Source of the DNA: Deltaproteobacteria bacterium
GTDB taxonomy: Bacteria; Desulfobacterota; RBG-13-43-22
Length of the DNA: 64,000 bases
Assembly (NCBI GenBank): GCA_016219225.1
Contig: JACRBX010000202.1
Location: forward strand, 741 to 64,740
Reading direction: 5' to 3'
The notes beneath the pieces are model-generated. The model worked only from the letters and a program-made list of their open reading frames with translations, ran no database searches and had not been told where the DNA came from. Of this stretch, positions 1-64,000 are shown piece after piece. Positions within the stretch are counted from its first letter, which is position 1, and each line of letters begins with the position of its first letter. Made by a program: the position numbers and the translations under genes.

Positions 1-400
1 TAATCCGTTTCTGGTTTCTAACTAAAATTCGACCGCCAATAATGAATAATCTAAAAAAACAAGATGATAGATATTTGAAGAAGGGAAAAGAGAGGGTATT
101 GATTAAAATGGTATCACCTTTGCATGAAAGTATTCTTAATAAAATTTCAAAAGGGAAACAGGCTTTCCCGGAACCGTTCCCTGGCAGTCTTCACCGGGGA
201 TAAAATCACGCTTTTCCAAAAAATGACCCTTCAGCAATCAACGATCGGAATAGAGTGATCTTAAAATGATAGACACAAATTCCATTTTTTCTCCACGAGT
301 TGGTTTTAAGGACTTAAAAAAAGGGGCTTACAGCCCGATTCCATTTCCCGTTTCTTGATCCACTTAAAAAGTAAATAAACAAAGTCGATAAATAAATTAT

Positions 401-449
401 TGACTTCTTTTTCAAAATTGATTATATCGGTCGCCAGTCGACAGTCTAC
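401..449 (+). promoter_or_regulatory. Putative sigma70-type promoter (TTGACT-17-TATATC) immediately followed by operator-like motif CAGTCGACAGTCTAC (435-449), 16 nt before the CoA-transferase start codon
   Basis: Read directly from the sequence. The 19-nt core tcgYcagtcgacagtctac plus an aaaaaag tail recurs at 17301-17326 (with a mismatch inserted before the tail) upstream of the second GntR gene. A GTCGACA core is also present in the palindrome at 9546-9557. Confidence 0.45.
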
Positions 450-464
450 AAAAAAGCATAAAGG

Positions 465-1667
465 ATGGCGAATATGACAAGGGCACTGGAAGGAATCAGG
501 GTTCTGGATCTGGGCAGCTATGTGGCCGCTCCCTATTGCTGTATGCTCCTGGCCGACCATGGGGCGGAGGTGATCCGGGCCGAACCGCCCGGGGGTAAGG
601 TGGACCGGGAGTTGGGGCCCTTTTCTTCGGAGGGCCAGCCTATCACCTATGGGTTGACCGTTCAGCGGAATAAAAAGAATATTACCCTGAATTTAAGATC
701 CGAAAGAGGAAAAGGTCTCCTCGAAGAGTTGGTTAAAAAAATGGATGTCCTCGTGCATAACTACCCCATGGGATCACAAGAGGCCGCCTTGCTCACCTAT
801 AAACGATTGAGCGGTATCAATCCGGCTCTGGTGGTGACGGCTATCTCTGGCTTCGGGCAAACCGGCCCTTATGCCGAACGGCTTTGTTTTGATTCCATTG
901 CCCAGGCCATGTCCGGCTATATGAGTTTCTCCGGTTATCCGGGATCCCCGCCGCTCAAGGCCTCCCTGCCATTTATAGATTACAATACGGCCGCCCGGGC
1001 CGCCCTGGGGACCATGCTGGCCCTCTTCGAGCGCAAAACCAGCGGGCAGGGGCAACTGGTGGATATCGCCCTCTTCGATGTAGCCTTTTCCATAACCGCC
1101 GCATCGGGCTGCGCCGCTGAATATAAGATGCTCGGGGAACTTCGAAAGCAAATCGGTAACTGCGGGTTTTATGCCTATGGCGGTAGTTGCCGGGCCAGGG
1201 ACGGTTACCTGATGATCAACATCATCGGCAACAATATCTGGCGTCGTATATGCCGGGTTATGGACCGGGAAGATTTGATTTCCGACCCCCGTTTTAAGGA
1301 TAACCTGAGCCGCTACCGGAACTATGAGTCGATCGATGTTATTTTAAACGAATGGATTAAAGAAAAGACCGTTGCCGAAGCCCGGCAGAACCTGGAAAAG
1401 GCCGGTGTCCCTTGCGGTCCGGTTAATGATGTTCCGGGGTCTCTGGAGGTGCCGCAGGTGGAAGCCCGGGAAATGCTGGTGGAAGTCGATTATCCGGGCA
1501 CTGGTAAGGTGCCGGTACCCGGGGTGGATATCAAGCTGTCGAGGACTCCCGGACAGGTGGCCAAACGGGCCTCTTTTCTGGGAGAGGACAACGAGGCCGT
1601 TTATTGCGGACTTCTCGGCTATAAGCCGGATGATCTCTTAAGGTTCGAACAGGAAAAAGCCATCTGA
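465..1667 (+). CDS. Family III CoA-transferase (CaiB/BaiF/formyl-CoA transferase type)
   Basis: N-terminal GIRVLDLGSYVAAPYCCMLLADHGAEVI motif typical of family III CoA-transferases, 400 aa. Paralog (about 75-80% identity by eye) of 33047..34204. Confidence 0.9.
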   Translation: MANMTRALEGIRVLDLGSYVAAPYCCMLLADHGAEVIRAEPPGGKVDRELGPFSSEGQPITYGLTVQRNKKNITLNLRSERGKGLLEELVKKMDVLVHNYPMGSQEAALLTYKRLSGINPALVVTAISGFGQTGPYAERLCFDSIAQAMSGYMSFSGYPGSPPLKASLPFIDYNTAARAALGTMLALFERKTSGQGQLVDIALFDVAFSITAASGCAAEYKMLGELRKQIGNCGFYAYGGSCRARDGYLMINIIGNNIWRRICRVMDREDLISDPRFKDNLSRYRNYESIDVILNEWIKEKTVAEARQNLEKAGVPCGPVNDVPGSLEVPQVEAREMLVEVDYPGTGKVPVPGVDIKLSRTPGQVAKRASFLGEDNEAVYCGLLGYKPDDLLRFEQEKAI

Positions 1668-1711
1668 ATTTATCTGTTGTGGGTTGAGCGTTAAGAAAAT
1701 AAGGAGGCATT

Positions 1712-2911
1712 ATGAAAAAGGGAAGAACTATTATTGGGTTACTGGGTATTTTTTTGTCAGTATTTCTTATCGGAACCCCCGACCTCATGGCCCAAAGCCC
1801 CAAGGGTTTAAAAATCGGGGTCTCAACCACTTTAACCGGGCCGGCCTCCTTTATAGGATGGCATGATAAAAATGGGGCCATCCTGACGGCCGAAGAGATT
1901 AACGAACGGGGAGGGGTCACCATAAAAGGGGAAAAGCATAAGGTCGAATTGGAAATATTTGATAACGAGACCAAGCCTGCTAAGGCCGTGGAAGGGATGC
2001 GTCTGTTTGCCGAGAAGGGCATCCATATCTCCCTCGGACCTCAATTGACCCCCATCACCCTGGCCTCCCTGAAATTCAACGAAGAGCTGAAGATCATCTT
2101 TGCTTCTTATAATACCACTCCTGAAGTCTTCGAACAGGGTAATAAGCTCCTCTTAAGCGCTACAGCCAACCAGAAATGGACCATGGGCTTGAGCACCTAT
2201 ACTGCCGCCAAAATATTGAAGGTGAAACGAGTGGCCCTTCTTCTGGATACCACCGGATTCGGGAGGTCGGTGGAGAAGCGCTTCAGCGAGTATTTTAAAA
2301 AATTCGGCGGAGAAGTGGTGGCCGTGGAGTGGTATGATATGGGTTCTACGGACTTCTATCCTCAGCTCACCCGGCTGAAGGCCAAAAATCCGGATGGAAT
2401 CCAAATCGGTGGGGCGGCAGCCGAGGTGGTAACCCTCATCCGTCAGGCCCGGGAGGTCCTGGGGAAAAAGATTTTGATCCTGGGATCGGATTATGTCAAG
2501 TTCGATCAATTGAAAAAAGCCGGCCTGGAGGTGTCTGAAAACACTTTAATCCCCCTCTCCGGGTTCCATATCATCGACAATAAGGCCCATAAGGAATTTG
2601 TCAAGAAATATAAAGACCGTTTTGGTTCCGAACCGGAGACCTATGCCGCATTAGTCCGTGACGAAATGCTTTATTTGACCCGGGCGGCGGAAATCGCCGG
2701 AACGGCCACGGATGCTTTTAAGATTCGAGAGGCCGTGGACAAGGCCATCGTCGAGCTGGATTCCCAGGGGAGGCTCATATCCGGGGCCCATGGCGGGTTT
2801 TTGCCCTCAGGGCTGGCCAAGAATTATTATATCAGCTCCAACCTGCTGCAGAACGGTAAACTGGTTCGTATCAAGACCATTTCCAGCCTGAAGGAAATCG
2901 GGGTGGAGTAG
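1712..2911 (+). CDS. ABC transporter periplasmic substrate-binding protein, LivK/type-I PBP family
   Basis: Signal peptide followed by a KIGVSTTLTGPASFIG...EINERGG motif. Gene order SBP-permease-permease-ATPase-ATPase. RBS AAGGAGG upstream. Confidence 0.9.
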   Translation: MKKGRTIIGLLGIFLSVFLIGTPDLMAQSPKGLKIGVSTTLTGPASFIGWHDKNGAILTAEEINERGGVTIKGEKHKVELEIFDNETKPAKAVEGMRLFAEKGIHISLGPQLTPITLASLKFNEELKIIFASYNTTPEVFEQGNKLLLSATANQKWTMGLSTYTAAKILKVKRVALLLDTTGFGRSVEKRFSEYFKKFGGEVVAVEWYDMGSTDFYPQLTRLKAKNPDGIQIGGAAAEVVTLIRQAREVLGKKILILGSDYVKFDQLKKAGLEVSENTLIPLSGFHIIDNKAHKEFVKKYKDRFGSEPETYAALVRDEMLYLTRAAEIAGTATDAFKIREAVDKAIVELDSQGRLISGAHGGFLPSGLAKNYYISSNLLQNGKLVRIKTISSLKEIGVE

Positions 2912-2918
2912 GGGCCAA

Positions 2919-3791
2919 ATGGGAACAGCCATCTTTCTGCAACAGGTGATCAACGGATTGGTGGTCGGGTCGATTTATGCCATGGTGGCCCTGGGTTTGA
3001 CCCTGATATTCGGCATCCTGCACATCGGCAATTTTGCCCATGGACAACTCTACATGCTCGGCGCCTTTGCCACCTATTGGATGGTCACGCTCTGGGGATG
3101 GAATATCTGGCTGGCTATGCTTGCGGCCATGGGACTCATGGCCCTTTTGGGCATCATTCTGGAGCGCATGGTCTTCCGGCCGGTCCATTCCGCCCCCCAT
3201 ATCAACGGGCTTATTGTCGCCCTGGGGCTCTTCATTGTCCTGGAGAATCTGGCTTTTATTCTCTGGGGCGGCGAAGAACGCATGTTGCCCTCACCCTATG
3301 CCACCAAAACAATTTCCTTCCTGAGCCTCACATTAACCATCCAGCGTCTCCTGGTCTTCATCGTAGCCGTTCTTTTGATCTTCTTACTTTACCTGTTTAT
3401 TCAGCGAACCAAAATGGGTAAGGCCATCCGGGCCGTGGCCCTGGATTCCGAGGTGGCTCGATTGATGGGTATCCCGATCCATCGTATCTCGGCTACGGTC
3501 TTTGCCGTCAGTTCGGCCCTGGCTGCGGCCGCCGGGGCCCTGGTCGGGCCGATTTTTTCGGTTTTTCCGGCCATGGGCTTGAGTCCTATCCTCAAGGCCT
3601 TTGTGGTGATCGTCATCGGAGGCATGGGTTCCATCCCGGGGGCGATTTTTGGCGGGTATGTTCTGGGCATAGCCGAAAGCCTGGGCGCCGGCTACCTTTC
3701 CTCCCAGTATAAAGACGGGTTCGCTTTTTTGGCTTTGATTGTGGTCCTGATGATTAAACCCACCGGGTTATTCGGAAAAAAAGAGGGATAA
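2919..3791 (+). CDS. ABC transporter permease, LivH-like
   Basis: Polytopic membrane protein with a conserved GYVLGIAESLG C-terminal LivH signature. Confidence 0.9.
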   Translation: MGTAIFLQQVINGLVVGSIYAMVALGLTLIFGILHIGNFAHGQLYMLGAFATYWMVTLWGWNIWLAMLAAMGLMALLGIILERMVFRPVHSAPHINGLIVALGLFIVLENLAFILWGGEERMLPSPYATKTISFLSLTLTIQRLLVFIVAVLLIFLLYLFIQRTKMGKAIRAVALDSEVARLMGIPIHRISATVFAVSSALAAAAGALVGPIFSVFPAMGLSPILKAFVVIVIGGMGSIPGAIFGGYVLGIAESLGAGYLSSQYKDGFAFLALIVVLMIKPTGLFGKKEG

Positions 3792-3799
3792 GGATTTTT

Positions 3800-4744
3800 A
3801 TGAAAAACAAGATCGGTTTGGTAACACTTCTGACGGCGCTGGTTATTTTACCTTTTTTCCTCTCCAAGACGCTGCTCCACCTGGCCGTTATCATCGAAAT
3901 TCATGCTATTCTGACCCTGAGCCTGTGCCTGGTGGTGGGCTATGTGGGACAACTTTCCCTCTGTCATGCCGGGTTCTATGGCATCGGGGCCTATACCTCG
4001 GCTCTGTTGACCTTTGCCCATTGGCCCTTCTGGATAACCCTGCCCCTATCCGGGGTCGTCAGCGGTCTCTTCGGCCTTTTCGTCGGCTTTCCTTCGCTCA
4101 AAACCAGGGGGATCTATTTTTCCATCACTACCATGTCCTTCGGGGTGCTTATCGCCATGGTGTTGAATAACTGGATCTCCCTGACCAACGGTCCGGACGG
4201 GTTATCGGGGATCAAAAGTCCGGAGCCCATCTCCCTTTTTAATGGGGCAGCCCTGTCTTTTAAGAATCCTATCCATTATTATTTTCTGGTGGGCTTTTTC
4301 CTGTTGTTTACCGTCCTGGTCATCAGTCGCCTTTTACGGTCCCGGGTCGGACGGGCCTTTATCGGGGTTCGGAACAACGAGACCCTGGCCTGGTCCCTAG
4401 GTATTAATTCGATGCGCTACAAATTGACTGCCTTTATTATCGCTGCTGTTTTTGCCGGATTGGCCGGAAGCCTGTATGCCCATTATCTGCGTTATATCTG
4501 CCCGAAGGATTTCGGACTTCACGAATCCTTCGACATGCTGGTCATGGTGGTGGTGGGTGGGGCCCAGACCCTTCTGGGGCCCATAGTCGGTGCCCTGTTT
4601 GTTCTGGGCCTGCCTAAATTTTTCGGATTTGAACCGGTCTACGGACGGGTGGCCTTCGGCATCATTCTGATTATGGTCATGATCTTCATGCCCCGGGGCA
4701 TCGTAGGAAAATGGCAGGAGTATTTTAAGTCATCCAGAGGATAA
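3800..4744 (+). CDS. ABC transporter permease, LivM-like
   Basis: Hydrophobic 314-aa protein with a LivM-type GQLSLCHAGFYGIGAY motif. Confidence 0.9.
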   Translation: MKNKIGLVTLLTALVILPFFLSKTLLHLAVIIEIHAILTLSLCLVVGYVGQLSLCHAGFYGIGAYTSALLTFAHWPFWITLPLSGVVSGLFGLFVGFPSLKTRGIYFSITTMSFGVLIAMVLNNWISLTNGPDGLSGIKSPEPISLFNGAALSFKNPIHYYFLVGFFLLFTVLVISRLLRSRVGRAFIGVRNNETLAWSLGINSMRYKLTAFIIAAVFAGLAGSLYAHYLRYICPKDFGLHESFDMLVMVVVGGAQTLLGPIVGALFVLGLPKFFGFEPVYGRVAFGIILIMVMIFMPRGIVGKWQEYFKSSRG

Positions 4745-4748
4745 TTAA

Positions 4749-5519
4749 ATGAACATCCTTGAAATGGAAGAGGTCTGTAAATCTTTCGGTGGATTAGCTG
4801 CCGTAACCAAACTGAATTTTTCCCTTTCCAGTCCTCAAGAAATTTTGGGCCTTATCGGGCCCAATGGGGCCGGTAAAACTACGGTCTTTAATCTGATTAC
4901 CGGGCTTCACCATCCCACGAACGGGAAGATCCGGTTCAAGGGGCAAGAGATCGGAGGGGAAAAACCCTACCGGATAGCCAGGCAGGGAATCTCCCGAACC
5001 TTCCAGACCACCTCCCTCTTTTTTGAGGAAACCGTTTTAACCAATATGTTGATTTCCCGGCATTGCCGCTTAAAATCAGGGCTTTGGGGGGCACTGGCTA
5101 TCCCAGGTGCGACGAGAGAAGAAGAGCGAAAAGCCTTTGAAAAGGCAGGAGAGATCCTGGAAGATACCGGCCTCGGGTCAAAGGCGAAAGATTATCCCCA
5201 TAATCTGACTAATGCCGAGCAGCGCATGCTGATGATTGCCATGGCCCTGGCCACGGACCCGGCCCTTATCCTTCTCGATGAACCTTTTGCCGGAATGAGG
5301 CACCATGAGACGGAAGTCCTTATGGAGTTGGTTCGAAAAATCAGCGGCTGGGGGATCGCCACGATTCTGATCGAGCACGACATGAAGGTGGTCATGAATA
5401 TCTGTGATCGCCTTGTGGTCTTGAATTTCGGGACAAAGATCGCTGAAGGCACACCTGACGAAATCAGGACCAACCCCCAGGTGGTCGAAGCCTACCTGGG
5501 CAGGAGAAGCCATGCTTAA
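4749..5519 (+). CDS. ABC transporter ATP-binding protein, LivG-like
   Basis: Walker A GPNGAGKTT and an LLDEP signature. C-terminal EAYLG. Confidence 0.9.
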   Translation: MNILEMEEVCKSFGGLAAVTKLNFSLSSPQEILGLIGPNGAGKTTVFNLITGLHHPTNGKIRFKGQEIGGEKPYRIARQGISRTFQTTSLFFEETVLTNMLISRHCRLKSGLWGALAIPGATREEERKAFEKAGEILEDTGLGSKAKDYPHNLTNAEQRMLMIAMALATDPALILLDEPFAGMRHHETEVLMELVRKISGWGIATILIEHDMKVVMNICDRLVVLNFGTKIAEGTPDEIRTNPQVVEAYLGRRSHA

Positions 5520-6216
5520 GATTAGAAGTCTATCCGTCCATTACAGCAATATCCAGGTCTTGAAAGAAGTATCCCTTGATATCGAGGCCGGGGAGATCGT
5601 CGCCTTCATCGGGGCCAATGGGGCGGGGAAAACAACCACCCTGAAGGGCATCTCGGGCCTGAAAGGGATCTCCTCCGGGACCATCGAATTCTTGGGACAG
5701 GAGATCAATAGCCTGTCGCCCGAAGCGATCGTCCGGAAAGGCATTGCCCACTGCCCGGAGGGAAGGCGGATTTTTTCCGAACTCACGGTGAAGGAAAATC
5801 TGGAGATAGGGGCCTATTGCCGGAATGACCGGGCCGGCGTTTCTCAGGATATGGAAGAGGTCATGTCTTTTTTCCCGATTCTCAAAGAGAAACAGGCCCA
5901 GTCCGGAGGGACCCTTTCCGGCGGCCAACAGCAGATGCTGGCCATCGCCCGGTCCCTGATGGCCCGCCCCAAACTTCTGATGCTCGACGAACCTTCTCTG
6001 GGACTGGGACCGATCATCGTGGATGAAATTTTTTCCATCATCCACCGGATCAGTCAGCAAGGAACCACCATTTTGCTTGTGGAGCAAAACGCCCGAATGG
6101 CCCTGGAATTGGCCCATAAGGCCTATGTCCTGGAAACGGGGGCCATAACGCTCCAGGGAAAGGCCTCCGAACTGATTGATAACGACCATGTCATCAAAGC
6201 CTACCTGGGGGGATGA
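5512..6216 (+). CDS. ABC transporter ATP-binding protein, LivF-like
   Basis: Walker A GANGAGKTT and an LSGGQQQMLAIAR signature. Overlaps the upstream ATPase gene, consistent with one operon. Confidence 0.9.
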   Translation: MLKIRSLSVHYSNIQVLKEVSLDIEAGEIVAFIGANGAGKTTTLKGISGLKGISSGTIEFLGQEINSLSPEAIVRKGIAHCPEGRRIFSELTVKENLEIGAYCRNDRAGVSQDMEEVMSFFPILKEKQAQSGGTLSGGQQQMLAIARSLMARPKLLMLDEPSLGLGPIIVDEIFSIIHRISQQGTTILLVEQNARMALELAHKAYVLETGAITLQGKASELIDNDHVIKAYLGG

Positions 6217-6345
6217 AACGAAGGGAAAGGCTGTTGCGGGTTAAGAAATCAAAACCATTTCACACCCAACGTACAACACGCAACTCGATAATTTAGGAAT
6301 TTGCATTTGGACACAGATGAACACAGATTACCAGGATTTAACTTG

Positions 6346-6464
6346 AAAAAAGTTTCAAGTTTCAAGTGGCAAGATTCAGGTTGCAGGTTTTCGCTTTGAG
6401 CTTTCAGCTTTGAGCTTATTTCTTGAACCTGCGGGTATCGACGAAAATCTGCGTCCTAATTTAT
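6346..6464. repeat. Interspersed repeat family A, copy 1: CAAG-rich tandem 8-mers followed by the conserved block ttttcgctttgagcttatttcttgaacctgcgg-tatcgRcgaaaatcKgcgtcYtaattta
   Basis: Near-identical copies at 13089..13185 and (5' part only) 63749..63840. Copy 1 carries an internal 13-nt duplication (tcagctttgagct). Confidence 0.8.
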
Positions 6465-6516
6465 AATGGGTTACAGAGATATTTTAACTGTCTATGGTTT
6501 CATTGAAGAGGATTGC

Positions 6517-7728
6517 ATGGTTGATCAAGGGCTAACCGGCATTAAAGTACTCGATCTCACCTGGCACATTGCCGGACCTTATTGTACTAAATACATGGCC
6601 GATTCCGGGGCCGACGTCATCAAGTTGGAACGGCCGGGTTCCGGAGACCCGGCCAGGAACCTGCCCCCGTTTTTTAAGGATGATCCGCATCCCGAGAAAA
6701 GCGGTTTGTTTTTGCATCTGAACACCAATAAACGGGGCATCACACTCAACCTGAAGACGGAGACGGGCCGGACCATTTTCAAGGAACTGGTTAAGGATTC
6801 GGACCTGCTGGTGGAAAGCTTCCGTCCCCATGTCATGCCGGACCTGGGACTCGGTTATGAGGTGTTGGAAAAATTAAATCCCAGGCTGATTATGGTTTCC
6901 ATCTCCAGTTTCGGACAGACCGGACCGTATAAAGAGTTCAAGGCCACGGACATGATTATCTATGGCATGGGCGGGGCCATGTTCTGGACCGGTCTTCCGG
7001 AACGGGAGCCTTTGCGCCTCGGGGGTACGGTGACCTCCTGTCAGGTGGGGGTCATGGCGGCCACGGCCGCCATGCTGGCCCTTTATGGGGCGGAAAAAAG
7101 GGGCTATGGAGAGCATATTGATGTCTCGGCTTATGAGGTAACCCGGGGGGACATCGACCGGGCCTCAACGGACCTGACGGCTTATCAGTATTGCGGCGAC
7201 TATGATGAGAGGCAGGCCTCCGGAACCATTCAGTATCCCTATGGCGTCTATCCCTGCAAGGACGGCTTTTTTGATCTGGCCGGAGGCGGCGTGGTCTTCT
7301 TTCCCAGGGTAGCCCGTATGCTGGGACGGCCCGAACTTACCCGGGATTATGGCACGGCCGAAGCCCAGGCGGACGGGCAGCGCAAAGAGGAGTTCCTTTC
7401 AAGTATCTTCCAGCCCTGGTTGATGGAGCGCACCCGGAATGAATTATGGGCAGCGGCCCAAAAGGCCAATATCCTGAGCGGCCCCATTTTTAATTCTGAG
7501 GATCTCCTGGAAGACCCGCACTACCGGAAGAGAAATTATTGGCAGGAGATAGAGCACCCTGTAACCGGCAAGCTCCTTTATCCGGGGGCCCCTTACCGTG
7601 CTGAAGGGATGGCCTGGGATATTAGAAGTCCGGCGCCGCTTCTCGGCCAGCATAACGGGGAAGTCTTCGGAGCCATGGGGTATTCGGAAGAGGAAATAAC
7701 GAAGCTTAAAGAGGATGGGGTCATTTAG
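6517..7728 (+). CDS. Family III CoA-transferase
   Basis: GIKVLDLTWHIAGPYCTKYMADSGADVIKLE motif. Start chosen at ATG 6517 because a GAAGAGGA RBS sits 5 nt upstream. The ORF track start at 6466 has no RBS. Confidence 0.85.
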   Translation: MVDQGLTGIKVLDLTWHIAGPYCTKYMADSGADVIKLERPGSGDPARNLPPFFKDDPHPEKSGLFLHLNTNKRGITLNLKTETGRTIFKELVKDSDLLVESFRPHVMPDLGLGYEVLEKLNPRLIMVSISSFGQTGPYKEFKATDMIIYGMGGAMFWTGLPEREPLRLGGTVTSCQVGVMAATAAMLALYGAEKRGYGEHIDVSAYEVTRGDIDRASTDLTAYQYCGDYDERQASGTIQYPYGVYPCKDGFFDLAGGGVVFFPRVARMLGRPELTRDYGTAEAQADGQRKEEFLSSIFQPWLMERTRNELWAAAQKANILSGPIFNSEDLLEDPHYRKRNYWQEIEHPVTGKLLYPGAPYRAEGMAWDIRSPAPLLGQHNGEVFGAMGYSEEEITKLKEDGVI

Positions 7729-7742
7729 ACAGTATTTTGGAA

Positions 7743-7768
7743 ACAGCCGAGGGCGGCTGTTCTACATT
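7743..7768 (+). terminator. Putative intrinsic terminator after the CoA-transferase gene (ACAGCCG-aggg-CGGCTGT hairpin followed by tctacatt)
   Basis: 7-bp GC-rich stem 15 nt after the stop codon. The following T-tract is weak. Confidence 0.35.
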
Positions 7769-7790
7769 AAAAAATTCTATATTCGCACTA

Positions 7791-7935
7791 AGCCCTCATG
7801 TCCGCGTGAGCACCACGAAGCATGAAAAAACCGAATTTTTAATTTCGAATAATGAATATCGAAGGAGAGTTTCTTTAAAATTCCGAAATCCGAAATCCGA
7901 AATCGAAAATCGGATTCAATTTTCGAACTAAGGAG
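7791..7935 (+). repeat. Composite interspersed element: family E hairpin unit (agccctcatg..caccacgaagcatgaaaa), then a family D unit (cgaataatgaatatcgaag), then gagtttctttaaaattccgaaatccgaaatccgaaatcgaaaatcggattcaattttcgaactaaggag, ending at the RBS of the next gene
   Basis: A second copy of the about 100-nt distal part lies at 55190..55290, again ending in an RBS before an unrelated gene. Confidence 0.8.
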
Positions 7936-7943
7936 ATTATATA

Positions 7944-9257
7944 ATGGAGGGGTTGTATCTTGAAGGAATAAGGGTGGTGGATATCACCGTGGTCTGGGCC
8001 GGACCCTATGCGACGCAGATTCTGGCCGACTGGGGGGCGGAGGTCATTCGGATAGAGTCCTGTCAGCACTGGATGGTCCATACCCGGGGCACCCAGGCCA
8101 GGCCGCCGCAGGATACCATAAACCGCCAAACCTCTTTGCCCTGGTATCGGGGATATCCGGGATGGAAGGCCCACCCCAGGTCCTGGAACCGATTTCCCTG
8201 GTTCAATACCCATGCCAGAAATAAGCTTTCCATGACAGTGGATCTAAGCCGGCCGGAAGGGATGGATATATTCTGGAGGTTGATCGGGGAAGCGGATATT
8301 TTTATAGAAAACAACTCACCGGATACCCTGGATAAAATGGGCATTACCTATGAAAAGCTCCAGGAACAGAAACCGGATATCATCATGATCCGGATGCCCG
8401 GCTGGGCCCTGAGCGGGCCCTACCGGAATTATCGGGCCTTCGGATCGCACATGGAACATACCTGCGGTCATAGCGCTATTCGGGGCTACAGGGATTTGCC
8501 ACCCACCTCGCTGACCAGTGCCTTTCACTGCGATGCGGTTTCCGGGGGCACCGCTGCCTTTGCCGCGGTGATGGCCCTGCGTCAAAGGGATCGCACCGGA
8601 AAGGGGCAGCTTATCGAGATACCCCAGATTGAAAGCATGATTCCTCAAATGGGGCAGTCTATCATGGATTACACCATGAACGGCCGGGTGCAGCAGACGG
8701 TCGGAAACTGGGACCCCTCGCTGGCCACGGCCCCCCATAATTGTTACCGCTGCCAGGGGGATGACCGCTGGATCAATATCACCGTCACCTCGGAAAAGGA
8801 ATGGCAGGCCCTTTGCCGGATTATGGAGGATCCTCCCTGGACCCGGGAGGATCGCTTTGCCGATGCCCAAAGTCGTGTCAAAAATCAGGAGGCCCTGGAC
8901 GGGTTGGTGGAAGAATGGACGATCCGGCAGGATCCTATAATGCTGATGCACCGGCTTCAGGCAGCCGGGGTCCCGGCCGGTGCGGTCTTCAATGCCGAAG
9001 ATGCCTATAAGGATCCCCAGCTTGATGAGCGGGGTTTTTTCCAGCCCTTGACCCAGGAAGACTGCGGCACCCATCTCTATCACGGACTCGACTGGAAGGC
9101 CTCCAAAACGCCCAATGCCTTGCGCTTGCCCCCATGCCGGCTGGGAGAGCACAACGAATATGTCTACAAAAAGGTCATCGGCGTCTCGGACGAGGAATAC
9201 GCCCGGTTGGAAGAGGAAGGCCATATCGGGATGGATTTCATCCCATCCATTCCCTGA
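7944..9257 (+). CDS. Family III CoA-transferase
   Basis: GIRVVDITVVWAGPYATQILADWGAEVIRIE motif. AAGGAG RBS. It is adjacent to another family III member and so may be a heterodimer partner. Confidence 0.85.
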   Translation: MEGLYLEGIRVVDITVVWAGPYATQILADWGAEVIRIESCQHWMVHTRGTQARPPQDTINRQTSLPWYRGYPGWKAHPRSWNRFPWFNTHARNKLSMTVDLSRPEGMDIFWRLIGEADIFIENNSPDTLDKMGITYEKLQEQKPDIIMIRMPGWALSGPYRNYRAFGSHMEHTCGHSAIRGYRDLPPTSLTSAFHCDAVSGGTAAFAAVMALRQRDRTGKGQLIEIPQIESMIPQMGQSIMDYTMNGRVQQTVGNWDPSLATAPHNCYRCQGDDRWINITVTSEKEWQALCRIMEDPPWTREDRFADAQSRVKNQEALDGLVEEWTIRQDPIMLMHRLQAAGVPAGAVFNAEDAYKDPQLDERGFFQPLTQEDCGTHLYHGLDWKASKTPNALRLPPCRLGEHNEYVYKKVIGVSDEEYARLEEEGHIGMDFIPSIP

Positions 9258-9280
9258 CCGGAAAGTTAAAAAAACAGCAT

Positions 9281-9331
9281 TCGGGGATCGGGGGTCGGGG
9301 GTCGGGGATCAGGGATCAGGGATCGGGGATC
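9281..9331. repeat. Tandem short-period repeat (tcggggatc / gggggtc / agggatc units)
   Basis: Seen directly in the sequence. G-rich 7-9-mers in tandem. Confidence 0.7.
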
Positions 9332-9401
9332 TGTTGAAGGAAAGTTTCAGGGTTCAAGTTGCAAGTGGGACTTGACAACCCTGTGAAAAGTCCCCAATGC
9401 C

Positions 9402-9470
9402 GTCACCCCGGCGAAAGCCGGGGTCCGGAAGTAATTGAATGCCCTGGATTCCGGCTTTCGCCGGAATGAA
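9402..9470. repeat. REP/BIME-like inverted pair: left unit gtcaCCccggcGAAAgccggGGtccgg, right unit cctggattccggctttcgccggaatga
   Basis: Each unit is a hairpin with a GAAA (GNRA) loop. The left unit carries compensatory changes (TT..AA to CC..GG) relative to the other copies, which preserves the stem. Confidence 0.8.
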
Positions 9471-9539
9471 GTTTCGCGGGGTTCGGCGATTTTTTACGAA
9501 TTGAACGGACTTAAATTGTGAAAGAGGGGATTTTTTAAC

Positions 9540-9565
9540 TTGACAATTGTCGACAATCGTAATAT
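9540..9565 (+). promoter_or_regulatory. Putative promoter (TTGACA 9540-9545, TAATAT 9560-9565) overlapping a perfect 12-bp palindrome ATTGTCGACAAT (9546-9557). Candidate autoregulatory GntR/FadR operator.
   Basis: The palindrome fits the GntR-type xGT-N-ACx architecture and sits about 50 nt upstream of the regulator's start codon. Confidence 0.5.
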
Positions 9566-9608
9566 TGACTTTACTAAAATCTACAAAACCCCTAACGAGG
9601 AAGTCATC

Positions 9609-10301
9609 ATGTTAAAATCCTGTAAGCCGGGATCGATTGTCGAGCAGATTTACAAGGCCCTTTGCGAAGGCATCATGGACGGTTCTCTGGCCCCCGGGCA
9701 GTCCCTGAGAGAGCAGGAATTGCAGGAGCACTTCGGGGTCAGCCGGGCCCCCATCCGGGAGGCCATTCGTTTGCTGGAAGCCGACCGTTTAGTAGTAGTC
9801 AGTGCCTATAAAAACAAGCATGTCCGTAAAATCACCCGGGAGGATTTATTGGAAACCATTCCGGTCCTGGCCCGCCTGGAAGGGGGCGCGGCTTTTTTAA
9901 CCTTGCCCCGGATCGGTCCTGCTCAGCTCGAAGAATTTCAACAGATCAACGAGGAGCTGAAAAGAAGTTACCGGGTCAAAGATATTACGGCCTGCATTGA
10001 ACAAAATTTCAATTTTCACCGTTTCTATGTCAGGGCCTGCGAGAATCAGACCCTTAGACAGGCCATCCGTCCCATGATGAAACGGGTGATCGGGTTGTGG
10101 GTCTCCTGTCTATATAACCAAACGCCGGAATTATTCAAAACCACCATAGCCGAACATGATCAGGTTCTTAAAGCCTTTGCCAAAGGGGATGCCGCGGCGG
10201 CGGAAACCAGCGTCCGCAAACATATCGAGAGTCTACTGGCCCGGGTGTTGAAGGCCTCGGTTTTTGATGAAGAGGGTAATTTCCAGATCCTAAGCCAATA
10301 A
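9609..10301 (+). CDS. GntR-family transcriptional regulator, FadR subfamily (wHTH plus FCD domain)
   Basis: LQEHFGVSRAPIREAIRLLEADRLV HTH motif and an all-helical C-terminal domain. Start set at ATG 9609 with a GAGGAAG RBS. The track start at 9540 is a TTG codon inside the promoter. Confidence 0.85.
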   Translation: MLKSCKPGSIVEQIYKALCEGIMDGSLAPGQSLREQELQEHFGVSRAPIREAIRLLEADRLVVVSAYKNKHVRKITREDLLETIPVLARLEGGAAFLTLPRIGPAQLEEFQQINEELKRSYRVKDITACIEQNFNFHRFYVRACENQTLRQAIRPMMKRVIGLWVSCLYNQTPELFKTTIAEHDQVLKAFAKGDAAAAETSVRKHIESLLARVLKASVFDEEGNFQILSQ

Positions 10302-10345
10302 AAAAATCCAACCCGCCAATTTGCAAACAGGCAGGAGCCCATATT

Positions 10346-11875
10346 GTGAATGTAGGCAGTTTTCTTGATTTTTCAGCGGCACGCTTTCCGGATAAAACGG
10401 CACTGGTATTTAAAGATACCCGCTTAACCTACCGACAATTGCGTAAACGGGTACTCAGATTGTCTTCGGCCTTAGGCCGTCTCGGCCTTGAAAAAGGGGA
10501 CCGTGTTGCCACGGTCATGTGGAATTGCAGGGAGATGCTGGAAATCTATCTGGCGGCCGTCACTGTCGGAGCCCTGTTCACCCCCCTAAATTTTCGTGCC
10601 AGCCCCAAAGAGCTGGCTTTCCTGTTGGCTGATTCGGAGCCGTCGGTTTTGTTTGTGGATGAAAAATGCCGGGAGGCAGTACTTGCTGCCATTACAGATC
10701 CCCGCTTGTTTGAGCGATTATATGGCACCTCACCTTCCTCACCGGATTTGAAACTGTATGAGAATTTGATTGAATCTTCTTCCCTGATGGACCACGCGGT
10801 TTCAGTCAGCGGTAATGATCCCTGCCAATTGCTCTATACTTCGGGCACCACGGGGCGTCCCAAGGGGGTTCTTTTATCCCATGATAATGTCTGCTGGAAT
10901 TCCGTCAATATCGGCGCCGCCAGGCAAGACAGGGAATCGGATGTCGTCTATGTGGTCGGTCCCCTGTTTCACAGCGCCGCCCTGAACAGCATCTGCACCG
11001 CCCGCTTGAGCCGGGGTACCACCATCATCCTCCATGAAAGATTCGACCTGCAATACCTGATGGAAGATATTGAACGGGAAAAGATCACCTTCATATCGGC
11101 CCCCCCGACGGTGTTTATGATGTTGATGGAAAATTGCCGTCCTGGCGATTATGACACCTCGTCGGTCACCTCAATTACTTCAGGCGGTGACGCCCTGGGT
11201 GTGACGGCCCAACAGGCCCTTCGGGAATATTTCCCCAACTTTAAAGGAATCCATAATATTTACGGACTGACGGAGGGGGGGCCGAATTTAACCTGCCTCC
11301 CGGCCGAACAATCGATGGCCAAGTGCGGCAGCATCGGACTGCCTCTTCCCTTCCTTAAATTGAAACTCTTTGATGATCAGGATAACGAAGTCCCCAAAGG
11401 ACAGATCGGAGAAATCGTTGTCCAGGGACCCAATGTCATGAAGGGGTATTATCACCAGCCGGAAGCTACGGCCGAAGTCTTGAGAAATGGCTGGTTACAC
11501 ACCGGCGATTGTGCCTGGGAGGATGAGGAAGGCTTTCTCTTTTTGTCCCACCGTAAGAAGGACATCATTGTCAGCGGAGCGGAAAATATCTCCAGCCGGG
11601 AGGTGGAAGAGGTCCTGGCCAAACATCCCGATATTTTCCGGGCCGCTTGTTTCGCCGCCCCCGATGCCAAGTGGGGTGAGCGGGTGGTGGCTGCCATCAT
11701 ACCCCGGGGGAAGCGGGAACCGACTCTTGACGAAATAAGAGAGCACTGCCGAAAAGACCTGGCCGGTTATAAACTTCCCAAAGAAATAATGGTTGTTGAA
11801 GAATTTCCGGAAACCGGTCTGGGTAAGGTCAAAAAGTTCGAGCTTAAGAAGATGTATCTGGCAGGTCGAAAGTGA
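10346..11875 (+). CDS. AMP-dependent acyl-CoA synthetase/ligase
   Basis: LYTSGTTGRPKGV AMP-binding motif and a C-terminal GWLHTGD...KVKK motif. GTG start with an AGGAG RBS. Confidence 0.9.
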   Translation: MNVGSFLDFSAARFPDKTALVFKDTRLTYRQLRKRVLRLSSALGRLGLEKGDRVATVMWNCREMLEIYLAAVTVGALFTPLNFRASPKELAFLLADSEPSVLFVDEKCREAVLAAITDPRLFERLYGTSPSSPDLKLYENLIESSSLMDHAVSVSGNDPCQLLYTSGTTGRPKGVLLSHDNVCWNSVNIGAARQDRESDVVYVVGPLFHSAALNSICTARLSRGTTIILHERFDLQYLMEDIEREKITFISAPPTVFMMLMENCRPGDYDTSSVTSITSGGDALGVTAQQALREYFPNFKGIHNIYGLTEGGPNLTCLPAEQSMAKCGSIGLPLPFLKLKLFDDQDNEVPKGQIGEIVVQGPNVMKGYYHQPEATAEVLRNGWLHTGDCAWEDEEGFLFLSHRKKDIIVSGAENISSREVEEVLAKHPDIFRAACFAAPDAKWGERVVAAIIPRGKREPTLDEIREHCRKDLAGYKLPKEIMVVEEFPETGLGKVKKFELKKMYLAGRK

Positions 11876-11921
11876 AAGAATTAGGCGGGGAGTATAAAAA
11901 AAATTTTTGAGGAGGCATCAA

Positions 11922-13076
11922 ATGAAGGGAATCCTGAAAGGTGCGGTAGTTGTTTTCTGGTGTTCGGCATTATTTTTTATCTTTCATAGTAAGGCTGTGA
12001 GTCAGGAGATCAATATCGGCTTTACCGACCCCTTGACCGGACCGGCGGCTTATATCGGGATCGACGCCATGCACGGGGCCATGATTGCCGCCAAGGAGAT
12101 CAATGACGCCGGCGGGGTATTAGTGGCCGGGAAGAAGTATAAGGTAACGATCCGGACCTATGATGATGAAGGGGTCGGGGCCAAGGCCGTAGCCGGGATG
12201 CAACGATTGAAGGACAAATATGAGGTCCCGGTGATTATTCAAAACATCAGCGGTTCTATCATGGCCATGCTGGAAAAAAACGAGAAGATGGGCGTTTTGC
12301 TGATCGGTTTTTTCAGACATCCCCAGGCCACCAAGGTGGGTAACAAGTTGGTCCTGCGCCATCAACAATCCATCGAGGAAGATGCCATGAGCCTGGTCAA
12401 AGAGACCATGAACTTATTGAAAGTCAAGACCTATGCCATGATTTCCGATGTAAGCGATTACGGCAAATCCTCGGCCAAGGCCTATCAGGGGGCCTTTGAT
12501 AAATTGGGGATCAAGATAGTGGCTAATGAGTGGCTGGATCAACGCACCCAGACCGATTTTCGGGGGCAACTGACCAAGATCAAGGGCGCTAACCCCGATG
12601 TGATCATGCTTTCGGCCTATGATGAAGCAGCGGCCGGGGTCATCAAACAGGCCCATGAGCTGGGGATCAAGACCCCCTTTGCCGTTTCCACAGGCTTCCA
12701 GGCCATGGGCGAGAAACTGACGGGACCGGATATAATTGAAGGCTATTTAAAACCCCTTTCCTATTATGCCCAACTTCCTCCGCCACCGGGTGTGACCCGT
12801 TATAAGAGCCAATTGTATCCGGCCATGGGATACAAGGAACCGATCAGCATGTACGGTATGGCTTGCTACTCCATGGTCCATATTATCACCCAGGCCATGC
12901 AAAAGGCCGGTACGACTACCGACGCGGTTAAAATACGTCAAGCCGCTCCCACGATTTTTCCGATTAATGAGAACCACAATCTCTATGGAATGAAATCTTT
13001 TAAGGAAGACGGCGATGGGGTCCTGATCCTTAAAATAGGCCGGTACCAAAAAGGGAAACTGATCCCGATCAATTAG
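11922..13076 (+). CDS. Orphan LivK-type ABC substrate-binding protein (no adjacent permease or ATPase)
   Basis: Signal peptide followed by QEINIGFTDPLTGPAAYIG. About 80% identical to the SBP at 38433..39575. GAGGAGG RBS before ATG 11922. Confidence 0.85.
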   Translation: MKGILKGAVVVFWCSALFFIFHSKAVSQEINIGFTDPLTGPAAYIGIDAMHGAMIAAKEINDAGGVLVAGKKYKVTIRTYDDEGVGAKAVAGMQRLKDKYEVPVIIQNISGSIMAMLEKNEKMGVLLIGFFRHPQATKVGNKLVLRHQQSIEEDAMSLVKETMNLLKVKTYAMISDVSDYGKSSAKAYQGAFDKLGIKIVANEWLDQRTQTDFRGQLTKIKGANPDVIMLSAYDEAAAGVIKQAHELGIKTPFAVSTGFQAMGEKLTGPDIIEGYLKPLSYYAQLPPPPGVTRYKSQLYPAMGYKEPISMYGMACYSMVHIITQAMQKAGTTTDAVKIRQAAPTIFPINENHNLYGMKSFKEDGDGVLILKIGRYQKGKLIPIN

Positions 13077-13088
13077 GGAAAAGAAAAT

Positions 13089-13185
13089 TTTAAGTTGCAA
13101 GTTGCAAAATGCAGGTTGCAGATTTTCGCTTTGAGCTTATTTCTTGAACCTGCGGTTATCGGCGAAAATCGGCGTCTTAATTTAC
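13089..13185. repeat. Interspersed repeat family A, copy 2
   Basis: gcaagttgcaaaatgcaggttgcag followed by ttttcgctttgagcttatttcttgaacctgcggttatcggcgaaaatcggcgtcttaattta. Confidence 0.8.
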
Positions 13186-13290
13186 CTTAACCATTATATT
13201 TTAAAACCCTTTTCCGTGTTCGAAGATAGCCGGTCCGTGTGTGGCTGTTTCTGATCAGGGTCAGGCTTGAAAAGATAGTATAGGAGTGTA

Positions 13291-14778
13291 GTGGTTACAG
13301 TTGAAAATAACATAGATGATAAACAAGGCTTGCTCCCGCCCCGGGAAAGGATCCAAAAACTATTGGATCCCGGAAGCTTCTTCGAACTGGACAGGTTGGC
13401 CACCCACCATTACCGGGAATTCGGAATGGATAAAAGAGAGATTCCGGCCGATGGCGTGATTACGGGCTTCGGACGGATCAACGGAAGGAAAGTCGCGGTT
13501 TATGCGCAGGATTTTTTGGCCCTGGGCGGCACCTATGGGGAGATGCATGGAAAGAAAATCTGCGCCCTCATGGATACGGCGGCCGAAGCCGGGGCGCCGG
13601 TCATCGGCATCTGTCACTCCGGTGGACTCCGACTTCATGAAACATTAGGTCCCATGGAGATGTTCGGCCAGCTTTTTAAAAGAAACAGCCTCTATTCCGG
13701 TCTGATCCCTCAGATTTCTGTTATTCTGGGGGTGGTGGCCGGAGGTCAGGCCTATTCCCCGGGTCTTACGGACTTTATCCTTATGACCAAAGGTAGCGCC
13801 ATTTATATTGCCGGGCCGGCTTTTGTCAAGGCTCAGACCGGCAGGGAGATCAGCGATGAAGAGCTGGGGGGGGCGGTGATGCACTCCAGGGTGAGTGGTG
13901 TGGTGGATGTTTTGGGAGATACCGAAGAAGAAGTCCTGCAGCAAACCAGAAACCTTTTGGATTTTCTGCCCCTGAATTGCCAGGACCCCACGCCGTACTT
14001 CCCGAATGATGACGACCCGGAGCGGTGTGAGGATGTCTTGAACCGGATCGTCCCGGAAGCATCCCATCGGCCCTTTGATATGAAGAAGGTTATAGGCCCG
14101 ATCTTCGACCAACAGACCTTCATGGAAATGAAGCCCGATTTTGCCCGGAACATGATCACCGGTTTTTCCCGGCTGGCCGGACAGAGCGTCGGCATCGTGG
14201 CCAATCAACCGAACCATCTGGGAGGGGTGATTGATATTAAGGCGGCTGAAAAGGCGGCCCGTTTCGTTCGATTCTGCGATGCCTTCAATATTCCGATCAT
14301 CACCTTTCAGGATTCTCCGGCTTATCTGATCGGCAAGGAAATGGAACAGGGGGGCATGATTTATAAAGGGGCCAAATTGCTTCACGCCTATGCCGAGGCC
14401 ACGGTTCCCAAAATAACCATCATCGTCCGGAAAGCCTATGCCGGGGCCTATATCGCCATGGGCAGCCAGTATATCGGGGCGGATTTCGTCTATGCCTGGC
14501 CGGGGGCGGAGATCTCCAGCGTGGCCCCCAAAACGGCGGCCAGCATATTGTTCCGAAAGGAACTGGCCGAGGCCGGGGCGAATGAACAAAGAGTTGAGGC
14601 CCTTTACCGGGATTATTATGACCGCTATGTCAATCCCTTGCGGGCGGCGTCTTTGCGGCACATTAATGATATTATCGAGCCGAAAACAACCCGGCCGATC
14701 TTGATCAAATCCCTTAATTGGCTTTCAGGGAAAAAACAACCCAGGCTTCCCAAAAAACATGGTAATATTCCATTGTAA
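13291..14778 (+). CDS. Acyl-CoA carboxylase carboxyltransferase subunit (propionyl-CoA carboxylase beta / methylmalonyl-CoA decarboxylase alpha family)
   Basis: Two crotonase-like carboxyltransferase halves. No biotin carboxylase, BCCP or Na-pump subunit is present in the window. GTG start with an AGGAG RBS. Confidence 0.85.
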   Translation: MVTVENNIDDKQGLLPPRERIQKLLDPGSFFELDRLATHHYREFGMDKREIPADGVITGFGRINGRKVAVYAQDFLALGGTYGEMHGKKICALMDTAAEAGAPVIGICHSGGLRLHETLGPMEMFGQLFKRNSLYSGLIPQISVILGVVAGGQAYSPGLTDFILMTKGSAIYIAGPAFVKAQTGREISDEELGGAVMHSRVSGVVDVLGDTEEEVLQQTRNLLDFLPLNCQDPTPYFPNDDDPERCEDVLNRIVPEASHRPFDMKKVIGPIFDQQTFMEMKPDFARNMITGFSRLAGQSVGIVANQPNHLGGVIDIKAAEKAARFVRFCDAFNIPIITFQDSPAYLIGKEMEQGGMIYKGAKLLHAYAEATVPKITIIVRKAYAGAYIAMGSQYIGADFVYAWPGAEISSVAPKTAASILFRKELAEAGANEQRVEALYRDYYDRYVNPLRAASLRHINDIIEPKTTRPILIKSLNWLSGKKQPRLPKKHGNIPL

Positions 14779-14784
14779 GAGGGG

Positions 14785-14819
14785 GTACGCGTTACGGGTT
14801 ACGAGTTGGTAGTTCAAAG
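14785..14819. repeat. Short repeat family K (gtacgcgttacgggttacgagtt..gttcaaag)
   Basis: An inverted copy lies at 58749..58783. Confidence 0.7.
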
Positions 14820-14845
14820 TTCGATCTATTGAGCTTTGATCTCCT

Positions 14846-14942
14846 GTAGGGTGGGTGTAACGAAGTGAAACCCACCAATAAAAAAATGAAGTGAACCCCA
14901 TCAGGTTTATTGGTGGGTTCCGTTTCACTCCACCCACCCTAC
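14846..14942. repeat. Long imperfect hairpin element: two 12-bp stems (gtagggtgggtg/cacccaccctac and cccaccaataaa/tttattggtggg) with an internal loop
   Basis: Seen directly, about 70 nt after the carboxyltransferase stop. Could act as a terminator or be a REP-like structured element. Confidence 0.65.
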
Positions 14943-14949
14943 AAGCTTT

Positions 14950-15023
14950 CTCGCTAAGTCATTCCCGTTTTCACGGAAATGACGGAGAAGTTGTCGATGT
15001 GTTTTCAAAAAGCTAAACTGATA
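14950..15023. repeat. Solo REP-like unit (gtcattcccgttttcacggaaatgacggagaag) plus a conserved tail ttgtcg..ttttcaaaaagctaaactga
   Basis: The same tail (gacggagcgattgtcggcgctttttgaaaaagctaaactga) follows the REP pair at the window end (63959..64000). Confidence 0.7.
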
Positions 15024-15074
15024 CCAAATATTTTATGATTATTGTATGTTAGGTTTCTAAGGAGAGAATAAAAA

Positions 15075-16238
15075 ATGTACTATCCACTAAGTGACGAAGT
15101 TCAGGCCCTCCGTGCAATGGCACGGAAATTTGCCAGGGCGGAAATTCTGCCCCGGGTGGCTGAAGATGAAAAGAATCATTCCTTCCAAAAGGACATCATT
15201 ACTAAAATGGGGGAATTGGGTTTTTTTGGATGCCCTTTGCCGGAAGAATACGGCGGATCTAATTTGGGTTTTTTGGCCCATGCGGTCGTAACCGAAGAGA
15301 TCGCCAGGGTCAGCGGGTCCATACGGGCCGCCTTTAATATGCAGACCATGGGCACGGCCCGGGAAATCTTCCAATTCGGAACAGAGTTCCAAAAGGAAAA
15401 ATATATATCCAGGCTGGTCAAGGCCGAAATCCTGGGGTGTATCGGTATCACCGAACCCAACGCCGGCTCGGACGTGGGCGGGATAAAGACCAAAGCTGTC
15501 AAAAAAGGCAATACCTATATTTTAACGGGTTCCAAAAACTGGATCACCTACGCCCAGGTGGCCGATGTGGGGATTATCTATGCCTATACCGATCCATCCA
15601 GGAAATATAAGGGACTCTCCGCTCTGATCGTGGAAATGAAATCCAAGGGGGTCAGCACTGGTCCCACGGCGGAAAAAATGGGTTGGATGGCCTGCCCCAC
15701 CGGGGAGATCTTTTTTGATGAAGTCGAGGTTCCGGCCGAAAACCTGTTGGGCGGACTGGAAGGAAAAGGCTTTGAGTGCGTCATGGCCGGGCTGGACAAT
15801 ACCCGGCTGACGGCTGCCGCCGGGGCCGTCGGGGTGAGCCAGGGCCTGATTGATGAGGCGGTAAAATATGCCCGGGAAAGAGAACAATTCGGCAACGCTA
15901 TAGGAAAATTCCAGATGGTTCAGGAAGAGCTGGCCCGGATGATCGTGGAAACGGAAGCGGCCCGGTTGATGACCTACAGTTGCGCCCAGGAAAAGGATGG
16001 GGGAAATACTCATAATACCTTAGAGACAAGCATGGCCAAATACTTCGCCTGCGACGTGGCCTCCAGGGTGGCTGACGGCGCTCTCCGGATCTTGGGAGCC
16101 TATGGCTATTCCAGCGAATATGCCGTGGAAAGGCTCTTCCGAGATGCCAAACTCTACCAGATCTTAGAGGGATCGGCCAATATTCAGAAGATGATCATCG
16201 CCACCGATGCCCTGGGATACCGGAAGGCCAACCATTAA
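15075..16238 (+). CDS. Acyl-CoA dehydrogenase
   Basis: Typical ACAD architecture, including the C-terminal REQFGNAIGKFQMVQEELARM motif. AAGGAGAG RBS. Confidence 0.9.
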   Translation: MYYPLSDEVQALRAMARKFARAEILPRVAEDEKNHSFQKDIITKMGELGFFGCPLPEEYGGSNLGFLAHAVVTEEIARVSGSIRAAFNMQTMGTAREIFQFGTEFQKEKYISRLVKAEILGCIGITEPNAGSDVGGIKTKAVKKGNTYILTGSKNWITYAQVADVGIIYAYTDPSRKYKGLSALIVEMKSKGVSTGPTAEKMGWMACPTGEIFFDEVEVPAENLLGGLEGKGFECVMAGLDNTRLTAAAGAVGVSQGLIDEAVKYAREREQFGNAIGKFQMVQEELARMIVETEAARLMTYSCAQEKDGGNTHNTLETSMAKYFACDVASRVADGALRILGAYGYSSEYAVERLFRDAKLYQILEGSANIQKMIIATDALGYRKANH

Positions 16239-16246
16239 AAAATTGT

Positions 16247-16275
16247 TTGACAGGATAAAAAATGATTTATATGTA
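16247..16275 (+). promoter_or_regulatory. Candidate promoter: TTGACAGGAT -35 box followed by an A/T-rich stretch with TATATG/TATGTA -10 candidates, 85-110 nt upstream of the hydratase gene
   Basis: The same TTGACAGGA word is tandemly repeated at 28582..28614. Confidence 0.35.
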
Positions 16276-16357
16276 TTTTCCAGATGATCCTGTAAATCCT
16301 GTCTAATAATGTTGTTGAATTTCAAGATCCTAAAAAGATACGGAAGGAGCTATATTC

Positions 16358-17134
16358 ATGAATGAAAATCCAATCTTACTCGATGTGAATCAAGGCGTAG
16401 CCAGGATCACCTTGAACCTTCCGGAGGTCCGGAACGCCTTGAGTCTAGAGGTTCGGATGACCATGGCCGAAATGTTTATGAAACTGGGTGAGGATGAGGC
16501 GGTGAAGGCTATCATTCTTACCGGGTCCGGAAAGGCCTTTTCCTCCGGCGGGGATATTCGGACCATGGAAGGGGTCAATCCGGTGGCCGGCCGTCTGCGG
16601 CTGAAAAAAGGCCATATCCTGATAAAGACCATGTTGGGACTGGAGAAGCCGATCATCGGGGCTATTAATGGGGTGGCGGCCGGGGCCGGGGTCAGCGTCG
16701 CCCTGGCCTGTGATTTTATAATAGCCTCGGAAGAGGCCCGTTTTGCTGTGAGTTTCAGCAAGATAGGACTGGTGCCTGATCTGGGCCTTTTTTACCTCCT
16801 GCCTTTAAGGATCGGGGTTCCCAGGGCCAAGGAACTGATGTTTTTCGGAGACGTTATAGATCCTCACCAGGCCGAAAGCCTGGGAATGGTCAACCGGGTG
16901 GTGCCGGCGGAAAAACTGGAAGAAGAGGCCCGGGCCATGGCCCAACGTTTGGTGCAGGGCCCAGGTCAATCCTATGCCATGATCAAGTCCGCCCTGAACC
17001 ACTGGCCGGCCGATCTGGATACCTTTTTGGAGATGGAATCGACCATGCAGGCCGTAGCTTTCAACAGCCGGGATTTCGATGAAGGGCGAAGGGCCTTTTT
17101 AGAGAAGAGGAGCCCGGTTTTTTGCGGTAAATAA
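16358..17134 (+). CDS. Enoyl-CoA hydratase/isomerase (crotonase fold)
   Basis: ILTGSGKAFSSGGDI and GAINGVAAGAGVSVALACDF oxyanion-hole motifs. Confidence 0.9.
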   Translation: MNENPILLDVNQGVARITLNLPEVRNALSLEVRMTMAEMFMKLGEDEAVKAIILTGSGKAFSSGGDIRTMEGVNPVAGRLRLKKGHILIKTMLGLEKPIIGAINGVAAGAGVSVALACDFIIASEEARFAVSFSKIGLVPDLGLFYLLPLRIGVPRAKELMFFGDVIDPHQAESLGMVNRVVPAEKLEEEARAMAQRLVQGPGQSYAMIKSALNHWPADLDTFLEMESTMQAVAFNSRDFDEGRRAFLEKRSPVFCGK

Positions 17135-17138
17135 AAGG

Positions 17139-17156
17139 GGCCTTGAGGCCTTTATT
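17139..17156 (+). terminator. Weak intrinsic terminator candidate (GGCC-ttga-GGCC followed by TTTATT)
   Basis: Short GC stem followed by a T-tract, 5 nt after the hydratase stop. Confidence 0.35.
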
Positions 17157-17269
17157 GAAGTTCAAAAACCTGTCCTGTCAATATTTCTTCAACCCCTCTG
17201 ATACCGTTATAAATAACCCCCCCGACCAAGCCGGGGGGATTCTGAATTTAGTTTAAAGTTAAAAAAAAC

Positions 17270-17326
17270 TTGACAAAAGATTAATAATAAATTAAACCAG
17301 TCGTCAGTCGACAGTCTACTAAAAAA
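17270..17326 (+). promoter_or_regulatory. TTGACA -35-like box plus operator-like motif tcgtCAGTCGACAGTCTAC (17301-17319) and an aaaaaag tail, upstream of the second GntR gene
   Basis: The 19-nt core matches the motif at 431-449 with a single Y difference. The aaaaaag tail recurs with one inserted t. Confidence 0.5.
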
Positions 17327-17338
17327 GGACCTATAAAC

Positions 17339-18022
17339 GTGCCCCCTTTAAATAAAAAAAGAGCATTCAGCCCCCAATTTTCCCTCCCTCTGGTGGAACA
17401 GATCACGGAATTTTTGACCCATGCCATTGTGGATGGTCAATTCGAAATGGGGGGGCGGCTGGTTGAAAATGAGCTTCAACGGCAATTCGGGGTCAGCCGC
17501 TCGCCGATCCGGGAATCTTTCCGCATCCTGGAAAAAAAGGGTCTGGTCACCAGCATTCCCAGGAAGGGGACGTACGTCCGGAAGATTGTCCAGAAGGACA
17601 TCGAGGAGAACTTTCCGGTCAGGGCCAATCTGGAAAGCCTGGCCGCCCGCTTAGCCCTTCCCCATCTCACCCCAGAGGATATTGAAAAAATGGAAACCGC
17701 CTTTACCAGGATGGGAGAGGCAGCCCAAAATAATAATTTTAAATCCTATCTCAAGTATCACAGCGAGTACCATGATGTCTTTATAAGGGCCAGTCGAAAC
17801 GATACCCTGATAGAGATCCTGGACAACCTGAGAAATCAGGCCATCTGGTTCAGGTATTCCTATCTTTATGTTCAGGAATCATTTGAATATGCCATCCAGG
17901 TTCATCGAAAGATTTTAGACTGCTTTATAAAAAAGGATGCCGACCGCCTGGAGGCCCTGGTTAAGGAGCATATCCTGATCGCCCTGGAGCGGTTTATTCA
18001 GTTTTTAAACTCTCAGAAATAA
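17339..18022 (+). CDS. GntR-family transcriptional regulator, FadR subfamily (FCD domain)
   Basis: LQRQFGVSRSPIRESFRILEKKGLV HTH. GTG start with an AAAAGGA RBS. Confidence 0.85.
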   Translation: MPPLNKKRAFSPQFSLPLVEQITEFLTHAIVDGQFEMGGRLVENELQRQFGVSRSPIRESFRILEKKGLVTSIPRKGTYVRKIVQKDIEENFPVRANLESLAARLALPHLTPEDIEKMETAFTRMGEAAQNNNFKSYLKYHSEYHDVFIRASRNDTLIEILDNLRNQAIWFRYSYLYVQESFEYAIQVHRKILDCFIKKDADRLEALVKEHILIALERFIQFLNSQK

Positions 18023-18037
18023 AAAGAAAGGATAGGT

Positions 18038-19486
18038 ATGGGTAAGATCGGAATCCAATTATGCGGCAGTTATTTGCCCAAGTATAGAATAGATCGAAAT
18101 CTTATCGCAGCCAGTTGGGGCCGCTCCTCCCTGGGTGGGGAACGAACCGTGGCCAATAATGACGAAGATGCCATTACCCTGGCGGTCGAGGCGGCCCGCA
18201 ATTGCCTGCATGGCGACAGCCTGGAAAAAATTGACGGACTATTTTTTGCTACCACCAGCGCTCCCTATAAAGAAAAGATGAATTCGGCGGTTATGGCCTC
18301 GGCCCTGGATCTGAACCGGGAACTGGTGACGGCCGATTTCGGTTATTCCTTACGAGCAGGCACCGGGGCCTTGAAAGCAGCCTTGGATTCAGTCCGGTGC
18401 GGTTCGGCCCGAAGAGCTTTGGTCACTGCTGCCGACTGTCGACTGGGCTACCCCAGGTCGGACCAGGAGCAGAGTTTCGGGGACGGGGCGGCGGCTGTCT
18501 TAATCGGAGACCAAGATCTTCTGGCAACCCTTGAGGGGGAATACTCGATCTGTAATGAAATGCATGATGTCTGGAGAAATCCGGAAGATACCTTTGTCCG
18601 CACCTGGGAAAGCCGCTTTATCCTGGGTGAGGGTTATACCAATACCATGAGCGAAGTCGTCCGGGGGATTTTAAAAAAATATGGGCTGGAACCGAAGGAC
18701 ATCACCAGGGCCGTTTTCCCGGCCCCGGACCCAAGGACCCTTCAGGGGTTGGCCAAAAAATTGGGGTTTGATATGAAAACCCAGGTCCAGGACCCTTTGA
18801 TTTCCTCCATAGGCTATTGTGGGGCGGCCCAAGCCTTACTGATGCTGGTGGCTGCTTTGGAAGAAGCCGAACCGGGAGATTTACTGCTGCTGGCCAATTA
18901 TGCCGATGGCGCCGACGCCCTGCTTTTCAGGGCGACCGGGGAAATCGGCCAAAGGAGCAGCCAACGGAAATTGCAAACACTCCTGGAGCAAAAGTTAATG
19001 CTCTCTTCCTATGCCCGTTTCTTAAGTTATAAGGGACTGATCGAGACCCTTCCCGGGGAACCCTTTCGCCTGTTTCCATCGGCCACGGCAACCTGGCGGG
19101 AAGCCGGCAGCATCCTCAGGGGACATGGCAGCCGCTGCCAGGCCTGCGGCAAGACGACTTTTCCGATTCAACGGATTTGCTACCATTGCCAATCAAAGGA
19201 TCAATTCGTAGAAGTACCCATTTCCAATTATCAGGGGGAAGTTTTTACCTTTTCATTAGATAACCTGGCCGGCCGGAGCGACGACCCGGTGGTGATCCAG
19301 ACCATTGCCGATCTGGGGGAAGAGAAAGTCCGCTTTTACGGCATGATGACCGACTGTAATCCGTCGGTAGTCCAGATAGGGATGCCGGTGGAACTGACCT
19401 TTCGAAGGATTTATGACGGCATGGGCATACATAACTATTTTTGGAAATTGCGGCCGGTGAACAAGGAGGACGTGACCAATGGGTAG
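18038..19486 (+). CDS. HMG-CoA-synthase/FabH-fold protein fused to a C-terminal DUF35 (Zn-ribbon plus OB-fold) domain. The nucleophilic Cys is apparently replaced.
   Basis: Conserved FGDGAAAVLIG and GTES-like ATTSAPYKEK motifs. The position aligning to the HMGCS NACYGGT Cys reads SLRAGTG. C-terminal CQACGKTTF...CYHCQS zinc ribbon. Confidence 0.8.
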   Translation: MGKIGIQLCGSYLPKYRIDRNLIAASWGRSSLGGERTVANNDEDAITLAVEAARNCLHGDSLEKIDGLFFATTSAPYKEKMNSAVMASALDLNRELVTADFGYSLRAGTGALKAALDSVRCGSARRALVTAADCRLGYPRSDQEQSFGDGAAAVLIGDQDLLATLEGEYSICNEMHDVWRNPEDTFVRTWESRFILGEGYTNTMSEVVRGILKKYGLEPKDITRAVFPAPDPRTLQGLAKKLGFDMKTQVQDPLISSIGYCGAAQALLMLVAALEEAEPGDLLLLANYADGADALLFRATGEIGQRSSQRKLQTLLEQKLMLSSYARFLSYKGLIETLPGEPFRLFPSATATWREAGSILRGHGSRCQACGKTTFPIQRICYHCQSKDQFVEVPISNYQGEVFTFSLDNLAGRSDDPVVIQTIADLGEEKVRFYGMMTDCNPSVVQIGMPVELTFRRIYDGMGIHNYFWKLRPVNKEDVTNG

Positions 19487-20666
19487 CATAAAAGATAAAG
19501 TGGCCATTATCGGTATGGGCTGCTCCAAGTTCGGGGAGCGGTGGGATATGGGGGCTGTGGATTTGGCCATCGAGGCGGTGTACGAGGCTTACGGCGATGC
19601 CGGCATAGAGGCCAAGGACCTGGAGGCCTGTTGGCTTTCCACCTTGATGGCCCCGGTCATCGGTGTTTCCGGTTCCCTGGCCGCCGATGGATTGAAGCTG
19701 GGGAACATCCCGGTTATCCGCAATGAAAACTGGTGTACCTCCGGACACATCGCCCTTCTGGAGGCCTGTATGGCCGTGGCCAGCGGGGCCTATGATCTGG
19801 TCATGGCCTTGGGCGTGGAGAAACTGAAAGATACGGGATTTCCCGGACTGGGTACGGGGAGGGGGATGCATCCGGTTTATGAGGCCCGCCGGACTTCTCC
19901 CGGTTCTTTTGGGTTGATTGCCGAGCGCTATTTCAAGACCTATGGAATACCCATGGAAGAGGGCAAGATAACCATGGCCAAGATCGAAGTCAAAAATCAC
20001 GATAACGGCAGTCTCTGCCCCAAGGCCCATTTCAGAAACCAGATCACCGTGGATACAGTGCTTAAGGCCCCCATCATCGCCTGGCCATTAGGACTTTTTG
20101 ATTGTTGCGGAAACAGCGACGGAGCGGCCTGTGCCATCATTACCACCCCTGAAAAGGCCAGGTCCTTCCGGGCCGATCCGATTTACCTCAAAGGCTTCGG
20201 TATCTCGACCGATGCCATGATTCCTCATTTCAGGCCCGATTTCAGTTGGACCAGTTTTAATGCCCTGGTCAACTCATCCCGGAAGGCCTATGAAATGGCC
20301 GGGATCAAAAATCCCCGGGAAGAACTCAGTCTGGCCGAGGTCCACGACTGCTTTTCCATTACCGAGTTGCTGATCTATGAAGATTTCGGCTTCAGTCCCA
20401 GGGGCAGGGCCAAAGAGGACGTGGACTCCGGGTTTTTTACCCGCCAGGGGGGATTGCCGGTTAATGTCGACGGCGGGTTGAAGTGTTTCGGACATCCGGT
20501 CGGGGCCAGCGGATTGCGCATGACCTATGAGGTCTATAAACAATTACAGGGCAAGGCGGATCTGCCTGAACGGCAGATCAAGAACCCCAGGCTGGGTCTG
20601 GCCCATACCTTCGGCGGACCGCCCCAGATTAGCGCCGTGGCCATTTTGGGGAATGAAAGAGGATGA
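19479..20666 (+). CDS. SCP-x/archaeal-type thiolase (nucleophilic Cys present in NWCTSG)
   Basis: VAIIGMGCSKFGE N-terminus and a GHPVGASGLRM motif. Start overlaps the upstream gene by 8 nt, consistent with a thiolase/HMGCS-like/DUF35 complex. Confidence 0.85.
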   Translation: MGSIKDKVAIIGMGCSKFGERWDMGAVDLAIEAVYEAYGDAGIEAKDLEACWLSTLMAPVIGVSGSLAADGLKLGNIPVIRNENWCTSGHIALLEACMAVASGAYDLVMALGVEKLKDTGFPGLGTGRGMHPVYEARRTSPGSFGLIAERYFKTYGIPMEEGKITMAKIEVKNHDNGSLCPKAHFRNQITVDTVLKAPIIAWPLGLFDCCGNSDGAACAIITTPEKARSFRADPIYLKGFGISTDAMIPHFRPDFSWTSFNALVNSSRKAYEMAGIKNPREELSLAEVHDCFSITELLIYEDFGFSPRGRAKEDVDSGFFTRQGGLPVNVDGGLKCFGHPVGASGLRMTYEVYKQLQGKADLPERQIKNPRLGLAHTFGGPPQISAVAILGNERG

Positions 20667-20674
20667 AAAAAACA

Positions 20675-20817
20675 GGCTATGGGCAATAGGCGATAGGCAA
20701 TAGGCGAGCGGGAATAAGGGTTAACAGCACAAGATATCCGGTAGGTGGGTTTTCGTTAAACCTAAAACCTTCGATCCCCCGTCCCTGCCCATAGCCTATA
20801 GCCCATTGCCTCTTGCC
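20675..20817. repeat. Inverted pair of tandem short-period repeats (ggctatgggcaataggcgataggcaataggcg ... gcccatagcctatagcccattgcc) flanking about 65 nt. Potential long stem-loop.
   Basis: Seen directly. A related ctatagcc tandem repeat lies at 50991..51033. Confidence 0.7.
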
Positions 20818-20845
20818 AAATACCTATTTCAGGAGGAAAACTTAG

Positions 20846-21988
20846 ATGGATTTTGAAATAAGCGAAGAGAATCGGATGTTCCGGGAGGCCATCCGGGAAT
20901 TTGCCGAAAGAGAGATCGTCCCTTTGGTAGATGAAGCCGAGGCGACACACACTTTTCCCATACAACTCTTTAAGAAAATGGGCGAACAGGCTTTTTTATG
21001 CCCCCGGTATCCCCTGGAGATGGGAGGGGGCGGCGGAGATAAGATCACCGAATGCATCATGGTGGAAGAGCTCTGCCGCATCGATGTGGGTATTGCCGGC
21101 AGCCTGATGGTCCAGAGTGGCTTGGCAACGGCCCCGATTTTCCGTTTCGGGTCCGAGGAACAAAAAGAGCGCTTTCTTTTGCCGGCCATTCGGGGGGAAA
21201 AGATCGGGGCTTTCGGGCTGACCGAACCGGATGTGGGCTCAGACGCTGCGGCCATAAAAACCAAAGCGGTCAAGGATGGCAATGACTATATCATCAACGG
21301 GACCAAGATGTTTATCACCAACGGGCCTATCTGTGATTACGTGATCGTGGCCGCCTATACCGATCCTACCCGGAGGGGGGAAGGGATCAACCTGTTTATC
21401 GTCGAAAAAGGCACCCCGGGATTTCTGGTTTCCCGCAAGCTGGACAAAGTGGGCAACTGCTCTGCCGAGACCGGAGAACTGGTCTTTGAGGATTGCCGGG
21501 TGTCGGCCAAAAACATGATCGGAGAAAAAGAAGGGGGCGGCTTTGCCCAGTTGGCCGATACCCTGATCTCGGGCCGCATCACTTACGGGGCCCGCTGTAC
21601 CGGCACCGGGCAGGCCGCTTACGAATTAACGGCCAAATATGCCAAAGAGCGCATCCAATTCGGAAAACCGATCGGAAAATACCAGATCAACCGTTTCCGC
21701 ATTGCCGAAATGGCCATGTATCTGGATATCATGCGCAGCTATACCTATCGGGTGGCCTGGATGTACGACCAGGGGAAGAAGGTCCGCAAAGAGTCCTCCA
21801 TGGTTAAATTGTTCACCGCTGAAATTCTCCAGAAGATCCTGGCCGATGCTATGCAGATCCATGGGGGCTACGGCTATATGATGGAGTACCCCATTCAGCG
21901 TTTCTGGCGGGACGGACGGCTCTTTACCGTCACGGAAGGCACTTCCGAGATTCAGCATCTGGTTATTGCCAATGAGTTGGGGTTGTAA
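20846..21988 (+). CDS. Acyl-CoA dehydrogenase
   Basis: ACAD domains with a C-terminal RIQFGKPIGKYQ motif. AGGAGG RBS. Confidence 0.9.
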   Translation: MDFEISEENRMFREAIREFAEREIVPLVDEAEATHTFPIQLFKKMGEQAFLCPRYPLEMGGGGGDKITECIMVEELCRIDVGIAGSLMVQSGLATAPIFRFGSEEQKERFLLPAIRGEKIGAFGLTEPDVGSDAAAIKTKAVKDGNDYIINGTKMFITNGPICDYVIVAAYTDPTRRGEGINLFIVEKGTPGFLVSRKLDKVGNCSAETGELVFEDCRVSAKNMIGEKEGGGFAQLADTLISGRITYGARCTGTGQAAYELTAKYAKERIQFGKPIGKYQINRFRIAEMAMYLDIMRSYTYRVAWMYDQGKKVRKESSMVKLFTAEILQKILADAMQIHGGYGYMMEYPIQRFWRDGRLFTVTEGTSEIQHLVIANELGL

Positions 21989-22000
21989 GGGATGAAATAA

Positions 22001-22031
22001 AGTTTGGAGTTCGGTGTTCGGAGTTCGGAGT
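22001..22031. repeat. Family C tandem repeat (agttcgga 8-mers)
   Basis: Other copies at 38196, 45041, 50548, 52384, 52535 (inverted) and 61233/61271. Confidence 0.75.
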
Positions 22032-22088
22032 AAAAACTGAAAAGTAATCAACATTATTTTAGAACTAAACCAAAGGAGGATCAAAGAA

Positions 22089-23297
22089 ATGAAAGAAGCA
22101 AAGCATTGTATGAAAAGCAGCCTGGGCATTTTTTGTTTATGTTTCTTCATCGGAATTTTCTTTCTGACCCCGCTGGTCTGTTCTGCGGCCGAAAAAGTCC
22201 TTAAGATCGGGGCGATTTTCCCGTTGTCCGGGAAAGGGGCGGTCTGGGGTATTGCCGCCCAGAGGGCTATAACCATTGTCCAGAAGGAGATTAATGGCCG
22301 GGGTGGTTTGAATGTGGCTGGTGATAAATACCGTTTGGAGATTATTTGGGAGGACGATAAGTTTAATGCCGCCACCGGCCGGATGGCTGCAGAAAAACTG
22401 GTCAACCGGGACGGGGTGAAATTTATCCTGGGTTCTCAATCTTCCGCGGTCCTGTTGGCCGTTCAGCCCATTACGGAGCCCAAAAAAATTCTTTTTTTCC
22501 TCAATTCCTTTGCCAAAGAGGTCCTGTCTCCGGATAAACCCTACAGCTACCGCATGGTCCTGACCTCCAATGAGATCCTGCCGGCCATGTATCCCTGGCT
22601 GGTCAAAAATTATCCGAAAGCAAAGACCGTGGCCTTTATCGAGCCCAATGATGCCAGCGGCTGGTCGGTGGAGAAGGACTGCCGACGGAACGCCGAAAAG
22701 AACAATCTCAAAATCGTCTTCTCCCAATTTTATGAACGGGGGACCTCGGATTTCTATCCCCTCCTGAATAAACTCATCCTCCAGAATCCGGATGTCATCG
22801 ACTTTACCGGTGCCCCTCCTGGTGATCAGGCCCTGATCGTCAAACAGGCCCGGGAGTTGGGTTTCAAAGGCAAGACCTTTGCGGCGACGACCATCGACCC
22901 GCCAGAATTCTGCAAGATCGCCGGGACTCAGAATGCCGAAGGCCATATCAGCAATACCCATGATCTGTTGGGGGCCTTTAATACGGAAGCCCAAAAAAAG
23001 TATGTTGAGGATTACCTGGCCCAGTTTGGAAAACCATTCGATCCGGTAACGCCCAAGTATACCCTCTACCTGGAGATCCTGGCCCAGGCCATTGAAAAAG
23101 CCGGAAGTCTGGATACGACCAAGGTGAAAGAGATACTGGATAAGACGGAGGAATGGAATTCAATTTATGGGAAGGCCCGATTCGGGGGCAAGGAATACTA
23201 CGGGATCAAACACCAGATCGTCACCCCGGTCTATATCTCCGAACTGATTAACGGGAAATTGGTCAACCGGGGCACCATGATGCCGGTCATTCATTAA
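22089..23297 (+). CDS. ABC transporter substrate-binding protein, LivK/type-I PBP family
   Basis: Signal peptide followed by KIGAIFPLSGKGAVWG...EINGRGG. AAGGAGG RBS. Followed by permease and ATPase genes. Confidence 0.9.
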   Translation: MKEAKHCMKSSLGIFCLCFFIGIFFLTPLVCSAAEKVLKIGAIFPLSGKGAVWGIAAQRAITIVQKEINGRGGLNVAGDKYRLEIIWEDDKFNAATGRMAAEKLVNRDGVKFILGSQSSAVLLAVQPITEPKKILFFLNSFAKEVLSPDKPYSYRMVLTSNEILPAMYPWLVKNYPKAKTVAFIEPNDASGWSVEKDCRRNAEKNNLKIVFSQFYERGTSDFYPLLNKLILQNPDVIDFTGAPPGDQALIVKQARELGFKGKTFAATTIDPPEFCKIAGTQNAEGHISNTHDLLGAFNTEAQKKYVEDYLAQFGKPFDPVTPKYTLYLEILAQAIEKAGSLDTTKVKEILDKTEEWNSIYGKARFGGKEYYGIKHQIVTPVYISELINGKLVNRGTMMPVIH

Positions 23298-23307
23298 AGG
23301 GCGATTA

Positions 23308-24165
23308 ATGAGTTTCCCATTTTTTATACAGGTCCTGGTCAACGGGCTGATGCTGGGGCTGACCTATGCCTTAATTGCTTCCGGCTTCAGCCTGATCTAT
23401 GGCATCATGCGGCTGTTAAACTTTGCCCATGGCGATTTTTATATGTTAGGGGCCTTCGCCACCTACCTCCTGTGTGAACGGTTAGGGATGGATTATTTTT
23501 CAGCCCTGTTGCTGAGCATGGTCCTGGTTGCCCTTCTGGGAGTCATCACCTATCATTTCTTCTTCCGGCCCTTCCGGGATCAACACGACCCCAGTGTGGT
23601 CATCGCCCTGGGCGTGGCCATGTTGATCGGCGGCCTGGCTCCTCTGGTCTTCGGAGAGAAGGACCAGTCCGTAACGCCGGTCTTTTCAGGGGTTGTCCGG
23701 TTTTTAGGGGCCACCCTTTCCCTGGAGAGGATCTTTGTCATTGCCATGGCCATTGTCCTGATGATCGCTTTAACCTTGTTTATTAAATTCACCAAAATGG
23801 GACAATCCATGCGGGCCGTGGCCCAGGATCAGGAAGCGGCCGCCCTCCAGGGCATCGGGGTCAATTCCACCTTCATGATGTGCATGGCCATCAGTTCCGC
23901 CCTGGCCGGGGCCGCCGGGTCCCTGCTGGCCCCCCTTTTTGTGGTCAATCCTTTCATCGGCACCCATGCCGTGCTCAAGGCCCTGGTTGTGGTGGTCATC
24001 GGCGGGATGGGCAGCATCCCCGGAGCGATTGCCGGGGGTCTTCTCTTGGGATTTGTAGAAAGTATCGGGAACACCTTTTTAGGCGGGGTAACGGAGATCC
24101 TGGGCTTTGTGATCGTTATGCTGGTCCTGATCTTTAAGCCCCAGGGACTGTTCGGCCATGGGTAA
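23308..24165 (+). CDS. ABC transporter permease, LivH-like
   Basis: Polytopic membrane protein with a C-terminal LGFVESIG signature. Confidence 0.9.
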   Translation: MSFPFFIQVLVNGLMLGLTYALIASGFSLIYGIMRLLNFAHGDFYMLGAFATYLLCERLGMDYFSALLLSMVLVALLGVITYHFFFRPFRDQHDPSVVIALGVAMLIGGLAPLVFGEKDQSVTPVFSGVVRFLGATLSLERIFVIAMAIVLMIALTLFIKFTKMGQSMRAVAQDQEAAALQGIGVNSTFMMCMAISSALAGAAGSLLAPLFVVNPFIGTHAVLKALVVVVIGGMGSIPGAIAGGLLLGFVESIGNTFLGGVTEILGFVIVMLVLIFKPQGLFGHG

Positions 24166-25099
24166 GCGCAAATTGGGGTATCTGATTTTATTCATTCTCC
24201 TGGCGGCTTTTCCGATCTTCAACCAGGATCCTTTTATATTACACATCCTGATTACCACCGGGATCTGGGCGACTTCCGTCTGGGGGGTCAGACTGATCAT
24301 GTCCACCGGACAGTTGACCCTGGGACATGCCGCCTATATGGCCGTAGGGGCCTATGCCTCGGCTCTATTGGTCATGAAGGCCGGGTTTTCCTTCTGGCTG
24401 GCCCTGCCGCTGGCCGGCCTGATCGCGGCCCTGGTGGCGCTTTTGATCGGCTATCCGACCTTGCGTATCAAAGGGGTTTATTTTGCCATCATCACCTTTG
24501 CCTTTGCCGAGATCGTCCGCTTGATCATCGTCAACTGGCCCGGTTTTTTAGGGGGGTCCGGCGGGATTCCCGGTATCCCCTCTCCCTCCCCTTTTTTTTC
24601 CATCCCTTTCAGCGGCCGGGTCCCTTTCTACTATCTGATTTTATTTATATCACTAGTGACCTTTCTGGTCATGAGGGGTATTGATAAAAGCCGGATCGGA
24701 AAAATTTTTTCAGCCATTCACGAAAGCGACGATCTGTCCCAATCCTTTGGTATCAATATAATGAAATACAAACTGATTGCCTTCTGTCTGGGCTGTTTTT
24801 TCGCCGGGTTGAGTGGAAGTTTTTACGTCCATTACTATAATTTTGCCAGTCCGGAGTTTTTTACCATCTGGCAATCCGTTTATTGCCTCCTTTTTGTCAT
24901 CGTCGGAGGGGTCGGCGGTGTTTTCGGACCCCTTTTGGGCTCATTTTTTATGACCCTGGTGCCTGAATTTTTACGGGAAACCAAGGAATATGAACCGGTG
25001 ATTTACGCCGTTATTCTGATCCTGGTCATGTTTTTGCTGCCCGGAGGATTGATTACGCTGCCGGCGCGGTTGGGAAGAAAAAAAGGCCACAAAGAATGA
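24158..25099 (+). CDS. ABC transporter permease, LivM-like
   Basis: Hydrophobic protein that overlaps the upstream permease gene. Confidence 0.9.
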   Translation: MGKRKLGYLILFILLAAFPIFNQDPFILHILITTGIWATSVWGVRLIMSTGQLTLGHAAYMAVGAYASALLVMKAGFSFWLALPLAGLIAALVALLIGYPTLRIKGVYFAIITFAFAEIVRLIIVNWPGFLGGSGGIPGIPSPSPFFSIPFSGRVPFYYLILFISLVTFLVMRGIDKSRIGKIFSAIHESDDLSQSFGINIMKYKLIAFCLGCFFAGLSGSFYVHYYNFASPEFFTIWQSVYCLLFVIVGGVGGVFGPLLGSFFMTLVPEFLRETKEYEPVIYAVILILVMFLLPGGLITLPARLGRKKGHKE

Positions 25100-25100
25100 A

Positions 25101-25232
25101 AATATCGAATAACGAATAATGAATGTCGAAGGAAATAAAAGCGAGGTTCAATGTTCAACGTTGAACCTTAAACCGAAACCTTGAGTCTTTGTTACTTCAT
25201 GATTCGAAATTCGGTGTTCGATATTCGATATT
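25101..25232. repeat. Family D unit (aatatcgaataacgaataatgaatgtcgaag) and its inverted copy (cttcatgattcgaaattcggtgttcgatattcgatattcg) flanking a central perfect palindrome ggttcaatgttcaacgttgaacc (25145-25167)
   Basis: Seen directly. MITE-like architecture. Confidence 0.75.
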
Positions 25233-25262
25233 CGTATTTTTGATCCAAGGATTCAAAAATCG

Positions 25263-26027
25263 ATGCTCTTAACTATCGAAAATGTAACCAAAAACTTCGG
25301 CGGGCTGGCGGCCCTTTGGAATTTGAGTTTCCAGGTTAATGAAGGGGAAATCCTTGGGCTGCTGGGACCCAATGGTTCGGGCAAGACTACGCTTTTTAAT
25401 GTGGTCAGCGGATTTTTTTCCCCTTCGGCCGGCCGGGTCTTTTTTAATGGCCGGGATATTACCGGATTTCGGCCCAACAAGATCGCCCAATTCGGTTTGG
25501 TACGCACCTTTCAAGGAACCAATCTATTCAAGAACCGGACGGTTTGGGAAAATGTGGTTATTGCCCACCACCTGATGATCAAGGCCAATTTCCTGGAACT
25601 TCTTCTAAACCAAGTGCGGGCCAAAACAAGTGAAGCAGCCGTCGAGAGGCACAGCAAGGAAATCCTGGAGTATCTGGGCCTTTTAGCCGTCAGGGAAGAT
25701 CTGGCCCATAATCTGCCCCATGGCCTTCAGCGGGCCTTGGGGGTGGCCATTGCCCTGGCGGCCCAGCCCCGGTTGCTGCTGCTGGACGAGCCTCTGACCG
25801 GAATGAACCCGGAGGAGTCCCGAAGGTTTATCGATTTGATTCGGGGTCTGCGGGACAGGGGGATCACCCTGATGATCGTGGAACACGATATGAAGGCCAT
25901 CATGGGTGTCAGTGACCGGATAGTCGTCCTTAATTATGGACAAAAGATCGCTGAAGGTCCTCCCCAGGAGATCCAACGGGACCCCAAGGTAATTGAGGCC
26001 TATCTGGGAAGCGAGGTTCCGGTATGA
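25263..26027 (+). CDS. ABC transporter ATP-binding protein, LivG-like
   Basis: Walker A GPNGSGKTT and an LLLDEP signature. Confidence 0.9.
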   Translation: MLLTIENVTKNFGGLAALWNLSFQVNEGEILGLLGPNGSGKTTLFNVVSGFFSPSAGRVFFNGRDITGFRPNKIAQFGLVRTFQGTNLFKNRTVWENVVIAHHLMIKANFLELLLNQVRAKTSEAAVERHSKEILEYLGLLAVREDLAHNLPHGLQRALGVAIALAAQPRLLLLDEPLTGMNPEESRRFIDLIRGLRDRGITLMIVEHDMKAIMGVSDRIVVLNYGQKIAEGPPQEIQRDPKVIEAYLGSEVPV

Positions 26028-26743
26028 CCCAACTATCCTGGTTTTCTTTGCAGAACCTGAAGGTTTCTTACGGAGCCGCCCCGGCCCTGAAGGGAATCTC
26101 CTTACAAGTCGAGACTGGGAATATCGTTACCCTCATCGGGTCGAATGGCGCCGGAAAAAGCACGACCTTACGGGCTATATCCGGATTGGTCCCCCTGGCA
26201 GAAGGGGAGATTTTTTTTGAAGGAAAAAAGATTCATGGTCTTTCTCCACAGGAAATTGTCCATCGCGGAATCGCCCATGTCCCTGAAGGCAGAAGGGTCT
26301 TCCCGTTCATGACCGTTCTCGAAAATCTGAAAATGGGGGCTTTTCGCCGCAAGGATAAGAAAGAGATCCGGATGGACCTGGAAAAGCTCTTTGAGCACTT
26401 TCCGGTTTTGCGGGACAGACAGGCTCAAAGGGCCGGGAGTCTCAGTGGAGGAGAACAACAGATGCTGGCCATTGGCCGGGCCTTGATGTCCCAACCGCGG
26501 TTACTCCTTTTAGATGAACCTTCCATGGGTTTGGCTCCCATAATGGTCCAGGAATTAAGCCGGATAATCATCGAGATCAACCAGAGGAATGTGGGTATCA
26601 TCATCGTTGAGCAAAATGCCCAAATGGCCCTGCGCCTGGCCCATCAGGCCTATGTGTTGGAAACGGGATCGGTTGTTTTGGAAGGAAAGGCTTCGGACCT
26701 GATCCATGATGAACACATCCGAAAGGCGTATTTGGGGGGATGA
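26024..26743 (+). CDS. ABC transporter ATP-binding protein, LivF-like
   Basis: GSNGAGKST and an LSGGEQQMLAIGRAL signature. Confidence 0.9.
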   Translation: MTQLSWFSLQNLKVSYGAAPALKGISLQVETGNIVTLIGSNGAGKSTTLRAISGLVPLAEGEIFFEGKKIHGLSPQEIVHRGIAHVPEGRRVFPFMTVLENLKMGAFRRKDKKEIRMDLEKLFEHFPVLRDRQAQRAGSLSGGEQQMLAIGRALMSQPRLLLLDEPSMGLAPIMVQELSRIIIEINQRNVGIIIVEQNAQMALRLAHQAYVLETGSVVLEGKASDLIHDEHIRKAYLGG

Positions 26744-26747
26744 AAGA

Positions 26748-26816
26748 AAGGTACAAGGTATAAGGTGCAGGGTGTAAGGTAAAATCTCAAACCTTAAACC
26801 CTCAACCTAGAACCTT
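26748..26816. repeat. Family G: aaggt-period tandem repeat and its inverted copy (caaggtataaggtgcagggtgtaaggt ... accttaaaccctcaacctagaacctt)
   Basis: A related copy lies at 52338..52375. Confidence 0.7.
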
Positions 26817-26831
26817 TTTTAGGGGGGACTT

Positions 26832-28028
26832 ATGAGAAAAGTCGGCATTGTGGGGATGGGGACCACCAAGTTCAAGGCCCGCTGGGTGGACAAGACCTAT
26901 TATGAGCTGGCCTTCGATGCGGCCAGGATGGCCATGGAGGATGCCGGACTCAGTCGGCTGGATATCGATTGTGCCGTCTACGGGATCTACAACGATTTGT
27001 TTCAGCGTCAATACCAGCCTGACGCCTTTGTCCACGATTATCTGGGACTGGGCTTAAAGCCCATGGTGCGGGTCAATTCCGGCGGGGCCACCGGCGGGGC
27101 GGCCCTGCGCATCGGCTACGCCGAGGTGGCCAGCGGCCTCTATGACATCTGTCTGGTCCTGGGGGTGGAAAAATGCGCCGATTGCTACAACTATGAATTT
27201 CAGTCCGCCACCCCGGAGGTCCTGCGGGCCATCCTCTATACGGCTGACATGACTTATGACAACCCGGCCGGCCGCACCGCCGCCTCGGGCTTTGCACTGG
27301 CGGTCATCGCCCACCGGGAAAAATACGGCAACCCCACCGATGAACAGATGGCCAAGGTCTCGGTGAAGAATCATTTCAATGCCACCAAGAATCCCATTGC
27401 CCAATCGCCCAAGGTCCTGACGGTGGAGGAGGTCTTGAATTCCAAAAAGATCGTCGAGCCTTTCCGGTTTTATGACAATTGCCTCTATACCGAAGGGTCT
27501 TCGGCGGTCATCCTGGCCTCCGAGGAAGTTGCCCGGAAAATAAGCCCCAAACCGGTCTGGATTACCGGAGTGGGGGCTTCCACCGACTATGTCATACCCG
27601 GAAACCGGCCCAACATCCATACCTTCGAATCTTCCCGGCTGGCGGCTCAAAAGGCTTACGGCATGGCCGGCCTTACCCACCCCCTGGAAGATTTGGATTT
27701 AGCGGAACTGCATGACGCCTTTACCGGTACCGAGATTATGGCCTATGAAGACTGCTTTTTTTGTGAAGAAGGGCAGGGGGGACGGTTGATCGATGAAGGG
27801 GTGGTCATGGCCGGAGGAAAATTGCCGGTCAACCTGAGCGGCGGTTTGATCGGCTGCGGCCATGCCGTAGGGGCCACAGGCATCATGCAGACTTATGAAG
27901 TAGCCCTGCAATTGCGGGGAGAGGCCGGAGAACGGCAGGTCGAAAATGCCCGCCGCGGATTGGTGCAAAGTATCGGCGGGACCCTTTGCACCTGGACGGT
28001 TTGTCTGGTTTTGGAAAGGGAGGGCTGA
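26832..28028 (+). CDS. Thiolase-fold protein lacking the nucleophilic Cys (VNSGGATG where the paralogs have NWCTSG or NFCATA). Candidate Ltp2-like retro-aldolase.
   Basis: SCP-x-like VGIVGMGTTKFK N-terminus, with the GHAVGATG His motif retained. Followed 2 nt later by a stand-alone DUF35 gene. Confidence 0.8.
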   Translation: MRKVGIVGMGTTKFKARWVDKTYYELAFDAARMAMEDAGLSRLDIDCAVYGIYNDLFQRQYQPDAFVHDYLGLGLKPMVRVNSGGATGGAALRIGYAEVASGLYDICLVLGVEKCADCYNYEFQSATPEVLRAILYTADMTYDNPAGRTAASGFALAVIAHREKYGNPTDEQMAKVSVKNHFNATKNPIAQSPKVLTVEEVLNSKKIVEPFRFYDNCLYTEGSSAVILASEEVARKISPKPVWITGVGASTDYVIPGNRPNIHTFESSRLAAQKAYGMAGLTHPLEDLDLAELHDAFTGTEIMAYEDCFFCEEGQGGRLIDEGVVMAGGKLPVNLSGGLIGCGHAVGATGIMQTYEVALQLRGEAGERQVENARRGLVQSIGGTLCTWTVCLVLEREG

Positions 28029-28030
28029 TC

Positions 28031-28576
28031 ATGAACGAGCAGGAACGGGAAAAATGGTATGCTTTTGAGCATCAAAAATATGGCATCCCCATTGAATATC
28101 TGAAGCGGGAATTTGAAAAAGAGTTGTCAGGCCAAGTCCCTATGGACCAACCCCTGGAGATACCTGACAAGATGGAGGTCATCTATAAGTACAGTTACGG
28201 CCAACAATCCCGGTTTTTCAGGGAACTGCGGGAAAACAAGAAAATTTACGGGGCCAAATGCCCCCAATGCAGCAAGGTCTACTGCCCTCCCAGGGCCCAT
28301 TGTTCCCTGTGCTATCAGCCTACCGAATGGGTGCCTTTGACCGGGACCGGGGTGATCAAGACCTTTACGGTCCAGTATATCTCCACCAGTGCCTTTATTA
28401 AAAAAGTTCCCTTTGTCTGCGCCTATGTGCAATTAGATGGAACCGATTTTCTGCTCATGGCCAATATGGAAGTGGAAGATGTGGCCCGGATCAGGGTGGG
28501 GACAAAAGTCAAGGCCGTCTTTCGTGAAGAACGGCAGGGGACCATCACGGATTTTTATTTTGAACCGTACGAATAA
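28031..28576 (+). CDS. DUF35 protein (rubredoxin-like Zn ribbon plus OB-fold), partner of the thiolase-fold protein
   Basis: CPQCSKVYCPPRAHCSLC zinc ribbon. Size (about 180 aa) and thiolase-adjacent position match BbsA and the ChsH2-DUF35 domain. Confidence 0.8.
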   Translation: MNEQEREKWYAFEHQKYGIPIEYLKREFEKELSGQVPMDQPLEIPDKMEVIYKYSYGQQSRFFRELRENKKIYGAKCPQCSKVYCPPRAHCSLCYQPTEWVPLTGTGVIKTFTVQYISTSAFIKKVPFVCAYVQLDGTDFLLMANMEVEDVARIRVGTKVKAVFREERQGTITDFYFEPYE

Positions 28577-28581
28577 TTTTT

Positions 28582-28614
28582 TTGACAGGATTTACGGGAT
28601 TGACAGGATTGACA
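28582..28614 (+). promoter_or_regulatory. Tandem 9-bp direct repeats TTGACAGGA / TTTACGGGA / TTGACAGGA / TTGACAAAT, each containing a -35-like box. Possible direct-repeat regulator site or promoter upstream of the BKACE-ligase-MaoC genes.
   Basis: Seen directly. The same TTGACAGGAT word also occurs at 16247. Confidence 0.4.
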
Positions 28615-28646
28615 AATTCATAAAAAGTCCCTATGCGCGCATATTC

Positions 28647-28724
28647 GTCATTCCCGTGAAAACGGGAATCCAGTGCTTTTAAGCAGTCACGAGTTGACTG
28701 GATTCCCGCCTTCGCGGGAATGAC
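28647..28724. repeat. REP/BIME-like inverted pair (gtcATTCCCGTgaaaACGGGAATccag, a 24-nt spacer, then ctggATTCCCGCcttcGCGGGAATgac)
   Basis: Two 8-bp-stem hairpins in opposite orientation. Homologous to the elements at 9402, 43298 and 63886. Confidence 0.85.
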
Positions 28725-28838
28725 GAGTTTTTGCGAGTTAATCAGGATTGTATTTTCCCCTTTCTTGTCGAAGGGTAAAAAAATCCAATTAATCCCTTTT
28801 AAAAGTAATTTAATACACATCAATCGCGGAGGCCATAA

Positions 28839-29678
28839 ATGTCCCGGAAAGTCATCATCACCATTGCCCCCACAGGCAGTATACCGACCCGGAAAAACAA
28901 TCCCAATCTTCCGATTACGCCGGAAGAAGTGGCCGAAGAAGCGCGTCGCTCTTATGAGGCCGGGGCTGCCGTGGTGCACCTCCACGCCAGGAATCCCGAT
29001 ACCGGTGAACCCACGCCGGACATCGAGGTCTTCCGGGCCAATCTTGAGGCCATCCGGGCGGCCTGCCCGATCATTACCCAGATCACCTCGGGCGGCGGGG
29101 CAACCCGCTTGGGCCTCACACCGGAGGAGCGGTTGAAACCGGTCCTGGAACTCCAACCCGATTCGGCCTCTTTGAATGCCGGCTCCATGAATTTCGGCCG
29201 GAACCTCTTTCCCAATCTTCCGGAAGTCATGGAGCTATATGCCCGGAAGATGAAAGAGATCAAGGTCATGCCCGAGTTTGAAGTCTATGATCTGTCCATG
29301 ATTAATAATGTAGAGGTCTGGATCCGCCAGGGCGGGATATTGGAACCCCCCTATCAATTCAGTTTTGTCCTTGGGGTTTTGGGCGGGATTCCGGCCACCT
29401 TTAAAAATCTCCTGGCCCTGAAGGAAAGCCTGCCCGAGGGCTACACCTGGCAGGCTATCGGTATCGGCCGCCATCAGATCCCCATGGGGATTATGGCTGT
29501 CCTTATGGGGGGAAATTTCCGGGTCGGTTTTGAAGATAATGTTTACCTGTCCAAAGGGGTCCTGGCCAAAAGCAATGCCGAATTGGTGGAAAAGGCGGTG
29601 CGCATCATCCGGGAATTGGGGTATGAACCCGCTACGGTAGCAGAGGCCAGGGAGATATTGCCGCTGTTGAATAAATAA
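28839..29678 (+). CDS. Beta-keto acid cleavage enzyme (BKACE/DUF849, 3-keto-5-aminohexanoate cleavage enzyme family)
   Basis: VIITIAPTGSIPTRK N-terminus and a TIM-barrel family signature. GGAGG RBS. Confidence 0.85.
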   Translation: MSRKVIITIAPTGSIPTRKNNPNLPITPEEVAEEARRSYEAGAAVVHLHARNPDTGEPTPDIEVFRANLEAIRAACPIITQITSGGGATRLGLTPEERLKPVLELQPDSASLNAGSMNFGRNLFPNLPEVMELYARKMKEIKVMPEFEVYDLSMINNVEVWIRQGGILEPPYQFSFVLGVLGGIPATFKNLLALKESLPEGYTWQAIGIGRHQIPMGIMAVLMGGNFRVGFEDNVYLSKGVLAKSNAELVEKAVRIIRELGYEPATVAEAREILPLLNK

Positions 29679-29727
29679 AAAATATGAGGAAAAGGAGAAT
29701 TTCGATATTCATATTTGGAGGAATCTT

Positions 29728-31263
29728 ATGGAAATGACTCTCGGTGAGGCATTTGCCCGTTCGGCCCGAAAATTTCCGGACAAAACGGCCTGTATGGATG
29801 ATGAAAAAAGTATCACCTATGGCCGGATGAATGAACGGGTTAATCGCTGGGCCCAGGCGGCTATTGGATTGGGTTTGGAAAAGGGCCGTCATGTAGCCAC
29901 CTTGGCCAATAATTGTCTGGCTTTAATGGAAGTCTATCTGGGAAATCTAAAATGCGGCCTGGTCACCGTACCTATCGACGCCCGGGCCACTTTGCAGGAT
30001 AAGTGTTATCAGGCCGAATTCACCGACAACGACGTCCTGATCTTTCACTCTGATTTTTCCGGTACGGTAGAAGAAATACGCAGTCGGCTTCCACAGATAA
30101 AAACCTTTGTCTGTCTGGGCGGGAATTGCCCTTCTTTTGCCCTGGATTACGAAAAGCTGCTTCGGCAAAGCCAGGATAAAGAAACGGAAATCCCTCTGGT
30201 GGAAGAAGACGAAGCCTTTATCCTGTTCACAGGAGGGACCACCGGCCGTTCCAAAGGGGCGATACTGACCCATAAGAATTTACTCTGGAATATCATTTGT
30301 GTGACCACTGAAAATCAAAGCCCCACCCCGGAAGATAGTGTCTATTATCCCATGCAGATGTACCACACGGCGGCCTTAAGCCGTTTTCTGGCCTACATGT
30401 ATGCCGGCGGGACCTTCATCGGCAGCAAAACCTTTAACCCGGATACTTATCTGGATGTGGTGGAAAAAGAACGGACCACCTTTATCGTCGGCAATCCCAC
30501 CATCTTCAGGATGCTCCTGGAGGCCAATATCAAACGTCCCCGGGACACGTCTTCCATGAAGCGCTGGTTTTGCTCTCAAGGTTTTTTGCATCCGGATTTA
30601 AAAGAAGATATCCAAAAATATCTCTGGCCCAACGGCGAGCTGTACGGCTCTTATGCCTTGACCGAGGCCTCGCCGGCAGTGACCGTTTTAAAACCTACGG
30701 ACAGACCCCGTCAATGGGGGAGTGTCGGCCGCCCTTATATGTGCACCGAGGTGCGTATCGTGGATGAGTCTGATCAGGACAGGCCTGTTGGAGAAGAGGG
30801 GGAAATTATCGTCCGCGGGCCCACGGTTTTCAAAGGGTATTACAAAAACCCCGAAGAAACCGCCCGGACCTTAAGGGGGGGCTGGCTGCACACCGGGGAT
30901 GTGGGCCGATACGATGACCTGGGTTTTCTCTATATGGTCGACCGGATCAAGGACATGATCAAGACCGGGGGGATTAATGTCTTTTGCAGTGAAATAGAAG
31001 AGGTCCTTTCCCGCCATCCGGATATCTCCGAAGGGGTGGTCATCGGGGTCCCCCATGTCAAATGGGGAGAATCCATCCGGGCCATCGTGGTCCCTAAAAA
31101 AGGGGCGGAGTTGTCGGAAGCGGCAGTCATCGAACACTGCCGCTGCCATCTGGCCAGTCATAAGAAGCCCACCTCGGTCATCTTTTTGGAGGAACTGCCC
31201 AAAGGGACCTTTGGCGGCAAGGTTTTGAAAAGAATTTTACGGGAGCAATACGGAAAGGAATAG
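29728..31263 (+). CDS. AMP-dependent acyl-CoA synthetase/ligase
   Basis: FTGGTTGRSKGA AMP-binding motif and a GWLHTGD motif. Confidence 0.9.
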   Translation: MEMTLGEAFARSARKFPDKTACMDDEKSITYGRMNERVNRWAQAAIGLGLEKGRHVATLANNCLALMEVYLGNLKCGLVTVPIDARATLQDKCYQAEFTDNDVLIFHSDFSGTVEEIRSRLPQIKTFVCLGGNCPSFALDYEKLLRQSQDKETEIPLVEEDEAFILFTGGTTGRSKGAILTHKNLLWNIICVTTENQSPTPEDSVYYPMQMYHTAALSRFLAYMYAGGTFIGSKTFNPDTYLDVVEKERTTFIVGNPTIFRMLLEANIKRPRDTSSMKRWFCSQGFLHPDLKEDIQKYLWPNGELYGSYALTEASPAVTVLKPTDRPRQWGSVGRPYMCTEVRIVDESDQDRPVGEEGEIIVRGPTVFKGYYKNPEETARTLRGGWLHTGDVGRYDDLGFLYMVDRIKDMIKTGGINVFCSEIEEVLSRHPDISEGVVIGVPHVKWGESIRAIVVPKKGAELSEAAVIEHCRCHLASHKKPTSVIFLEELPKGTFGGKVLKRILREQYGKE

Positions 31264-31271
31264 ATTTTTTT

Positions 31272-31724
31272 ATGGCCCCCCATTATTTTGACGATTTCTA
31301 TCTTGGCCAGGAATTCATTACTAAGAGCCGGACGGTGACTGAAACCGATATAGTCAATTTCGCCGCCCTGTCCTGGGATACCAACCAACTGCATACCGAT
31401 GCCGAATTCGCCAAAACGACCCCTTTCGGCGAGCGGATTGCCCACGGCATGCTGGGCCTGGTGATCCATACCGGACTGTCCCAGATGCTGGGGATCATGG
31501 AAGGAACCGTCATTGCCTTTCTGGGCCTGACCTGGAATTTTCTCCTGCCCGTCCGCATCGGGGATACCATCCATGTGGTCCAGCGGGTCAAGGAACTGCG
31601 GGAGACTTCCAATCCGGAGCGGGGGATCCTGGTCCTTGAAAAGGAAGTGGTCAATCAAAAGGGAGAGACCGTTCAGAAAGGGACGACCACTACCCTGATG
31701 GCCAGGCAGAAAAGAGGCCAATAA
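31272..31724 (+). CDS. MaoC-like (R)-specific enoyl-CoA hydratase/dehydratase (hotdog fold)
   Basis: 150 aa with a hotdog core DTNQLHTDAEFAKTTPFGERIAHGML. Confidence 0.85.
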   Translation: MAPHYFDDFYLGQEFITKSRTVTETDIVNFAALSWDTNQLHTDAEFAKTTPFGERIAHGMLGLVIHTGLSQMLGIMEGTVIAFLGLTWNFLLPVRIGDTIHVVQRVKELRETSNPERGILVLEKEVVNQKGETVQKGTTTTLMARQKRGQ

Positions 31725-31728
31725 ATTT

Positions 31729-31800
31729 ATGAAGATCCTCTTCGGCAAGCCCATCGCCTCTTTTCAACTGGTCCAGAATCTGCTGGCCGAGATGTCTAAT
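31729..31800 (+). pseudogene. Remnant of an acyl-CoA dehydrogenase gene (about 24 codons of the C-terminal domain)
   Basis: Translation ILFGKPIASFQLVQNLLAEMSN matches the conserved R..FGKPIG.FQ...LAEM ACAD motif. No N-terminal domains are present. A shorter trace of the same sequence lies at 38333..38356. Confidence 0.45.
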
Positions 31801-31802
31801 AG

Positions 31803-31821
31803 GTCAGGCATCTTGCCTGAC
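31803..31821. promoter_or_regulatory. Palindrome GTCAGGCA-tct-TGCCTGAC within a duplicated about 70-bp junction element directly upstream of the CoA-transferase start codon
   Basis: Second copy (GTCAGGCA-tcc-TGCCTGAC) at 38375..38393. Both are embedded in homologous flanks (atgtctaa...aaaaATGgg). Dimeric TF site or hairpin. Confidence 0.45.
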
Positions 31822-31849
31822 AATAGATTGAAATTAAAAAGGACGAAAA

Positions 31850-33046
31850 ATGGGTCACTACAGTAACAGCGGACCGCTCAGCGGAATAAAAATTCTGGAT
31901 TTTTCCAGCCTTCTGCCCGGTCCTTTTGCAACATTATATCTGGCCGATATGGGGGCCACGGTTTTGCGGGTCGGTTCAGGCACCAGGCCGGACCCTATAG
32001 AGACCAGAACACCTTTTATTCCTGAGACTGAAATTTCAGCGCTCTGGGCCTACCTGGCACGGGGTAAGCAGTCGATCAATCTAAACCTTAAAAATCCCAA
32101 GGCCGTCAGGATTGTTGAACAGTTGATCGCCGAATATGATGTGGTCATCGAACAATTTCGACCGGGTGTGATGGGCAAACTGAGATTGGATTATGAAAGC
32201 CTGAAAAAAATTAATCCGGCCGTCATCTATTGCTCGCTAACCGGCTATGGACAGACCGGTCCCTTAAGAAAAAGGGCCGGTCATGACATTAACTATCTTT
32301 CTCTGGCTGGACTTCCGGCTTATTCAGGGAAAAAAGAAAGCGGTCCGTCTCTGACGGGTATGCAGATTGCCGATATCGCTTCCGGTTCACTCCATTCGGT
32401 TATCGGTATTCTGGCGGCCGTCATCCATAGAAAGGAAACCGGGGAAGGACAATATATAGACCTAGCCATGATGGATGGGGTGATGGCCTTTAATATTGCA
32501 TCCGGGGTTTCTTGCCTGGTGGACGGGACAGAGCCGGTCCGGGAAAGGGAACGGCTGAACGGGGGGACCCTTTATGATTTTTATGAAACCAAAGACGGGG
32601 AATATATGAGTCTTGGTGCCCTGGAACCCCAGTTCTTTAAAGCCTTTTGTGAAGCCATCGGGCGTCCGGATCTTATATCTGGCGGCATTGCTCCCAAAAA
32701 TATTGAAACGGTCAAGGCTGAAGTTCGCGCCATTTTTAAATCAAAAACGAGGGATGAATGGAGAGAAATTTTCAGGGACTTCGATGCCTGTGTGGAGCCG
32801 GTGCTCGGTCTTTCGGAAGCCTTAAACAGCGCCCAGGCCAAAGAACGTCAGATGGTCATCGATATAGAACTGCCGGAGGGTGGCAAGGTCAGGCAGCTGG
32901 CTAACCCGATTAAGTTTTCTCATGCCCCTAAAGAATACACCTCTATAGGGGTTCCTTCGGGGACACACACCAAAGAGATTATCGGCGGATTAAGCTATTC
33001 GGAGGAGGAGTATAAAAGGATGGAGCAAGAAGGGGTCTTTAGTTAA
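31850..33046 (+). CDS. Family III CoA-transferase
   Basis: GIKILDFSSLLPGPFATLYLADMGATVLRV motif. Directly followed by a second family III gene, so possibly a BbsEF-like heterodimer. Confidence 0.9.
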   Translation: MGHYSNSGPLSGIKILDFSSLLPGPFATLYLADMGATVLRVGSGTRPDPIETRTPFIPETEISALWAYLARGKQSINLNLKNPKAVRIVEQLIAEYDVVIEQFRPGVMGKLRLDYESLKKINPAVIYCSLTGYGQTGPLRKRAGHDINYLSLAGLPAYSGKKESGPSLTGMQIADIASGSLHSVIGILAAVIHRKETGEGQYIDLAMMDGVMAFNIASGVSCLVDGTEPVRERERLNGGTLYDFYETKDGEYMSLGALEPQFFKAFCEAIGRPDLISGGIAPKNIETVKAEVRAIFKSKTRDEWREIFRDFDACVEPVLGLSEALNSAQAKERQMVIDIELPEGGKVRQLANPIKFSHAPKEYTSIGVPSGTHTKEIIGGLSYSEEEYKRMEQEGVFS

Positions 33047-34204
33047 ATGAGTAGAGCGCTTGAAGGGATCAAGGTTTTGGATCTGGGAAGCTATATCGCC
33101 GGCCCCTATTGTTGTATGCTTTTGGCGGATCATGGGGCCGAGGTCATCCGGGTGGAGCCGCCGATGGGTAAGGTGGATCGTGAACTGGGCCCCTATTCGC
33201 CGGACGGCCAGCCCATGTCCTTCGGTTTGACGATACAGCGAAACAAGAAAAATATCACCTTAAACTTAAAGTCCGAAGCGGGAAAGCGACTTTTAGAGGA
33301 ATTGGTTAAAAAGGCCGATATCCTGGTGCACAATTCTCCTAAAGGATCGGAAGAGGCCCGGGTCCTCGAATATGAGCGTTTGAGCAGGATCAATCCGGCT
33401 TTGATCGTTGTGGCCATATCCGGCTTCGGGCAGAACGGCCCTTATGCGGAGCGGCCTTGCTTTGATGCCATTGCCCAGGCCATGTCCGGTTCCATGCCCT
33501 TCACCGGATATCCGGGATTGCCGCCCCTCAGGGCCGCCCTCCCTTATATCGATTTCAATACAGCGGCCCGGGCCGCTTTCGGGGCTATGATGGCCTATGT
33601 GGAGCGTCAGACGAGCGGCCGGGGGCAGCTTGTCGACATTGCCCTCTTTGACGTGGCCTTCTCCATAGTGGGCTCCGTGGGGTGTGCGGCCGAATACCTG
33701 CTCCTGGGTGAATTGCGAAAACAAGTCGGTAATGGGGGGTTCTATGCCTATTGCTGCAGTGCCTCGGCAAAAGACGGCTACCTGATGATCAATATCGTCG
33801 GCAATAGTATGTGGCGGCGCATGTGCCGGGTCCTGGGTCGGGAGGATCTGGCTAAAGATCCGCGCTTTAAAGATAATCTGCAACGCTACCGGAACTATGA
33901 GGCCATTGATCCGATCCTGGGGGATTGGATCAGAGATAAAACGATAGCCGAAGCCATGCGAATACTGGATGAAGCCGGTATCCCCTGCGGTCCGGTCAAT
34001 GATGTCTCCCGGACCCTGGAGGTGCCGCAAATTAAGGCCCGGGAAATGCTGATCGAACTCGACTATCCCGTCACCGGAAAAATTCCGGTTCCAGGGGTGG
34101 ATATCAAACTATCGAGAACACCGGGCCGGGTGGCTAAACGGGCATCTTTGTTGGGAGAAGACAATGAATCCATTTACTGCTGGCTTCTCGGCTATGAACC
34201 GTAA
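33047..34204 (+). CDS. Family III CoA-transferase (paralog of 465..1667)
   Basis: GIKVLDLGSYIAGPYCCMLLADHGAEVIRVE motif. Its start codon abuts the upstream stop codon. Confidence 0.9.
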   Translation: MSRALEGIKVLDLGSYIAGPYCCMLLADHGAEVIRVEPPMGKVDRELGPYSPDGQPMSFGLTIQRNKKNITLNLKSEAGKRLLEELVKKADILVHNSPKGSEEARVLEYERLSRINPALIVVAISGFGQNGPYAERPCFDAIAQAMSGSMPFTGYPGLPPLRAALPYIDFNTAARAAFGAMMAYVERQTSGRGQLVDIALFDVAFSIVGSVGCAAEYLLLGELRKQVGNGGFYAYCCSASAKDGYLMINIVGNSMWRRMCRVLGREDLAKDPRFKDNLQRYRNYEAIDPILGDWIRDKTIAEAMRILDEAGIPCGPVNDVSRTLEVPQIKAREMLIELDYPVTGKIPVPGVDIKLSRTPGRVAKRASLLGEDNESIYCWLLGYEP

Positions 34205-34350
34205 GATCTGATACGATTGAAGGAAGAAAAGGCAATTTGAAGGGCAGCACCTTTGAAATTCATGAATTCAGGAGTCAGAAGCCAAAATTCAGAATGAGGA
34301 TCAATTCTTAAGAATCGACATTCATTACAGATATGGAGGGAAAAACAATG

Positions 34351-35805
34351 ACAGGAATCGTGTCTTATGGAGGCTATGTGCCTCGTTACCGGCTGGATCG
34401 TCGGAAGATATTTCAGGCTATGGGCTGGATGGACCCTTCGACCGCTTCGAATATGAGAGGCGAAAAGGCGGTAGCCAATTTTGATGAAGACAGCATCACC
34501 ATGGCCGTTGCCGCGGGAATAGACAGCCTCTGCGGGATGGACAGGTCGAAGGTGGATGGACTCTATTTCGCCTCGACCACCATGCCCTATAAGGAGCGGC
34601 TCAATGCCGGCATTTGCACGGCGGCTTTAGGACTCAAAGATCAAGTACGGGCCGCGGATTTCGGCGGCGGGCTGAAAGCCGGGACAACGGCGCTGCTGGC
34701 CGCCCTGGAAAGTGTCGCGGCCGGCGGTGCCAATACCATTATGGTTTGTGCTTCCGATTCCCGAATGGGAAGGCCGGCCTCCGGGGAAGAGATGATCTTT
34801 GGCGACGCTGCCGCAGGATTTATCGTCGGGAATGGAGAGGTGATCGCCGAATTCAAGGGCTCCTATTCGATCACCTATGATTTCGGCGATCACTACCGCG
34901 GGGCCTTTGCGAGGTTCGATCGGAAGTGGGAAGACCGATGGATTCGGGATCTGGGTTATGATCATTTTTTACCTGAGGTAATCAAGGGGTTCCTTTCCAA
35001 ATACGGCCTGAAGATCCAGGATTTTGCCAAGGTCATCTACGACTGCCATTATGGGGCGGAGCGTAAAAAACTCAATAAGATGCTGGGGATTACCGCCGAG
35101 ATGGATCAGGGGAATTACCAGGAACAGATCGGCCACTGCGGAGCGGCCCAAAGTCTGGTTATGCTGGCCGGTGCCCTGGAAGGGGCCAGGCCGGGAGACC
35201 GGCTGTTAGTGGTGAGCTTCGGCAGCGGCTGTGATGCCCTTTGTTTTGAGGTCACTGAAAACATCCTGAACAAAAAAAGCGGCCGCGGTATTTCGGGTTC
35301 CCTGGCCAACCGGGCGGAATTGGATGTTTATGAAAAATACCTGGTCTGGCGGGATATCCTGCCGGCGGAGATGGGGCTTCGGAGTGAGGAGGATCTCTGG
35401 ACCAGATGGACCGCTTTGTGGCGCAAGCGTAAAGAGGTCCTGGGACTCTGGGGCTCCCGGTGTTTAAAATGCGGGACTCCCCAATTACCGGCCCAGAAAA
35501 TCTGTGTTAATCCCGAGTGTGGGGCCGTCGACCAGATGGAAGAATATCTCTTTTCCGATAAGAAAGGACAGGTAGTCAGTTTTACCGGAGACATGCTGGC
35601 CGCTTCCTACAATCCTCCGGCCATCTACGGGGCCGTGGAATTCGAAGGGGGGGGCAAGTATTATTTTGACTTTGTCGATTGCACCCTGGCGGAAATGGCC
35701 ACCGGCCTGCCGGTGACCTTCAGTTTCAGAAGAAAATATTATGATAAGAAACGGGACATTTCCGGGTACTTCTGGAAGGCGGTCCCGGTAAAGGAGGACA
35801 AATAA
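34351..35805 (+). CDS. HMGCS/FabH-fold protein fused to C-terminal DUF35. The nucleophilic Cys is apparently absent.
   Basis: Homolog of 18038..19486 (FASTTMPYKERLN, FGDAAAGFIVG). Zn ribbon CLKCGTPQLPAQKICVNPECG. Start at ATG 34351 with a GGAGGG RBS. The track start 34333 is also possible. Confidence 0.8.
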   Translation, partial: TGIVSYGGYVPRYRLDRRKIFQAMGWMDPSTASNMRGEKAVANFDEDSITMAVAAGIDSLCGMDRSKVDGLYFASTTMPYKERLNAGICTAALGLKDQVRAADFGGGLKAGTTALLAALESVAAGGANTIMVCASDSRMGRPASGEEMIFGDAAAGFIVGNGEVIAEFKGSYSITYDFGDHYRGAFARFDRKWEDRWIRDLGYDHFLPEVIKGFLSKYGLKIQDFAKVIYDCHYGAERKKLNKMLGITAEMDQGNYQEQIGHCGAAQSLVMLAGALEGARPGDRLLVVSFGSGCDALCFEVTENILNKKSGRGISGSLANRAELDVYEKYLVWRDILPAEMGLRSEEDLWTRWTALWRKRKEVLGLWGSRCLKCGTPQLPAQKICVNPECGAVDQMEEYLFSDKKGQVVSFTGDMLAASYNPPAIYGAVEFEGGGKYYFDFVDCTLAEMATGLPVTFSFRRKYYDKKRDISGYFWKAVPVKEDK

Positions 35806-35806
35806 A

Positions 35807-37012
35807 ATGGCAAGTGGAATCAAAGATAAGGTGGCCATTCTGGGCATGGGCTGTTCCCGCTTCGGGGAGCGTTGGGAAAGCGGTGCCGAGGATTTGATGG
35901 TTGAGGCCTTTACGGAATGTCTGGCCGATGCCGGTATAGAAAAGAAAGAGATCCAGGCGGCCTATTTGGGGACCCATTTTGACGAGGTCAACGTGGGCAA
36001 GGCGTCCTTGCCTTTGTCCCTGGCCTTGAAACTGCCCTTTGTCCCCGCCACCAGGGTTGAAAATTTTTGTGCCACGGCCACGGAGGCCTTGAGGGCCGCA
36101 TCCTATGCCGTGGCCGCCGGAGCCTATGATATTGTCCTGGCCCTGGGGGTGGAGAAGCTGAAGGACACGGGCTACGGCGGTCTGCCCGGCGGGGCCGGCC
36201 GGGGCGTTAATGCCCGCATGGAAGCGGCCAACATGACCGCCCCGGGGATGTTTGCCCAATTGGCCACGGCCTACAGCGCCAAGTGGGGTATCTCCATGGA
36301 GAAAATCAAGGATGCCATTACCCATGTGTCGGTGAAGAGCCATGCCAATGGGGCCATGAATCCCAAGGCCCATTTAAGGAATGTGATCACCGAAGAACAG
36401 GCCAAGAAGGCCCCCATGATCGCCTATCCCCTGGGACTTTTTGATTGCTGCGGGGTGAGCGACGGATCGGCGGCCGCCATAGTGACCACTCCGGAGATCG
36501 CCAGAAGTTTGAAGAGGAATCAGGATATCGTCTTTATCAAGGCCATTCAGGTGGTCTGCAGTTCCGGAGAGGAGGAGATGTTCACGAAATGGGACGGGTC
36601 CCATTTCGCCACCACCCGGCGGGCGGCCACCATGGCTTATAACGAAGCAGGAATAAAAGACCCCAGGCAGGAAATCAGCATGATGGAGGTCCATGATTGT
36701 TTCTCCATCACGGAAATGGTCACCATGGAAGACCTGCACATCTCCCCCAAGGGAGGGGCCTATGAAGATATTATGAGCGGGTTTTTCGATCTGAAGGGCC
36801 AGGTGCCCTGCCAGGTGGATGGCGGCTTGAAATGTTTCGGCCATCCCATTGGGGCCTCGGGACTCCGGATGGTCTATGCCATGTATGAACAATTGCTGGA
36901 CCGGGTTCCTGAAGAGCGGAAGGTTAAAAATGCCCGATTAGGCCTGACCCATAATTTGGGGGGCTTCCCCTGGAAAAACGTGGCGGCCATTTCGATTGTC
37001 GGAAGGGGGTGA
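35807..37012 (+). CDS. SCP-x/archaeal-type thiolase (Cys present in NFCATA)
   Basis: VAILGMGCSRFGE N-terminus, a GHPIGASGLRM motif and an AAGGAGG RBS. Starts 1 nt after the upstream stop. Confidence 0.85.
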   Translation: MASGIKDKVAILGMGCSRFGERWESGAEDLMVEAFTECLADAGIEKKEIQAAYLGTHFDEVNVGKASLPLSLALKLPFVPATRVENFCATATEALRAASYAVAAGAYDIVLALGVEKLKDTGYGGLPGGAGRGVNARMEAANMTAPGMFAQLATAYSAKWGISMEKIKDAITHVSVKSHANGAMNPKAHLRNVITEEQAKKAPMIAYPLGLFDCCGVSDGSAAAIVTTPEIARSLKRNQDIVFIKAIQVVCSSGEEEMFTKWDGSHFATTRRAATMAYNEAGIKDPRQEISMMEVHDCFSITEMVTMEDLHISPKGGAYEDIMSGFFDLKGQVPCQVDGGLKCFGHPIGASGLRMVYAMYEQLLDRVPEERKVKNARLGLTHNLGGFPWKNVAAISIVGRG

Positions 37013-37027
37013 GGAGGACTGATTAAA

Positions 37028-38167
37028 ATGGAAAGAGGACTGTTTCAGGAAGAACATTTAATTTTTCGCGAGGCCTTCAGAAAATTCCTGGATAAGGAAA
37101 TCGCCCCCTATTATGAACAATGGGAAGAAGACGGGATTGTTCCCAAAGCGGTTTGGCACAAGACCGGCGAAAACGGCTATCTCTGTCCCTGGGTGGCCGA
37201 AGAGTATGGAGGGGCCGGTGCCGGGTTGGAATATTCCATTATTATGGCCGAGGAAATGAGCCGAAGGGATTATGTCGGATTCGCCCACTCCCTGCACAGC
37301 AATGTTATTGTACCCTATATTGATACCTACGGCAATGAGGATCAAAAAAGAAGATGGCTGCCAGGCTGTGTCAGCGGTGAGATCATCACGGCCATTGCCA
37401 TGACCGAGCCTAATGCCGGGTCCGATCTGGCGGCCATCCGAACAACGGCCAAAAGAGACGGAGAGGACTATATCCTCAACGGCCAAAAGACCTTCATTTC
37501 CAATGGCCTCAATTCAAACCTGGTTATTGTGGCCGCCAAGACCGATCCGGCGGCCGGTTACAAGGGGATCAGTCTTATTGGTGTCGAAGAGGGCGCCTCC
37601 GGTTTTTCCAGGGGGAGAAAACTGAATAAAATGGGTATGCACAGCCAGGATACGGCCGAGCTGATTTTCGAGGAGTGCCGCGTCCCGGTGGCGAACCTTT
37701 TAGGGGAAGAAGGCAAAGGGTTCCGCTATCTGATGGAAAAACTGCAGCGGGAGAGGCTTTTCTCGGTAACCGGATCTCAGGCCATGGCCGAGGCCATGCT
37801 GGCCCTGACCATTCAGTATTGTAAAGAGCGGGAGATTTTCGGCAAACCGGTCGGGTCGTTCCAGCACAACACCTTCAAGCTGGTCGAAATGGCCACGGAG
37901 ATCGAACTGGGCCGAACCTTTGTTGATGCCTTGATCAAGGAACACATCGCCGGTATCGACATTACCAAAAAGGTTTGCATGGCCAAGTCCTGGGTGGCCG
38001 AGATGGCCAACCGGGTGGCCTACAACTGCCTCCAACTCTTTGGTGGATACGGTTATATGGAGGAATATCCCATCTGCCGCTTTGCCAGGGATGTGCGGGT
38101 CCAAACCATTTATGCCGGTTCTACGGAGGTGATGAAATCGGTGGTGGGGAAGATGCTGGGGTTTTAA
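37028..38167 (+). CDS. Acyl-CoA dehydrogenase
   Basis: ACAD domains with a REIFGKPVGSFQ motif. GAGGAGG RBS. Confidence 0.9.
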   Translation: MERGLFQEEHLIFREAFRKFLDKEIAPYYEQWEEDGIVPKAVWHKTGENGYLCPWVAEEYGGAGAGLEYSIIMAEEMSRRDYVGFAHSLHSNVIVPYIDTYGNEDQKRRWLPGCVSGEIITAIAMTEPNAGSDLAAIRTTAKRDGEDYILNGQKTFISNGLNSNLVIVAAKTDPAAGYKGISLIGVEEGASGFSRGRKLNKMGMHSQDTAELIFEECRVPVANLLGEEGKGFRYLMEKLQRERLFSVTGSQAMAEAMLALTIQYCKEREIFGKPVGSFQHNTFKLVEMATEIELGRTFVDALIKEHIAGIDITKKVCMAKSWVAEMANRVAYNCLQLFGGYGYMEEYPICRFARDVRVQTIYAGSTEVMKSVVGKMLGF

Positions 38168-38195
38168 AGAAAAAACGGTTCAAGGTCCGGTAAAT

Positions 38196-38263
38196 CAGTT
38201 CGGAGTTAAGAGTTCGGAGTAAAACCATTTTCATGTTTCGTGGTGTCCAAATGGGCATGAACG
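38196..38263. repeat. Family C (cagttcggagttaagagttcggag) followed by an inverted family E hairpin unit (ttttcatgtttcgtggtgtccaaatgggcatgaacg)
   Basis: The same C plus inverted-E arrangement recurs at 45041..45117 and 50548..50590. Confidence 0.7.
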
Positions 38264-38374
38264 CTTACTGCGGAAAGAAAAAGCAGAGGAGAGGCACGAG
38301 GCGAGGGGAAACAAGGAGTGGGGGAGTACCCTCTTAATGAGCTTCTTGCAAATGTCTAAGCTCGGAAAAAATAG

Positions 38375-38393
38375 GTCAGGCATCCTGCCTGAC
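38375..38393. promoter_or_regulatory. Second copy of the palindrome GTCAGGCA-N3-TGCCTGAC within the duplicated junction element upstream of the SBP gene
   Basis: See 31803..31821. The flanks share atgtctaa and aaaaATGgg. Confidence 0.45.
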
Positions 38394-38432
38394 TAAAGAT
38401 CATTAAAAATGGGAAAGACAAGGAGAGGGATC

Positions 38433-39575
38433 ATGAAAAGAACAGCAGCAATTATTTTTATGTTAACCATGTTTTTCATCTTCCAGGGGCCGGTATTTGC
38501 TCAGGAGATCAACATCGGTTATACCGGTCCGCTGACCGGGCGGGCAGCGGCCATTGGAATTGACGCCTTACATGGTGCACTGATCGCCGCTAAGGAAATC
38601 AACGACGCCGGCGGGGTGGAGGTGGCCGGGAAGAAGTATAAGGTGAATATCCAGAGCTATGATGATGAAGGGGTGGCCGCCAAGGCCGTAGCCGGGATGC
38701 AACGCCTGAAAGATAAATATGAGGTTCCTGTTATTATTCAAAATATCAGTGGATCCGTTATGGCCATGCTGGAAAGAAATGAAAAGATGGGTGTCCTGCT
38801 GATCGGTTTTTTCAAAATTCCTGAGGCGACCAAGAAGGGAAACAAACTGGTCCTTCGGCATCAACAGACCATTGATGAAGATGCCATAGGGCTGGCCCGG
38901 GAGGCCGTGAAAATTTTAAAGGCCAAAAGTTATGCCATGATCTCCGATACGGGTGATTATGGGAAATCCTCAGTCAAGGCCTACCAGGGGGCCTTTGAAA
39001 AGCTGGGGGTCAAAATGGCTGCCAACGAGTGGCTGGACCAGCGTACTCAGACCGATTTCCGGGGGCAACTGACCAAGATCAAGGCCGCCAACCCGGACGT
39101 GATCTTGCTTACGGCTTATGACGAGGCCTCGGCCGGGGTGATCAAACAGGCCCATGAATTGGGGATCAAGACGCCTTTTGTCGTTTCCACGGGCTTTGCG
39201 GCTGCGGGTGAGAAACTCACCGGTCCTGATTTGATCGAAGGATTTTTAAGACGGGTCGAGTATACTAATATGATTCCTCCACCTGCTGCGGTGGCCCGTT
39301 ATCGGACCCAATTGTACCCGGCCATGGGCTATAAGGAACCGGCAGCCGGCTTTGGTGTGAATTGCTACGCCAGTGTCCACATCATCCTCCAGGCCATGCA
39401 AAAGGCAGGAACGACTACGGACGCCCTTAAGATCCGGCAGGCTGTTCCATTGGTGTTGCCCCTTGATGATAAACATAATACGACCGGTCTGAAAACCTTC
39501 AAGGAAGATGGTGAAGGGGCGATTACCGCCAAGATCGGGAGGTATCAGAAGGGGAAACTGGTGCCGGTTAATTAG
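38433..39575 (+). CDS. ABC transporter substrate-binding protein, LivK/type-I PBP family (paralog of the orphan SBP at 11922)
   Basis: Signal peptide followed by QEINIGYTGPLTGRAAAIG. AAGGAGAGGG RBS before ATG 38433. An in-frame ATG at 38409 lies inside the duplicated element. Confidence 0.85.
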   Translation: MKRTAAIIFMLTMFFIFQGPVFAQEINIGYTGPLTGRAAAIGIDALHGALIAAKEINDAGGVEVAGKKYKVNIQSYDDEGVAAKAVAGMQRLKDKYEVPVIIQNISGSVMAMLERNEKMGVLLIGFFKIPEATKKGNKLVLRHQQTIDEDAIGLAREAVKILKAKSYAMISDTGDYGKSSVKAYQGAFEKLGVKMAANEWLDQRTQTDFRGQLTKIKAANPDVILLTAYDEASAGVIKQAHELGIKTPFVVSTGFAAAGEKLTGPDLIEGFLRRVEYTNMIPPPAAVARYRTQLYPAMGYKEPAAGFGVNCYASVHIILQAMQKAGTTTDALKIRQAVPLVLPLDDKHNTTGLKTFKEDGEGAITAKIGRYQKGKLVPVN

Positions 39576-39645
39576 AGAAAAAAAGTTTCAAGTTTCAAGA
39601 TGCAAGTCAAGACACCATTTTCAAACTGGTATAGGGGTATGAGCG

Positions 39646-40506
39646 ATGGCTGAATTTCTGCAGTATATGGTCAACGGTTTGATTGCCGGCAGCGCTTATG
39701 GTCTTCTGGCCCTGGCCATGACCCTGATCTATGGGATTCTCGCAATCCCCAATTTTGCCCTGGGGGCCATCTATGCGATGGGGGCCTTTATCTCCTTTTA
39801 TGTCATCCAGTGGATGGGACCGGGGTACTATCTGGGGAGCCTCCTGCCGGTGGTGATACTGGCCGGATTGATCGGGGTGATCAGCGAAAGGGTTGTTTTC
39901 CGGCCCCTCCATAATGCCCCCCATGCCGCCGGGTTTATCGGGGCCTTGGGGCTTTACTCCATTCTGGAGGGGGGCTGGAATGTCTGGTTCGGCCCGGATT
40001 GGCGGAGTATCGCCTCTCCGTATAATGACATCATCATCCGGTTGGGTCCGGTCTCCCTGACCCTGCAGCGGTTGATCCTTTTCGGGGTCTGCCTGCTGTT
40101 CGCCCTGGGGACCTACCTGCTGGTTTTTCGGACCCTGACCGGCAAACAGATCCGGGCCTTTTCTGAAAACAAGGATGTAGCCCGGCTGCTGGGGGTCAAT
40201 ACCAACCGCATGTCCTATCTGACTTTTATTATCGGTTACGGCCTGACCGGGATAGGCGGGGCGCTGGTGGCGCCCACGGCCCTGGTGGGATCGAGCATGG
40301 GATTGACGCCGATCATCAAGTCCTTCATCGTGGTGGCCCTGGGGGGACTGGGCAGCGTCACCGGGGCCATAATAGGGGGGCTTATTTTGGGGCTGGGGGA
40401 GAATTTCGGGGCCGCCTATATCAGCTCCATGTATAAGGATCTTTTTTCCTTTGCCCTTTTCCTGGGGGTGCTGCTTTGGATGCCCCAGGGGTTATACCGG
40501 CGATAA
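39646..40506 (+). CDS. ABC transporter permease, LivH-like
   Basis: Polytopic protein with a C-terminal LGLGENFGAAY signature. Confidence 0.9.
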   Translation: MAEFLQYMVNGLIAGSAYGLLALAMTLIYGILAIPNFALGAIYAMGAFISFYVIQWMGPGYYLGSLLPVVILAGLIGVISERVVFRPLHNAPHAAGFIGALGLYSILEGGWNVWFGPDWRSIASPYNDIIIRLGPVSLTLQRLILFGVCLLFALGTYLLVFRTLTGKQIRAFSENKDVARLLGVNTNRMSYLTFIIGYGLTGIGGALVAPTALVGSSMGLTPIIKSFIVVALGGLGSVTGAIIGGLILGLGENFGAAYISSMYKDLFSFALFLGVLLWMPQGLYRR

Positions 40507-40544
40507 CTGAACCGGCCCTTTGGGGGCGACACGAAGAATGAAAA

Positions 40545-40669
40545 AATCGAATATCGAATAATGAATATCGAATGTCGAATGTCGAAGGAAGGCAAAGACC
40601 AATCACTTCATTATTCACAATTTCGAATTAAGCCCTCATGCCCCAGGGGCGCCACGGAGCATGAAAATG
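40545..40669. repeat. Family D unit (aatcgaatatcgaataatgaatatcgaatgtcgaatgtcgaagg), a partial inverted copy (cttcattattcacaatttcgaatt), then a family E hairpin unit (agccctcatgccccaggggcgccacggagcatgaaaatg)
   Basis: Seen directly. Overlaps the first 9 codons of the track ORF starting at 40661, which argues for the later start at 40760. Confidence 0.75.
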
Positions 40670-40759
40670 ACCCGTAAGGGCGGGTTTAAAACCCGCTCCT
40701 ACAGAGCTTCTTTGGAAGTGGGTTTTTTAAATTCCGCAATCCGAAATGGGAAGAGATCT

Positions 40760-41710
40760 ATGCGCAAATTGATTTATCTGTTATTGGGACTTCTGGTAAT
40801 TCTGTTACCGTTTCTGATCCGGTCGAATTACTGGATGTACATGTTCACCCTGGTGGGCATTTACATCATCCTGGTGGCCAGCCTGGATTTGATCTATGGT
40901 TACAGCGGACTGGTCTCTCTGGGCCACGGGGCCTTTTTCGGCCTGGGGGCCTATGCCTGCGGTATTCTGCAGGTCAAATTGGGGCTATCCTTTTTACCGG
41001 CCCTGATTTTGGGAACCCTGTTTACCTGTTTTTCTTCGGCGATCATGGGCTGGCCCATGTTGCGGATCAAGGGGCCTTATTTTGCCCTGGGCACGCTGGC
41101 CCTGGGACTCATGGTGACTATTGTCATTCATAACTGGGACAGTCTGACCGGGGGGGTGAGCCTGTCGGGGATTCCGCTCCCACCGGAGATCCATCTTATG
41201 GGCTGGACCGTGGATTTTTCCTCGAAGCGGACCTATTATTATCTGGTCCTGCTTTTTGTGTTCCTGACCATTTTTCTGATCCGTCGCCTGACCCGTTCCC
41301 GTCCGGGCCGGGCCTTTCAATCCATCCGGGAAAACGAGGACCTGGCCGAAGCGCTGGGGGTGCACATCCTGCGTTACAAGCTCATTGTTTACGTCATCGC
41401 CAGCACCATGGCGGCTTTTGCCGGAGGGCTCTATGCCTGTTACATGGGTTCCATCGAGCCGGAGATCGCCGGGGGGCACATGTCGTTCAATCTGCTGGTC
41501 ATGATCGTCGTGGGCGGGGCGCGGACTGTGACCGGAGAGATCGTCGGACCGTTGCTGCTCTGGTTTCTGCCTGAATTTCTGGAAGCGGCCCAGGTTTACC
41601 GGCCGTTGTTTTATGGATTGATTTTGCTGATCGTCATTCTTTTAATGCCCATGGGGATTGCCGGAAAGCTGCGATCCCTGCATCCGAGGATAGCCCAATG
41701 GATACCGTGA
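40760..41710 (+). CDS. ABC transporter permease, LivM-like
   Basis: Hydrophobic protein. Start moved to ATG 40760 (MRKLIYLLL) with a GGGAAGAG RBS. The upstream extension is repeat-derived. Confidence 0.85.
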   Translation: MRKLIYLLLGLLVILLPFLIRSNYWMYMFTLVGIYIILVASLDLIYGYSGLVSLGHGAFFGLGAYACGILQVKLGLSFLPALILGTLFTCFSSAIMGWPMLRIKGPYFALGTLALGLMVTIVIHNWDSLTGGVSLSGIPLPPEIHLMGWTVDFSSKRTYYYLVLLFVFLTIFLIRRLTRSRPGRAFQSIRENEDLAEALGVHILRYKLIVYVIASTMAAFAGGLYACYMGSIEPEIAGGHMSFNLLVMIVVGGARTVTGEIVGPLLLWFLPEFLEAAQVYRPLFYGLILLIVILLMPMGIAGKLRSLHPRIAQWIP

Positions 41711-42507
41711 GACCTGAAAATGGAGCCCCCTATCTGAAGGGGGATAAGATATCCGTATCATTTGGAAGGCTGGTGGCTGTTTATGATCTGGAGTTCCAGA
41801 TACAGACCGGGGAGATCTTCGGCCTTATCGGCCCCAACGGGGCAGGGAAGACGACGGTCTTTAATGCCGTTACCGGCTCGGTTCCCTTAAGCAGCGGGAA
41901 GATCCGTTTTGACGGCCGGGATATCAGCGGCTTGAAGCCCCATCAGATCACCGAACAGGGGATTGTGCGGGTTTTTCAAGCGGCGACGATTTTTCCGGGG
42001 TTACCGGTCCGGGACCACGTAATGACCGGTCTCCACTGCCGGACCGCGACTTCGGTTTTTGGGGCCCTCTGGCGAAGCCCCTTCAGCCGGAAAGAGGAGG
42101 ATCAGAGCCGGCAGCGGGTGGAGGCCCTGCTGAATTTTACCCATCTGGCCGAGTTTCAGGAGCAGCCGGCTGCCAATCTGACCTGGGCCCAGCAGAAGCG
42201 CTTAATGCTGGCTACGGCCCTGGCCAGCAACCCGAGACTGATTTTATTAGACGAGCCGGTAGCCGGCATGAACGCCGACGAGATCCAGGAAATGATCGAT
42301 TTGATCGCAACGGTGAGAAAAGATGGGATTACCGTTTTTATCATCGACCATAATATGAGGGTCATGATGGGGATCTGTGACCGCCTTTTAGTCATGAATT
42401 ACGGACAGAAACTGACCGAAGGGGTTCCGGCAGAAGTGTCCCGGGACCCCCGGGTCATCGAAGCCTATCTGGGGTATAAAAAAGATGATACAACTGAAAA
42501 ACATTGA
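41698..42507 (+). CDS. ABC transporter ATP-binding protein, LivG-like
   Basis: GPNGAGKTT and an LLDEP signature. Confidence 0.9.
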   Translation: MDTVRPENGAPYLKGDKISVSFGRLVAVYDLEFQIQTGEIFGLIGPNGAGKTTVFNAVTGSVPLSSGKIRFDGRDISGLKPHQITEQGIVRVFQAATIFPGLPVRDHVMTGLHCRTATSVFGALWRSPFSRKEEDQSRQRVEALLNFTHLAEFQEQPAANLTWAQQKRLMLATALASNPRLILLDEPVAGMNADEIQEMIDLIATVRKDGITVFIIDHNMRVMMGICDRLLVMNYGQKLTEGVPAEVSRDPRVIEAYLGYKKDDTTEKH

Positions 42508-43189
42508 ACTTTTTTATGGTAAGTCGCAGGCCTTGCACGGGGTATCCCTTTCGGTTGGTCCCGGTGAAATCGTGGCCCTGATCGGGGCCAACGGGGCCGG
42601 GAAAACGACGGTGCTGAAGGCCATATCGGGGTTGATTCCCTGGACCTCGGGGGAGATCCTCTTTCAGGGCAAATCGCTGAAAGGTTTGACGCCGGAGACG
42701 ATAGCCCAAAAGGGGATTTCCCATGTCCCGGAAAGGGGGGGCATCTTCGGTAAGATGACTGTTCTGGAAAACCTGGAATTAGGGACTGTAGCACAGAAGA
42801 ACCGGCAAGACCTGAAAGAAAGATTTGAAAAGGTCTTCCGGCTTTTTCCGATATTGGAGCAGAGAAAAGGCCAATTAGGCGGGCAACTGAGCGGAGGGGA
42901 GAGGCAGATGCTGGCCATCGGGCGGGCCATGATGAGCAATCCGGCCTTGTACCTTCTGGACGAGCCGACCCTGGGCTTAAGTCCCCGCATGGTCGGAGAG
43001 ATCGCCGCTATCGTCCAGGAGATCAGCCAGCAGGGGGGGACTATTCTTCTGGTGGAGCAAAATGCCCTGATGGCCCTGGAACTGGCCGGGCGGGGCTATG
43101 TCCTGGAAATCGGCCGCATCTTTCATGAAGGACCCAGCCGGGAATTGATGGAGGATGAGCAGGTCAAAAAGGCCTATCTGGGGATTTGA
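42485..43189 (+). CDS. ABC transporter ATP-binding protein, LivF-like
   Basis: GANGAGKTT and an LSGGERQMLAIGRAM signature. Confidence 0.9.
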   Translation: MIQLKNIELFYGKSQALHGVSLSVGPGEIVALIGANGAGKTTVLKAISGLIPWTSGEILFQGKSLKGLTPETIAQKGISHVPERGGIFGKMTVLENLELGTVAQKNRQDLKERFEKVFRLFPILEQRKGQLGGQLSGGERQMLAIGRAMMSNPALYLLDEPTLGLSPRMVGEIAAIVQEISQQGGTILLVEQNALMALELAGRGYVLEIGRIFHEGPSRELMEDEQVKKAYLGI

Positions 43190-43191
43190 AA

Positions 43192-43220
43192 GCGGTCAGC
43201 GATCAGCGATCAGCTTTCAG
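43192..43220. repeat. Family F repeat (gcggtcagcgatcagcgatcagctttcag)
   Basis: Related copy (tgagcaatcagcaatcagctttcag) at 62081..62105. Confidence 0.7.
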
Positions 43221-43297
43221 GAAACCTCTGGAAAATGTAATAATTTTGTGCTTTGAAAAATTTGAGCCCTAATCTGAAAATTCGGACTTTCTTACAC

Positions 43298-43375
43298 GTC
43301 ATTCCCGTGGAAACGGGAATCCAGGTGTTATGCTGAGACGAAAAGAACCTGGATTCCGGTTTTGACCGGAATGAC
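43298..43375. repeat. REP/BIME-like inverted pair (gtcATTCCCGTggaaACGGGAATccagg, a 22-nt spacer, then cctggATTCCGGttttgaCCGGAATgac)
   Basis: Homologous to 9402, 28647 and 63886. Confidence 0.85.
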
Positions 43376-43447
43376 GGAGAGGTTATTCCCCGCATTCGTT
43401 CGAGAGGGACTTTTAAAGGTCCATCCGCCTTGAAGGATTGAAATTAA

Positions 43448-45034
43448 ATGGAGCTTACCGAAAAACAGAGATTTGAAATAGAGATGTCCAGACAATTGCT
43501 GCTGGGGGAGATGCTGGCCCGTAATGCCCGAAAATTTCCTGACCTGGAAGGAGTGATTTTTAAAGATAAAAGGATACACTATCGGGCCTTGGATGAACGG
43601 GTCAACCGGCTGGCTAATGCCCTTCTGTCACTGGGGATCGGAAAAGGGGATTCCATCGGACTGCTTATGGAGAACAGGCAGGAAATGCTGGAGATATTTT
43701 TTGCAGTGGCTAAAATAGGGGCCGTCAACGTCCCCATAAATATCCGGCTGGCTCCACAGGAAATAGCCTATATCTTGAGTAATGCCGAGGTGAGGCTCCT
43801 CTTTTTGGGAGAGCATTTCGTCCGGACCATCGAAACCATTAAAGGCACTCTCCCCTTAATTGCAGAGTACATCATAACGGATTCGAAAGGGGAGGGAGGG
43901 TATAAATTTTATGAAGAGGTTTTGTCAAAAGGCTCGGTTATTCAACCGGAAGCCCGGCTCCAGGACGACGAGGACGTTTTTCTGATTTATACCGCCGGGA
44001 CTACAGGAAAACCCAAAGGGGCCATATTGACCCACAAAAATTTGATTACCAACGCTATGACCATCAGTATAGAGACAGCCCTGGCGCTTCCTCGAAAAAA
44101 CGATATGCCTTTTATAGCGCCGAAAGTAATGTCCGTTACCCCATTTTTTCATATCGCCGGTGTGGTCAGCATCATCAAGACCATGCAGGCCTTGACGCCC
44201 ATGGTTGTTTTGGATTTTGATCCCGTGGAGTTATTAAAAGCCGTTGAAAGGGAAAGGATTACCTTCCTGTTTCTTGTTCCGGCCATGTGGCTTATGGTGA
44301 TGAATCATCCGGACTTCAAAAAATATGATGTCAGTTCCCTGCGAACGGCCGCCTATGGAGCGGATGTGACGACGAATGCCCTTAAGGAACGGATTCTGGA
44401 ATCATTCCCCAATGCCTCCTTGTATGAAGCCTTCGGACAGACCGAGATGTCGGCCACCACGGTTTACATGAAACACCAGGATGCCCTGCGCAAGGAGGGA
44501 TCTGTGGGGCTGCCTCTATTCAATGTTGAGGTCCGGATAGTGAATGAGGCTATGGAAGATGTCTCGGTTAACGAAGTCGGCGAGATTGTTTATCGGGGAC
44601 CCGGCCTGATGAAGGGCTATTACAAGAACACGGAAGAAACCCGGAAGGCCTTCGAGGGAGGCTGGTTCCACAGTGGCGATCTGGTGCGACGGGATGAGGA
44701 AGGTTTCGTCTATGTGGTGGATCGCAAGAAGGACATGATCGTCAGCGGGGGTGAGAATATTTATTCGGCGGAAGTCGAGTCCGTCCTCCTGACCTGCCCC
44801 AAGATCAAAGAAGCCGCCGTCGTCGGTATTCCGGACCCAAAATGGGGAGAGGCGGTCAAGGCCTGTGTGGTCCTTGAACCGGGCCGGGAAGCAACGGCCG
44901 ATGAAATTATCCAATTTTGTCTTAACAAGATGGCCCGGTTTAAGCGGCCGAAGATCGTCGAATTCCTCCCAGCCCTGCCCCGCAGTGCCACAGGGAAGAT
45001 ACTCAAGCGAGATTTGCGTGCCCATCCAGAATAG
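43448..45034 (+). CDS. AMP-dependent acyl-CoA synthetase/ligase
   Basis: YTAGTTGKPKGA motif and a GWFHSGD motif. Confidence 0.9.
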   Translation: MELTEKQRFEIEMSRQLLLGEMLARNARKFPDLEGVIFKDKRIHYRALDERVNRLANALLSLGIGKGDSIGLLMENRQEMLEIFFAVAKIGAVNVPINIRLAPQEIAYILSNAEVRLLFLGEHFVRTIETIKGTLPLIAEYIITDSKGEGGYKFYEEVLSKGSVIQPEARLQDDEDVFLIYTAGTTGKPKGAILTHKNLITNAMTISIETALALPRKNDMPFIAPKVMSVTPFFHIAGVVSIIKTMQALTPMVVLDFDPVELLKAVERERITFLFLVPAMWLMVMNHPDFKKYDVSSLRTAAYGADVTTNALKERILESFPNASLYEAFGQTEMSATTVYMKHQDALRKEGSVGLPLFNVEVRIVNEAMEDVSVNEVGEIVYRGPGLMKGYYKNTEETRKAFEGGWFHSGDLVRRDEEGFVYVVDRKKDMIVSGGENIYSAEVESVLLTCPKIKEAAVVGIPDPKWGEAVKACVVLEPGREATADEIIQFCLNKMARFKRPKIVEFLPALPRSATGKILKRDLRAHPE

Positions 45035-45040
45035 GGTTAT

Positions 45041-45117
45041 GAGTTCGGAGTTCGGAGTTCTGAGTTCGAAGAAACCCATTTTCTTGTTTCTTAGAGCCCC
45101 ACGGGGCATAAAGGTTT
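45041..45117. repeat. Family C tandem repeat plus an inverted family E-like hairpin unit (ttagagccccacggggcataaagg)
   Basis: gagttcggagttcggagttctgagttcgaag followed by a GC hairpin ending in the GTG start of the next gene. Confidence 0.7.
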
Positions 45118-45120
45118 AAC

Positions 45121-46875
45121 GTGATAATCGATTTAACAGAAATCAAAAAAAGACCCTGGTATCCTTCTTATCCGGAAGGGATCAGGAAACAACTGGAGTC
45201 CTATAGCCTGCCGGAAATACCTTCGTACAGGTTTTTGGAATCATCGGCCAAATACTTTCCCAATTCGACGGCTCTAGTCTACGAGCCGGAAAATTTCCTT
45301 GTCAATTATTTGGAACTGTGCAGCCTGTGTGAGCGATTCGCCTCGGGGCTCCAAAATAAACTGGGTGTCAAAAAAGGGGACCGGGTGGCCATATACGCTC
45401 GAAATTATCCGGAATTCGTCATCGCCCTCTTCGGAATATCGATGGCCGGAGCGGTCTATGTGGCTTGCAATCCCCTGTTGACCGAAGAAGAGGTGGCCTA
45501 CCAGATCAAGGATTCCGGGGCCGGAATTGCCGTCACCTCTGATGATCTGATGCCCGTTTTAAAAGGTCTTGTTGAAAAAAGGGGCACACCCTTGGAAAGG
45601 GTCATCGTATTTACCAGAAATCAGGAATTGAAGCCGGCCCTTCTCGGCCGGAAGGAAATGGCTTTCAAGTCTCCCCTGGTCGGCTTTTCGGAGGTCTTTT
45701 CCGACAAGTCCTTTACCAAACCGGTTATACATCCCAAACAGGATTTAACGGCCATCATGTACACCTCGGGAACGACAGGATATCCCAAAGGGGTCATGAT
45801 TTCTCATTATAATGTCGTTTCCTCGACCATTATGTACCAGACCGCCTATACGGGAAAATTTCCGGAAGTCGATGCTTCCGGTTTTCTAAAGTGTGCCAAT
45901 GACCCGAAGGATCTGACCCGGGAATGGGATTATCCCATCCGCTATGGCATGGATTCCGTGCTGGTCGTTCCCCCCTGGACGCACATGCTGGCCTATTTGG
46001 GGCAATTGCACTTTCCGGTCATGGCCGCCATGGCGATTTTCCCTATGCCGGCTTTTAACAAAGACTCGATGCTCGATATGGTCAGACGCTGGAAGATAAG
46101 CTTTGCCGGAGGGGCCCCGCAAATGATGGCCATGTTGCTTTCCCTGTCGGAAGGGGACCAAGGGGCCCTCTATCCCATCCGGGCCTGGACCACCGGCGGT
46201 TCTCCGGTTCCCACGGTTTTGGCTGAAAAGTTTTCCCGAATCATCAGCGGCGTCATCACCGAGGGGTACAGCCTGACCGAGGCGACCATCAGCTCTACGA
46301 AACATTACTGTAACCGGTCGGGCCGGAGAAAATACGGGTCCATCGGAAGCCCTCTTCCCTTCATCGATATGAAAGTGGTCGACATCCTGACGGGAAAGGA
46401 AGAAATGCCTGTAGGGCAGGAGGGCGAATTGATTCAAAACGGACCGACCGTAACCCTGGGCTATTTAAATCGACCGGAAGCCACCCAGGAGACCTTCAGA
46501 AACGGTTGGCTCTATACCGGCGATCTGGCGGTCATGGATGCGGAGGGGTTGTTTTATATTACCGGCCGGAAAAAGGAACTGATCATTTATAAGGGGTACA
46601 ATATCGCCCCCCGGATGCTCGAAGAAATTCTGTATAAGCATCCCGACGTGTTGGAATGCGCCGTGGTCGGCAAGAAGGATGATATGGCCGGGGAGATACC
46701 GGTGGCCTTTGTCACCCTTAAAGAAGGGCGTCGGGCAGCGGCCGAAGAAATCATGGCCTTTGTCAACGAAAAGGTGGCTCCCTATAAGAAGATCAGGGAG
46801 CTCAGATTTATCGATAAGATACCGGTAAATCCGAATGGCAAGGTCATGCGCAAGGAACTGGTGAAGATGGTTTAG
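45121..46875 (+). CDS. AMP-dependent acyl-CoA synthetase/ligase (long-chain/medium-chain FadD-like)
   Basis: YTSGTTGYPKGV motif and a GWLYTGD motif. GTG start, so start position is uncertain. Confidence 0.85.
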   Translation: MIIDLTEIKKRPWYPSYPEGIRKQLESYSLPEIPSYRFLESSAKYFPNSTALVYEPENFLVNYLELCSLCERFASGLQNKLGVKKGDRVAIYARNYPEFVIALFGISMAGAVYVACNPLLTEEEVAYQIKDSGAGIAVTSDDLMPVLKGLVEKRGTPLERVIVFTRNQELKPALLGRKEMAFKSPLVGFSEVFSDKSFTKPVIHPKQDLTAIMYTSGTTGYPKGVMISHYNVVSSTIMYQTAYTGKFPEVDASGFLKCANDPKDLTREWDYPIRYGMDSVLVVPPWTHMLAYLGQLHFPVMAAMAIFPMPAFNKDSMLDMVRRWKISFAGGAPQMMAMLLSLSEGDQGALYPIRAWTTGGSPVPTVLAEKFSRIISGVITEGYSLTEATISSTKHYCNRSGRRKYGSIGSPLPFIDMKVVDILTGKEEMPVGQEGELIQNGPTVTLGYLNRPEATQETFRNGWLYTGDLAVMDAEGLFYITGRKKELIIYKGYNIAPRMLEEILYKHPDVLECAVVGKKDDMAGEIPVAFVTLKEGRRAAAEEIMAFVNEKVAPYKKIRELRFIDKIPVNPNGKVMRKELVKMV

Positions 46876-46981
46876 TGCAAAAATAACTCCTGTAAGGTTT
46901 CTGTTAGGACGGGTTTCAAACCCGCCCCGGCCAATGATTGATTAAAAGACTGTTTTGGAGACGATCGCATAAGGAGAGAAA

Positions 46982-48187
46982 ATGATCGCTGACCTTTTAA
47001 AAACCTTACAAACTCAAATTGAAAAAGTATCCCGGATGGATTTTTATAAAAGGAAACTCGATCAGGCCGGTGTAACGGCGAATTCGATTCAGAGCATTGA
47101 TGATTTTAATAGGATCCCCTTTACTTCCGGTCATGAGATCCTGGAAGAACTTAATAAAAAGCCCTCCGAGTGTTCTTTGTTCACTCCGGCGGTAACCCGG
47201 GTTAATCTTTCCCCTTCGGGACAGGACCTGTTTCCGGTTTACAACACCAACCAGGATCTCCAAAAGATGCACGAAGTCGCTGCCCGGGCCTATGAGGCGG
47301 CCGGCGTGACTCCGGATGATATCTGTGCCGTCACCTTTGGCTATCACCTGTTTATCGCCGGACTTTATTATCAGAGCCAGCTTGAATATTACGGGGCCAA
47401 GGTCATCCCCCTCGGTCCGGGAGAATCGGAAAGGGCCGTGGAAGTCATCAATAAATACCAGGTGACGGTTTTAATCTCCAATCCCACCTTTGCCATGAAG
47501 CTGGCCGCCAAGGGAATCCCCAGTGTGCGCATCCTTTTTGTCGGCGGGGAACCTTTTACTTCGGTGGAGGGCTATCCCGAAAAAGTCCGGGCGGCCTTCG
47601 GCCGGAAAATCGGGATGATCGATTCTTATGGGATGGCCTTATGTTCGCCTATTGCCCGGAGCTGCCGGTTTGAAAAAGGAATGCACCTTCTGGATGATTT
47701 CATCTATGCCGAGGTGATTGATCCTTTGACCGGAGCCCCCGTGCCTTTGGGTGAAAAAGGGGAACTGGTTTTGACCCATCTCCATAAGGAGGCCTCTCCG
47801 TTGCTGCGCTACCGGACCGGTGATTTAACTTATATGATCGAAGAAAAGTGTCCCTGCGGAAGATCCTTCACCCTGCCCAAAGGGATTATAGGCCGGACCG
47901 ATGAAATGCTTAAGATCAAAGGAGTCAAGTTCTGGCCCTCCCAGATCGGGGCCATTCTTCAAAGTGTGGCCGGGGCCGGAAAAAAATACCGGGTAGTGGT
48001 CCGGAATCCCCAGGGGGTGGATACCATTTCTTTAATGATCGAGGGCACGGAGGGGTCAGTGGATCTGGAGGAATTGGCCCGCCGACTGAAAAGGGAAACC
48101 CTCCTGGCCTTTAACGAAATACTTCTTATAGATCATTTTGATCAGGGCCCTGTTGTCGAGGACCAACGACAGGGGAGGACTTTTTGA
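46982..48187 (+). CDS. PaaK-like adenylate-forming enzyme (phenylacetate-CoA ligase / F390 synthetase family)
   Basis: About 400-aa ANL-superfamily member lacking the long N-terminal domain of FadD-type ligases. AAGGAGAG RBS. Confidence 0.8.
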   Translation: MIADLLKTLQTQIEKVSRMDFYKRKLDQAGVTANSIQSIDDFNRIPFTSGHEILEELNKKPSECSLFTPAVTRVNLSPSGQDLFPVYNTNQDLQKMHEVAARAYEAAGVTPDDICAVTFGYHLFIAGLYYQSQLEYYGAKVIPLGPGESERAVEVINKYQVTVLISNPTFAMKLAAKGIPSVRILFVGGEPFTSVEGYPEKVRAAFGRKIGMIDSYGMALCSPIARSCRFEKGMHLLDDFIYAEVIDPLTGAPVPLGEKGELVLTHLHKEASPLLRYRTGDLTYMIEEKCPCGRSFTLPKGIIGRTDEMLKIKGVKFWPSQIGAILQSVAGAGKKYRVVVRNPQGVDTISLMIEGTEGSVDLEELARRLKRETLLAFNEILLIDHFDQGPVVEDQRQGRTF

Positions 48188-49284
48188 TGGCTGAACTACG
48201 ATTGATCCAATCGGATTATACCTATGCCGACTTTTCGACCAGCCTTTCCCCGGCCATCGAACTGGCCCTGGAACAGAGGAAGGCGCCCAATACGGTGGTG
48301 CTGGACATTTTCCGGGCAGGGAGTTTTACCATCGGGGTCCTGGAAGACCCGGAAAAATCTCTGGACCTGGATTACTGCCGGCAGGAAAATATTACCGTTC
48401 GAAGACGCCAAAATCCCGGAGGGGCTATATGGGGCCCGGACGGAAGTGCTTTTATTGTCTATTATCTGGATACGAAAGACCCTGCGGTGCCGATGAAATC
48501 GGTGAAGGAGGCTTTCCAAAAGGGCCTGACGGATCTGGCTGAGGTGATCAGCGCCATGTTTAACATCCCGGCGGCTTACCGGCCTTTGAATGATATCGAG
48601 GTGGAGGGGAGAAAACTTGTGCCTACCTCGGCCAGGCTGGAGAAGCGCATCCTGACCTTACGTTTGCTGATCAATCTGGTTCCCACCGACAGGGATATTC
48701 TGAACAGGGCCATAAAAGTGGCCCCGGAAAAGATTCAGGACAAGAAAATCAAAGAAGTGGGAGCCCGGTTTACCTGTTTGGAAGCGGAAATAGGCAGAAA
48801 GATCATCTCTGACGAAATCAAGGAACTTATGGAAAAGGTCATTCAAAAAACCTTCGGCCAAGCCATAAACCTGAAGCCGGGTGTTTTAACCGATCTCGAA
48901 AAACGATATGAAGCGGAGTACCAACAAAAATTTACTTCAGAGGAATGGTTTTATGCCAATTCGGAAATATTCCGTTTTCAGAACAAGCCTGCCGGGGCTA
49001 TAATAACCGAGGGACGCCACAAGGCCCCGGCCGGGTTGATACGGGTGACTATCCTGGTTTACCGGGATAAAATGATGGATCTTATTATTACCGGTGATTT
49101 CCATCCTTCGCCTTTGCAGGTGATTCAGGACATGGAACAGGCCCTGAAGGGCAAAGCCTGCAAAATGGATTTGATCCGATCGGAATTAACCGCCATCTTG
49201 GACAGTCCGGAGGTTGAGATTCCTGGGACGACGGTGGAAGATTTTCTGGTGGCCTTTAAAAAAGCATTAACCTGGGAACATTGA
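48187..49284 (+). CDS. Lipoate-protein ligase A (LplA)-like protein: BPL/LPL catalytic domain plus LplA C-terminal domain
   Basis: The N-terminus aligns to E. coli LplA (LRLIQSDYTYADFSTSL..VVLDIFRAG..TIGV / RRRQNPGGAI where LplA has RRSSGGGAVFHD). Conserved Lys in VEGRKLVPTSAR. Start overlaps the PaaK stop (TGATG). Confidence 0.75.
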   Translation: MAELRLIQSDYTYADFSTSLSPAIELALEQRKAPNTVVLDIFRAGSFTIGVLEDPEKSLDLDYCRQENITVRRRQNPGGAIWGPDGSAFIVYYLDTKDPAVPMKSVKEAFQKGLTDLAEVISAMFNIPAAYRPLNDIEVEGRKLVPTSARLEKRILTLRLLINLVPTDRDILNRAIKVAPEKIQDKKIKEVGARFTCLEAEIGRKIISDEIKELMEKVIQKTFGQAINLKPGVLTDLEKRYEAEYQQKFTSEEWFYANSEIFRFQNKPAGAIITEGRHKAPAGLIRVTILVYRDKMMDLIITGDFHPSPLQVIQDMEQALKGKACKMDLIRSELTAILDSPEVEIPGTTVEDFLVAFKKALTWEH

Positions 49285-49331
49285 TTATGGCAAGTTGATT
49301 ATTATGAAATTCTGTATGTGAGGTAAACGCA

Positions 49332-50537
49332 ATGAAAATGCAAGAAAATAATCTGCCCCTGCGAGGGCTGAAAGTCATCGACCTGGCTACGATGATGGCC
49401 GCTCCCTGGGCGGCCGCCTATCTGGGGGATTATGGGGCGGAAGTCATTAAAGTGGAGCATCCTAAAACCGGCGACGGCATGAGAAAATTCGGGGCCTCCA
49501 AGGATGGTAAAGGTGTTTTTTGGAAGTCTTTGTCCAGAAACAAACAATGCATCACCCTGGATGTGAAAAATGGGAAAGAGGTCTTTTTAAAGCTTATACA
49601 GTGGGCTGATGTGCTGATTGAAAATTTCCGGCCCGGAACCATGGAAAAATGGGGCTTGGGCTGGGAGGTGATCCGGGAAGCCAACCCCCGGATCATCTGG
49701 CTCAGGGTTTCCGGGTTTGGACAGGAAGGCCCCTATGCCAGCCGGGGCGGGTTCGGTACCGTGGCCGAGGGGATGTGCGGGTTCGCCGCCCTGAACGGGT
49801 ATCCCGACTCCCCGCCGACGCTGCCTCCTAACGCCCTGGCCGACGGGGTTTGCAGCGCCTTTGCCGCCCTGGCGATCATGATCGCCCTTTATGACCGGGA
49901 TGCCCTGGGCAGTGCCAAGGGACAGATCATCGATATATCCCTTTATGAGCCATTGATGCGGCTTTTGGAAAGCAATGTCATGGAGTATTCGGTACTCGGT
50001 CTGAAATCGCCGAGGATGGGCAGCAGGATCGCCTCGGCGGCACCGCGAAATCTTTACCAGACCAGGGGAGGCCGATGGATCGGTTTATCGGGAAGCGCCC
50101 AGCCTATTGCCGAGAATGTCTTCAGGGCTATCGGCCGCCCGGATCTGATAAAGGACCCGAGATTTTGCGACAACCCCAGCCGGGTTAAACATGTGGAAGA
50201 GCTGGACGCCATTATCGGCGAGTGGATCGGAAGCCATTCTCTGGACGAGGTCATGGAGACCTTCTTAGAGGCCCAGGCGGTGGTCGGTCCGGTCTACGAA
50301 ATGGATCAGATCTTTGAAGATGTCCACTTCAAGGCCAGGGAATCCTTGGTTGAAGTGGAGGATGAAGATTTCGGAACGATTAAAATGCCCAACACCTTCG
50401 CCAAATTTTCCCGCACCCCCGGTGCCGTTCAATTTACCGGCGGCGCTAAAGGGGCGGACAACAAAAAGATCTACTGTGATTTGTTGGGGTTATCCCCTGA
50501 TGAACTACAGAAGCTTCAGGAGGATGGGGTGGTTTAA
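49332..50537 (+). CDS. Family III CoA-transferase
   Basis: GLKVIDLATMMAAPWAAAYLGDYGAEVIKVE motif. GAGGTAA RBS. Confidence 0.9.
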   Translation: MKMQENNLPLRGLKVIDLATMMAAPWAAAYLGDYGAEVIKVEHPKTGDGMRKFGASKDGKGVFWKSLSRNKQCITLDVKNGKEVFLKLIQWADVLIENFRPGTMEKWGLGWEVIREANPRIIWLRVSGFGQEGPYASRGGFGTVAEGMCGFAALNGYPDSPPTLPPNALADGVCSAFAALAIMIALYDRDALGSAKGQIIDISLYEPLMRLLESNVMEYSVLGLKSPRMGSRIASAAPRNLYQTRGGRWIGLSGSAQPIAENVFRAIGRPDLIKDPRFCDNPSRVKHVEELDAIIGEWIGSHSLDEVMETFLEAQAVVGPVYEMDQIFEDVHFKARESLVEVEDEDFGTIKMPNTFAKFSRTPGAVQFTGGAKGADNKKIYCDLLGLSPDELQKLQEDGVV

Positions 50538-50547
50538 CACGAAAATC

Positions 50548-50590
50548 GAGTTCGGAGTATTGAGTTCGGAGCAAACCATTTTCATCCTTT
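50548..50590. repeat. Family C repeat (gagttcggagtattgagttcggag) plus a ccattttcat tail
   Basis: Same arrangement as 38196..38263. Confidence 0.65.
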
Positions 50591-50854
50591 TAGATTATAA
50601 AGGGTCATCAGGTTCACCGAAAGGAGCAGGGACATCTCCTGAAGTCCGATGGAGAGGTGTTTTGCCAGAAGGGGTGACGCTCCCTTGGAAAGCCCCTTCC
50701 CTCCCAACTTAACCAAGCCGGGTGGAGTCCGGACAGTTTTCGCTTTCAACCCCAATATCTGTTCCACTTTGATAGTTCCATTTGGCATCCTTCCCCCTAT
50801 CATGAGATTTGTCATTAGATTCTTTACAGAAAAAGGGATAAGCCCCTTCAATGG

Positions 50855-50883
50855 TTGACACTATTTTTTTTTAATATTATAGT
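50855..50883 (+). promoter_or_regulatory. Near-consensus sigma70 promoter TTGACA-N17-TATAGT
   Basis: Exact -35 hexamer, a 17-nt spacer and a 5/6 match at -10. Lies 197 nt upstream of hisI. The leader contains the cgaggcg, ctatagcc and inverted-E repeats. Confidence 0.55.
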
Positions 50884-50940
50884 AATCGGTAAAAATTCTC
50901 CCAGAGGATGGGTTTAGTTCGAAAATAGAAAATAAGCCAT

Positions 50941-51077
50941 GAGGGACGAGGCGCGAGGCGCGAGAGGAAAAAGAGCAACAAATACTTCCTCCTGACCTAT
51001 AGCCCATTGCCTATAGCCTATAGCCTCTTATGGACCTATTTTCATGCTTCGTGGTGCCCCGCGGGGCATGAGGGTTT
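50941..51077. repeat. Composite repeat block: gagggacgaggcgcgaggcgcgagagg (similar to 38291-38320), ctatagcc tandem repeat, and an inverted family E hairpin (ttttcatgcttcgtggtgccccgcggggcatgagggttt)
   Basis: Seen directly. Confidence 0.7.
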
Positions 51078-51080
51078 AAT

Positions 51081-51464
51081 ATGGAAATGAAACTGAATTT
51101 CGAAAAAGGGCAGGGCCTTCTGCCGGCAATTGCCCAGGATTGGCAAACCGGGCAGGTCCTCATGCTGGCCTATATGAACCGGGAGGCCTGGGACCAAACC
51201 CTGGCAACCCGAAAAGCCCATTACTGGAGCCGATCCCGAAATGAATTGTGGCTTAAAGGGGGGACGTCCGGGCATGTTCAAATGGTCAAGGAAATTTTTA
51301 TCGATTGCGACGGAGATACCATCCTCTTAAAGGTGGAACAATTGGGCGGTGGGGCCTGTCATACCGGGTACAAGAGTTGTTTTTTTCAAAAAGTAGATGA
51401 AAAGGGGACCATAGAAATTGTCGGGGAAAAAGGGTTTGATCCCCGGGAGGTTTATAAAAAGTGA
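51081..51464 (+). CDS. hisI: Phosphoribosyl-AMP cyclohydrolase
   Basis: [25 protein letters not shown] and [18 protein letters not shown] motifs (Zn/Mg site). Monofunctional HisI. Confidence 0.9.
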
Positions 51465-52333
51465 ATGTATTAAAGCTAGGCATTCCCAAAGGGAGCCTGC
51501 AAGAGGCGACTATTAACCTTTTTAGAAAGTCGGGCTGGAAGATCAACGTCAACAGTCGGAATTATTTTCCGGAAATCGATGATCCGGAGATCCGGTGTTC
51601 TATTTGCCGGGCACAGGAAATGTCCCGCTATGTGGAAAGCGGCACTATTGATGCCGGTATAACCGGGAAGGATTGGACCCTGGAAAATAACTCCAAGGTA
51701 AAAGTCATCTCGGATCTTTTGTATTCCAAGGTCAGCAGTCGCCCGGCCCTTTGGGTCCTGGCGGTAGCCAGTGATTCCAAGATCAAAAAGATAGAAGATC
51801 TGCGGGGGAAGAAGATCGCCACCGAACTGGTCAATTTTACCCGTCGATATTTTGCCGAAAAGGGCATTCCGGTGCAGGTGGAGTTTTCCTGGGGGGCTAC
51901 CGAGGGGAAGATCATTTCCGGCCTGGCCGATGCCATTGTTGAGGTGACCGAAACCGGCAGTACCATCCGGGCCCATGGTCTGAAGATCATCCATGAATTG
52001 ATGCAATCCAATACCCAGATCATTGCCAATCGGGAATCGTGGAAAGACCCCTGGAAAAAAGATAAAATCAAGCAAATCGTTTTATTATTGCAAGGGGCCT
52101 TACGAGCGGAAAAGATGGTGGGCTTGAAAATGAATGTCCCGGCTGAGAAGCTTGAAGACCTGGTAGCCATCCTGCCCAGTTTGAACGCCCCCACCATCGC
52201 CAATCTCTATAACAGCAACTGGCTGTCGGTGGAGACCGTGGTCGAGGAATCCCAGGTCCGGGAATTGATCCCCGGTTTGATCCGGAGAGGGGCTCAGGGG
52301 ATCATTGAATATTCGTTGAATAAGCTGATATAA
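51461..52333 (+). CDS. hisG: ATP phosphoribosyltransferase, long form with C-terminal regulatory domain
   Basis: [11 protein letters not shown]-terminus. 290 aa with a C-terminal HisG_C-like region. GTG start overlapping the hisI stop. Confidence 0.88.
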
Positions 52334-52383
52334 GAGACAGACGCAAGGTCTAAGGTTCAAGGTGCAAGGTATCAGGGGAGAGA

Positions 52384-52414
52384 CAGTTCGGAGTTTGGAG
52401 TTCGGAGTTCGGAG
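52384..52414. repeat. Family C tandem repeat (cagttcggagtttggagttcggagttcggag)
   Basis: Its inverted copy at 52535..52566 lies inside the 5' end of the next ORF. Confidence 0.75.
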
Positions 52415-52498
52415 AAAAAGCAGGAAGTTCTTCAGTGTTTGTTGGAAAGAGATCGAAAATAAAAAAATAAATCAGTTTGTCAGGACAGAAAAAAAAGG

Positions 52499-53344
52499 AT
52501 GACTAAATTGCAGCCAACTACTCTGGTTTTAGAAAACTCCGAACTCCGAACTCCGAACTCCGAACTGCCCAATCAGAAGGGCCATCCAGAGGTAAGGACC
52601 CGAAAAACATCAGTGGTGATCCTGATAATCCTCCTGGCTTGTCTGGCCGCCTGTGCCACACCTTCTCAAACCAAGGAGCAGGCTCTGTCCCATTTGCGCC
52701 TGGGGGACTCGATGCTGCAGGAAGGCCGACCCACCCAGGCTTTGGCCGAACTGATCAAGGCCAATGATTTAGACCCCAGCAACCCGGTGATTCGAAATGT
52801 TCTGGGAATCGCTTATCTGGAAAAGGGGATGGTCCGCCAGGCTATTTATCAGTTTGAGAAGGCCCTCTACCTCAATCCCGATTATGTGGAGGTGCATAAT
52901 AACCTGGGCACGGCCCTGCTCCGGGATGGGAGGGTGAAGGAGTCCATCCCGGAGTTTAACAAGGCCCTTGAAGATCCGTTGTACACGACGCCCCATTTTG
53001 TTCAATACAATTTGGGCCAGGCCTACTATGCCCTTCAGGAATATGATAAGGCCCAGGAATACTTCCAGGAGGCGATCAAAAGCTCACCGGGCTACAGCCT
53101 GGCCTATCACGGTTTAGGGTTGACCTTGCAGGCCACCCAACACCTGGATGAGGCGGCAGAGGCCTTTAAAAAGGCTATTGAACATGCACCCCGATATGCC
53201 CGGGCCCATTACGACTTAGGGGAGGTGCTGGTTCAGTTGAATCAACAATCCTTGGCCCGACTGGCTTTTAAAGAAGTGATCGGTTTGGATCCCGAAGGTC
53301 CATTGGGCAAGAAGGCCCAACAGAGATTAAAGGAGATCAAATAA
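52499..53344 (+). CDS. TPR-repeat lipoprotein (PilF/PilW-like fold)
   Basis: RTRKTSVVILIILLACLAAC lipoprotein signal followed by more than 5 TPR motifs. Start uncertain: the track start 52499 includes 22 codons encoded by a family C repeat (ENSELRTPNSELPN). Confidence 0.7.
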   Translation: MTKLQPTTLVLENSELRTPNSELPNQKGHPEVRTRKTSVVILIILLACLAACATPSQTKEQALSHLRLGDSMLQEGRPTQALAELIKANDLDPSNPVIRNVLGIAYLEKGMVRQAIYQFEKALYLNPDYVEVHNNLGTALLRDGRVKESIPEFNKALEDPLYTTPHFVQYNLGQAYYALQEYDKAQEYFQEAIKSSPGYSLAYHGLGLTLQATQHLDEAAEAFKKAIEHAPRYARAHYDLGEVLVQLNQQSLARLAFKEVIGLDPEGPLGKKAQQRLKEIK

Positions 53345-53404
53345 CCGACAGCGGCACTTTTTTCGTCATTCCCGAAGAATAAGGTGTTTTAAGGAAAAGA
53401 GAAT

Positions 53405-54592
53405 ATGTCTTCAAACAATGCATTCGAACCGACCGCGGTCTCCAGGCGGGCCCGGGAGATTACTCCGTTTATTGCCATGGATGTCCTGGAAGCCGCTCAG
53501 GCCATGGAGCGGGCCGGAGACCGGATCATCCATCTCGAAGTAGGGGAACCTGATTTCGATACTCCGGACTGTATTAAAGAAGCGGCCATCAAGGCCCTCC
53601 AGGATGGAAAGACTCATTATACCGACAGCCGGGGGATTCTCGAACTCCGGGAAGCCATTTGTGCCTATTATAATCAACGTTACCAGGTTGAGGTTTCCCC
53701 GGATCAGATCATTATCACCTCCGGGACCTCGCCTGCCATGTTTATGGTTTTTTCGGCTTTACTCGAACCAGGACAGGAAGTCATTATTTCTGATCCCCAT
53801 TATGCCTGTTATCCTAATTTTATTCAATTCGCCCAGGGGAAACCGGTTAAGGTTCGGGTCTATGAAGAAGACGGCTTTCAATATTTCCCGGAAGAAATCC
53901 GAAAGCGTATCGGACCGGATACCAAAGGGATTTTTATCAATTCTCCGTCCAATCCCACCGGGACCCTGTTGTCGGCAGACCGGATGAAGGGGTTGGCCCA
54001 ATTCGACCCTTATATTATTTCCGATGAGATTTATCACGGTCTGGTTTATGAAGGCCGGGAACATTCGATCCTTGAATTCACCGATCGGGCCTTTGTGCTG
54101 AACGGTTTTTCTAAACTGTATGCCATGACCGGCTGGCGCTTGGGCTATTTGATCGCCCCCCGTGAATTTATTCGTCCCTTGCAGAAAATTCATCAAAACT
54201 TTTTTATCTCGGCCAATTCCGTGGCCCAATGGGCCGGGATTACCGCCTTGAATCAGGCCCAGGAAGATGTGGCCCGGATGAGGGACCTCTATGACCAGCG
54301 CCGGAAGGTGATCATTAAAAGGCTCAAAGAACTGGGGTTCGGGCTGGCCGTTGAGCCTACCGGGGCTTTTTACGTCCTGGCCAATGCCAAAGCCTTCCAC
54401 TCCGATTCGTATAAATTGGCCTTTGACATCTTAAAAAAAGCCAAAGTTGGAGCCACTCCGGGTATTGATTTTGGGGAGGGTGCCGAAGGCTATCTCCGCT
54501 TCACCTATGCCAATTCCATTGAACGGATCGAAGAGGGGATGGAACGCCTTCAGGCTTATTTAAGCCGGGAAGAATATAAAGAAATTCCATGA
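53405..54592 (+). CDS. Pyridoxal-phosphate-dependent aminotransferase, class I/II (AspC-like)
   Basis: About 395 aa. IHLEVGEPDFDTP and a SKLYAMTGWRLGY motif (Lys for PLP). Confidence 0.85.
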   Translation: MSSNNAFEPTAVSRRAREITPFIAMDVLEAAQAMERAGDRIIHLEVGEPDFDTPDCIKEAAIKALQDGKTHYTDSRGILELREAICAYYNQRYQVEVSPDQIIITSGTSPAMFMVFSALLEPGQEVIISDPHYACYPNFIQFAQGKPVKVRVYEEDGFQYFPEEIRKRIGPDTKGIFINSPSNPTGTLLSADRMKGLAQFDPYIISDEIYHGLVYEGREHSILEFTDRAFVLNGFSKLYAMTGWRLGYLIAPREFIRPLQKIHQNFFISANSVAQWAGITALNQAQEDVARMRDLYDQRRKVIIKRLKELGFGLAVEPTGAFYVLANAKAFHSDSYKLAFDILKKAKVGATPGIDFGEGAEGYLRFTYANSIERIEEGMERLQAYLSREEYKEIP

Positions 54593-55185
54593 TTATCCAT
54601 TCAGCGGAATTTCTCAGAAGTGGACTGAAGGCCGTTCATTTTCCTCAAACCGGTCTGCCGGAGATTGCCTTTGCCGGTCGTTCCAATGTCGGGAAATCTT
54701 CTTTAATAAACGCCCTCTTAGGGCGAAAATCCCTGGTCCGGACCAGCCGAAGACCGGGTCAAACCCGGTTGTTGAATTTTTTTTTGGTTAATGAGGATTT
54801 TGTTTTAGTAGACTTGCCGGGTTATGGATTTTCCAAGGCTCCCAAGGAAGTCATCCGGAGCTATCAACAAGCCATGTCGGGCTATCTGAAAACGAGAAAG
54901 ACCCTGGTTTCGGTGGTGATTTTGTTGGATATCCGGCGTCTCCCCAGTACTGAAGATAAAGGTTTCCAGCGGCTGGTGCAATCTTGCGGCCTTGATCCTT
55001 TATGGGTTCTGACCAAATCAGACACCGTGGGACGAGGCTCCTGGAAACGGGCCTGGTCAATGATCTCCGAAGAACTGGGCCATCCGGACGGTAAGCCCAT
55101 TTTTTTTTCAGCCAGAACAGGACAGGGCAGAGAAGAAATCTGGGACGAGATTGAGCGGAGGTTGAAGGGCACCGATGAAGCCTGA
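54589..55185 (+). CDS. engB: Ribosome biogenesis GTP-binding protein YsxC/EngB
   Basis: EIAFAGRSNVGKSSLINAL G1 motif and DLPGYG G3 motif. Start overlaps the upstream stop. Confidence 0.9.
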   Translation: MIIHSAEFLRSGLKAVHFPQTGLPEIAFAGRSNVGKSSLINALLGRKSLVRTSRRPGQTRLLNFFLVNEDFVLVDLPGYGFSKAPKEVIRSYQQAMSGYLKTRKTLVSVVILLDIRRLPSTEDKGFQRLVQSCGLDPLWVLTKSDTVGRGSWKRAWSMISEELGHPDGKPIFFSARTGQGREEIWDEIERRLKGTDEA

Positions 55186-55189
55186 AAAA

Positions 55190-55290
55190 GCGAATATCGA
55201 AAATCGAATCATGAATGTTGAAGGAGAGTTTCTTTTAAATTCCGAAATCCGAAATCCGAAATTGGAATTTATTTTCGAACTAAAGAAAGG
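55190..55290 (+). repeat. Second copy of the composite about 100-nt element (family D unit plus gagtttcttttaaattccgaaatccgaaatccgaaattggaatttattttcgaactaaagaaagg) ending at the RBS of the next gene
   Basis: Homologous to 7843..7935. Both copies lie immediately 5' of an ATG. Confidence 0.8.
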
Positions 55291-55295
55291 AAAAA

Positions 55296-55990
55296 TGATG
55301 AAACCAAAAAAGAGAATGCAGTTGGTAACCGTTTTAGTGGCAATGACATTTTTTCTGATTTCGACCTTGGCCTTAGCGGCGCCGCCCGATAATTTTACCG
55401 CCAAATTGATGATCATGGGCATGTCCATGCCGATGGCCAAAATGGGTAGCAAGACGAGAATGGAAAATATGATGATAGGTGGGCTGGTAACCATCAGTAT
55501 GATGGATGTCAATAAAAGTATTACCATGAATACCAAAAACAAGACCTATTTTGAAAGTGCTATCAAAGAAAAGGTTCCCTCTCTTTATGATCCCAAGGTG
55601 GTCATTGAAAAAAAGAAGATCGGATCGGAAACCATTGACGGTCATCCCTGTATCAAGTCCGATGCGGTATTTTATCTCAAGGACAAACCCCAGGAAAAAT
55701 TCAACGCCGTACTCTGGGAAGCTCAGGATTTAGGCGGGCTGCCCATCCGAAATGAAATGGTGGTGCCTGAAAGTAAAACCAAGGGCCCCGGCCCGGCAAA
55801 AATCGTAACTGAAATCAAAGACATTAAAGTGGGAGCGGCCAATGCCGGTATGTTTGAAGTCCCCAAAGACTACCAAAAGGTGAGCAGCATGAATGAAGTG
55901 ATGGGCATGGGACAACCAGGAGACATGAAGGGCATGCAGGAAATGATGAAGCAGATGCAAAAGATGAAAAAGATGCCCAAAGAGGAATAG
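55296..55990 (+). CDS. Secreted Met-rich protein of unknown function. Signal peptide, MxxM-type motifs and a C-terminal GMGQPGDMKGMQEMMKQMQKMKKM tail.
   Basis: Start at ATGATG 55296 with an AAAGAAAGGA RBS. The N-terminal 40 aa of the track ORF are repeat-derived. Met clusters resemble Cu(I)-binding periplasmic proteins. Confidence 0.6.
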
Positions 55991-56389
55991 TTGAGACCAA
56001 AAAAAATTGAAAACCTTGTTTTTTGGGTAACCATGCTGTCTCTTTTCGCGCTGTTTCCGGCATGCAGCAGCGAAAAGGCTTTTCAGGTTGGTCCCGTTGG
56101 GACTAAGATTGAGTCTTTGATCGACAAGGAGACTACCTGGAGAGGTGGGGCAATCGGATCCGCCTTAAGCGGGATTTTGGGGGGCAGAATTTCGGAAATT
56201 GCCCACCGGGCCTCCCGGGAGGCGGCCCGGGATGGGAGACCCGTAGCCTATCAAAGCGGCGATTGCTTTCAACGGGTCGAAGCTTATCCTTTAGGCAAGG
56301 CTTCAACTTCTAAATGCCTTCAAGTCCGGCAGCAGATCTATCAGGACGGGAAATTGCTCCGGGATGAGGTGAAAGAGGTGTGTCAATAG
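55991..56389 (+). CDS. Small putative lipoprotein with a glycine-zipper motif (GGAIGSALSGILGG)
   Basis: TTG start 5 nt after an AGAGGA RBS. Signal MRPKKIENLVFWVTMLSLFALFPAC. Two Cys in the C-terminal part. Confidence 0.5.
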   Translation: MRPKKIENLVFWVTMLSLFALFPACSSEKAFQVGPVGTKIESLIDKETTWRGGAIGSALSGILGGRISEIAHRASREAARDGRPVAYQSGDCFQRVEAYPLGKASTSKCLQVRQQIYQDGKLLRDEVKEVCQ

Positions 56390-56392
56390 GAA

Positions 56393-56491
56393 CTGAGTGA
56401 CGGGTGACGAGTGACGCGTGTCGTAAAAAACATTTAAAACCAATGGCTTGCCGGTCTAAAAGATTTTTCTCGTCACCCGTCACCCGTCACA
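56393..56491. terminator. Long inverted repeat (gtgacgggtgacgagtgacg ... ctcgtcacccgtcacccgtcac) between convergent genes. Putative bidirectional terminator.
   Basis: 20-22-nt arms flank a 48-nt A/T-rich loop. Located between the + strand lipoprotein gene and the - strand Fe-S gene. Confidence 0.5.
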
Positions 56492-56495
56492 TTTT

Positions 56496-57647
56496 TTACA
56501 ACGATTCCTGTAACAGCTCGGTTATATCTTTGACGACCAGTTGTTCTTCTTTCCCCGTCCCCTTGCGACTGTCTTCAAAAAGACTGATGCAGTAGGGACA
56601 GGCCGTGGCAAAGACTTCGGCTCCCCGGTCGGCGGCTTCGATCATCTTTTTATCAGAAAAGCGTTGTTCCGGCTTGGTTTCCATCCACAGACGGCCCCCC
56701 CCACCGCCACAGCAGAGGCTGAAAGCCTTATTTTGTCCAAATTCTACTAACTCTAACTCCGGAATGGCCTGCAGGAGTTCCCTGGGCAGATCAAAGACCT
56801 CGTTATGGCGGCCAAGATAACAGGGATCATGATAGATAACCTTTTTGGCCAAAGGTTTCTTGGGGGTCAGTTTCCCATCCTGGACCAATTTTGCCAAAAA
56901 CTGGGAATAATGTTGAACTTCAAAATCAGCTCCCAATTCTTTGTATTCTTTGGTGAAAGTCGTAAAACAATGGGGAGAAGTGGTAATGATCTTCTTGACC
57001 CCTTTTCCTTTGTAAAGGGCGATGTTTTGTTCTGCCAGTTTGGTAAACAAGGCTTCATCCCCTATTTTCCGGACGGCTTCGCCACAACAGGCTTCTTCAT
57101 TCCCGAGGATACCGAAGCTGACGCCGGCGGTTTTTAGTAATTCAACTATGGCTTTGGCGATTTTCTGGCTCCGCTGCTCATAGGCTGAGGTACAGCAGAC
57201 GAAGAGAAAATATTCGGTGTCCGGTCCAAAGAGGGGCACGTCCAACCCTTGAGTCCAGTTGATTCTTTTGGCCTTATCTTCCGACCAGGGGTTTCCCTGG
57301 CTGTGAACACTGCCCAGGATAGGACGAAGCCCCTGGGGAATGGCCCCGGTCTCGACGATCATGCTGCGCATGGCCCGGACTACATCGACTATTTTTACCT
57401 GACGGGGGCAGTTGCGGACACATAGATTACAGGTTGTGCAGGCAAACAGGATGTCATCGGATTCATATCCCTCCATGCCCAATTGGCCCATCCGAACCAG
57501 TTTTCGGATATCAAAGGGGGATCCTTCCACGACCCGGCCCCAGGGGCACAGGCCGGCACAAAGGCCGCATTGCATGCATTGATTCAGCGTATCTCCACCC
57601 GTAGCCACGATGGCCTGGTTGACTTCTATAAAGGGGGTAATCGACAT
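56496..57647 (-). CDS. Fe-S oxidoreductase with two 4Fe-4S ferredoxin motifs and two CCG (Cys-rich) domains (HdrD/GlcF/LutA-like)
   Basis: CMQCGLCAGLCP and CTTCNLCVRNCP motifs, plus CCG..C..C motifs (LFVCCTSAYEQ, FSLCCGGGGG). AAGGAG RBS. Confidence 0.85.
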   Translation of the reverse strand: MSITPFIEVNQAIVATGGDTLNQCMQCGLCAGLCPWGRVVEGSPFDIRKLVRMGQLGMEGYESDDILFACTTCNLCVRNCPRQVKIVDVVRAMRSMIVETGAIPQGLRPILGSVHSQGNPWSEDKAKRINWTQGLDVPLFGPDTEYFLFVCCTSAYEQRSQKIAKAIVELLKTAGVSFGILGNEEACCGEAVRKIGDEALFTKLAEQNIALYKGKGVKKIITTSPHCFTTFTKEYKELGADFEVQHYSQFLAKLVQDGKLTPKKPLAKKVIYHDPCYLGRHNEVFDLPRELLQAIPELELVEFGQNKAFSLCCGGGGGRLWMETKPEQRFSDKKMIEAADRGAEVFATACPYCISLFEDSRKGTGKEEQLVVKDITELLQESL

Positions 57648-57840
57648 AAACAGACTCCTTTCTTTGAAAAATTTAATTCGGAACGAGGCGAACTTGCCGC
57701 ATTCCGGACCTTTTTTGGCTATACCACTACCGCTCTGGAATTATCCGGTTTGGGGTTATTCCTTATCACAAGGTAAAAAGGTAAGTCAAGAATTTTCCAT
57801 GTAGTTTGTGGGCAAAAACTGCGGAAAGCCAGGGGGTATT

Positions 57841-57887
57841 AAAAAAAGGAGATGTCCTTCTTATTTGATTCGAAGCGGGACATCTCC
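57841..57887 (-). terminator. Rho-independent terminator for the CsgG-like gene (10-bp stem GGAGATGTCC/GGACATCTCC, 20-nt loop, then T7 on the minus strand)
   Basis: Perfect 10-bp stem followed by a T-run, 26 nt downstream of the stop codon (57913) on the minus strand. Confidence 0.7.
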
Positions 57888-57912
57888 TCCCAATGGATGG
57901 ATTGGTGTATCT

Positions 57913-58629
57913 TTAATCCAACTCGATGGATTTCTTGGTTTTATCCCTTCTTTTGGATTCCTTGGCTGCGTAGGCTTGCATACAGGAATCATCTTTCCCT
58001 TTAACCAGGGAACATTCCAGATATTCGCTGATCTCTATGATGCAAGCCCTGATCGCTTTGCCTACCGGGGTTTTTTCATGCTTCCCAAGGTGGCCGGAAA
58101 CGCCTCCTATTGATCCTCCCAAAGATAACCCCATTTTTTCGGAAGTGGCTTCAACGGTTCGATTATCAACAATTTCACCGGTTTCAGTATCAATAACTTT
58201 TAAGTCTACGGCCATATAGGCTTTCCCCTTGCTCCCTCCTATGGTAAAACCCATAATGCCGATTCCGCCACCGGTGCCGCTGGTATCTTCTTCAAAGGCG
58301 GAAACAGTCCCTGACACCAGATACTTGGCCCCTTTAATCTTGCCGATTTTGGCCCTGGTTTTAGGATCTATCCTTCCGGAGGCCCCTAAGTTTTGTTCAC
58401 CTATAACCGCATTGATTTCTTTTCGTTCTAAAACCTGGAAGGCTTTGGTACTGGCCAATTCAGAGGCCAGCATATCTTGCAGTTCGTAACCCATGTTGCC
58501 CGTCCACCAGCCGGCATGGGTTTGATTGGTAAATCTAAGGACCCCGATCCTTGGTTTTTCATCAGCCCAACCTAATGAAAACGAAATCAGAACCAAACCC
58601 AAGATAAGGAAAACAATACTTTTTTTCAT
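57913..58629 (-). CDS. CsgG-family (curli secretion channel-like, COG1462) periplasmic/outer-membrane protein
   Basis: Signal peptide followed by PRIGVLRFTNQ...ELQDMLASELASTKAFQVLERKEINAVIGEQ, typical of CsgG/LpoB-like proteins. AGGAGG RBS. No other curli genes nearby. Confidence 0.75.
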   Translation of the reverse strand: MKKSIVFLILGLVLISFSLGWADEKPRIGVLRFTNQTHAGWWTGNMGYELQDMLASELASTKAFQVLERKEINAVIGEQNLGASGRIDPKTRAKIGKIKGAKYLVSGTVSAFEEDTSGTGGGIGIMGFTIGGSKGKAYMAVDLKVIDTETGEIVDNRTVEATSEKMGLSLGGSIGGVSGHLGKHEKTPVGKAIRACIIEISEYLECSLVKGKDDSCMQAYAAKESKRRDKTKKSIELD

Positions 58630-58660
58630 GACGCCTCCTGCTATCTATTAGATTCATAAT

Positions 58661-58783
58661 AAACCCTCATGCCCCTTGGCACCACGAAGCATGAAAATGC
58701 GAATATCGAATATCGAATATCGAATAATGAATGTCGAAGTAAGGTTGGTTTTGAACTCGTAACCCGTAACTCTATTTTCGTAC
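58661..58783. repeat. Composite repeat block: family E hairpin (aaaccctcatgccccttggcaccacgaagcatgaaaatg), family D (gcgaatatcgaatatcgaatatcgaataatgaatgtcgaag), family K inverted (ttttgaactcgtaacccgtaactctattttcgtac)
   Basis: Seen directly. Confidence 0.75.
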
Positions 58784-59042
58784 TAAAAAATAGCATATTG
58801 AAAAGGGGATAGCAACAAGTAATAGGGCTCCGGGAATAAGAAAAAGGGCTTCCCATTTTTTTTCTTTTAAATTATTATCAATCCGCTTATAATACCACTT
58901 ATTGTAGAATAGATCGCCATTTTCCCTATCTGTGGTATTAAACCTGCCAAGCAGGCCTGTTTCCTGCAAAGTCCGCTATGGCGGACAGGTTTCGCGAAGA
59001 TAATAAATATCATCTAAAGCATTCAAGAAAAGGATTTAAGTA

Positions 59043-61229
59043 ATGACGGCTCAGACTTCCCCCCTCGTTTTAACCCCCAATGCTAAAATCGTATTGAACA
59101 AACGCTATCTTAAAAAAGATAACCAGGGCCAGGTGATCGAAAAACCTGAAGATATGTTCCGGCGGGTGGCCCAGGTCGTGGCCTCGGCCGATGCCCTCTA
59201 CGGACAGGAGGATCAAGCCAAAAAGTCCGAAGCATTATTTTTTCAGATCATGACCCGGATGGAATTTTTGCCAAATTCCCCCACCCTGATGAATGCCGGC
59301 CGGTCTTTAGGCCAGCTTTCGGCCTGTTTTGTCCTCCCGGTCGAGGACTCCATCGACAGTATCTTTGAGGCCATAAAACAAACGGCCATTATCCATAAAA
59401 GTGGGGGGGGGACCGGATTTTCATTTTCCCGGATCAGGCCTGAAAAAGATACGGTTAAATCCACCCACGGGATTTCCAGCGGTCCCATTTCTTTTATGAC
59501 TGTTTTTGACGTGGCTACCGAGACCATCAAACAGGGTGGGACCCGCCGGGGGGCCAATATGGGCCTGCTGCGGGTGGACCACCCGGACATTGAAAAATTT
59601 ATCGAAGCCAAATTGCAGACCGACCGGTTAAGCAACTTCAATCTTTCAGTTTTGATCCCCGACTCTTTTATGGAGGCCGTAGAAAACAACCAGGAATACG
59701 CCTTGATCAATCCCCACACCGGTCAAAAGACCCGGTCGGTTTCTGCCAAGGTCATCTTTGACAAGATTGTCGATTCGGCCTGGAGAAGCGGAGAACCGGG
59801 TGTGGTCTTTATCGATCGGATCAATCGGGACAACCCGACCCCACACTTGGGGCCCATCGAGGCCACCAATCCCTGCGGCGAACAACCTTTACTCCCCTAT
59901 GAGTCCTGCAACCTGGGATCGATCAACCTCTCCCGGCTGGCCAAGAAAGGGGAACTCGACTTTAAGAGACTGAAAACCCTGGTTCAGGCGGCCATCCATT
60001 TTCTTGACAATGTTATTGATGTCAATAAATATCCCCTGCCAAAAATCGAGAAGATGAGTAAGGGGAACAGAAAGATCGGCTTGGGGATCATGGGGTTTGC
60101 CGATCTGTTGATCCAGTTAGGCGTACCGTATAATTCTCCCCAGGCGGTGGACCTTGCCGAAAAGATTATGGGCATTATTGAAACCGAGTCCCGACAGACT
60201 TCGGAACGGTTGGCCAAAGAAAGAGGGAATTTTCCAAATTTCATTGGGAGTATTTTTGATCAGCCGGATAAAAAGATATCCGGCATGCGGAATGCCACCA
60301 CGACAACCATTGCCCCTACCGGGACGATCAGCATTATCGCCGGTACTTCCAGCGGAATCGAACCCCTCTTTGCGGTCTCCTACTTCCGGACGGTGTTAGA
60401 TGGGACCCGGATGGTTGAAGTCAACCCCTTTTTTAAAAAAATGGCCAAAGAAAAGGGGTTTTATTCCTCTCAATTGATGGAACAAATCGCCCAGGAAGGC
60501 TCCATCCAGAATATTCCGGGCATCCCTGACGATATCAAGGCCCTTTTTGTTACTTCCCATGACATCAGCCCGGAATGTCACATCCAAATACAGGCCGCTT
60601 TTCAAAAGTTTACCGACAATGCCGTGTCCAAAACCATCAACTTCCCACATGAAGCCACCCCGGAGGATATTGAGAAGGCCTACTTGATGGCCTATCATCA
60701 GGGGTGTAAAGGGGTGACCATCTACCGATACGGCAGCCGGGAAACCCAGGTCCTGAATCTTAATAAATGCACCGACACATCCAAAATCAGCCCCCGGCCG
60801 CGTCCTACCCGGACCCTTGGGATTACAGAACGGATTTCCACAGGTTGCGGTAAACTTTATGTGACCATTAATTCCGACGAGAAGGGGATTTGCGAAGTCT
60901 TTGCCCAGATGGGTAAGACCGGCGGATGTGCTTCCTCTCAAATTGAAGCTACGGGACGTTTGATTTCTTTGGCCTTGCGTTCCGGGATCAGCCTGCCATC
61001 GATTATGAAACAGATTTCAGGTATTCGTTGCCCGTCCCCAACCTGGGGAAACGGCCACCAGGTCCTTTCCTGTCCGGATGCCATCAGCCGGGTGATCAGC
61101 AACTATACCCAGGCGAAAATCGAAGAAGATGAAAAAATCATGGGCTCCTGCCCGGATTGTGGAGGGCAGGTGGTTCATGAAAACGGCTGTCTGACCTGCC
61201 ACTCCTGCGGCTTTTCGCGGTGCAGCTAA
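59043..61229 (+). CDS. nrdJ: Ribonucleoside-diphosphate reductase, class II (adenosylcobalamin-dependent, monomeric NrdJ type) with a C-terminal Zn ribbon
   Basis: [12 protein letters not shown], a CFV active-site Cys context and NPCGEQPL motifs. C-terminal [14 protein letters not shown]. Confidence 0.9.
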
Positions 61230-61232
61230 TCT

Positions 61233-61296
61233 TAGTTCGGAGTTCAGAGTTCGGAGTAATAAGTCTTTTGCTCCGAACTAATCACTCCGAACTCAT
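61233..61296. terminator. Family C repeats arranged as an inverted pair, forming a 9-bp-stem hairpin (agttcggag...ctccgaact, 61248-61279) right after the nrdJ stop
   Basis: Stem plus a 14-nt loop containing cttttg. A further inverted C unit lies at 61285-61296. Terminator function is plausible but no clean T-tract is present. Confidence 0.4.
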
Positions 61297-61310
61297 AACT
61301 TAAATAATAT

Positions 61311-62051
61311 ATGCTGATCCCCGTCTTCGATACCCACGTCCATTTAGACCAGTTGAGCGACCCGGAAGGGGCTGTCCAACAGGCCCGGGAGGCTGGTTTG
61401 GCCGGCATCGTGGCGGTAGGCACGGATCTTAAATCCAATGAGAAGATCCTGGCCTATTCGAGGAAATATCCCGGCTATGTTTTTCCGGCCCTGGGGTACC
61501 ATCCCTGGAATATTACGGTTTCGGGAATAAGGGACAATATTAATTTTCTTCGGGACCACCTGGATCAGGCCTTGGCCCTGGGGGAGGTGGGATTGGATTA
61601 TAAGGTTTCGGTGGCCAGGGAACTTCAGCATTGGATTTTTAAGGACTTGTTGGAACTGGCCTGGACCATGAAGAAACCGGTCATCCTTCATTCCCGGCTA
61701 TCCCATGAAAACGCCTTCGAGTTGATCCGCAGACAGACCCTGGAAAAGGTCGTTTTTCATTGGTACAGCGGACCGATGGATACGTTAAAGGCGTTGCTTT
61801 TGGCGGGCTATTATATTTCGGCTACTCCGGCCCTGTCCTATAGCCCCAAACATCGTGAAGCCGTAGCCGCCGCCCCGTTAAAACAGATCTTAATCGAAAC
61901 CGATGCTCCAGAGGTTTATCAAGGGGAGGCTTCTTCCCCGGCCCAGGTGTTAAAAACCCTGGCGGAGCTGTCCCGTATCAAAGGGATTGAAATGGACCAG
62001 GCCGCTTTAAAAACTACCCAGAACGCCAGAGAATTTTTTGGAATTTTCTGA
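61311..62051 (+). CDS. tatD: TatD-family metal-dependent hydrolase
   Basis: FDTHVHLDQL N-terminus (HxH) and a TIM-barrel amidohydrolase pattern with ETDAP near the C-terminus. Confidence 0.85.
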   Translation: MLIPVFDTHVHLDQLSDPEGAVQQAREAGLAGIVAVGTDLKSNEKILAYSRKYPGYVFPALGYHPWNITVSGIRDNINFLRDHLDQALALGEVGLDYKVSVARELQHWIFKDLLELAWTMKKPVILHSRLSHENAFELIRRQTLEKVVFHWYSGPMDTLKALLLAGYYISATPALSYSPKHREAVAAAPLKQILIETDAPEVYQGEASSPAQVLKTLAELSRIKGIEMDQAALKTTQNAREFFGIF

Positions 62052-62084
62052 CTCACATCCGGAAAAGATATTTCCGGATGTGAG
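62052..62084 (+). terminator. Strong hairpin (14-bp perfect stem CTCACATCCGGAAA/TTTCCGGATGTGAG, loop AGATA) starting 1 nt after the tatD stop
   Basis: Seen directly. Followed by a family F repeat rather than a clean T-tract. Confidence 0.5.
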
Positions 62085-62166
62085 CAATCAGCAATCAGCT
62101 TTCAGAAAATCATTGAAAGAAGGGCTTTTGCTGACCGCTGTACGCTAACAGCTATGTAAACTATCT

Positions 62167-63063
62167 ATGCCTGAGACTTATCAACCCAAACCGTATCTTG
62201 ATTTCAAGGGCACCGCGATTCTTGTGACCCTCTGTCTGTTGTGGGGTCTGAATATGGCTGCCATCAAGTTCAGCAATAAGGGATTGGAGCCGATTTTTAC
62301 TGCGGGTCTTCGTTCCCTGGTTGCTTCCGGGTTAATGCTTTTATGGACCTTTTACCGTAAAGAACCCCTCTTCCCCAAGTCCTTAAGGATCATCCACCCC
62401 CTGACCGTCGGTCTTCTTTTCGGGATAGAATTTGTTTTTATCTATGTGGCCCAGCGGTATACCCTGGCCAGCCGTTCCTTTGTTTTTTTATATACCCACC
62501 CTTTCTGGGTGGCCTTGGGGGCCCATTTTTTGATCCCCGGGGATCGGTTGACCTGGCGTCGTCTAAGCGGTTTATTATTGGCTTTTCTGGGTCTTGTTTT
62601 TGTTTTTTCCGAAGGACTCCAGCAGTATTCATCCGAAGTATTATTCGGTGATTTTTTGATGATCCTGGCGGCCCTGAGCTGGGCGGCTACGACCATATAT
62701 GTCAAAAGATTTTTAATTCAGAAATGCACCCCTTTTCAGACCCTGTTATACCAAATTCTGTTTTCAGTTCCTATCCTGTTTCTATTGAGTTTTATCCTGG
62801 AAAAGGACCCGATCCGAACTATCGATACGACGATTTTCCTTTCCTTCTTTTATCAAACCGTTATTGTGGCCTTTTTAAGTTATTGGGCCTGGTTTTATTT
62901 GATCCATATTTATCCGGTAACTATCCTGGCCACCTTTTCATTCCTGACCCCCATATCCGGCGTCTTTATCAGCAGTTTGATATTAGACGAACCCTTGAGC
63001 CTTTGGTTATTACTTTCCCTGACCCTGGTTTCTATGGGGATTTATTGGGTCAATAAAAGATAA
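62167..63063 (+). CDS. EamA/DMT-family (drug/metabolite exporter) membrane protein
   Basis: About 10 predicted TM helices in two EamA-like halves. 298 aa. Confidence 0.8.
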   Translation: MPETYQPKPYLDFKGTAILVTLCLLWGLNMAAIKFSNKGLEPIFTAGLRSLVASGLMLLWTFYRKEPLFPKSLRIIHPLTVGLLFGIEFVFIYVAQRYTLASRSFVFLYTHPFWVALGAHFLIPGDRLTWRRLSGLLLAFLGLVFVFSEGLQQYSSEVLFGDFLMILAALSWAATTIYVKRFLIQKCTPFQTLLYQILFSVPILFLLSFILEKDPIRTIDTTIFLSFFYQTVIVAFLSYWAWFYLIHIYPVTILATFSFLTPISGVFISSLILDEPLSLWLLLSLTLVSMGIYWVNKR

Positions 63064-63065
63064 AA

Positions 63066-63674
63066 TCAGCAAAAATTCTGTGTGATATAGACCTTTCCGT
63101 CCGGGGCAATGGCCGCTCCGATCCCCTGCCGTTTCCAGTGGGGGGCAAGGATATTTTCCCGGTGGTCCGGACTGTTAAGCCAAATTCCCAGCGCTGTTTC
63201 GGCGATCTTTTCCAGAGAACTCCAGTTATAATGAGCCCTGCCGTTCACTGTGGTGATCGAATCATACAGGGTGGTTTGCAGTATGTTCTCCGCCCCGGCA
63301 GAAAAAACCTTACCCATCGGAACGCTACAGGCGTATCCGCCCTGTTGGTAGCGAAAGGGGAAATCGTGTCCTTCCGGAGAAGTGTGGGCAAAATACCTTC
63401 TTTCGGCCATATCCCGGCTGTGTTTCCGGGCTATCCCTGCCAGTCCGACATCCCATTCCATTGGAGACAACCGGTGTTTTCGCCGTTCTCGATTGATCAG
63501 GGCGTGAATCTGTTTTTCGAGGTCCATGATACTGATCTCGGGCCTGGTTTTGGTTTGAGGAAGATAGGTTCCCCGATCTGCTTGTGGCAAGACGCAGGAA
63601 ACGATGGGGACCGTCATGGCCACCAACAACACCCAGACTATGGCCGGAGGAACCGGTAATAGAAATTTTTTCAT
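63066..63674 (-). CDS. CAP/SCP/PR-1-like (YkwD-type) secreted protein
   Basis: Signal peptide MKKFLLPVPPAIVWVLLVAMT, then HSRDMAERRYFAHTSPEG and a CAP-motif region. AAGGAG RBS. Start at ATG 63674 rather than the track start. Confidence 0.8.
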   Translation of the reverse strand: MKKFLLPVPPAIVWVLLVAMTVPIVSCVLPQADRGTYLPQTKTRPEISIMDLEKQIHALINRERRKHRLSPMEWDVGLAGIARKHSRDMAERRYFAHTSPEGHDFPFRYQQGGYACSVPMGKVFSAGAENILQTTLYDSITTVNGRAHYNWSSLEKIAETALGIWLNSPDHRENILAPHWKRQGIGAAIAPDGKVYITQNFC

Positions 63675-63748
63675 GACATTAATCAAAGTGAGCTCCTTTT
63701 CTCCTTGACCTCTTTGGGGGCTGATCTTATATTTTATTTCAAAATGTA

Positions 63749-63840
63749 GTTTCAAGTTTCAAGATGCAAGTTTTCAACTTACAAGAGTAAAAACCTTGAA
63801 TCCAGTCCAGGGTTTTCGCTTTGAGCTTATTTCTTGAACC
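63749..63840. repeat. Repeat family A, copy 3 (5' part only): gtttcaagtttcaagatgcaag..ttttcgctttgagcttatttcttgaacc
   Basis: Matches copies 1 and 2 up to cttgaacc, then diverges. Confidence 0.75.
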
Positions 63841-63885
63841 GCAACAATTGGTGAATTCGTGAAAAGTCGCTGAAACCCGCATTAC

Positions 63886-64000
63886 GTCATTCCGGCGAAA
63901 GCCGGAATCCAGGGTTTTTTAATTTCAGAATAGTTCTGGATTCCGGCTTTCGCCGGAATGACGGAGCGATTGTCGGCGCTTTTTGAAAAAGCTAAACTGA
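63886..64000. repeat. REP/BIME-like inverted pair (gtcATTCCGGCgaaaGCCGGAATccagg, a 22-nt spacer, then ctggATTCCGGCtttcGCCGGAATgac) plus the conserved tail ..tttttgaaaaagctaaactga
   Basis: Homologous to 9402, 28647 and 43298. The tail is identical to 15005-15023. Confidence 0.85.

Follow-up and report, generated by a model that had tools for sequence, protein, structure and literature searches.

The nearest described counterpart of the gene pairs considered here is the P. fluorescens HMGS-DUF35/ACAT complex, in which the catalytic tetrad of HMG-CoA synthase (HMGS) is absent and the Cys/HDxF/GHx residues of the thiolase are kept (Liao et al., Nat Commun 2026, PMC12960953). PfACAT/HMGS-DUF35 cleaves acetoacetyl-CoA and forms no HMG-CoA; its authors call it an "evolutionary intermediate" and give it no pathway, and 1,001 of 1,030 bacterial loci are left without a role (PMC12960953). 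Also relevant are i) the archaeal complex 6ESQ, whose thiolase carries Cys and HDCF and whose active HMGS (E82/C114/H238/N270) channels acetoacetyl-CoA into mevalonate synthesis; ii) PhlACB and MucABC (PDB 5M3K/5MG5, 9SKH, 9VBO/9VBT), in which DUF35 joins a tetrad-less, non-catalytic HMGS-like protein to a Cys-containing thiolase-like subunit that lacks HDxF, and which acylate small molecules, have a separate DUF35 subunit, and belong to PKS/NRPS clusters; and iii) two-component thiolase/DUF35 pairs of anaerobic beta-oxidation-like pathways, BbsAB benzoylsuccinyl-CoA thiolase (PDB 7PXP) among them, in which a degradative SCP2-type thiolase needs a Zn-ribbon/OB partner. DUF35 holds the dimers of thiolase and HMGS-like protein together like a clamp in 6ESQ, PhlACB, and MucABC. 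MucB by itself is insoluble and inactive (PMC12960953).

We analysed a 64,000-nucleotide stretch of contig JACRBX010000202.1 (the window), which carries two paralogous modules in one catabolic island and whose host, an uncultured anaerobe of the Thermodesulfobacteriota, matches MAG CAZVHO01 at 98%; all features located below lie on the + strand. In module 1 a gene at 18038-19486 encodes W1 (482 aa), an HMGS-like pseudoenzyme fused to DUF35, and is followed by the gene for T1 (19479-20666, 395 aa), an SCP2-type 3-oxoacyl-CoA thiolase. Module 2 repeats the arrangement with W2 (34348-35805, 485 aa) and T2 (35807-37012, 401 aa). The reading frame of W2 is open upstream to 34333, and we place its probable start at 34348, one codon before the 34351 given earlier, because close homologues are 485 aa long. 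The two modules are 38% (W1 and W2) and 51% (T1 and T2) identical.

Pfam, NCBIfam, PDB matches, and an AF2 model agree that an HMGS fold and a DUF35 are combined in one polypeptide. Profile searches assign residues ~3-340 of both proteins to archaeal HMG-CoA synthase models and the C-termini to zf-ChsH2 and OB_ChsH2_C (DUF35). W1 divides into an HMGS-fold domain (aa 1-335, nt 18038-19042), a flexible linker around aa 338-343, a 4-Cys zinc ribbon (aa 364-387, nt 19127-19198), and an OB fold (aa 393-473, nt 19214-19456). The AF2 monomer model of W1 (pLDDT 91.3, pTM 0.92) superposes on 6esq_I with a TM of 0.92 and an rmsd of 1.4 Å (Foldseek); PhlA and MucA are the second- and third-best structural relatives. 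The original prediction that the pairs are homologous to the archaeal thiolase/HMGS/DUF35 complex is borne out: each of the three parts has one chain of 6ESQ as its best solved relative, namely 6esq_I (4.7e-36) and 6esq_E (DUF35; 3.9e-13) for W1, and 6esq_A (8.6e-58) for T1 (PDB sequence searches). Homology does not extend to membership of the HMGS family proper, since W1 and W2 score 210 and 211 bits with NF003274, under its curated cut-off of 244, and 159 and 158 bits with TIGR00748, whose cut-off for bona fide HMG-CoA synthases is 353.

All four residues of the HMGS tetrad have been replaced, and its loss extends across the family. Taking archaeal HMGS 6ESQ as reference, E82/C114/H238/N270 correspond to Thr/Leu/Pro/Tyr in W1 and to Thr/Leu/Asp/His in W2. 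The nucleophile column was read from an ungapped phmmer alignment with 6esq_I, where Cys114 (EFACKAGT) falls on Leu105 of W1 (YSLRAGT; codon 18350-18352) and on a Leu of W2 (GGLKAGT), so that the motifs SLRAGTG and GGLKAGTT had been correctly singled out as lacking the nucleophilic Cys. The accompanying claim that a "GTES-like" landmark is retained does not survive, since W1 and W2 both have Thr in place of the catalytic Glu82 (Thr73 of W1; codon 18254-18256). A second supposed HMGS landmark, FGDGAAA, we take to be a generic loop of the KAS III/thiolase superfamily that is not specific to HMGS. Among 137 full-length representatives of 50%-identity clusters none has Cys at the nucleophile column, 97 (71%) have Leu there, and 85% have Thr at the Glu82 column, while the zinc-ribbon cysteines of the fusion family are 99% conserved. 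Because it is fixed across a large family, loss of the nucleophile is not due to chance. Nor do the 137 representatives share a family-wide conserved Cys elsewhere in the HMGS-like domain, the highest being 65% at the C56 column, which is Ser in W2. We considered Cys261 of W1 (GYCGAA, beside the Asn270 position) as a substitute nucleophile and rejected it, as it is present in only 10% of family representatives despite its occurrence in 115 of 120 close relatives.

The partner thiolases have kept what the HMGS-like domains have lost. T1 scores 515 bits (cut-off 403) and T2 658 bits with NF004810. T1 carries the nucleophile Cys86 (nt 19734-19736), HDCF at 289-292 (His289-Asp-Cys291-Phe, nt 20343-20354), and GHP at 338-340 (Gly-His339-Pro, nt 20490-20498), and T2 carries Cys88 (NFCAT), HDCF 296-299, and GHP 345-347. 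The same residues recur in the thiolases of related loci: Cys in 80 of 80, HDxF in 76 of 77, and GHx in 75 of 75. With a fused HMGS-DUF35, a lost tetrad, an adjacent SCP2-type thiolase bearing Cys/HDxF/GHx, and no PKS/NRPS nearby, W and T resemble PfACAT/HMGS-DUF35 in architecture and are presumably related to it, and by inference from this likeness the W/T pairs would be thiolytic rather than HMG-CoA-forming. They differ from the archaeal complex, with which they share the fold and the thiolase residues, in having lost the tetrad, in the fusion of DUF35, and in their catabolic setting. Nor are they BbsAB, which lacks an HMGS-like domain and has a stand-alone DUF35 subunit: T1 and T2 score 132 and 129 bits with the BbsB model (cut-off 750), and the W1 C-terminus scores 26 bits with the BbsA model (250).

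Within each module the two genes are tightly packed, the upstream one carrying an AAGGAGG Shine-Dalgarno sequence in its 3′ end. In module 1 (junction 19463-19486) this sequence occupies 19463-19469, the T1 ATG begins at 19479, and the W1 stop TAG lies at 19484-19486, so that the start of T1 overlaps the end of W1 by 8 nt (ATGGGTAG). In module 2 (junction 35791-35809) AAGGAGG at 35791-35797 is followed by the W2 TAA at 35803-35805 and, after a 1-nt spacer, by the T2 ATG at 35807 (TAA-A-ATG). The overlap of start and stop codons noted previously for both pairs thus holds for module 1 but not for module 2. Overlapping or adjacent codons of this kind support translational coupling, as judged from the junctions, but do not thereby prove complex formation. 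A promoter and terminator scan of 14700-22200 returned 9 and 12 hits against 6.5±2.7 and 10.5±3.1 in shuffled sequence, a level in line with chance that gives no guide to operon limits.

An HMGS-like gene followed by a thiolase gene is the order found in all of 80 related genome loci, which were retrieved with an alignment of closer homologues rather than with a diverse 41-sequence set. Of the 70 related loci that could be scored, 54 have an intergenic distance of -20 to +21 nt; in nine Dehalococcoidia loci a gap of 908 nt coincides with an ECH-like match. Across the 80 loci the HMGS-like domain is 52-98% identical, and the two partners diverge in step (r = 0.86-0.89), with a mean identity of 58% for the HMGS-like domain vs 76% for the thiolase. 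By these comparisons the HMGS-like domain, although catalytically dead, is evidently still constrained.

Both modules lie within an island of ~50 kb rich in CoA ligases, CoA-transferases, acyl-CoA dehydrogenases, hydratases, and ABC importers. Upstream of module 1 are a GcdA/MmdA-type carboxyltransferase (13291-14778), the non-decarboxylating glutaryl-CoA dehydrogenase Acd (15075-16238; NF045552 479 bits, cut-off 470), an enoyl-CoA hydratase (16358-17134), and a GntR regulator (17339-18022); downstream, domain scans identify an acyl-CoA dehydrogenase (20846-21988) and a Liv-type ABC binding protein (22089-23297), followed by presumed Liv permeases and ATPases (23308-26743) read from their translations and from scanned paralogues in the window. 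Module 2 is preceded by an AMP-forming acyl-CoA ligase (29728-31263), a MaoC dehydratase (31272-31724), and two family III CoA-transferases (31850-33046 and 33047-34204), and followed by an acyl-CoA dehydrogenase (37028-38167; domain scan) and a second Liv-type ABC transporter (38409-43189), of which a domain scan confirms the binding protein (38409-39575) and one permease (40661-41710), the rest probably belonging to it by ORF order and the translation of 39646-40506. Among the 44 window ORFs scanned against Pfam and NCBIfam there was no PKS or NRPS, a few ABC-transporter ORFs and 55175-55990 (no Pfam match) being left unclassified; nor did the scanned ORFs include mevalonate-pathway genes. 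No 3-hydroxyacyl-CoA dehydrogenase (HADH) gene was found in the window, leaving the beta-oxidation set locally incomplete.

The pair is embedded in beta-oxidation-type operons both here and in the 80 related loci, of which 44 have ECH, 27 a 3-hydroxyacyl-CoA dehydrogenase, and 22 an acyl-CoA dehydrogenase; this context, like the presence of two paralogous modules in one island and the uncultured anaerobic host, distinguishes it from PfACAT/HMGS-DUF35. Acd or GcdA stands beside the pair in a minority of the related loci only. The same features are found in cultured degraders, on catabolic megaplasmids, and other cultured Proteobacteria and Actinobacteria have full-length homologues of 32-35% identity. 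At E <= 1e-30 the family comprises 605 clusters (50% identity), a count that may include unfused HMGS relatives. The arrangement of dead HMGS/DUF35 and thiolase is very widespread in anaerobes, and a literature search found nothing specific on fused-family members there. A match in Price et al. concerned only DUF3584 (a prefix artefact), and in the Desulfotomaculum acetone cluster the thiolase adjoins a stand-alone DUF35 only.

We conclude that each module is probably a two-protein degradative thiolase acting in a CoA-dependent catabolic island, with T as the only catalyst and W as a pseudoenzyme and structural partner. The missing tetrad, the intact thiolase residues, and synteny in 80 of 80 loci all support the original prediction of a non-catalytic HMGS-fold/DUF35 subunit associated with a Cys-containing SCP-x thiolase. 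This reading of the HMGS-like subunit as dead is right but no longer new, because the P. fluorescens pair had led to the same conclusion by experiment (PMC12960953). By analogy with the described complexes, we infer a physical W-T complex, the direction of the reaction, and a scaffold role for W. Synteny in all 80 loci, the coupling signals at the junctions, and the correlated divergence of the partners favour such a complex indirectly. T1 and T2 would catalyse 3-oxoacyl-CoA + CoA -> acetyl-CoA + shortened acyl-CoA, using the nucleophilic Cys (Cys86 in T1), HDCF with its Cys as acid/base, and Gly-His-Pro; W1 and W2 would most likely be obligate structural partners, stabilising or solubilising the thiolase, and might also complete a CoA-binding cleft that the two proteins share at their interface, a CoA-binding role that is possible by the same analogy. 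Translational coupling of W and T would favour their equal synthesis. Because both modules lie among ligases, transferases, dehydrogenases, hydratases, and importers, they probably serve beta-oxidation-like breakdown of imported organic acids. A weak guess, from neighbouring genes alone (Acd and the carboxyltransferase), is that the substrate of module 1 is a dicarboxylyl-CoA; it may cleave a 3-oxo-dicarboxylyl-CoA, e.g. 3-oxopimeloyl-CoA to glutaryl-CoA and acetyl-CoA.

The alternative that survives best is a refinement of this conclusion and compatible with it: the remodelled HMGS-like pocket may bind a ligand and thereby set the specificity or regulation of the thiolase; this ligand could be CoA, an effector, or the acyl or distal-carboxylate portion of the thiolase substrate. 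Several near-invariant, family-specific residues of the HMGS-like domain among the 137 representatives (Arg135 96%, Asp149 92%, Arg106 91%, Thr73 85%, and Leu at the Cys column 71%) could reflect such a function but may be simply structural or interfacial; the identity kept by the HMGS-like domain over the 80 loci, and the interfacial CoA chamber kept in the archaeal, Phl, and Muc complexes (PMC12960953), point the same way, although the literature treats PhlA and MucA as non-catalytic. We regard a ligand-binding role as possible but less likely than not. Distinctly unlikely, in our view, is that the complex runs in the condensing direction, in reverse beta-oxidation or ACP-independent fatty-acid synthesis, with DUF35 docking downstream enzymes as in the KT/DUF35 fatty-acid synthase of Sulfolobus acidocaldarius. 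Thiolases can work in both directions, archaeal KT/DUF35 carries out Claisen condensation (bioRxiv 10.1101/2024.07.05.601840), and a homologue is present in a Helarchaeota MAG; however, importers, CoA ligases and transferases, FAD acyl-CoA dehydrogenases, and GntR regulators make the context catabolic, neither an enoyl-CoA reductase nor a ketoacyl-CoA reductase was seen beside the pairs, and the P. fluorescens complex does not condense acetyl-CoA (PMC12960953).

The remaining alternatives fare worse. That the pairs are Friedel-Crafts C-acyltransferases like PhlACB/MucABC, with a small-molecule acceptor, would accord with the structural ranking of PhlA and MucA, which likewise lack the tetrad, but is very improbable: PhlC and MucB have lost the HDxF that T1 and T2 keep as HDCF, the tetrad substitutions differ (C/G/Q/D of PhlA type vs T/L/P/Y in W1) (PMC12960953), DUF35 is fused rather than a separate subunit, and no PKS/NRPS is nearby. 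We give equally little credence to T1 and T2 as retro-aldolases acting on 3-hydroxyacyl-CoA like the steroid side-chain enzymes Ltp2/Sal with DUF35; aldolases with an associated DUF35 do exist, and such activity would explain the absent HADH gene, but Ltp2/Sal lack the nucleophilic Cys and carry YDHF or YDCY (PMC12329534), T1 and T2 have Cys and HDCF, and HADH genes accompany the pair in 27 of 80 related loci. Finally, that W1 and W2 are genuine HMG-CoA synthases with another nucleophile, feeding a mevalonate/HMG-CoA pathway, is scarcely credible despite their JGI/NCBI annotation as "hydroxymethylglutaryl-CoA synthase" and a best NCBIfam match to an HMGS model, given scores under the curated cut-offs (210 vs 244; 159 vs 353), a gap-free, structure-backed alignment in which all four tetrad residues are non-catalytic, no alternative conserved Cys, no mevalonate genes in the window, and no HMG-CoA from either an archaeal tetrad mutant or the P. 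fluorescens complex (PMC12960953).

We wish to stress that a two-protein degradative thiolase with a dead HMGS-like partner does not overturn current understanding; it is a clear pseudoenzyme case, in which a dead paralogue would be kept as the obligate partner of an active enzyme. JGI and NCBI records give thousands of fused-family proteins the label "HMG-CoA synthase", and such labels can yield false mevalonate or ketogenesis calls in reconstructions of sulfate reducers and Dehalococcoidia; Thr/Leu at the E82/C114 positions provides a simple annotation filter. The size of the family, its strict synteny, purifying selection, and its place in beta-oxidation-type operons of anaerobes and aerobic degraders argue for an established catabolic function. 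A bolder proposal, which we think rather unlikely as a whole, is that the pair is no evolutionary leftover but the regular, dedicated thiolase for beta-oxidation of unusual acyl-CoAs (dicarboxylic, branched, or alicyclic) in anaerobic Thermodesulfobacteriota and Dehalococcoidia, the remodelled pocket with its invariant Arg and Asp binding part of the substrate or CoA and setting specificity. If this were true, module 1 would be the missing thiolase for 3-oxopimeloyl-CoA, or a related 3-oxo-dicarboxylyl-CoA, and would supply glutaryl-CoA dehydrogenase in the lower part of the anaerobic route by which aromatic and alicyclic compounds are broken down.

Two gene pairs in the window share a common design, a gene for an HMG-CoA synthase (HMGS)-like/DUF35 fusion followed by a thiolase gene. 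In module 1 the fusion W1 (18038-19486, + strand, 482 aa) precedes the thiolase T1 (19479-20666, + strand, 395 aa); in module 2 the fusion W2 lies in an ORF at 34333-35805 (+ strand), probably starting at the ATG at 34348 because close W2 homologues are 485 aa long, and precedes T2 (35807-37012, + strand, 401 aa). Profile searches bear out the domain composition first proposed from the sequence: i) over residues 1 to ~340, W1 and W2 hit models of archaeal-type HMG-CoA synthases, but their scores stay under the curated cut-offs (NF003274, 210 and 211 bits versus 244; TIGR00748, 159 and 158 bits versus 353); ii) both proteins carry a C-terminal DUF35, made up of a zinc ribbon of the ChsH2 type and an OB fold; and iii) T1 and T2 are SCP2-type thiolases (NF004810, 515 and 658 bits versus 403; Thiolase_C_1, 1e-34 and 2e-27). 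The best solved relatives of the HMGS part of W1, the DUF35 part of W1, and T1 are 6esq_I (4.7e-36), 6esq_E (3.9e-13), and 6esq_A (8.6e-58), three chains of the Methanothermococcus thermolithotrophicus thiolase/HMGS/DUF35 complex; PhlA and MucA, which serve as HMGS-like subunits in Friedel-Crafts acyltransferases, come next for W1.

The published archaeal HMGS tetrad E82/C114/H238/N270, which is recovered when 6esq_I numbering is rebuilt from the phmmer alignment, is lost in both fusions. Leu105 of W1 (YSLRAGT) lies opposite the nucleophile Cys114 of 6esq_I (EFACKAGT) in a phmmer alignment that is gap-free from residues ~36 to ~157, and a MAFFT alignment with 270 homologues gives Thr, Leu, Pro, and Tyr at the four tetrad columns of W1 and Thr, Leu, Asp, and His at those of W2. 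The motifs SLRAGTG and GGLKAGTT singled out in the original prediction are thus correctly read, with Leu rather than any nucleophile at the Cys114 column of both proteins; the supposedly retained GTES-like landmark is not retained, the catalytic Glu column being Thr in both. The alignment underlying the Cys call is reliable, because a confident AlphaFold2 model of W1 (41-sequence alignment; pLDDT 91.3, pTM 0.92) superposes on 6esq_I through its N-domain (TM 0.92, rmsd 1.4 Å over 348 columns); in the structural ranking PhlA and MucA come next, ahead of active HMGS and FabH enzymes.

The loss is a property of the family. An exhaustive HMMER scan yielded 3,284 hits at a threshold of E <= 0.001, of which 605 also pass E <= 1e-30, a count that may include unfused HMGS relatives. 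In the 137 full-length cluster representatives (50% identity) examined, Cys never occupies the nucleophile column (Leu in 97, Thr in 10, other residues in fewer), and the Glu column is Thr in 85%. Nor do these representatives share any family-wide conserved Cys in the HMGS-like domain, the highest value being 65% for the C56 column, which is Ser in W2; conservation is 99% for the four cysteines of the zinc ribbon. The partner thiolases are intact: T1 has Cys86 (NWCTSG), His289-Asp-Cys291-Phe, and Gly-His339-Pro, T2 carries the equivalents, and the Cys of HDCF is the acid/base of SCP2 thiolases (PMC12329534).

We scanned one genome per species, confirming 358 related loci, and analysed the best 80. 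In all 80 the thiolase gene lies downstream of the HMGS-like gene on the same strand, and the thiolase residues persist (Cys 80/80, HDxF 76/77, GHx 75/75). Of the 70 scorable loci, 54 have a stop-to-start distance between -20 and +21 nt; in 9 loci, which come exclusively from Dehalococcoidia or Chloroflexi MAGs, the two genes are 908 nt apart, with an ECH-like match between them. The window junctions are an 8-nt overlap in module 1 and a 1-nt spacer in module 2, and in both AAGGAGG precedes the thiolase ATG by 9 nt. Averaged across loci, identity to the window proteins is highest for the thiolase (76%), followed by DUF35 (63%) and the HMGS-like domain (58%), and these values are correlated (r = 0.86-0.89); the dead domain is therefore evolving faster than the enzyme, clearly under selection, and inherited together with it.

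The closest related locus, in an uncultured Thermodesulfobacteriota MAG, is 98% identical with gene order unchanged; further carriers are Desulfobacteraceae, Syntrophobacteraceae, Desulfatiglandaceae, Desulfarculaceae, and many Dehalococcoidia MAGs. Window positions 465-50537 form a ~50-kb catabolic island of highly repeated cassettes, comprising seven family III CoA-transferases (best matches dicarboxylate-type, none at an equivalog cut-off), five or six AMP-forming ligases, four acyl-CoA dehydrogenases, one crotonase, one MaoC dehydratase, one beta-keto acid cleavage enzyme (BKACE), two GntR regulators, and four Liv-type ABC importers; no 3-hydroxyacyl-CoA dehydrogenase gene was found in this island. 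Upstream of module 1 (13291-16238, + strand) lie a carboxyltransferase of the GcdA/MmdA type (TIGR01117, 615 bits, short of the cut-off of 999) and then a dehydrogenase that passes the Desulfococcus-type model for Acd, the non-decarboxylating glutaryl-CoA dehydrogenase (479 versus 470 bits), which hints at glutaryl/glutaconyl-CoA metabolism beside module 1.

The island also holds a third thiolase-type pair, an SCP2-thiolase-fold protein (26832-28028, + strand) followed after 2 nt by a stand-alone DUF35 (28031-28576, + strand). This protein lacks both catalytic cysteines, with Gly at the nucleophile (NSGGATGG) and HDAF in place of HDCF, but keeps His/Asp/Phe and GHA; the Gly and HDAF recur in all 118 homologues with an identity of 65% or higher, and the protein differs both from active SCP2 thiolases and from the Ltp2/Sal aldolases with their YDHF/YDCY motifs (PMC12329534). 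Just downstream is the BKACE (28839-29678, + strand; PF05853 6e-103, under all NCBIfam equivalog cut-offs), an unusual neighbour for a thiolase-like protein. An odd pair lies at the end of the island: a short AMP-binding-like protein (46982-48187, + strand) with a partial AMP-binding domain and AMP-binding_C_2, overlapped by 4 nt by a protein with a lipoate/biotin-ligase catalytic domain (48184-49284, + strand; LplA-B_cat, 2e-17).

When ORFs of the best 80 related loci were clustered, the fused pair was accompanied by enoyl-CoA hydratase in 44 loci, 3-hydroxyacyl-CoA dehydrogenase in 27, acyl-CoA dehydrogenase in 22, class I CoA-transferase subunits in 13 and 9, and AMP ligase in 13. The large subunit of a B12-dependent acyl-CoA mutase (PF01642, 2e-217) is present in 23 of the 80 (e.g. 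L012:2261-3925 and L027), with MeaB in 7, which suggests that the pathway served by the thiolase includes a carbon-skeleton rearrangement in some lineages; the window has no such mutase. Catabolic megaplasmids in cultured Sphingobium, Novosphingobium sp. ES2-1, Rhodococcus sp. DK17, Azoarcus sp. KH32C, and Variovorax carry full-length homologues of 32-35% identity; the loci of Novosphingobium, Rhodococcus DK17, and Azoarcus were inspected, and all three have lost the tetrad and have an intact partner thiolase and beta-oxidation neighbours. In Novosphingobium sp. ES2-1, a cultured strain recorded from activated sludge, plasmid p3 (L081, 4963-15365) carries an ACAD-SDR-fusion-thiolase-ECH-ECH-hypothetical-Ltp-DUF35-P450-TetR-FadD3 cluster, so placing the fused pair beside an Ltp/DUF35 pair, an arrangement shared with the window; a steroid-type substrate might be suggested by the neighbouring FadD3-family ligase and P450. 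Full-length fusions are on record for a Candidatus Helarchaeota (Asgard) MAG (P0211) and an 'uncultured archaeon' MAG (L019), and the dead-HMGS fusion may not be confined to bacteria, unless these records are binning errors.

The best-supported reading of the architecture, fold, tetrad loss, intact thiolase residues, and synteny is that each pair is a two-protein degradative thiolase, the complex, its thiolytic direction, and the scaffold role being predicted from homology and published experiments; the original observation stands, and its interpretation is supported overall. T1 or T2 would perform thiolysis at its Cys/HDCF/GHP site, W1 or W2 would be a pseudoenzyme, and the fused DUF35 would clamp it to the thiolase in the manner of the separate DUF35 subunit of 6ESQ, PhlACB, and MucABC. 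A purified P. fluorescens ACAT/HMGS-DUF35 complex (Liao et al., Nat Commun 2026, PMC12960953) has exactly the same architecture, with the tetrad absent and a thiolase with Cys, HDxF, and GHx; it cleaves acetoacetyl-CoA, forms neither HMG-CoA nor acetoacetyl-CoA, and is nearly dead when the HDxF His is mutated, and MucB without its partners is insoluble and inactive (PMC12960953). As a refinement of the scaffold role, the HMGS-like pocket might still bind a ligand, a tentative suggestion made plausible by the family-specific, nearly invariant Arg135, Asp149, and Arg106. The neighbourhood of module 1 allows a weak guess at its substrate, a 3-oxo-dicarboxylyl-CoA such as 3-oxopimeloyl-CoA, which would yield glutaryl-CoA.

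A condensing role like that of the Sulfolobus KT/DUF35 fatty-acid synthase is possible in principle, but the catabolic gene context makes it unlikely. Friedel-Crafts acyltransferases of the Phl/Muc type are highly improbable, since T1 and T2 keep HDCF and the scanned ORFs of the window include no PKS or NRPS, and retro-aldolases of the Ltp2/Sal type equally so, since T1 and T2 have both catalytic cysteines. That W1 and W2 are genuine HMG-CoA synthases is hardly credible given the lost tetrad, the sub-threshold model scores, and the lack of mevalonate genes among the scanned window ORFs.

We wish to stress that complexes of a tetrad-less HMGS-DUF35 fusion with an active SCP2 thiolase were published in January 2026 (PMC12960953), and that knowledge of non-catalytic HMGS-like subunits goes back to the PhlACB structure, which was released in 2017. 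Added here are the size of the fused family, the universality of its Cys loss, and its predominance among genomes of uncultured sulfate reducers and Dehalococcoidia. The strict synteny and consistent beta-oxidation context argue against the view of an 'intermediate without a pathway', and mis-annotation of the fused family as 'HMG-CoA synthase' is widespread.

What the first reader, a model, noticed from the sequence alone, without database searches (positions are those of the whole stretch)
31729..38432. Duplicated about 70-bp junction element (ACAD gene remnant plus palindrome GTCAGGCA-N3-TGCCTGAC plus start codon) flanking a 6.5-kb catabolic module
31760-31860 and 38333-38415 are homologous: ..ctgctggccgagatgtctaa..taggtcaggcatcYtgcctgac.a.agat..ttaaaaa..aaaaATGgg. 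The left copy is preceded by 24 codons translating to the acyl-CoA dehydrogenase motif ILFGKPIASFQLVQNLLAEMSN with no rest of the gene. The right copy retains only NELLANV-stop. The segment between the copies carries two CoA-transferases, the HMGCS-like/DUF35 protein, a thiolase and an intact ACAD. This looks like the scar of a segmental insertion or duplication by recombination inside an ACAD gene. The perfectly conserved 8+8 palindrome directly before each ATG could additionally be a dimeric regulator site.
Basis: seen in the sequence. Interest (0 to 1): 0.6.

Follow-up and report, generated by a model that had tools for sequence, protein, structure and literature searches.

The report
REP hairpin repeats beside decayed gene
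The two "junction" repeats are copies of a small mobile hairpin element (a REP, moved by a RAYT transposase) that landed in two gene spacers, one of them next to the 24-codon wreck of a deleted acyl-CoA dehydrogenase gene. It is a well-known kind of selfish DNA, not the scar of an inserted or duplicated 6.5-kb module.

Summary
The palindrome and the left-hand ACAD fragment are real, but only 31 bp is robustly repeated (31798-31828 vs 38370-38400, 28/31), not about 70 bp.

The core ATAG-GTCAGGCA-TCY-TGCCTGAC is a GTAG-type repetitive extragenic palindrome. The same 22-mer occurs at least 139 times in 120 stretches of MAGs from about ten phyla. Those copies are mostly intergenic, in both orientations, and sit next to unrelated housekeeping genes. 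In four contigs they directly flank RAYT genes.

A profile built only from foreign copies hits both window copies (E 6.6e-17 and 1.1e-11). It shows that the right copy's "NELLANV-stop" is the arm of a roughly 200-bp REPIN/MITE-like element, not ACAD.

In close relatives (proteins 80-95% identical) an intact 384-aa ACAD follows the AMP-ligase. In three of them (L184, L186, P0249 contig) it sits straight after MaoC, and in L186 it lies directly before CoAT1. No REP was found in their loci. The window keeps only codons 1-4 fused to codons 275-293 (91% nucleotide identity), and the REP exactly replaces the rest.

The five "module" genes are syntenic in relatives, so nothing was inserted or duplicated there. 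This is an ordinary REP insertion plus gene decay. The interest is low, apart from the cross-phylum spread of this REP/RAYT family.

The parts
31729..31740 (+). Start codon plus codons 2-4 (MKIL) of the lost ACAD gene ('ACAD_X'), 4 nt after the MaoC stop codon
   Evidence: Relatives begin ACAD_X with MKILLD or MRILLD at the same distance from MaoC.
31741..31796 (+). Internal ACAD_X fragment (codons about 275-293, FGKPIASFQLVQNLLAEMS), fused in frame to codon 4
   Evidence: 51/56 nt identical to L184 4469-4524 and 48/54 to L186 12681-12734. The peptide is identical to L184 ACAD_X. The only Pfam hit is Acyl-CoA_dh_1.
31797..31836 (+). Left REP element. ATAG tag at 31799-31802, hairpin at 31803-31821 (8-bp stem, TCT loop), then the first 15 nt of the doublet spacer (AATAGATTGAAATTA)
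   Evidence: nhmmer profile built from foreign copies only: E 1.1e-11, profile positions 48-87. RNA hairpin -13.1 kcal/mol. Homology to the CoAT1 upstream region of L186 resumes at 31833.
31729..31866 (+). 45-codon relic ORF that reads through the REP and ends 14 nt past the CoAT1 start codon (31850)
   Evidence: Translation. Whether it is expressed is unknown.
31850..38167 (+). CoAT1, CoAT2, HMGCS-like/DUF35, SCP-x-type thiolase and ACAD_C. This is the alleged 'module'. It is a syntenic core, not an insert.
   Evidence: Pfam. Orthologues in the same order in L186 (82, 95, 95 and 88% identity) and L187. Only CoAT2 lacks a counterpart in L186.
38333..38405 (+). Right REP element, the left half of a roughly 200-bp REPIN/MITE-like doublet. 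Arm at 38333-38370 (GAGCTTCTTGCAAATGTCTAAGCTCGGAAAAA), ATAG tag at 38371-38374, hairpin at 38375-38393 (TCC loop), short spacer stub
   Evidence: nhmmer E 6.6e-17, profile positions 12-90. The arm is 84-88% identical to L058 and L066. RNA hairpin -14.3 kcal/mol. Absent from the orthologous spacer of L187 and from the paralogous spacer at 21989-22088.
38196..38262 (+). Other dispersed repeats in the same spacer: an AGTTCGG heptamer array and a degenerate 'CATTTTCATGYTTCGTGGTG...GGCATGA' element
   Evidence: Repeat families. They show that this spacer is a mosaic of repeats.
38433..39575 (+). Periplasmic binding protein gene. This is the likely true start (RBS AAGGAGAG, signal peptide).
   Evidence: Sequence. 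Pfam Peripla_BP_6. L187 keeps a 5' relic of the orthologue, so the transporter cassette is ancestral.

Best explanation
Both copies are members of a GTAG-superfamily repetitive extragenic palindrome (REP) family, here tagged RTAG. The unit is a 4-nt tag plus an 8-bp stem and a TCY loop. This is non-autonomous single-strand-hairpin DNA that is spread in trans by a REP-associated tyrosine (HUH/Y1) transposase, RAYT.

In this Thermodesulfobacteriota MAG, two copies inserted independently into spacers of a long plus-strand catabolic gene array.
- The right copy is the left half of a roughly 200-bp doublet (arm, REP1, spacer, REP2, arm) that is multicopy in related MAGs.
- The left copy is a singlet. 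It sits exactly where the 3' 276 bp of an ACAD gene plus about 85 bp of spacer are missing.
- That ACAD gene, intact in relatives and lying between MaoC and CoAT1 in L186, has also lost codons 5-274, leaving a 24-codon in-frame relic.

That the two copies bracket five genes is coincidental.

Shown:
- Family membership of both copies.
- RAYT association in other genomes.
- The ancestral gene order.
- The deletion breakpoints.

Inferred:
- Mobilisation by a RAYT in this genome.
- Any causal link between the REP and the deletion.
- That the transcribed hairpins (-13 to -14 kcal/mol, 28 and 39 nt upstream of the CoAT1 and SBP start codons) act as intercistronic mRNA stabilisers or processing barriers, as described for other REPs.
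For: 1. Distribution. About 4 are expected by chance for 19 fixed bases in 596 Gb on two strands (my calculation). They come from MAGs of Cyanobacteria, Chloroflexota, Planctomycetota, Verrucomicrobiota, Nitrospirota, Thermodesulfobacteriota, Firestonebacteria, Schekmanbacteria and others, with up to 9-10 copies per MAG and several at contig ends.
2. Anatomy. The base before TAG is A in 82, G in 54, T in 2 and C in 0. The loop is TCT in 71 and TCC in 39, so the element is oriented.
3. Location. 114 of 139 are intergenic. 71 lie between unidirectional genes, 17 between convergent and 11 between divergent. In about 8 cases the TAG is the stop codon of the upstream gene. These are the features reported for GTAG REPs (PMC3733652).
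4. Neighbours. Flanking genes are unrelated (RecA, ArgJ, ALAD, PdxA/J, L4, ClpP). The most frequent family among 109 adjacent ORFs is Y1_Tnp.
5. RAYT link. L081 (Scalindua) and L102 (Thermodesulfovibrionia) score 110 and 114 bits against NCBIfam NF047646 'REP-associated tyrosine transposase' (cut-off 80). They are flanked by this hairpin and its partner ATAG-CCGAGGCATCTTGCCTCGG. A third RAYT, P0007 on L182, is embedded in clusters of both hairpins.
6. Profile. A profile from foreign copies hits the window at 38333-38405 (E 6.6e-17) and 31797-31836 (E 1.1e-11).
7. Relatives. L184/L185, L186, L187, L188 and the P0249 contig all carry an intact 384-aa ACAD downstream of the AMP-ligase; it follows MaoC directly in L184/L185, L186 and the P0249 contig, while L188 has no MaoC gene called and L187 has ParDE in its place. 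There is no REP in 47 kb of L184-L187.
8. Breakpoints. They are resolved to the nucleotide.
Against: - Only two copies (plus one unrelated GTAG hairpin at 7744-7769) occur in 64 kb.
- The rest of the source genome could not be scanned, so copy number and the presence of a cognate RAYT there are unknown.
- The tag is ATAG rather than the canonical GTAG.
- The 8-mer ATGTCTAA precedes both copies at different distances. That leaves a small possibility (shuffle p 0.02-0.05) of shared history beyond the core.
- No expression data exist, so any RNA-level role is conjecture.
Confidence: 0.85

Rival explanations
1. First reader's model. The two copies are a duplicated junction left by insertion or tandem duplication of the 6.5-kb module through recombination inside an ACAD gene.
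For: - A real ACAD relic abuts the left copy.
- Both copies have the same orientation.
- There is a marginal left-flank similarity that includes ATGTCTAA.
- The module ends with an ACAD gene.
Against: - The right copy's flank is homologous to a repeat arm in other genomes, not to ACAD.
- The right copy lies well downstream of the intact ACAD's stop codon.
- The relic derives from a different ACAD, ACAD_X. It is 91% identical in nucleotides to the L184 orthologue, but only 50% identical in amino acids to the motif of the module's own ACAD.
- CoAT1, HMGCS-like, thiolase and ACAD_C are syntenic in L186, and the last three also in L187; no REP was found in either locus.
- GC and GC3 of the module are like the flanks.
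Confidence: 0.04
2. The palindrome is the operator of a dimeric transcription factor that controls the catabolic and transport genes downstream of each copy.
For: - It is a perfect 8+8 palindrome, 28-39 nt upstream of two start codons.
- The stems are identical and only the loop differs.
Against: - The same sequence sits next to unrelated genes in about ten phyla, in both orientations, often at 3' ends.
- It is absent from the orthologous spacers in L186 and L187 and from the paralogous clusters in the window.
- It flanks RAYT genes.
- A better operator candidate exists: CAGTCGACAGTCTAC at 435-449 and 17305-17319. The second site is directly upstream of a GntR/FCD regulator gene.
Confidence: 0.04
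3. The hairpins are intrinsic transcription terminators.
For: - The consensus scan flags the right copy on the minus strand, GTCAGGCAGGATGCCTGAC followed by CTATTTTTTC.
- Many family members end in CTATTTT.
Against: - All neighbouring genes are on the plus strand, where no U-tract follows the hairpin.
- The left copy has no T-run on either strand.
- Across genomes, orientation relative to unidirectional genes is mixed, 42 against 29.
Confidence: 0.05

Closest known systems
GTAG-tagged REPs / SMAGs (Di Nocera et al. 2013, PMC3733652; Nunvar et al. 2010, PMC2817692)
   Same: - A short stem-loop (stem 6-13 bp, loop 2-3 nt) with an unpaired tetranucleotide tag at one end.
- Multicopy and extragenic, mainly between unidirectional or convergent genes.
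- The TAG of the tag often serves as a stop codon.
- Occurs as singlets and head-to-head dimers.
- Found in Proteobacteria, Cyanobacteria, Chloroflexi and the PVC group.
- RAYT genes are flanked by the repeats.
   Different: - The tag here is ATAG (RTAG across the family) rather than GTAG.
- I could not see that paper's Figure 1, so I cannot tell whether this stem sequence is one of its 24 families.
- Nitrospirota, Firestonebacteria and Schekmanbacteria are not on that paper's host list.
REPINs (REP doublets mobilised by RAYTs; Bertels and Rainey 2011, cited from memory and from the reference list of PMC3733652)
   Same: In Thermodesulfobacteriota MAGs the hairpin is the left member of an inverted doublet (tag-hp1 ... 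hp2-tag) that is multicopy with unrelated flanks.
   Different: - The doublet here carries about 35-50-bp outer arms with imperfect terminal inverted repeats (GAGCCYCTTGCAAATGTCT / AGACTTTTGAAAGAACCTC), so it looks more like a MITE.
- The two hairpins have different stems.
- Both window copies are half-elements or singlets.
E. coli REP/BIME intercistronic elements (malE-malF paradigm; from memory)
   Same: A transcribed hairpin between genes of one operon. It could act as a barrier to 3'-5' exonucleases or as a processing site.
   Different: No expression or decay data exist here, so the function is only inferred.

Membership tests
REP (RAYT-associated repetitive extragenic palindrome, GTAG superfamily) | Short (20-40 bp) palindrome able to form a stable stem-loop | tested here: met
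   8-bp perfect stem and 3-nt loop. RNA fold gives -13.1 and -14.3 kcal/mol.
REP (RAYT-associated repetitive extragenic palindrome, GTAG superfamily) | Conserved unpaired tetranucleotide tag (GTAG) at one end, giving the element an orientation | tested here: inconclusive
   The window copies carry ATAG. Across 139 family members the tag is RTAG (A 82, G 54, T 2, C 0) and the loop is asymmetric (TCY in 110 of 139). The published variants change positions 2-4 of the tag, not position 1.
REP (RAYT-associated repetitive extragenic palindrome, GTAG superfamily) | Multicopy and dispersed, mostly extragenic, with unrelated flanks | tested here: met
   Met for the family: at least 139 copies, 114 intergenic, up to about 10 per MAG, with unrelated flanking genes. 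For the source genome, only 2 copies in 64 kb could be seen.
REP (RAYT-associated repetitive extragenic palindrome, GTAG superfamily) | A cognate RAYT gene flanked by the same REPs | tested here: met
   L081 and L102 pass the NF047646 cut-off (110 and 114 bits against 80). L057 is sub-threshold. L182/L183 (P0007) sits in REP clusters. This is not testable in the source genome, where only a 64-kb window was available.
REPIN / MITE-like doublet | Two inverted REPs with a spacer, repeated as one unit with sharp borders | tested here: met
   Copies in one MAG share about 200 bp and then diverge abruptly. Truncated half-copies also occur. The window's right copy matches only the left half. Target-site duplications were not examined.
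Duplicated recombination junction (segmental duplication or insertion) | Both copies carry sequence from the same interrupted gene, and relatives lack the enclosed segment | tested here: not met
   The right copy has no ACAD-derived sequence. The enclosed genes are present and syntenic in L186 and L187.
Transcription-factor operator | Conserved in orthologous promoters and restricted to a regulon | tested here: not met
   Absent from the orthologous spacers. Found beside unrelated genes in many phyla.
Intrinsic terminator | GC-rich hairpin followed by a U-tract on the transcribed strand | tested here: not met
   There is no T-run after either hairpin on the plus strand. Only the minus strand of the right copy fits.
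Known structured RNA (Rfam) | Match to a curated covariance model | tested here: not met
   No match at or near either copy at E up to 10 in 31000-39000.

The most novel reading that the evidence does not exclude
This REP/RAYT pair may be unusually promiscuous. The identical 22-nt REP is resident and multicopy in about ten phyla, and its RAYTs are 69-80% identical between Planctomycetota and Nitrospirota. That would imply recent inter-phylum transfer of a transposase class usually described as vertically inherited and domesticated. The left window copy exactly replaces about 360 bp at a fresh gene-deletion breakpoint that close relatives lack. It could therefore record a recent REP insertion coupled to a deletion, that is, an active REP-driven route of gene decay.
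Probability: 0.25. Interest if true: 0.5.

Novelty: new member of a known kind. Interest (0 to 1): 0.25.

Why it matters
For this locus the result is mainly corrective.
- The "duplicated junction" is mobile REP DNA.
- The 6.5-kb block is ancestral.
- The only true scar is a decayed ACAD gene, whose intact form and breakpoints can now be stated exactly.

More broadly, it gives a clean, nucleotide-resolved case of a REP sitting at a lineage-specific deletion. It also documents a REP/RAYT family shared, down to identical hairpin sequence, by anaerobic sediment and groundwater lineages of many phyla. That bears on whether RAYT-REP systems are strictly vertically inherited.

It is also a practical warning for annotation. 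The relic forms a 45-codon ORF, and the REP arm translates to plausible-looking peptide ends.

Tried and rejected
- **Rfam**, 31000-39000 at E up to 10: nothing at either copy.
- **Literature search** for the two half-site strings returned only primers and shRNAs.
- **Sigma-54 promoter** reading of GGCA...TGC was rejected by eye. The GG-to-GC spacing is 6 nt, not 10.
- **Sigma-70 and terminator scan** gave no promoter at either copy and only a minus-strand terminator-like call.
- **A possible right arm** of the doublet at about 43405-43425 (GGGACTTTTAAAGGTCC) would have made the transporter cassette look element-borne. It did not reach any nhmmer score, and L187 retains a relic of the binding-protein gene. 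I therefore treat the cassette as ancestral and dropped the idea.
- **JGI metagenome scan with CoAT1** found only relatives of 67% identity or less, in other contexts. Useful synteny came instead from orthologues of the AMP-ligase.
- **Independent assembly of the right junction**: three look-ups found nothing. P0025 also had no record.
- **Codon usage and GC3** of the module are not distinct. Only CoAT1 is low, at GC3 0.514.
- **Gene calls in fetched loci** came from a simple longest-ORF heuristic, so the "25 of 139 inside an ORF" figure is an upper bound.

Full report
**1. The observation**

The palindrome GTCAGGCA-N3-TGCCTGAC is present, perfect, at 31803-31821 and 38375-38393. These are the only exact copies in 64 kb, and 0.13 matches were expected even with three mismatches allowed.

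The significant repeat is 31 bp long: 31798-31828 against 38370-38400, 28/31 identical, E 2.7e-6. Outside that core the left flanks are only marginally alike (shuffle p 0.02-0.05), essentially because of a shared ATGTCTAA. The right flanks are not significantly alike (p 0.16).

The ORF list offers ATG 38409. The binding-protein gene more plausibly starts at ATG 38433, behind AAGGAGAG and before a signal peptide. The "shared start codon" is therefore not part of the repeat.

The left junction is 100% identical in an independent Logan assembly (L001). The right junction could not be cross-checked.

**2. Gene context**

All neighbouring genes are on the plus strand:
- BKACE (28839-29678)
- AMP-ligase (29728-31263)
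- MaoC dehydratase (31272-31724)
- [relic + palindrome]
- two family-III CoA-transferases (31850-33046 and 33047-34204)
- HMGCS-like/DUF35 (34333-35805)
- SCP-x-type thiolase (35807-37012)
- ACAD (37028-38167)
- [palindrome]
- binding protein and LivHMGF (38433-43189)
- AMP-ligases (43448-45034 and 45121-46875)

**3. The palindrome is a REP**

I calculate about 4 expected by chance. The hosts are MAGs of Cyanobacteria, Chloroflexota, Planctomycetota, Verrucomicrobiota, Nitrospirota, Thermodesulfobacteriota ("Deltaproteobacteria"), Firestonebacteria, Schekmanbacteria, Nitrospinota, Poribacteria and others. Single MAGs carry up to about ten copies, and several copies lie at contig ends.

*Anatomy.* The base before TAG is a purine in 136 of 138 cases (A 82, G 54). 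The loop is TCT or TCC in 110 of 139, so the element has a fixed polarity.

*Location.* 114 of 139 copies are intergenic by a simple ORF call. 71 lie between unidirectional genes (42 in one orientation, 29 in the other), 17 between convergent genes and 11 between divergent genes. In about eight cases the TAG is the stop codon of the upstream gene.

*Neighbours.* Flanking genes are unrelated to one another. They are ordinary housekeeping genes such as RecA, ArgJ, ALAD, PdxA/PdxJ, L4 and ClpP. The single most frequent family among 109 adjacent ORFs is Y1_Tnp.

*RAYT link.* Two of those ORFs pass NCBIfam's curated cut-off for "REP-associated tyrosine transposase": L081 in Ca. Scalindua and L102 in a Thermodesulfovibrionia MAG, at 110 and 114 bits against a cut-off of 80. 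They carry the HUH motif. Both are flanked by GTCAGGCAAGATGCCTGAC-CTAT and a partner hairpin, ATAG-CCGAGGCATCTTGCCTCGG. They are 69% identical to each other across phyla. A third homologue, P0007 (76% identical), on a 43-kb JGI contig, sits in clusters of both hairpins in alternating orientation.

*Comparison with the literature.* All of this matches the published description of GTAG-tagged REPs. Those have stems of 6-13 bp and loops of 2-3 nt. They favour unidirectional or convergent gene pairs, their TAG is often used as a stop codon, and they form dimers. They occur in Proteobacteria, Cyanobacteria, Chloroflexi and the PVC group, and their RAYT genes are flanked by the repeats (PMC3733652).

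**4. A larger element in the window's own lineage**

In Thermodesulfobacteriota MAGs the hairpin is the left member of a roughly 200-bp doublet:

GAGCCYCTTGCAAATGTCTAA..AAAATAG-hp1-AATAG..GTTGAAAYCATTAGATA-hp2(GTCAGCC..GGCTGAC)-CTAT..AGACTTTTGAAAGAACCTC

It has imperfect terminal inverted repeats and abruptly unrelated flanks. Truncated half-copies also occur.

An nhmmer profile built only from those foreign copies hits the window twice:
- 38333-38405 (E 6.6e-17, profile positions 12-90: arm, tag, hairpin and spacer stub)
- 31797-31836 (E 1.1e-11, positions 48-87: tag, hairpin and spacer start)

**5. The ancestral arrangement**

The source contig is an NCBI "Deltaproteobacteria bacterium" MAG (P0241). 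Its RNR is 88-93% identical to other delta/Thermodesulfobacteriota MAGs.

Orthologues of the AMP-ligase led to close relatives:
- **L186** (proteins 82-95% identical): BKACE, AMP-ligase, MaoC, an intact 384-aa ACAD ("ACAD_X", 11859-13013), CoAT1, HMGCS-like, thiolase, ACAD_C, AMP-ligase.
- **L184/L185**: MaoC directly followed by ACAD_X.
- **L187**: AMP-ligase, ParDE, ACAD_X, HMGCS-like, thiolase, ACAD_C, a 5' relic of the binding-protein gene, AMP-ligases.
- **L188** and the **P0249 contig**: a 384-aa ACAD downstream of the AMP-ligase (after MaoC in the P0249 contig; no MaoC gene is called in L188).

The window's ATGAAGATCCTC corresponds to ACAD_X codons 1-4 (relatives have MKILLD or MRILLD). 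Positions 31741-31796 are 51/56 identical to L184 4469-4524, with an identical peptide FGKPIASFQLVQNLLAEMS (codons about 275-293). Homology to L186's CoAT1 leader resumes at 31833: ATTAAAAAGGACGAAAAATG against ATCAAACAGGACGAAACATG.

So ACAD_X lost codons 5-274 in frame. The REP element (31797-31832) then stands exactly in place of codons 294 to the end plus about 85 bp of spacer.

No REP or doublet occurs in the 47 kb of L184-L187. The orthologous ACAD_C-to-binding-protein spacer of L187 and the paralogous spacer at 21989-22088 both lack the right-hand element. The binding-protein relic in L187 shows that the transporter cassette is ancestral, not inserted.

**6.

The five genes between the copies are a conserved syntenic block. 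Only CoAT2 has no counterpart in L186; it is 74% identical in nucleotides to 465-1667. The block's GC and GC3 resemble the flanks.

The relic does not come from the module's own ACAD. Their motifs are only 50% identical in amino acids.

What survives is that the left copy does mark a scar inside an ACAD gene. That scar is a deletion.

**7. How it most likely works**

- *Shown:* both copies are REP-family members, the family is RAYT-associated, and both are lineage-specific additions to their spacers.
- *Established knowledge of RAYT/REP systems (PMC3733652, PMC2817692, PMC8266576):* HUH/Y1 enzymes recognise the folded single-stranded hairpin plus the tag and cleave there.
- *Inferred:* that such an enzyme placed these copies, and that the REP insertion and the 3' deletion of ACAD_X were one event.
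- *RNA level:* both hairpins would be transcribed with their operon (-13.1 and -14.3 kcal/mol), 28 and 39 nt before the next start codon. A role as an exonuclease barrier or processing site is plausible by analogy with other REPs but untested.
- *Relic ORF:* the relic forms a 45-codon ORF (31729-31866) that starts 4 nt after the MaoC stop, reads through the hairpin and overlaps the CoAT1 start. It might keep translational coupling, but this is speculation.

**8. Rivals**

- *Operator.* This is contradicted by the distribution and by the element's absence from orthologous spacers. A better operator candidate exists: CAGTCGACAGTCTAC at 435-449 and 17305-17319. The second site lies directly upstream of a GntR/FCD regulator gene.
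- *Terminator.* This fits only the minus strand of the right copy.
- *Rfam.* There is no match.

**9. Verdict**

This is an ordinary member of a known class, REP/REPIN with a RAYT, next to a decayed gene. The modestly interesting residue is the identical REP and the 69-80% identical RAYTs across phyla, together with the REP sitting precisely at a recent deletion breakpoint.

Noticed in passing
window-wide, e.g. 9281-9331, 20674-20716 / 20787-20810, 25101-25124 / 25202-25238, 52385-52414 / 52535-52566, 56395-56420 / 56471-56490, 61234-61257 / 61271-61300: About 35 arrays of 7-bp tandem repeats (AGTTCGG, ATCGAAT, TCGGGGA, AGGCAAT, GAGTGAC and others) sit in almost every intergenic spacer. They often form inverted pairs that would fold into long hairpins just after genes. 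Similar heptamer arrays adjoin the REP in MAGs of other phyla (L005, L024, L041, L106). They recall cyanobacterial STRR heptamers (from memory). Their origin and function are unexplained.
   Followed up: partly
window 9444-9479, 14957-14992, 28650-28733, 43296-43384, 63880-63971: A second palindromic repeat family, GTCATTCC-CG..CG-GGAATCCAG / CTGGATTCC..GGAATGAC, often occurs as inverted pairs (family D10). The same motif flanks the REP in Firestonebacteria and delta MAGs (L007, L008, L042, L100), so it is another cross-phylum repeat.
   Followed up: no
window 435-449 and 17298-17319: The exact 15-mer CAGTCGACAGTCTAC (0.03 expected by chance) lies behind TTGAC-type promoter-like sequence. One copy is upstream of the first CoA-transferase (465). 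The other is directly upstream of a GntR/FCD regulator gene (17339-18022). It is a likely real operator for these catabolic clusters.
   Followed up: partly
window 7770-7830, 38224-38262, 40625-40660, 45085-45120, 51040-51080, 58660-58700: A dispersed element, '..CATTTTCATGCTTCGTGGTGCC..GGGGCATGAGGGTTTAAT', occurs in either orientation next to heptamer arrays, often immediately before a start codon.
   Followed up: no
window 465-16238, 17339-31724, 31850-46875: There are three paralogous catabolic and transport clusters (CoA-transferase, HMGCS-like/DUF35, thiolase, ACAD, binding protein, LivHMGF, AMP-ligase), with 71-81% nucleotide identity between paralogues. CoAT2 (33047-34204) has no counterpart in L186 and is 74% identical to 465-1667. 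CoAT1 has unusually low GC3, 0.514.
   Followed up: partly
L187 8123-8628 and 13996-14216; L186 18272-18340: The region is an indel hot spot among relatives. L187 has a ParD/ParE toxin-antitoxin pair where MaoC and the CoA-transferases lie in other relatives, and it keeps only a 5' relic of the binding-protein gene. L186 lacks the transporter cassette and one AMP-ligase altogether.
   Followed up: partly
window 7744-7769: A separate GTAG-tagged hairpin, AACAGCCG-AGGG-CGGCTGTT-CTAC (read on the plus strand), lies 16 nt after the stop codon of gene 6466-7728. It is a REP-like singlet of another stem type.
   Followed up: no
P0249 contig (JGI 3300042731), gene 15554-16531: A 325-aa Y1_Tnp gene lies about 2.4 kb downstream of the orthologous AMP-ligase, MaoC, ACAD_X block in one relative. 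No DNA was available to check for REPs there.
   Followed up: no

Follow-up and report, generated by a model that had tools for sequence, protein, structure and literature searches.

A two-gene thiolase complex that probably carries out the final step in a catabolic operon of the beta-oxidation type is predicted from the sequence of adjacent genes encoding FUS_1 and THL_1. The window, that is the whole 64-kb stretch of DNA analyzed here, contains two such HMGS-DUF35/thiolase modules and a third, Cys-less thiolase/DUF35 pair within what appears to be one acyl-CoA catabolic island. The prediction offers a testable role for these proteins: in anaerobes, they would supply the thiolase for MFE-2-style beta-oxidation, perhaps of methyl-branched acids.

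Results

FUS_1 is a pseudo-HMG-CoA synthase fused to DUF35 and precedes an intact thiolase

34348..35805, + strand: FUS_1, pseudo-HMG-CoA synthase (residues ~1-335), linker, and DUF35 Zn-ribbon/OB-fold module (~357-485)
35807..37012, + strand: THL_1, archaeal/SCP2-type thiolase of 401 aa, predicted catalytic subunit

As the initial annotation had described, a fusion of an HMG-CoA synthase (HMGCS)-like domain and DUF35 is followed by a thiolase. The 485 aa of FUS_1 comprise an HMGCS/PhlA-like domain at the N-terminus and, at the C-terminus, a DUF35 module consisting of a Zn ribbon and an OB fold. Its stop codon is separated by 1 nt from the start of THL_1, and the ribosome binding site AAGGAGG of the latter lies within the 3' end of FUS_1. 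The start of FUS_1 was placed at the ATG at 34348, which has GGAGGG (34337-34342) just ahead of it and gives the same length of 485 aa as in the homologues; position 34351 is the second codon of the gene and not its start. A palindrome was observed upstream of FUS_1 at 34293-34326, just half of which is conserved in the close relative L003.

The fold of FUS_1 was examined by sequence searches and structure prediction. In phmmer searches of the PDB, the top sequence match was the PhlA-like 9skh (1e-34), followed by the archaeal HMGCS 6esq_I (1e-31) and the DUF35 protein 6esq_E (4e-13); the Pfam match was zf-ChsH2. The AF2 model (pLDDT 85.7, pTM 0.89) superimposed on 6esq_I in Foldseek with a TM score of 0.90 and an rmsd of 2.3 A. 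At the positions of the Glu-Cys-His-Asn tetrad of HMGCS, FUS_1 has T76, L108, D231 and H262, confirming the earlier remark that the synthase is without its Cys, the nucleophile being replaced by Leu. The corresponding residues in 242 family members are T, L/I/M, D/P and a variable one, and the tetrad is lost in all 242. The four Cys residues of the Zn ribbon (C371, C374, C385 and C390) are conserved across the same 242 members. We predict that FUS_1 has no catalytic activity of its own and serves the thiolase as a partner or scaffold. Its conservation, which almost reaches that of the thiolase (58-98% vs 62-98% identity across phyla), may exceed what a scaffold alone requires and counts against such a limited role. 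Annotating these genes as "hydroxymethylglutaryl-CoA synthase" is misleading, as it would imply a mevalonate pathway.

Other possible activities of FUS_1 were considered and rejected. A re-invented Cys-His site could be imagined at C232-H233, adjoining the position of the old catalytic His. C232 is kept in 76 of 79 orthologues; the site was rejected because H233 varies (H, Y, N or V) and both residues are missing from the paralogous group. A reversed HMGCS, in which cleavage of HMG-CoA would be pulled by thiolysis, was rejected as well, the nucleophile and the remaining tetrad being gone throughout the family.

THL_1 has the catalytic motifs intact: Cys88, HDCF at 296 (His296) and GHP at 345 (His346). 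The same Cys, HDxF and GHP motifs recur in every one of the 74 thiolases encoded next to a fusion. Its PDB matches include the archaeal ACAT 7yvy (1e-51), 6esq_A (1e-49) and BbsB (7pxp_C, 7e-36). THL_1 passes the NCBIfam model PRK06157 for "acetyl-CoA acetyltransferase" with 658 bits (cut-off 403) and fails the BbsB equivalog model with 129 bits (cut-off 750).

The pair lies in a conserved block of acyl-CoA genes

26832-28028, + strand: thiolase-like protein without the nucleophile Cys, in the upstream part of the block
probably 28031-28576, + strand: DUF35 partner of the Cys-less thiolase-like protein
28839-29678, + strand: beta-keto-acid cleavage enzyme (BKACE), in the upstream part of the block
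29728..31263, + strand: AMP-forming acyl-CoA ligase (Pfam AMP-binding, 3e-74), at the same position in L003 and L004
31272..31724, + strand: MaoC-type (R)-specific enoyl-CoA hydratase (Pfam MaoC_dehydratas, 1e-23), at the same position in L003 and L004
31741..31798, + strand: apparent 58-bp relic of a deleted ACAD gene, FGKPIASFQLVQNLLAEM, 100% identical to L003 6981-7038
31850..33046, + strand: CoAT3_a, predicted alpha-methylacyl-CoA racemase/epimerase with a family III fold
33047..34204, + strand: CoAT3_b, SUGCT-like (dicarboxylate type) family III CoA-transferase (Pfam CoA_transf_3, 1e-110)
37028..38167, + strand: ACAD_1, LCAD-like acyl-CoA dehydrogenase (Pfam ACAD N, M and C domains)
38409..43189, + strand: ABC uptake system (Peripla_BP_6 binding protein, two BPD_transp_2 permeases and two ATPases)

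The gene context was compared with that in the close relatives L003 and L004, where 26832-38167 forms a single conserved co-directional block. This is longer than the six-gene string initially delineated. The upstream part (26832-29678) is collinear with L003 at 96% nucleotide identity and with L004 at 86%, and the ABC uptake genes are absent from the same place in L004. The genes had been said to abut or overlap. This does not apply to all of them, as gaps of 143 nt (34204 to 34348) and 125 nt (31724 to 31850) are present in the string. The string had also been thought to lack a hydratase; in fact, the MaoC gene lies 126 bp upstream on the same strand, and its product contains the hydratase-2 Asp/His motif WDTNQLH. 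The absence of an alcohol dehydrogenase was borne out, with no 3-hydroxyacyl-CoA dehydrogenase (SDR or 3HCDH) encoded anywhere in the 64-kb window; the beta-oxidation cycle is thus incomplete as encoded there. The window contains neither a glycyl-radical synthase gene nor one for a B12 mutase, and no PKS or NRPS genes.

The 58-bp relic corresponds to a segment of an intact ACAD gene (L003 6159-7313; L004 7523-8677), which in the relatives separates the MaoC gene from the racemase gene. This identity indicates that the source genome has deleted one ACAD from a putative operon present in its close relatives. For the remaining ACAD_1, the PDB matches were 2pg0 (6e-145) and human LCAD 8w0t (2e-103), LCAD being the closest among named enzymes. 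Scans of 26-44 kb for sigma-70 promoters, intrinsic terminators and sigma-54 sites gave no more matches than expected from shuffled sequence and are thus uninformative on transcript structure. No Rfam family was detected anywhere in the window. Antisense ORFs over 31-38 kb have no Pfam matches and were considered spurious.

CoAT3_a resembles a racemase and CoAT3_b a transferase

The fusion and thiolase had been described as flanked by a pair of CoA-transferases and an ACAD. Pfam assignments support CoA_transf_3 proteins at 31850 and 33047 and an ACAD at 37028, but the product of the gene at 31850, CoAT3_a, is racemase-like. Its best PDB matches were M. tuberculosis Far (2g04, 6e-57) and MCR (1x74, 4.5e-55), with a modest margin over an SUGCT-type transferase (6e-57 vs 1e-51). 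In M. tuberculosis MCR numbering, CoAT3_a retains GHDINY (His126/Asp127), Asp156 and EPQF (Glu241), and Asn152 is not conserved. His126, Asp156 and Glu241 have active-site roles in MCR (PMC10967716). Among the six family III proteins of the window, CoAT3_a is the only one with the racemase motifs, and we predict it to be a racemase or epimerase rather than a transferase. CoAT3_b, which is 28% identical to CoAT3_a, has the catalytic Asp column conserved and the racemase His absent. Its best match in the PDB was human succinate-hydroxymethylglutarate CoA-transferase (9br7, 3e-59), with BbsEF (9fn0) at 4e-37 and 1e-29. The BbsEF matches to CoAT3_a/CoAT3_b were 1e-37 and 1e-29, compared with 6e-57/3e-59 for the best matches.

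A paralogous module lies in the same window

18038..20666, + strand: FUS_2 and THL_2, with the architecture of FUS_1/THL_1 and an 8-nt overlap
13291-14778, beside FUS_2/THL_2: GcdA/MmdA-like carboxyltransferase
15075-16238, beside FUS_2/THL_2: non-decarboxylating glutaryl-CoA dehydrogenase (passes NCBIfam)
16358-17134, beside FUS_2/THL_2: crotonase

The shared architecture of the two modules had been recognized from the start, and the identities are 38% for the fusions and 50% for the thiolases. FUS_2/THL_2 comes after the set of glutaryl-CoA dehydrogenase, carboxyltransferase and crotonase genes, and both modules adjoin ABC uptake genes and ligases.

The fusion and the thiolase form a fixed unit among beta-oxidation genes

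The conservation of the pair was examined in a sample of 80 related loci from Thermodesulfobacteriota, Dehalococcoidia and Actinomycetota. The fusion and the thiolase are adjacent in every one of them, which makes them a fixed two-gene unit. Synteny percentages were obtained from the 35 loci that extend for 4 kb or more on either side of the pair. The neighbors in these were ACAD (69%), MaoC (46%), SDR (46%), acyl-CoA ligase (37%), ECH (26%), family III (23%) and 3HCDH (20%). At least one beta-oxidation gene (ACAD, MaoC, SDR, ECH or 3HCDH) is beside the pair in 29 of the 35 and a complete set in 14. Together with the uptake and activation genes of the window, these counts uphold the original proposal of a DUF35-associated thiolase in a beta-oxidation-like catabolic string. 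Genes for PrpD/MmgE are near the pair in several loci and FabK/NMO-like genes in a few. BKACE is beside it in 1 of the 35 usable loci, an association confined to this lineage. Racemase-like genes accompany a minority of the loci: L001/L006, L003, L004, L024 (Desulfosarcina alkanivorans), L048, L055, L056 and L058. Literature searches found no biochemical or expression data on this locus or any Thermodesulfobacteriota orthologue, and nothing relevant on the role of the complex in sulfate reducers or with racemases.

Discussion

We infer that FUS_1 and THL_1 associate and that the complex works in the direction of thiolysis. THL_1 would do the chemistry, with Cys88 attacking C3 of a 3-oxoacyl-CoA, His296 and His346 assisting catalysis, and CoA resolving the acyl-enzyme to release acetyl- or propionyl-CoA and the shortened acyl-CoA. 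FUS_1, a putative pseudo-enzyme in which the tetrad-less synthase fold is covalently joined to the Zn-ribbon/OB module, may stabilize the thiolase and help to shape the CoA site. In the pathway leading to this step, a substrate might be taken up by the adjacent ABC system, activated by the ligase or the SUGCT-like transferase, epimerized at C2 by the MCR-like protein, dehydrogenated by the LCAD-like ACAD and hydrated by MaoC. The 3-hydroxyacyl-CoA dehydrogenase would be encoded elsewhere than in the window. The combination of a racemase-like gene, an SCP2-type thiolase, a MaoC hydratase and an LCAD-like ACAD suggests an alpha-branched acid as the substrate, and the MCR-like residues, the recurring racemase-like genes and the nearby PrpD/MmgE genes lend support to branched substrates. 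The presence of racemase-like genes in a minority of loci only and the lack of conservation of the MCR residue Asn152 count against this. We regard an alpha-methyl-branched, or otherwise alpha-substituted, acid as a possible substrate, though on balance a doubtful one.

The initial annotation had drawn a parallel with the bbs operon. Under such a scheme, the module would degrade aryl- or alkylsuccinates from anaerobic hydrocarbon activation with a BbsEF-type succinyl-CoA:substituted-succinate CoA-transferase made up of the two family III proteins and a BbsG-like ACAD, and FUS_1/THL_1 would act as BbsAB to convert a 2-(carboxymethyl)-3-oxoacyl-CoA to an acyl-CoA and succinyl-CoA. The protein families are those of bbs at the Pfam level, BbsB and BbsEF are detectable homologues, and Desulfatibacillum alkenivorans and Desulfosarcina alkanivorans, both of which degrade alkanes, have orthologues. 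An MCR-like epimerase, moreover, has been proposed for the processing of (1-methylalkyl)succinyl-CoA. The parallel did not hold on closer comparison, however. THL_1 falls far below the BbsB cut-off, and the family III proteins match BbsEF less well than MCR and SUGCT by 20 to 30 orders of magnitude. These two proteins, 28% identical to each other, do not resemble a BbsEF-like pair, and the second is dispensable in L004, from which it is missing. The hydratase is of the MaoC and not the BbsH type, BbsCD is absent, and the window lacks a glycyl-radical synthase and a B12 mutase. Members of the family are also found in Dehalococcoidia and Actinomycetota, where their neighbors are generic beta-oxidation genes. 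We consider a bbs-like function of the module highly improbable.

A plain acetoacetyl-CoA thiolase in a ketone-body-type branch is unlikely as well, though less so. BKACE would make acetoacetate from a beta-keto acid and acetyl-CoA, a transferase or ligase would activate it, and FUS_1/THL_1 would yield two acetyl-CoA. The NCBIfam equivalog result and the presence of BKACE within the same conserved block argue for this possibility, as does the paralogous module, which follows genes for the conversion of glutaryl-CoA to crotonyl-CoA, an end product needing an acetoacetyl-CoA thiolase. On the other hand, BKACE accompanies the pair in this lineage only, the commonest neighbors (one or two ACADs with MaoC and SDR) point to longer or bulkier substrates, and the racemase-like gene would be without a role in C4 metabolism. 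To our knowledge, family III SUGCT-like enzymes are not activators of acetoacetate, which also counts against this scheme. It is favored by the fused HMGS-DUF35/ACAT complex of Pseudomonas fluorescens, reported in Nat Commun in January 2026, which cleaved acetoacetyl-CoA in vitro, the sole substrate on which it was assayed (PMC12960953). The same complex made neither acetoacetyl-CoA nor HMG-CoA from acetyl-CoA (PMC12960953), and this bears on the reverse direction, in which FUS_1/THL_1 would condense acyl-CoAs and feed SDR and MaoC for CoA-dependent chain elongation, like archaeal thiolase/HMGCS or DUF35-mediated fatty acid synthase (FAS). The FAS complex of S. acidocaldarius provides a precedent, being assembled from a ketothiolase/DUF35 pair with an SDR reductase and a MaoC dehydratase docked onto it (bioRxiv 10.1101/2024.07.05.601840). 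SDR and MaoC are frequent neighbors here, and FabK/NMO-like genes do occur. The initial annotation had set its catabolic proposal against the possibility that the closest characterized homologues are biosynthetic. This is true of the closest solved ones (PhlA and the archaeal HMGCS and thiolase), but the architecture-matched P. fluorescens complex performs only thiolysis, and the catabolic reading therefore survives. In addition, the loss of the HMGS tetrad leaves no exergonic partner reaction, and the pair is surrounded by genes for ACADs, uptake transporters and CoA ligases rather than NADPH enoyl-CoA reductases. A biosynthetic role seems highly improbable.

Returning to the thiolytic reading, one could speculate that the dead HMGS-DUF35 protein, far from being a vestige, serves a bacterial beta-oxidation metabolon as its docking platform, holding the thiolase, a neighboring SDR dehydrogenase and the MaoC hydratase. 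This is rather unlikely in our estimate, and so is its interpretation, by analogy, as a catabolic mirror of the DUF35-mediated archaeal fatty acid synthase. If true, energy-limited anaerobes would use the metabolon to channel 3-oxoacyl-CoA intermediates that are bulky or alpha-branched, and ~1000 "orphan" bacterial HMGS/ACAT/DUF35 loci would acquire a physiological role.

Comparison with known systems

The enzyme type itself is already known from the 2026 study of P. fluorescens; what this locus suggests in addition is its use in catabolism. That study counted ~1000 bacterial loci without secondary-metabolism neighbors and described the tested example, to which it assigned no pathway, as an "evolutionary intermediate"; an HDxF His mutant of the complex was nearly dead (PMC12960953). 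FUS_1/THL_1 is like this type in the fusion of the HMGS-like domain to DUF35, the loss of E-C-H-N, the lack of PKS/NRPS neighbors, and an adjacent ACAT that retains Cys, HDxF and GHx, a likeness of architecture and motif pattern. It differs in that the host is an anaerobic member of the Thermodesulfobacteriota and the pair sits in conserved catabolic contexts. The archaeal thiolase/HMGCS/DUF35 complex (6esq) has all three folds in common with FUS_1/THL_1, among the best or near-best matches, and HDxF is retained. Unlike in the archaeal complex, the synthase part of FUS_1 is catalytically dead and fused to DUF35; HMG-CoA cannot be made by a dead synthase, which excludes a mevalonate role. The PhlACB/MucABC Friedel-Crafts C-acetyltransferases (5m3k, 9skh and 9vbo) share the tripartite organization and a PhlA-type tetrad-less HMGS subunit. 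HDxF is lost in PhlC and MucB (PMC12960953), whereas THL_1 keeps HDCF, its DUF35 is fused, and there are no polyketide genes nearby.

In the archaeal, Phl and Bbs complexes, the DUF35 module clamps onto the thiolase. BbsAB (7pxp) is an SCP2-type thiolase dependent on a Zn-ribbon/OB (DUF35) partner, with family III and ACAD gene neighbors as here. It is without an HMGS-fold subunit, and its operon has the crotonase-type hydratase BbsH in place of a MaoC-type enzyme, as well as the SDR BbsCD. The S. acidocaldarius FAS complex has the same three partners, thiolase/DUF35, SDR and MaoC, that cluster with FUS/THL in ~46% of related loci. It is synthetic, has an NADPH enoyl-CoA reductase and lacks an HMGS-like domain, whereas ACADs and uptake genes point to degradation here. 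The enzyme classes also match those of alpha-methyl-branched beta-oxidation, both the peroxisomal system of AMACR, branched-chain oxidase, MFE-2 and SCPx and the mycobacterial one of MCR with the cholesterol side-chain enzymes. The classes in common are a family III racemase, an LCAD-like ACAD for bulky substrates, an (R)-specific MaoC hydratase and an SCP2-type thiolase. Unlike in those systems, no (R)-3-hydroxyacyl-CoA dehydrogenase is encoded in the window, and the thiolase partner is HMGS-DUF35 rather than an SCP2 domain.

Organization of the acyl-CoA metabolism island

Nearly all genes in the window, which has a G+C content of 51%, lie on the plus strand, and 50 kb of it form an island of acyl-CoA metabolism. 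The island comprises six family III CoA-transferase-fold genes, five AMP-forming ligases, four ACADs, three thiolases, several ABC uptake systems of the Peripla_BP_6 type and two GntR/FCD regulators. Its distal end holds an unusual pairing (46982-49284): an adenylating enzyme of the phenylacetate-CoA-ligase type (PaaK-like) and, after it, a protein whose catalytic domain is that of a lipoate/biotin ligase (LplA-B). The gene pair analyzed here is as follows.

34348-35805, + strand: FUS_1, HMG-CoA-synthase-like domain fused to DUF35; 485 aa, homologues equally long
35807-37012, + strand: THL_1, thiolase; 401 aa, beginning 1 nt past the FUS_1 stop

The sequence GGAGGG is found 5 nt upstream of the FUS_1 ATG at 34348, and the start assigned initially, 34351, is actually the second codon. 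The AAGGAGG of THL_1 sits within the upstream FUS_1 gene. Antisense ORFs in the region had no family matches.

FUS_1 and THL_1

In a PDB sequence search, residues 2-335 of FUS_1 matched PhlA-type proteins (9skh, 1e-34; 5m3k, 3e-30) and, from the archaeal complex of thiolase, HMGCS and DUF35, the HMG-CoA synthase (6esq_I, 1e-31); the DUF35 subunit of the complex (6esq_E, 4e-13) was matched by residues 356-482. Pfam detected a ChsH2-type zinc ribbon. The AlphaFold2 model, built from 85 input sequences, is confident (pLDDT 85.7, pTM 0.89) and its N-domain superposes on 6esq_I with a TM of 0.90 and an rmsd of 2.3 Å. We aligned the archaeal enzyme with the two paralogues of the window and 240 homologues from databases. 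Where it has the catalytic tetrad Glu82, Cys114, His238 and Asn270, FUS_1 has Thr, Leu, Asp and His; family-wide, these positions hold Thr (240/242), Leu/Ile/Met, Asp/Pro and variable residues, respectively. The initial description of this domain as Cys-less is therefore correct and even too mild, as the entire active site is lost. All four zinc-ribbon cysteines are conserved in the family. A Cys-His pair beside the old His of FUS_1 was considered as a replacement and dropped because the pair is not conserved.

THL_1 carries Cys88, HDCF and GHP, and the same motifs are present in all 74 of the 74 thiolases found 3' of a fusion gene in the related loci. Its best PDB matches are archaeal acetoacetyl-CoA thiolases (7yvy, 1e-51; 6esq_A, 1e-49), and it passes the NCBIfam equivalog PRK06157 with 658 bits (cut-off 403).

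Related loci

The fusion family is large, with more than 4360 matches at E < 1e-10, the best 120 of which show 68-94% identity; the paralogue at 18038 marks a second large group. A scan of species-representative genomes yielded 80 loci, which belong to Thermodesulfobacteriota (Desulfatibacillum alkenivorans and Desulfosarcina alkanivorans among them), Dehalococcoidia and Actinomycetota. Nearest to the window locus are L003, from an uncultured Thermodesulfobacteriota MAG (98% protein identity), and L004, from an uncultured deltaproteobacterial MAG (95%). The order of fusion followed by thiolase is constant wherever the contig extends far enough. Neighbors within 6 kb were counted in 35 loci, free of duplicates, whose flanks extend 4 kb or more on both sides.

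Genes neighboring the fusion-thiolase pair (share of 35 loci)
ACAD, 69%
MaoC hydratase, 46%
SDR, 46%
Acyl-CoA ligase, 37%
Crotonase (ECH), 26%
Family III protein, 23%
3HCDH, 20%

At least one beta-oxidation gene is near the pair in 29/35 loci, and a dehydrogenase-hydratase-dehydrogenase set in 14/35. Three second-group orthologues also have a thiolase 3' of them, and their neighbors are transporters, ligases, 3HCDH and ACADs.

Two of the loci have further features. In the cultured alkane degrader Desulfosarcina alkanivorans PL12 (L024, 10001-21452), a pair of fusion-thiolase modules is arranged back to back, their fusions 68% and 27% identical to FUS_1. Accompanying genes encode paired ACADs, an SDR, a MaoC of the double-hotdog form and a family III protein that is racemase-like (GHDLNF, EPKF). 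In Desulfobacterales MAG bin589 (L002/L014, 14563-15973), APH-type kinase-fold and DUF6285 genes come after a fusion-thiolase-SDR-MaoC set, and a gene of 2-hydroxyacyl-CoA dehydratase-like type (HGD-D) is located upstream.

The collinear block and its surroundings

In the closest relatives, the genes corresponding to window positions 26832-38167 form a shared collinear block, ordered as follows.

1-3: thiolase-like protein, its DUF35 partner, BKACE (a beta-keto-acid cleavage enzyme)
4-6: acyl-CoA ligase, MaoC, ACAD
7-8: family III protein a (31850-33046 in the window), family III protein b (33047-34204)
9-11: fusion, thiolase, ACAD

Protein b is missing from L004. The window genome deleted the position-6 ACAD between the MaoC and racemase-like (protein a) genes, where L003 (6159-7313) and L004 (7523-8677) have it intact. 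A 58-bp relic is left at 31741-31798, reading FGKPIASFQLVQNLLAEM, with 100% identity to the interior of the intact L003 gene. The MaoC protein encoded in the window bears the Asp/His motif of hydratase-2, so the initial annotation was wrong that a hydratase is lacking; the lack of an alcohol dehydrogenase it also noted holds across the whole 64-kb window.

Two repeats were seen. The window has exactly two copies of a 24-nt sequence, AATAGGTCAGGCATCYTGCCTGAC, within which lies a perfect 8-bp palindrome (GTCAGGCA N3 TGCCTGAC); zero copies are expected by chance, and the sequence is not present in L003 or L004. Its copies flank the five-gene block 31850-38167: one (31798-31821) follows the ACAD relic, 29 nt ahead of the racemase-like start, and the other (38370-38393) lies 16 nt ahead of an ABC binding-protein start. 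The repeat may serve as an operator, form an RNA hairpin or be the scar of a recombination event. An intergenic REP/MITE-like element of about 100 nt, with inverted copies of CGTCATTCCCG(N6)CGGGAATCCAG, is found in the DUF35/BKACE gap (28636-28735) and between an ABC ATPase and the next ligase (43294-43376).

The thiolase-like gene at 26832-28028, whose closest match is the archaeal ACAT 7yvy (7e-63), has its nucleophile Cys changed to Gly (NSGGATG), but HDAF and GHA are intact. Next come a DUF35 protein of its own, with a CPQC...CSLC ribbon and a start probably at 28031, and BKACE; L003 and L004 have retained this trio (region 26832-29678). It may act as a retro-aldolase of the Ltp2/Sal kind or cleave C-C bonds in some other non-thiolytic way, which could account for the absent alcohol dehydrogenase.

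An ACAD, a carboxyltransferase and a crotonase (13291-17134) lie 5' of the paralogous fusion-thiolase module (18038-20666). With 479 bits, the ACAD exceeds the cut-off (470) of the NCBIfam model for Acd, the non-decarboxylating glutaryl-CoA dehydrogenase, and the carboxyltransferase is GcdA/MmdA-like (615 bits, under the cut-off). This trio is a glutaryl-CoA to crotonyl-CoA route, known in Desulfococcus-type anaerobes. Given this set, a role of the paralogous module as an acetoacetyl-CoA thiolase is plausible.

Family III protein a is closest in the PDB to two alpha-methylacyl-CoA racemases of M. tuberculosis, Far (6e-57) and MCR (4.5e-55). Its GHDINY, Asp and EPQF align with His126/Asp127, Asp156 and Glu241 of MCR, active-site residues that have been studied (PMC10967716). 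These motifs are in none of the five remaining window family III proteins; racemase-like genes are near the pair in eight further distinct loci (L001 and L006 being one). The nearest matches of the ACAD at 37028 are an ACAD from Geobacillus (6e-145) and human LCAD (2e-103). In peroxisomes and mycobacteria, alpha-methyl-branched acyl-CoAs are handled by racemase, LCAD-like ACAD, (R)-hydratase and SCP2-type thiolase classes. The match of the four classes here to this set suggests that the substrate may be branched.

Proposed function and comparison with known systems

We propose that the pair is probably a degradative thiolase, its catalytic subunit held by a dead HMGS-DUF35 partner, which would perform the closing step in the beta-oxidation-type breakdown of an organic acid taken up by the cell. 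We infer complex formation by FUS_1 and THL_1, co-transcription, reaction direction and substrate alike. A plain C4 thiolase tied to BKACE, which belongs to the same block, is unlikely.

The pathway initially compared, that of the bbs operon for arylsuccinates or alkylsuccinates, is very improbable here. THL_1 matches BbsB much more weakly (7e-36) than the archaeal thiolases and fails its NCBIfam model (129 bits, cut-off 750). The supposed bbs-like CoA-transferase pair did not hold up either: proteins a and b share 28% identity, b has human SUGCT as its best match (3e-59) and no racemase His, and the matches of both to BbsEF (9fn0) are far weaker than those to MCR/Far and SUGCT. A biosynthetic direction, to which the PhlA-type and HMG-CoA synthase matches of FUS_1 relate, is the least probable reading; the degradative thiolase has its nearest precedent in a complex that cleaves acetoacetyl-CoA.

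A preprint shows an SDR and a MaoC enzyme docked by a thiolase/DUF35 pair in an archaeon (bioRxiv 10.1101/2024.07.05.601840). This motivates the idea, doubtful at present, that the fusion might nucleate a beta-oxidation metabolon.

The precedent, described in Pseudomonas fluorescens in January 2026 (PMC12960953), consists of an HMGS-DUF35 fusion that lacks the E-C-H-N tetrad and an ACAT having Cys, HDxF and GHx. With acetyl-CoA that complex gave neither acetoacetyl-CoA nor HMG-CoA; it cleaved acetoacetyl-CoA, and the HDxF His mutant was almost inactive (PMC12960953). By the authors' count, bacteria have 1001 HMGS/ACAT/DUF35 loci with no secondary-metabolism neighbors; the authors left the role of the complex open and termed it an evolutionary intermediate (PMC12960953). 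HDxF is lost in the PhlC and MucB acyltransferases (PMC12960953), whereas THL_1 has kept it, and a Phl-type acylase identity for THL_1 is therefore ruled out. Judged by architecture and motifs as that paper describes them, FUS_1 and THL_1 share the pattern of the P. fluorescens complex.
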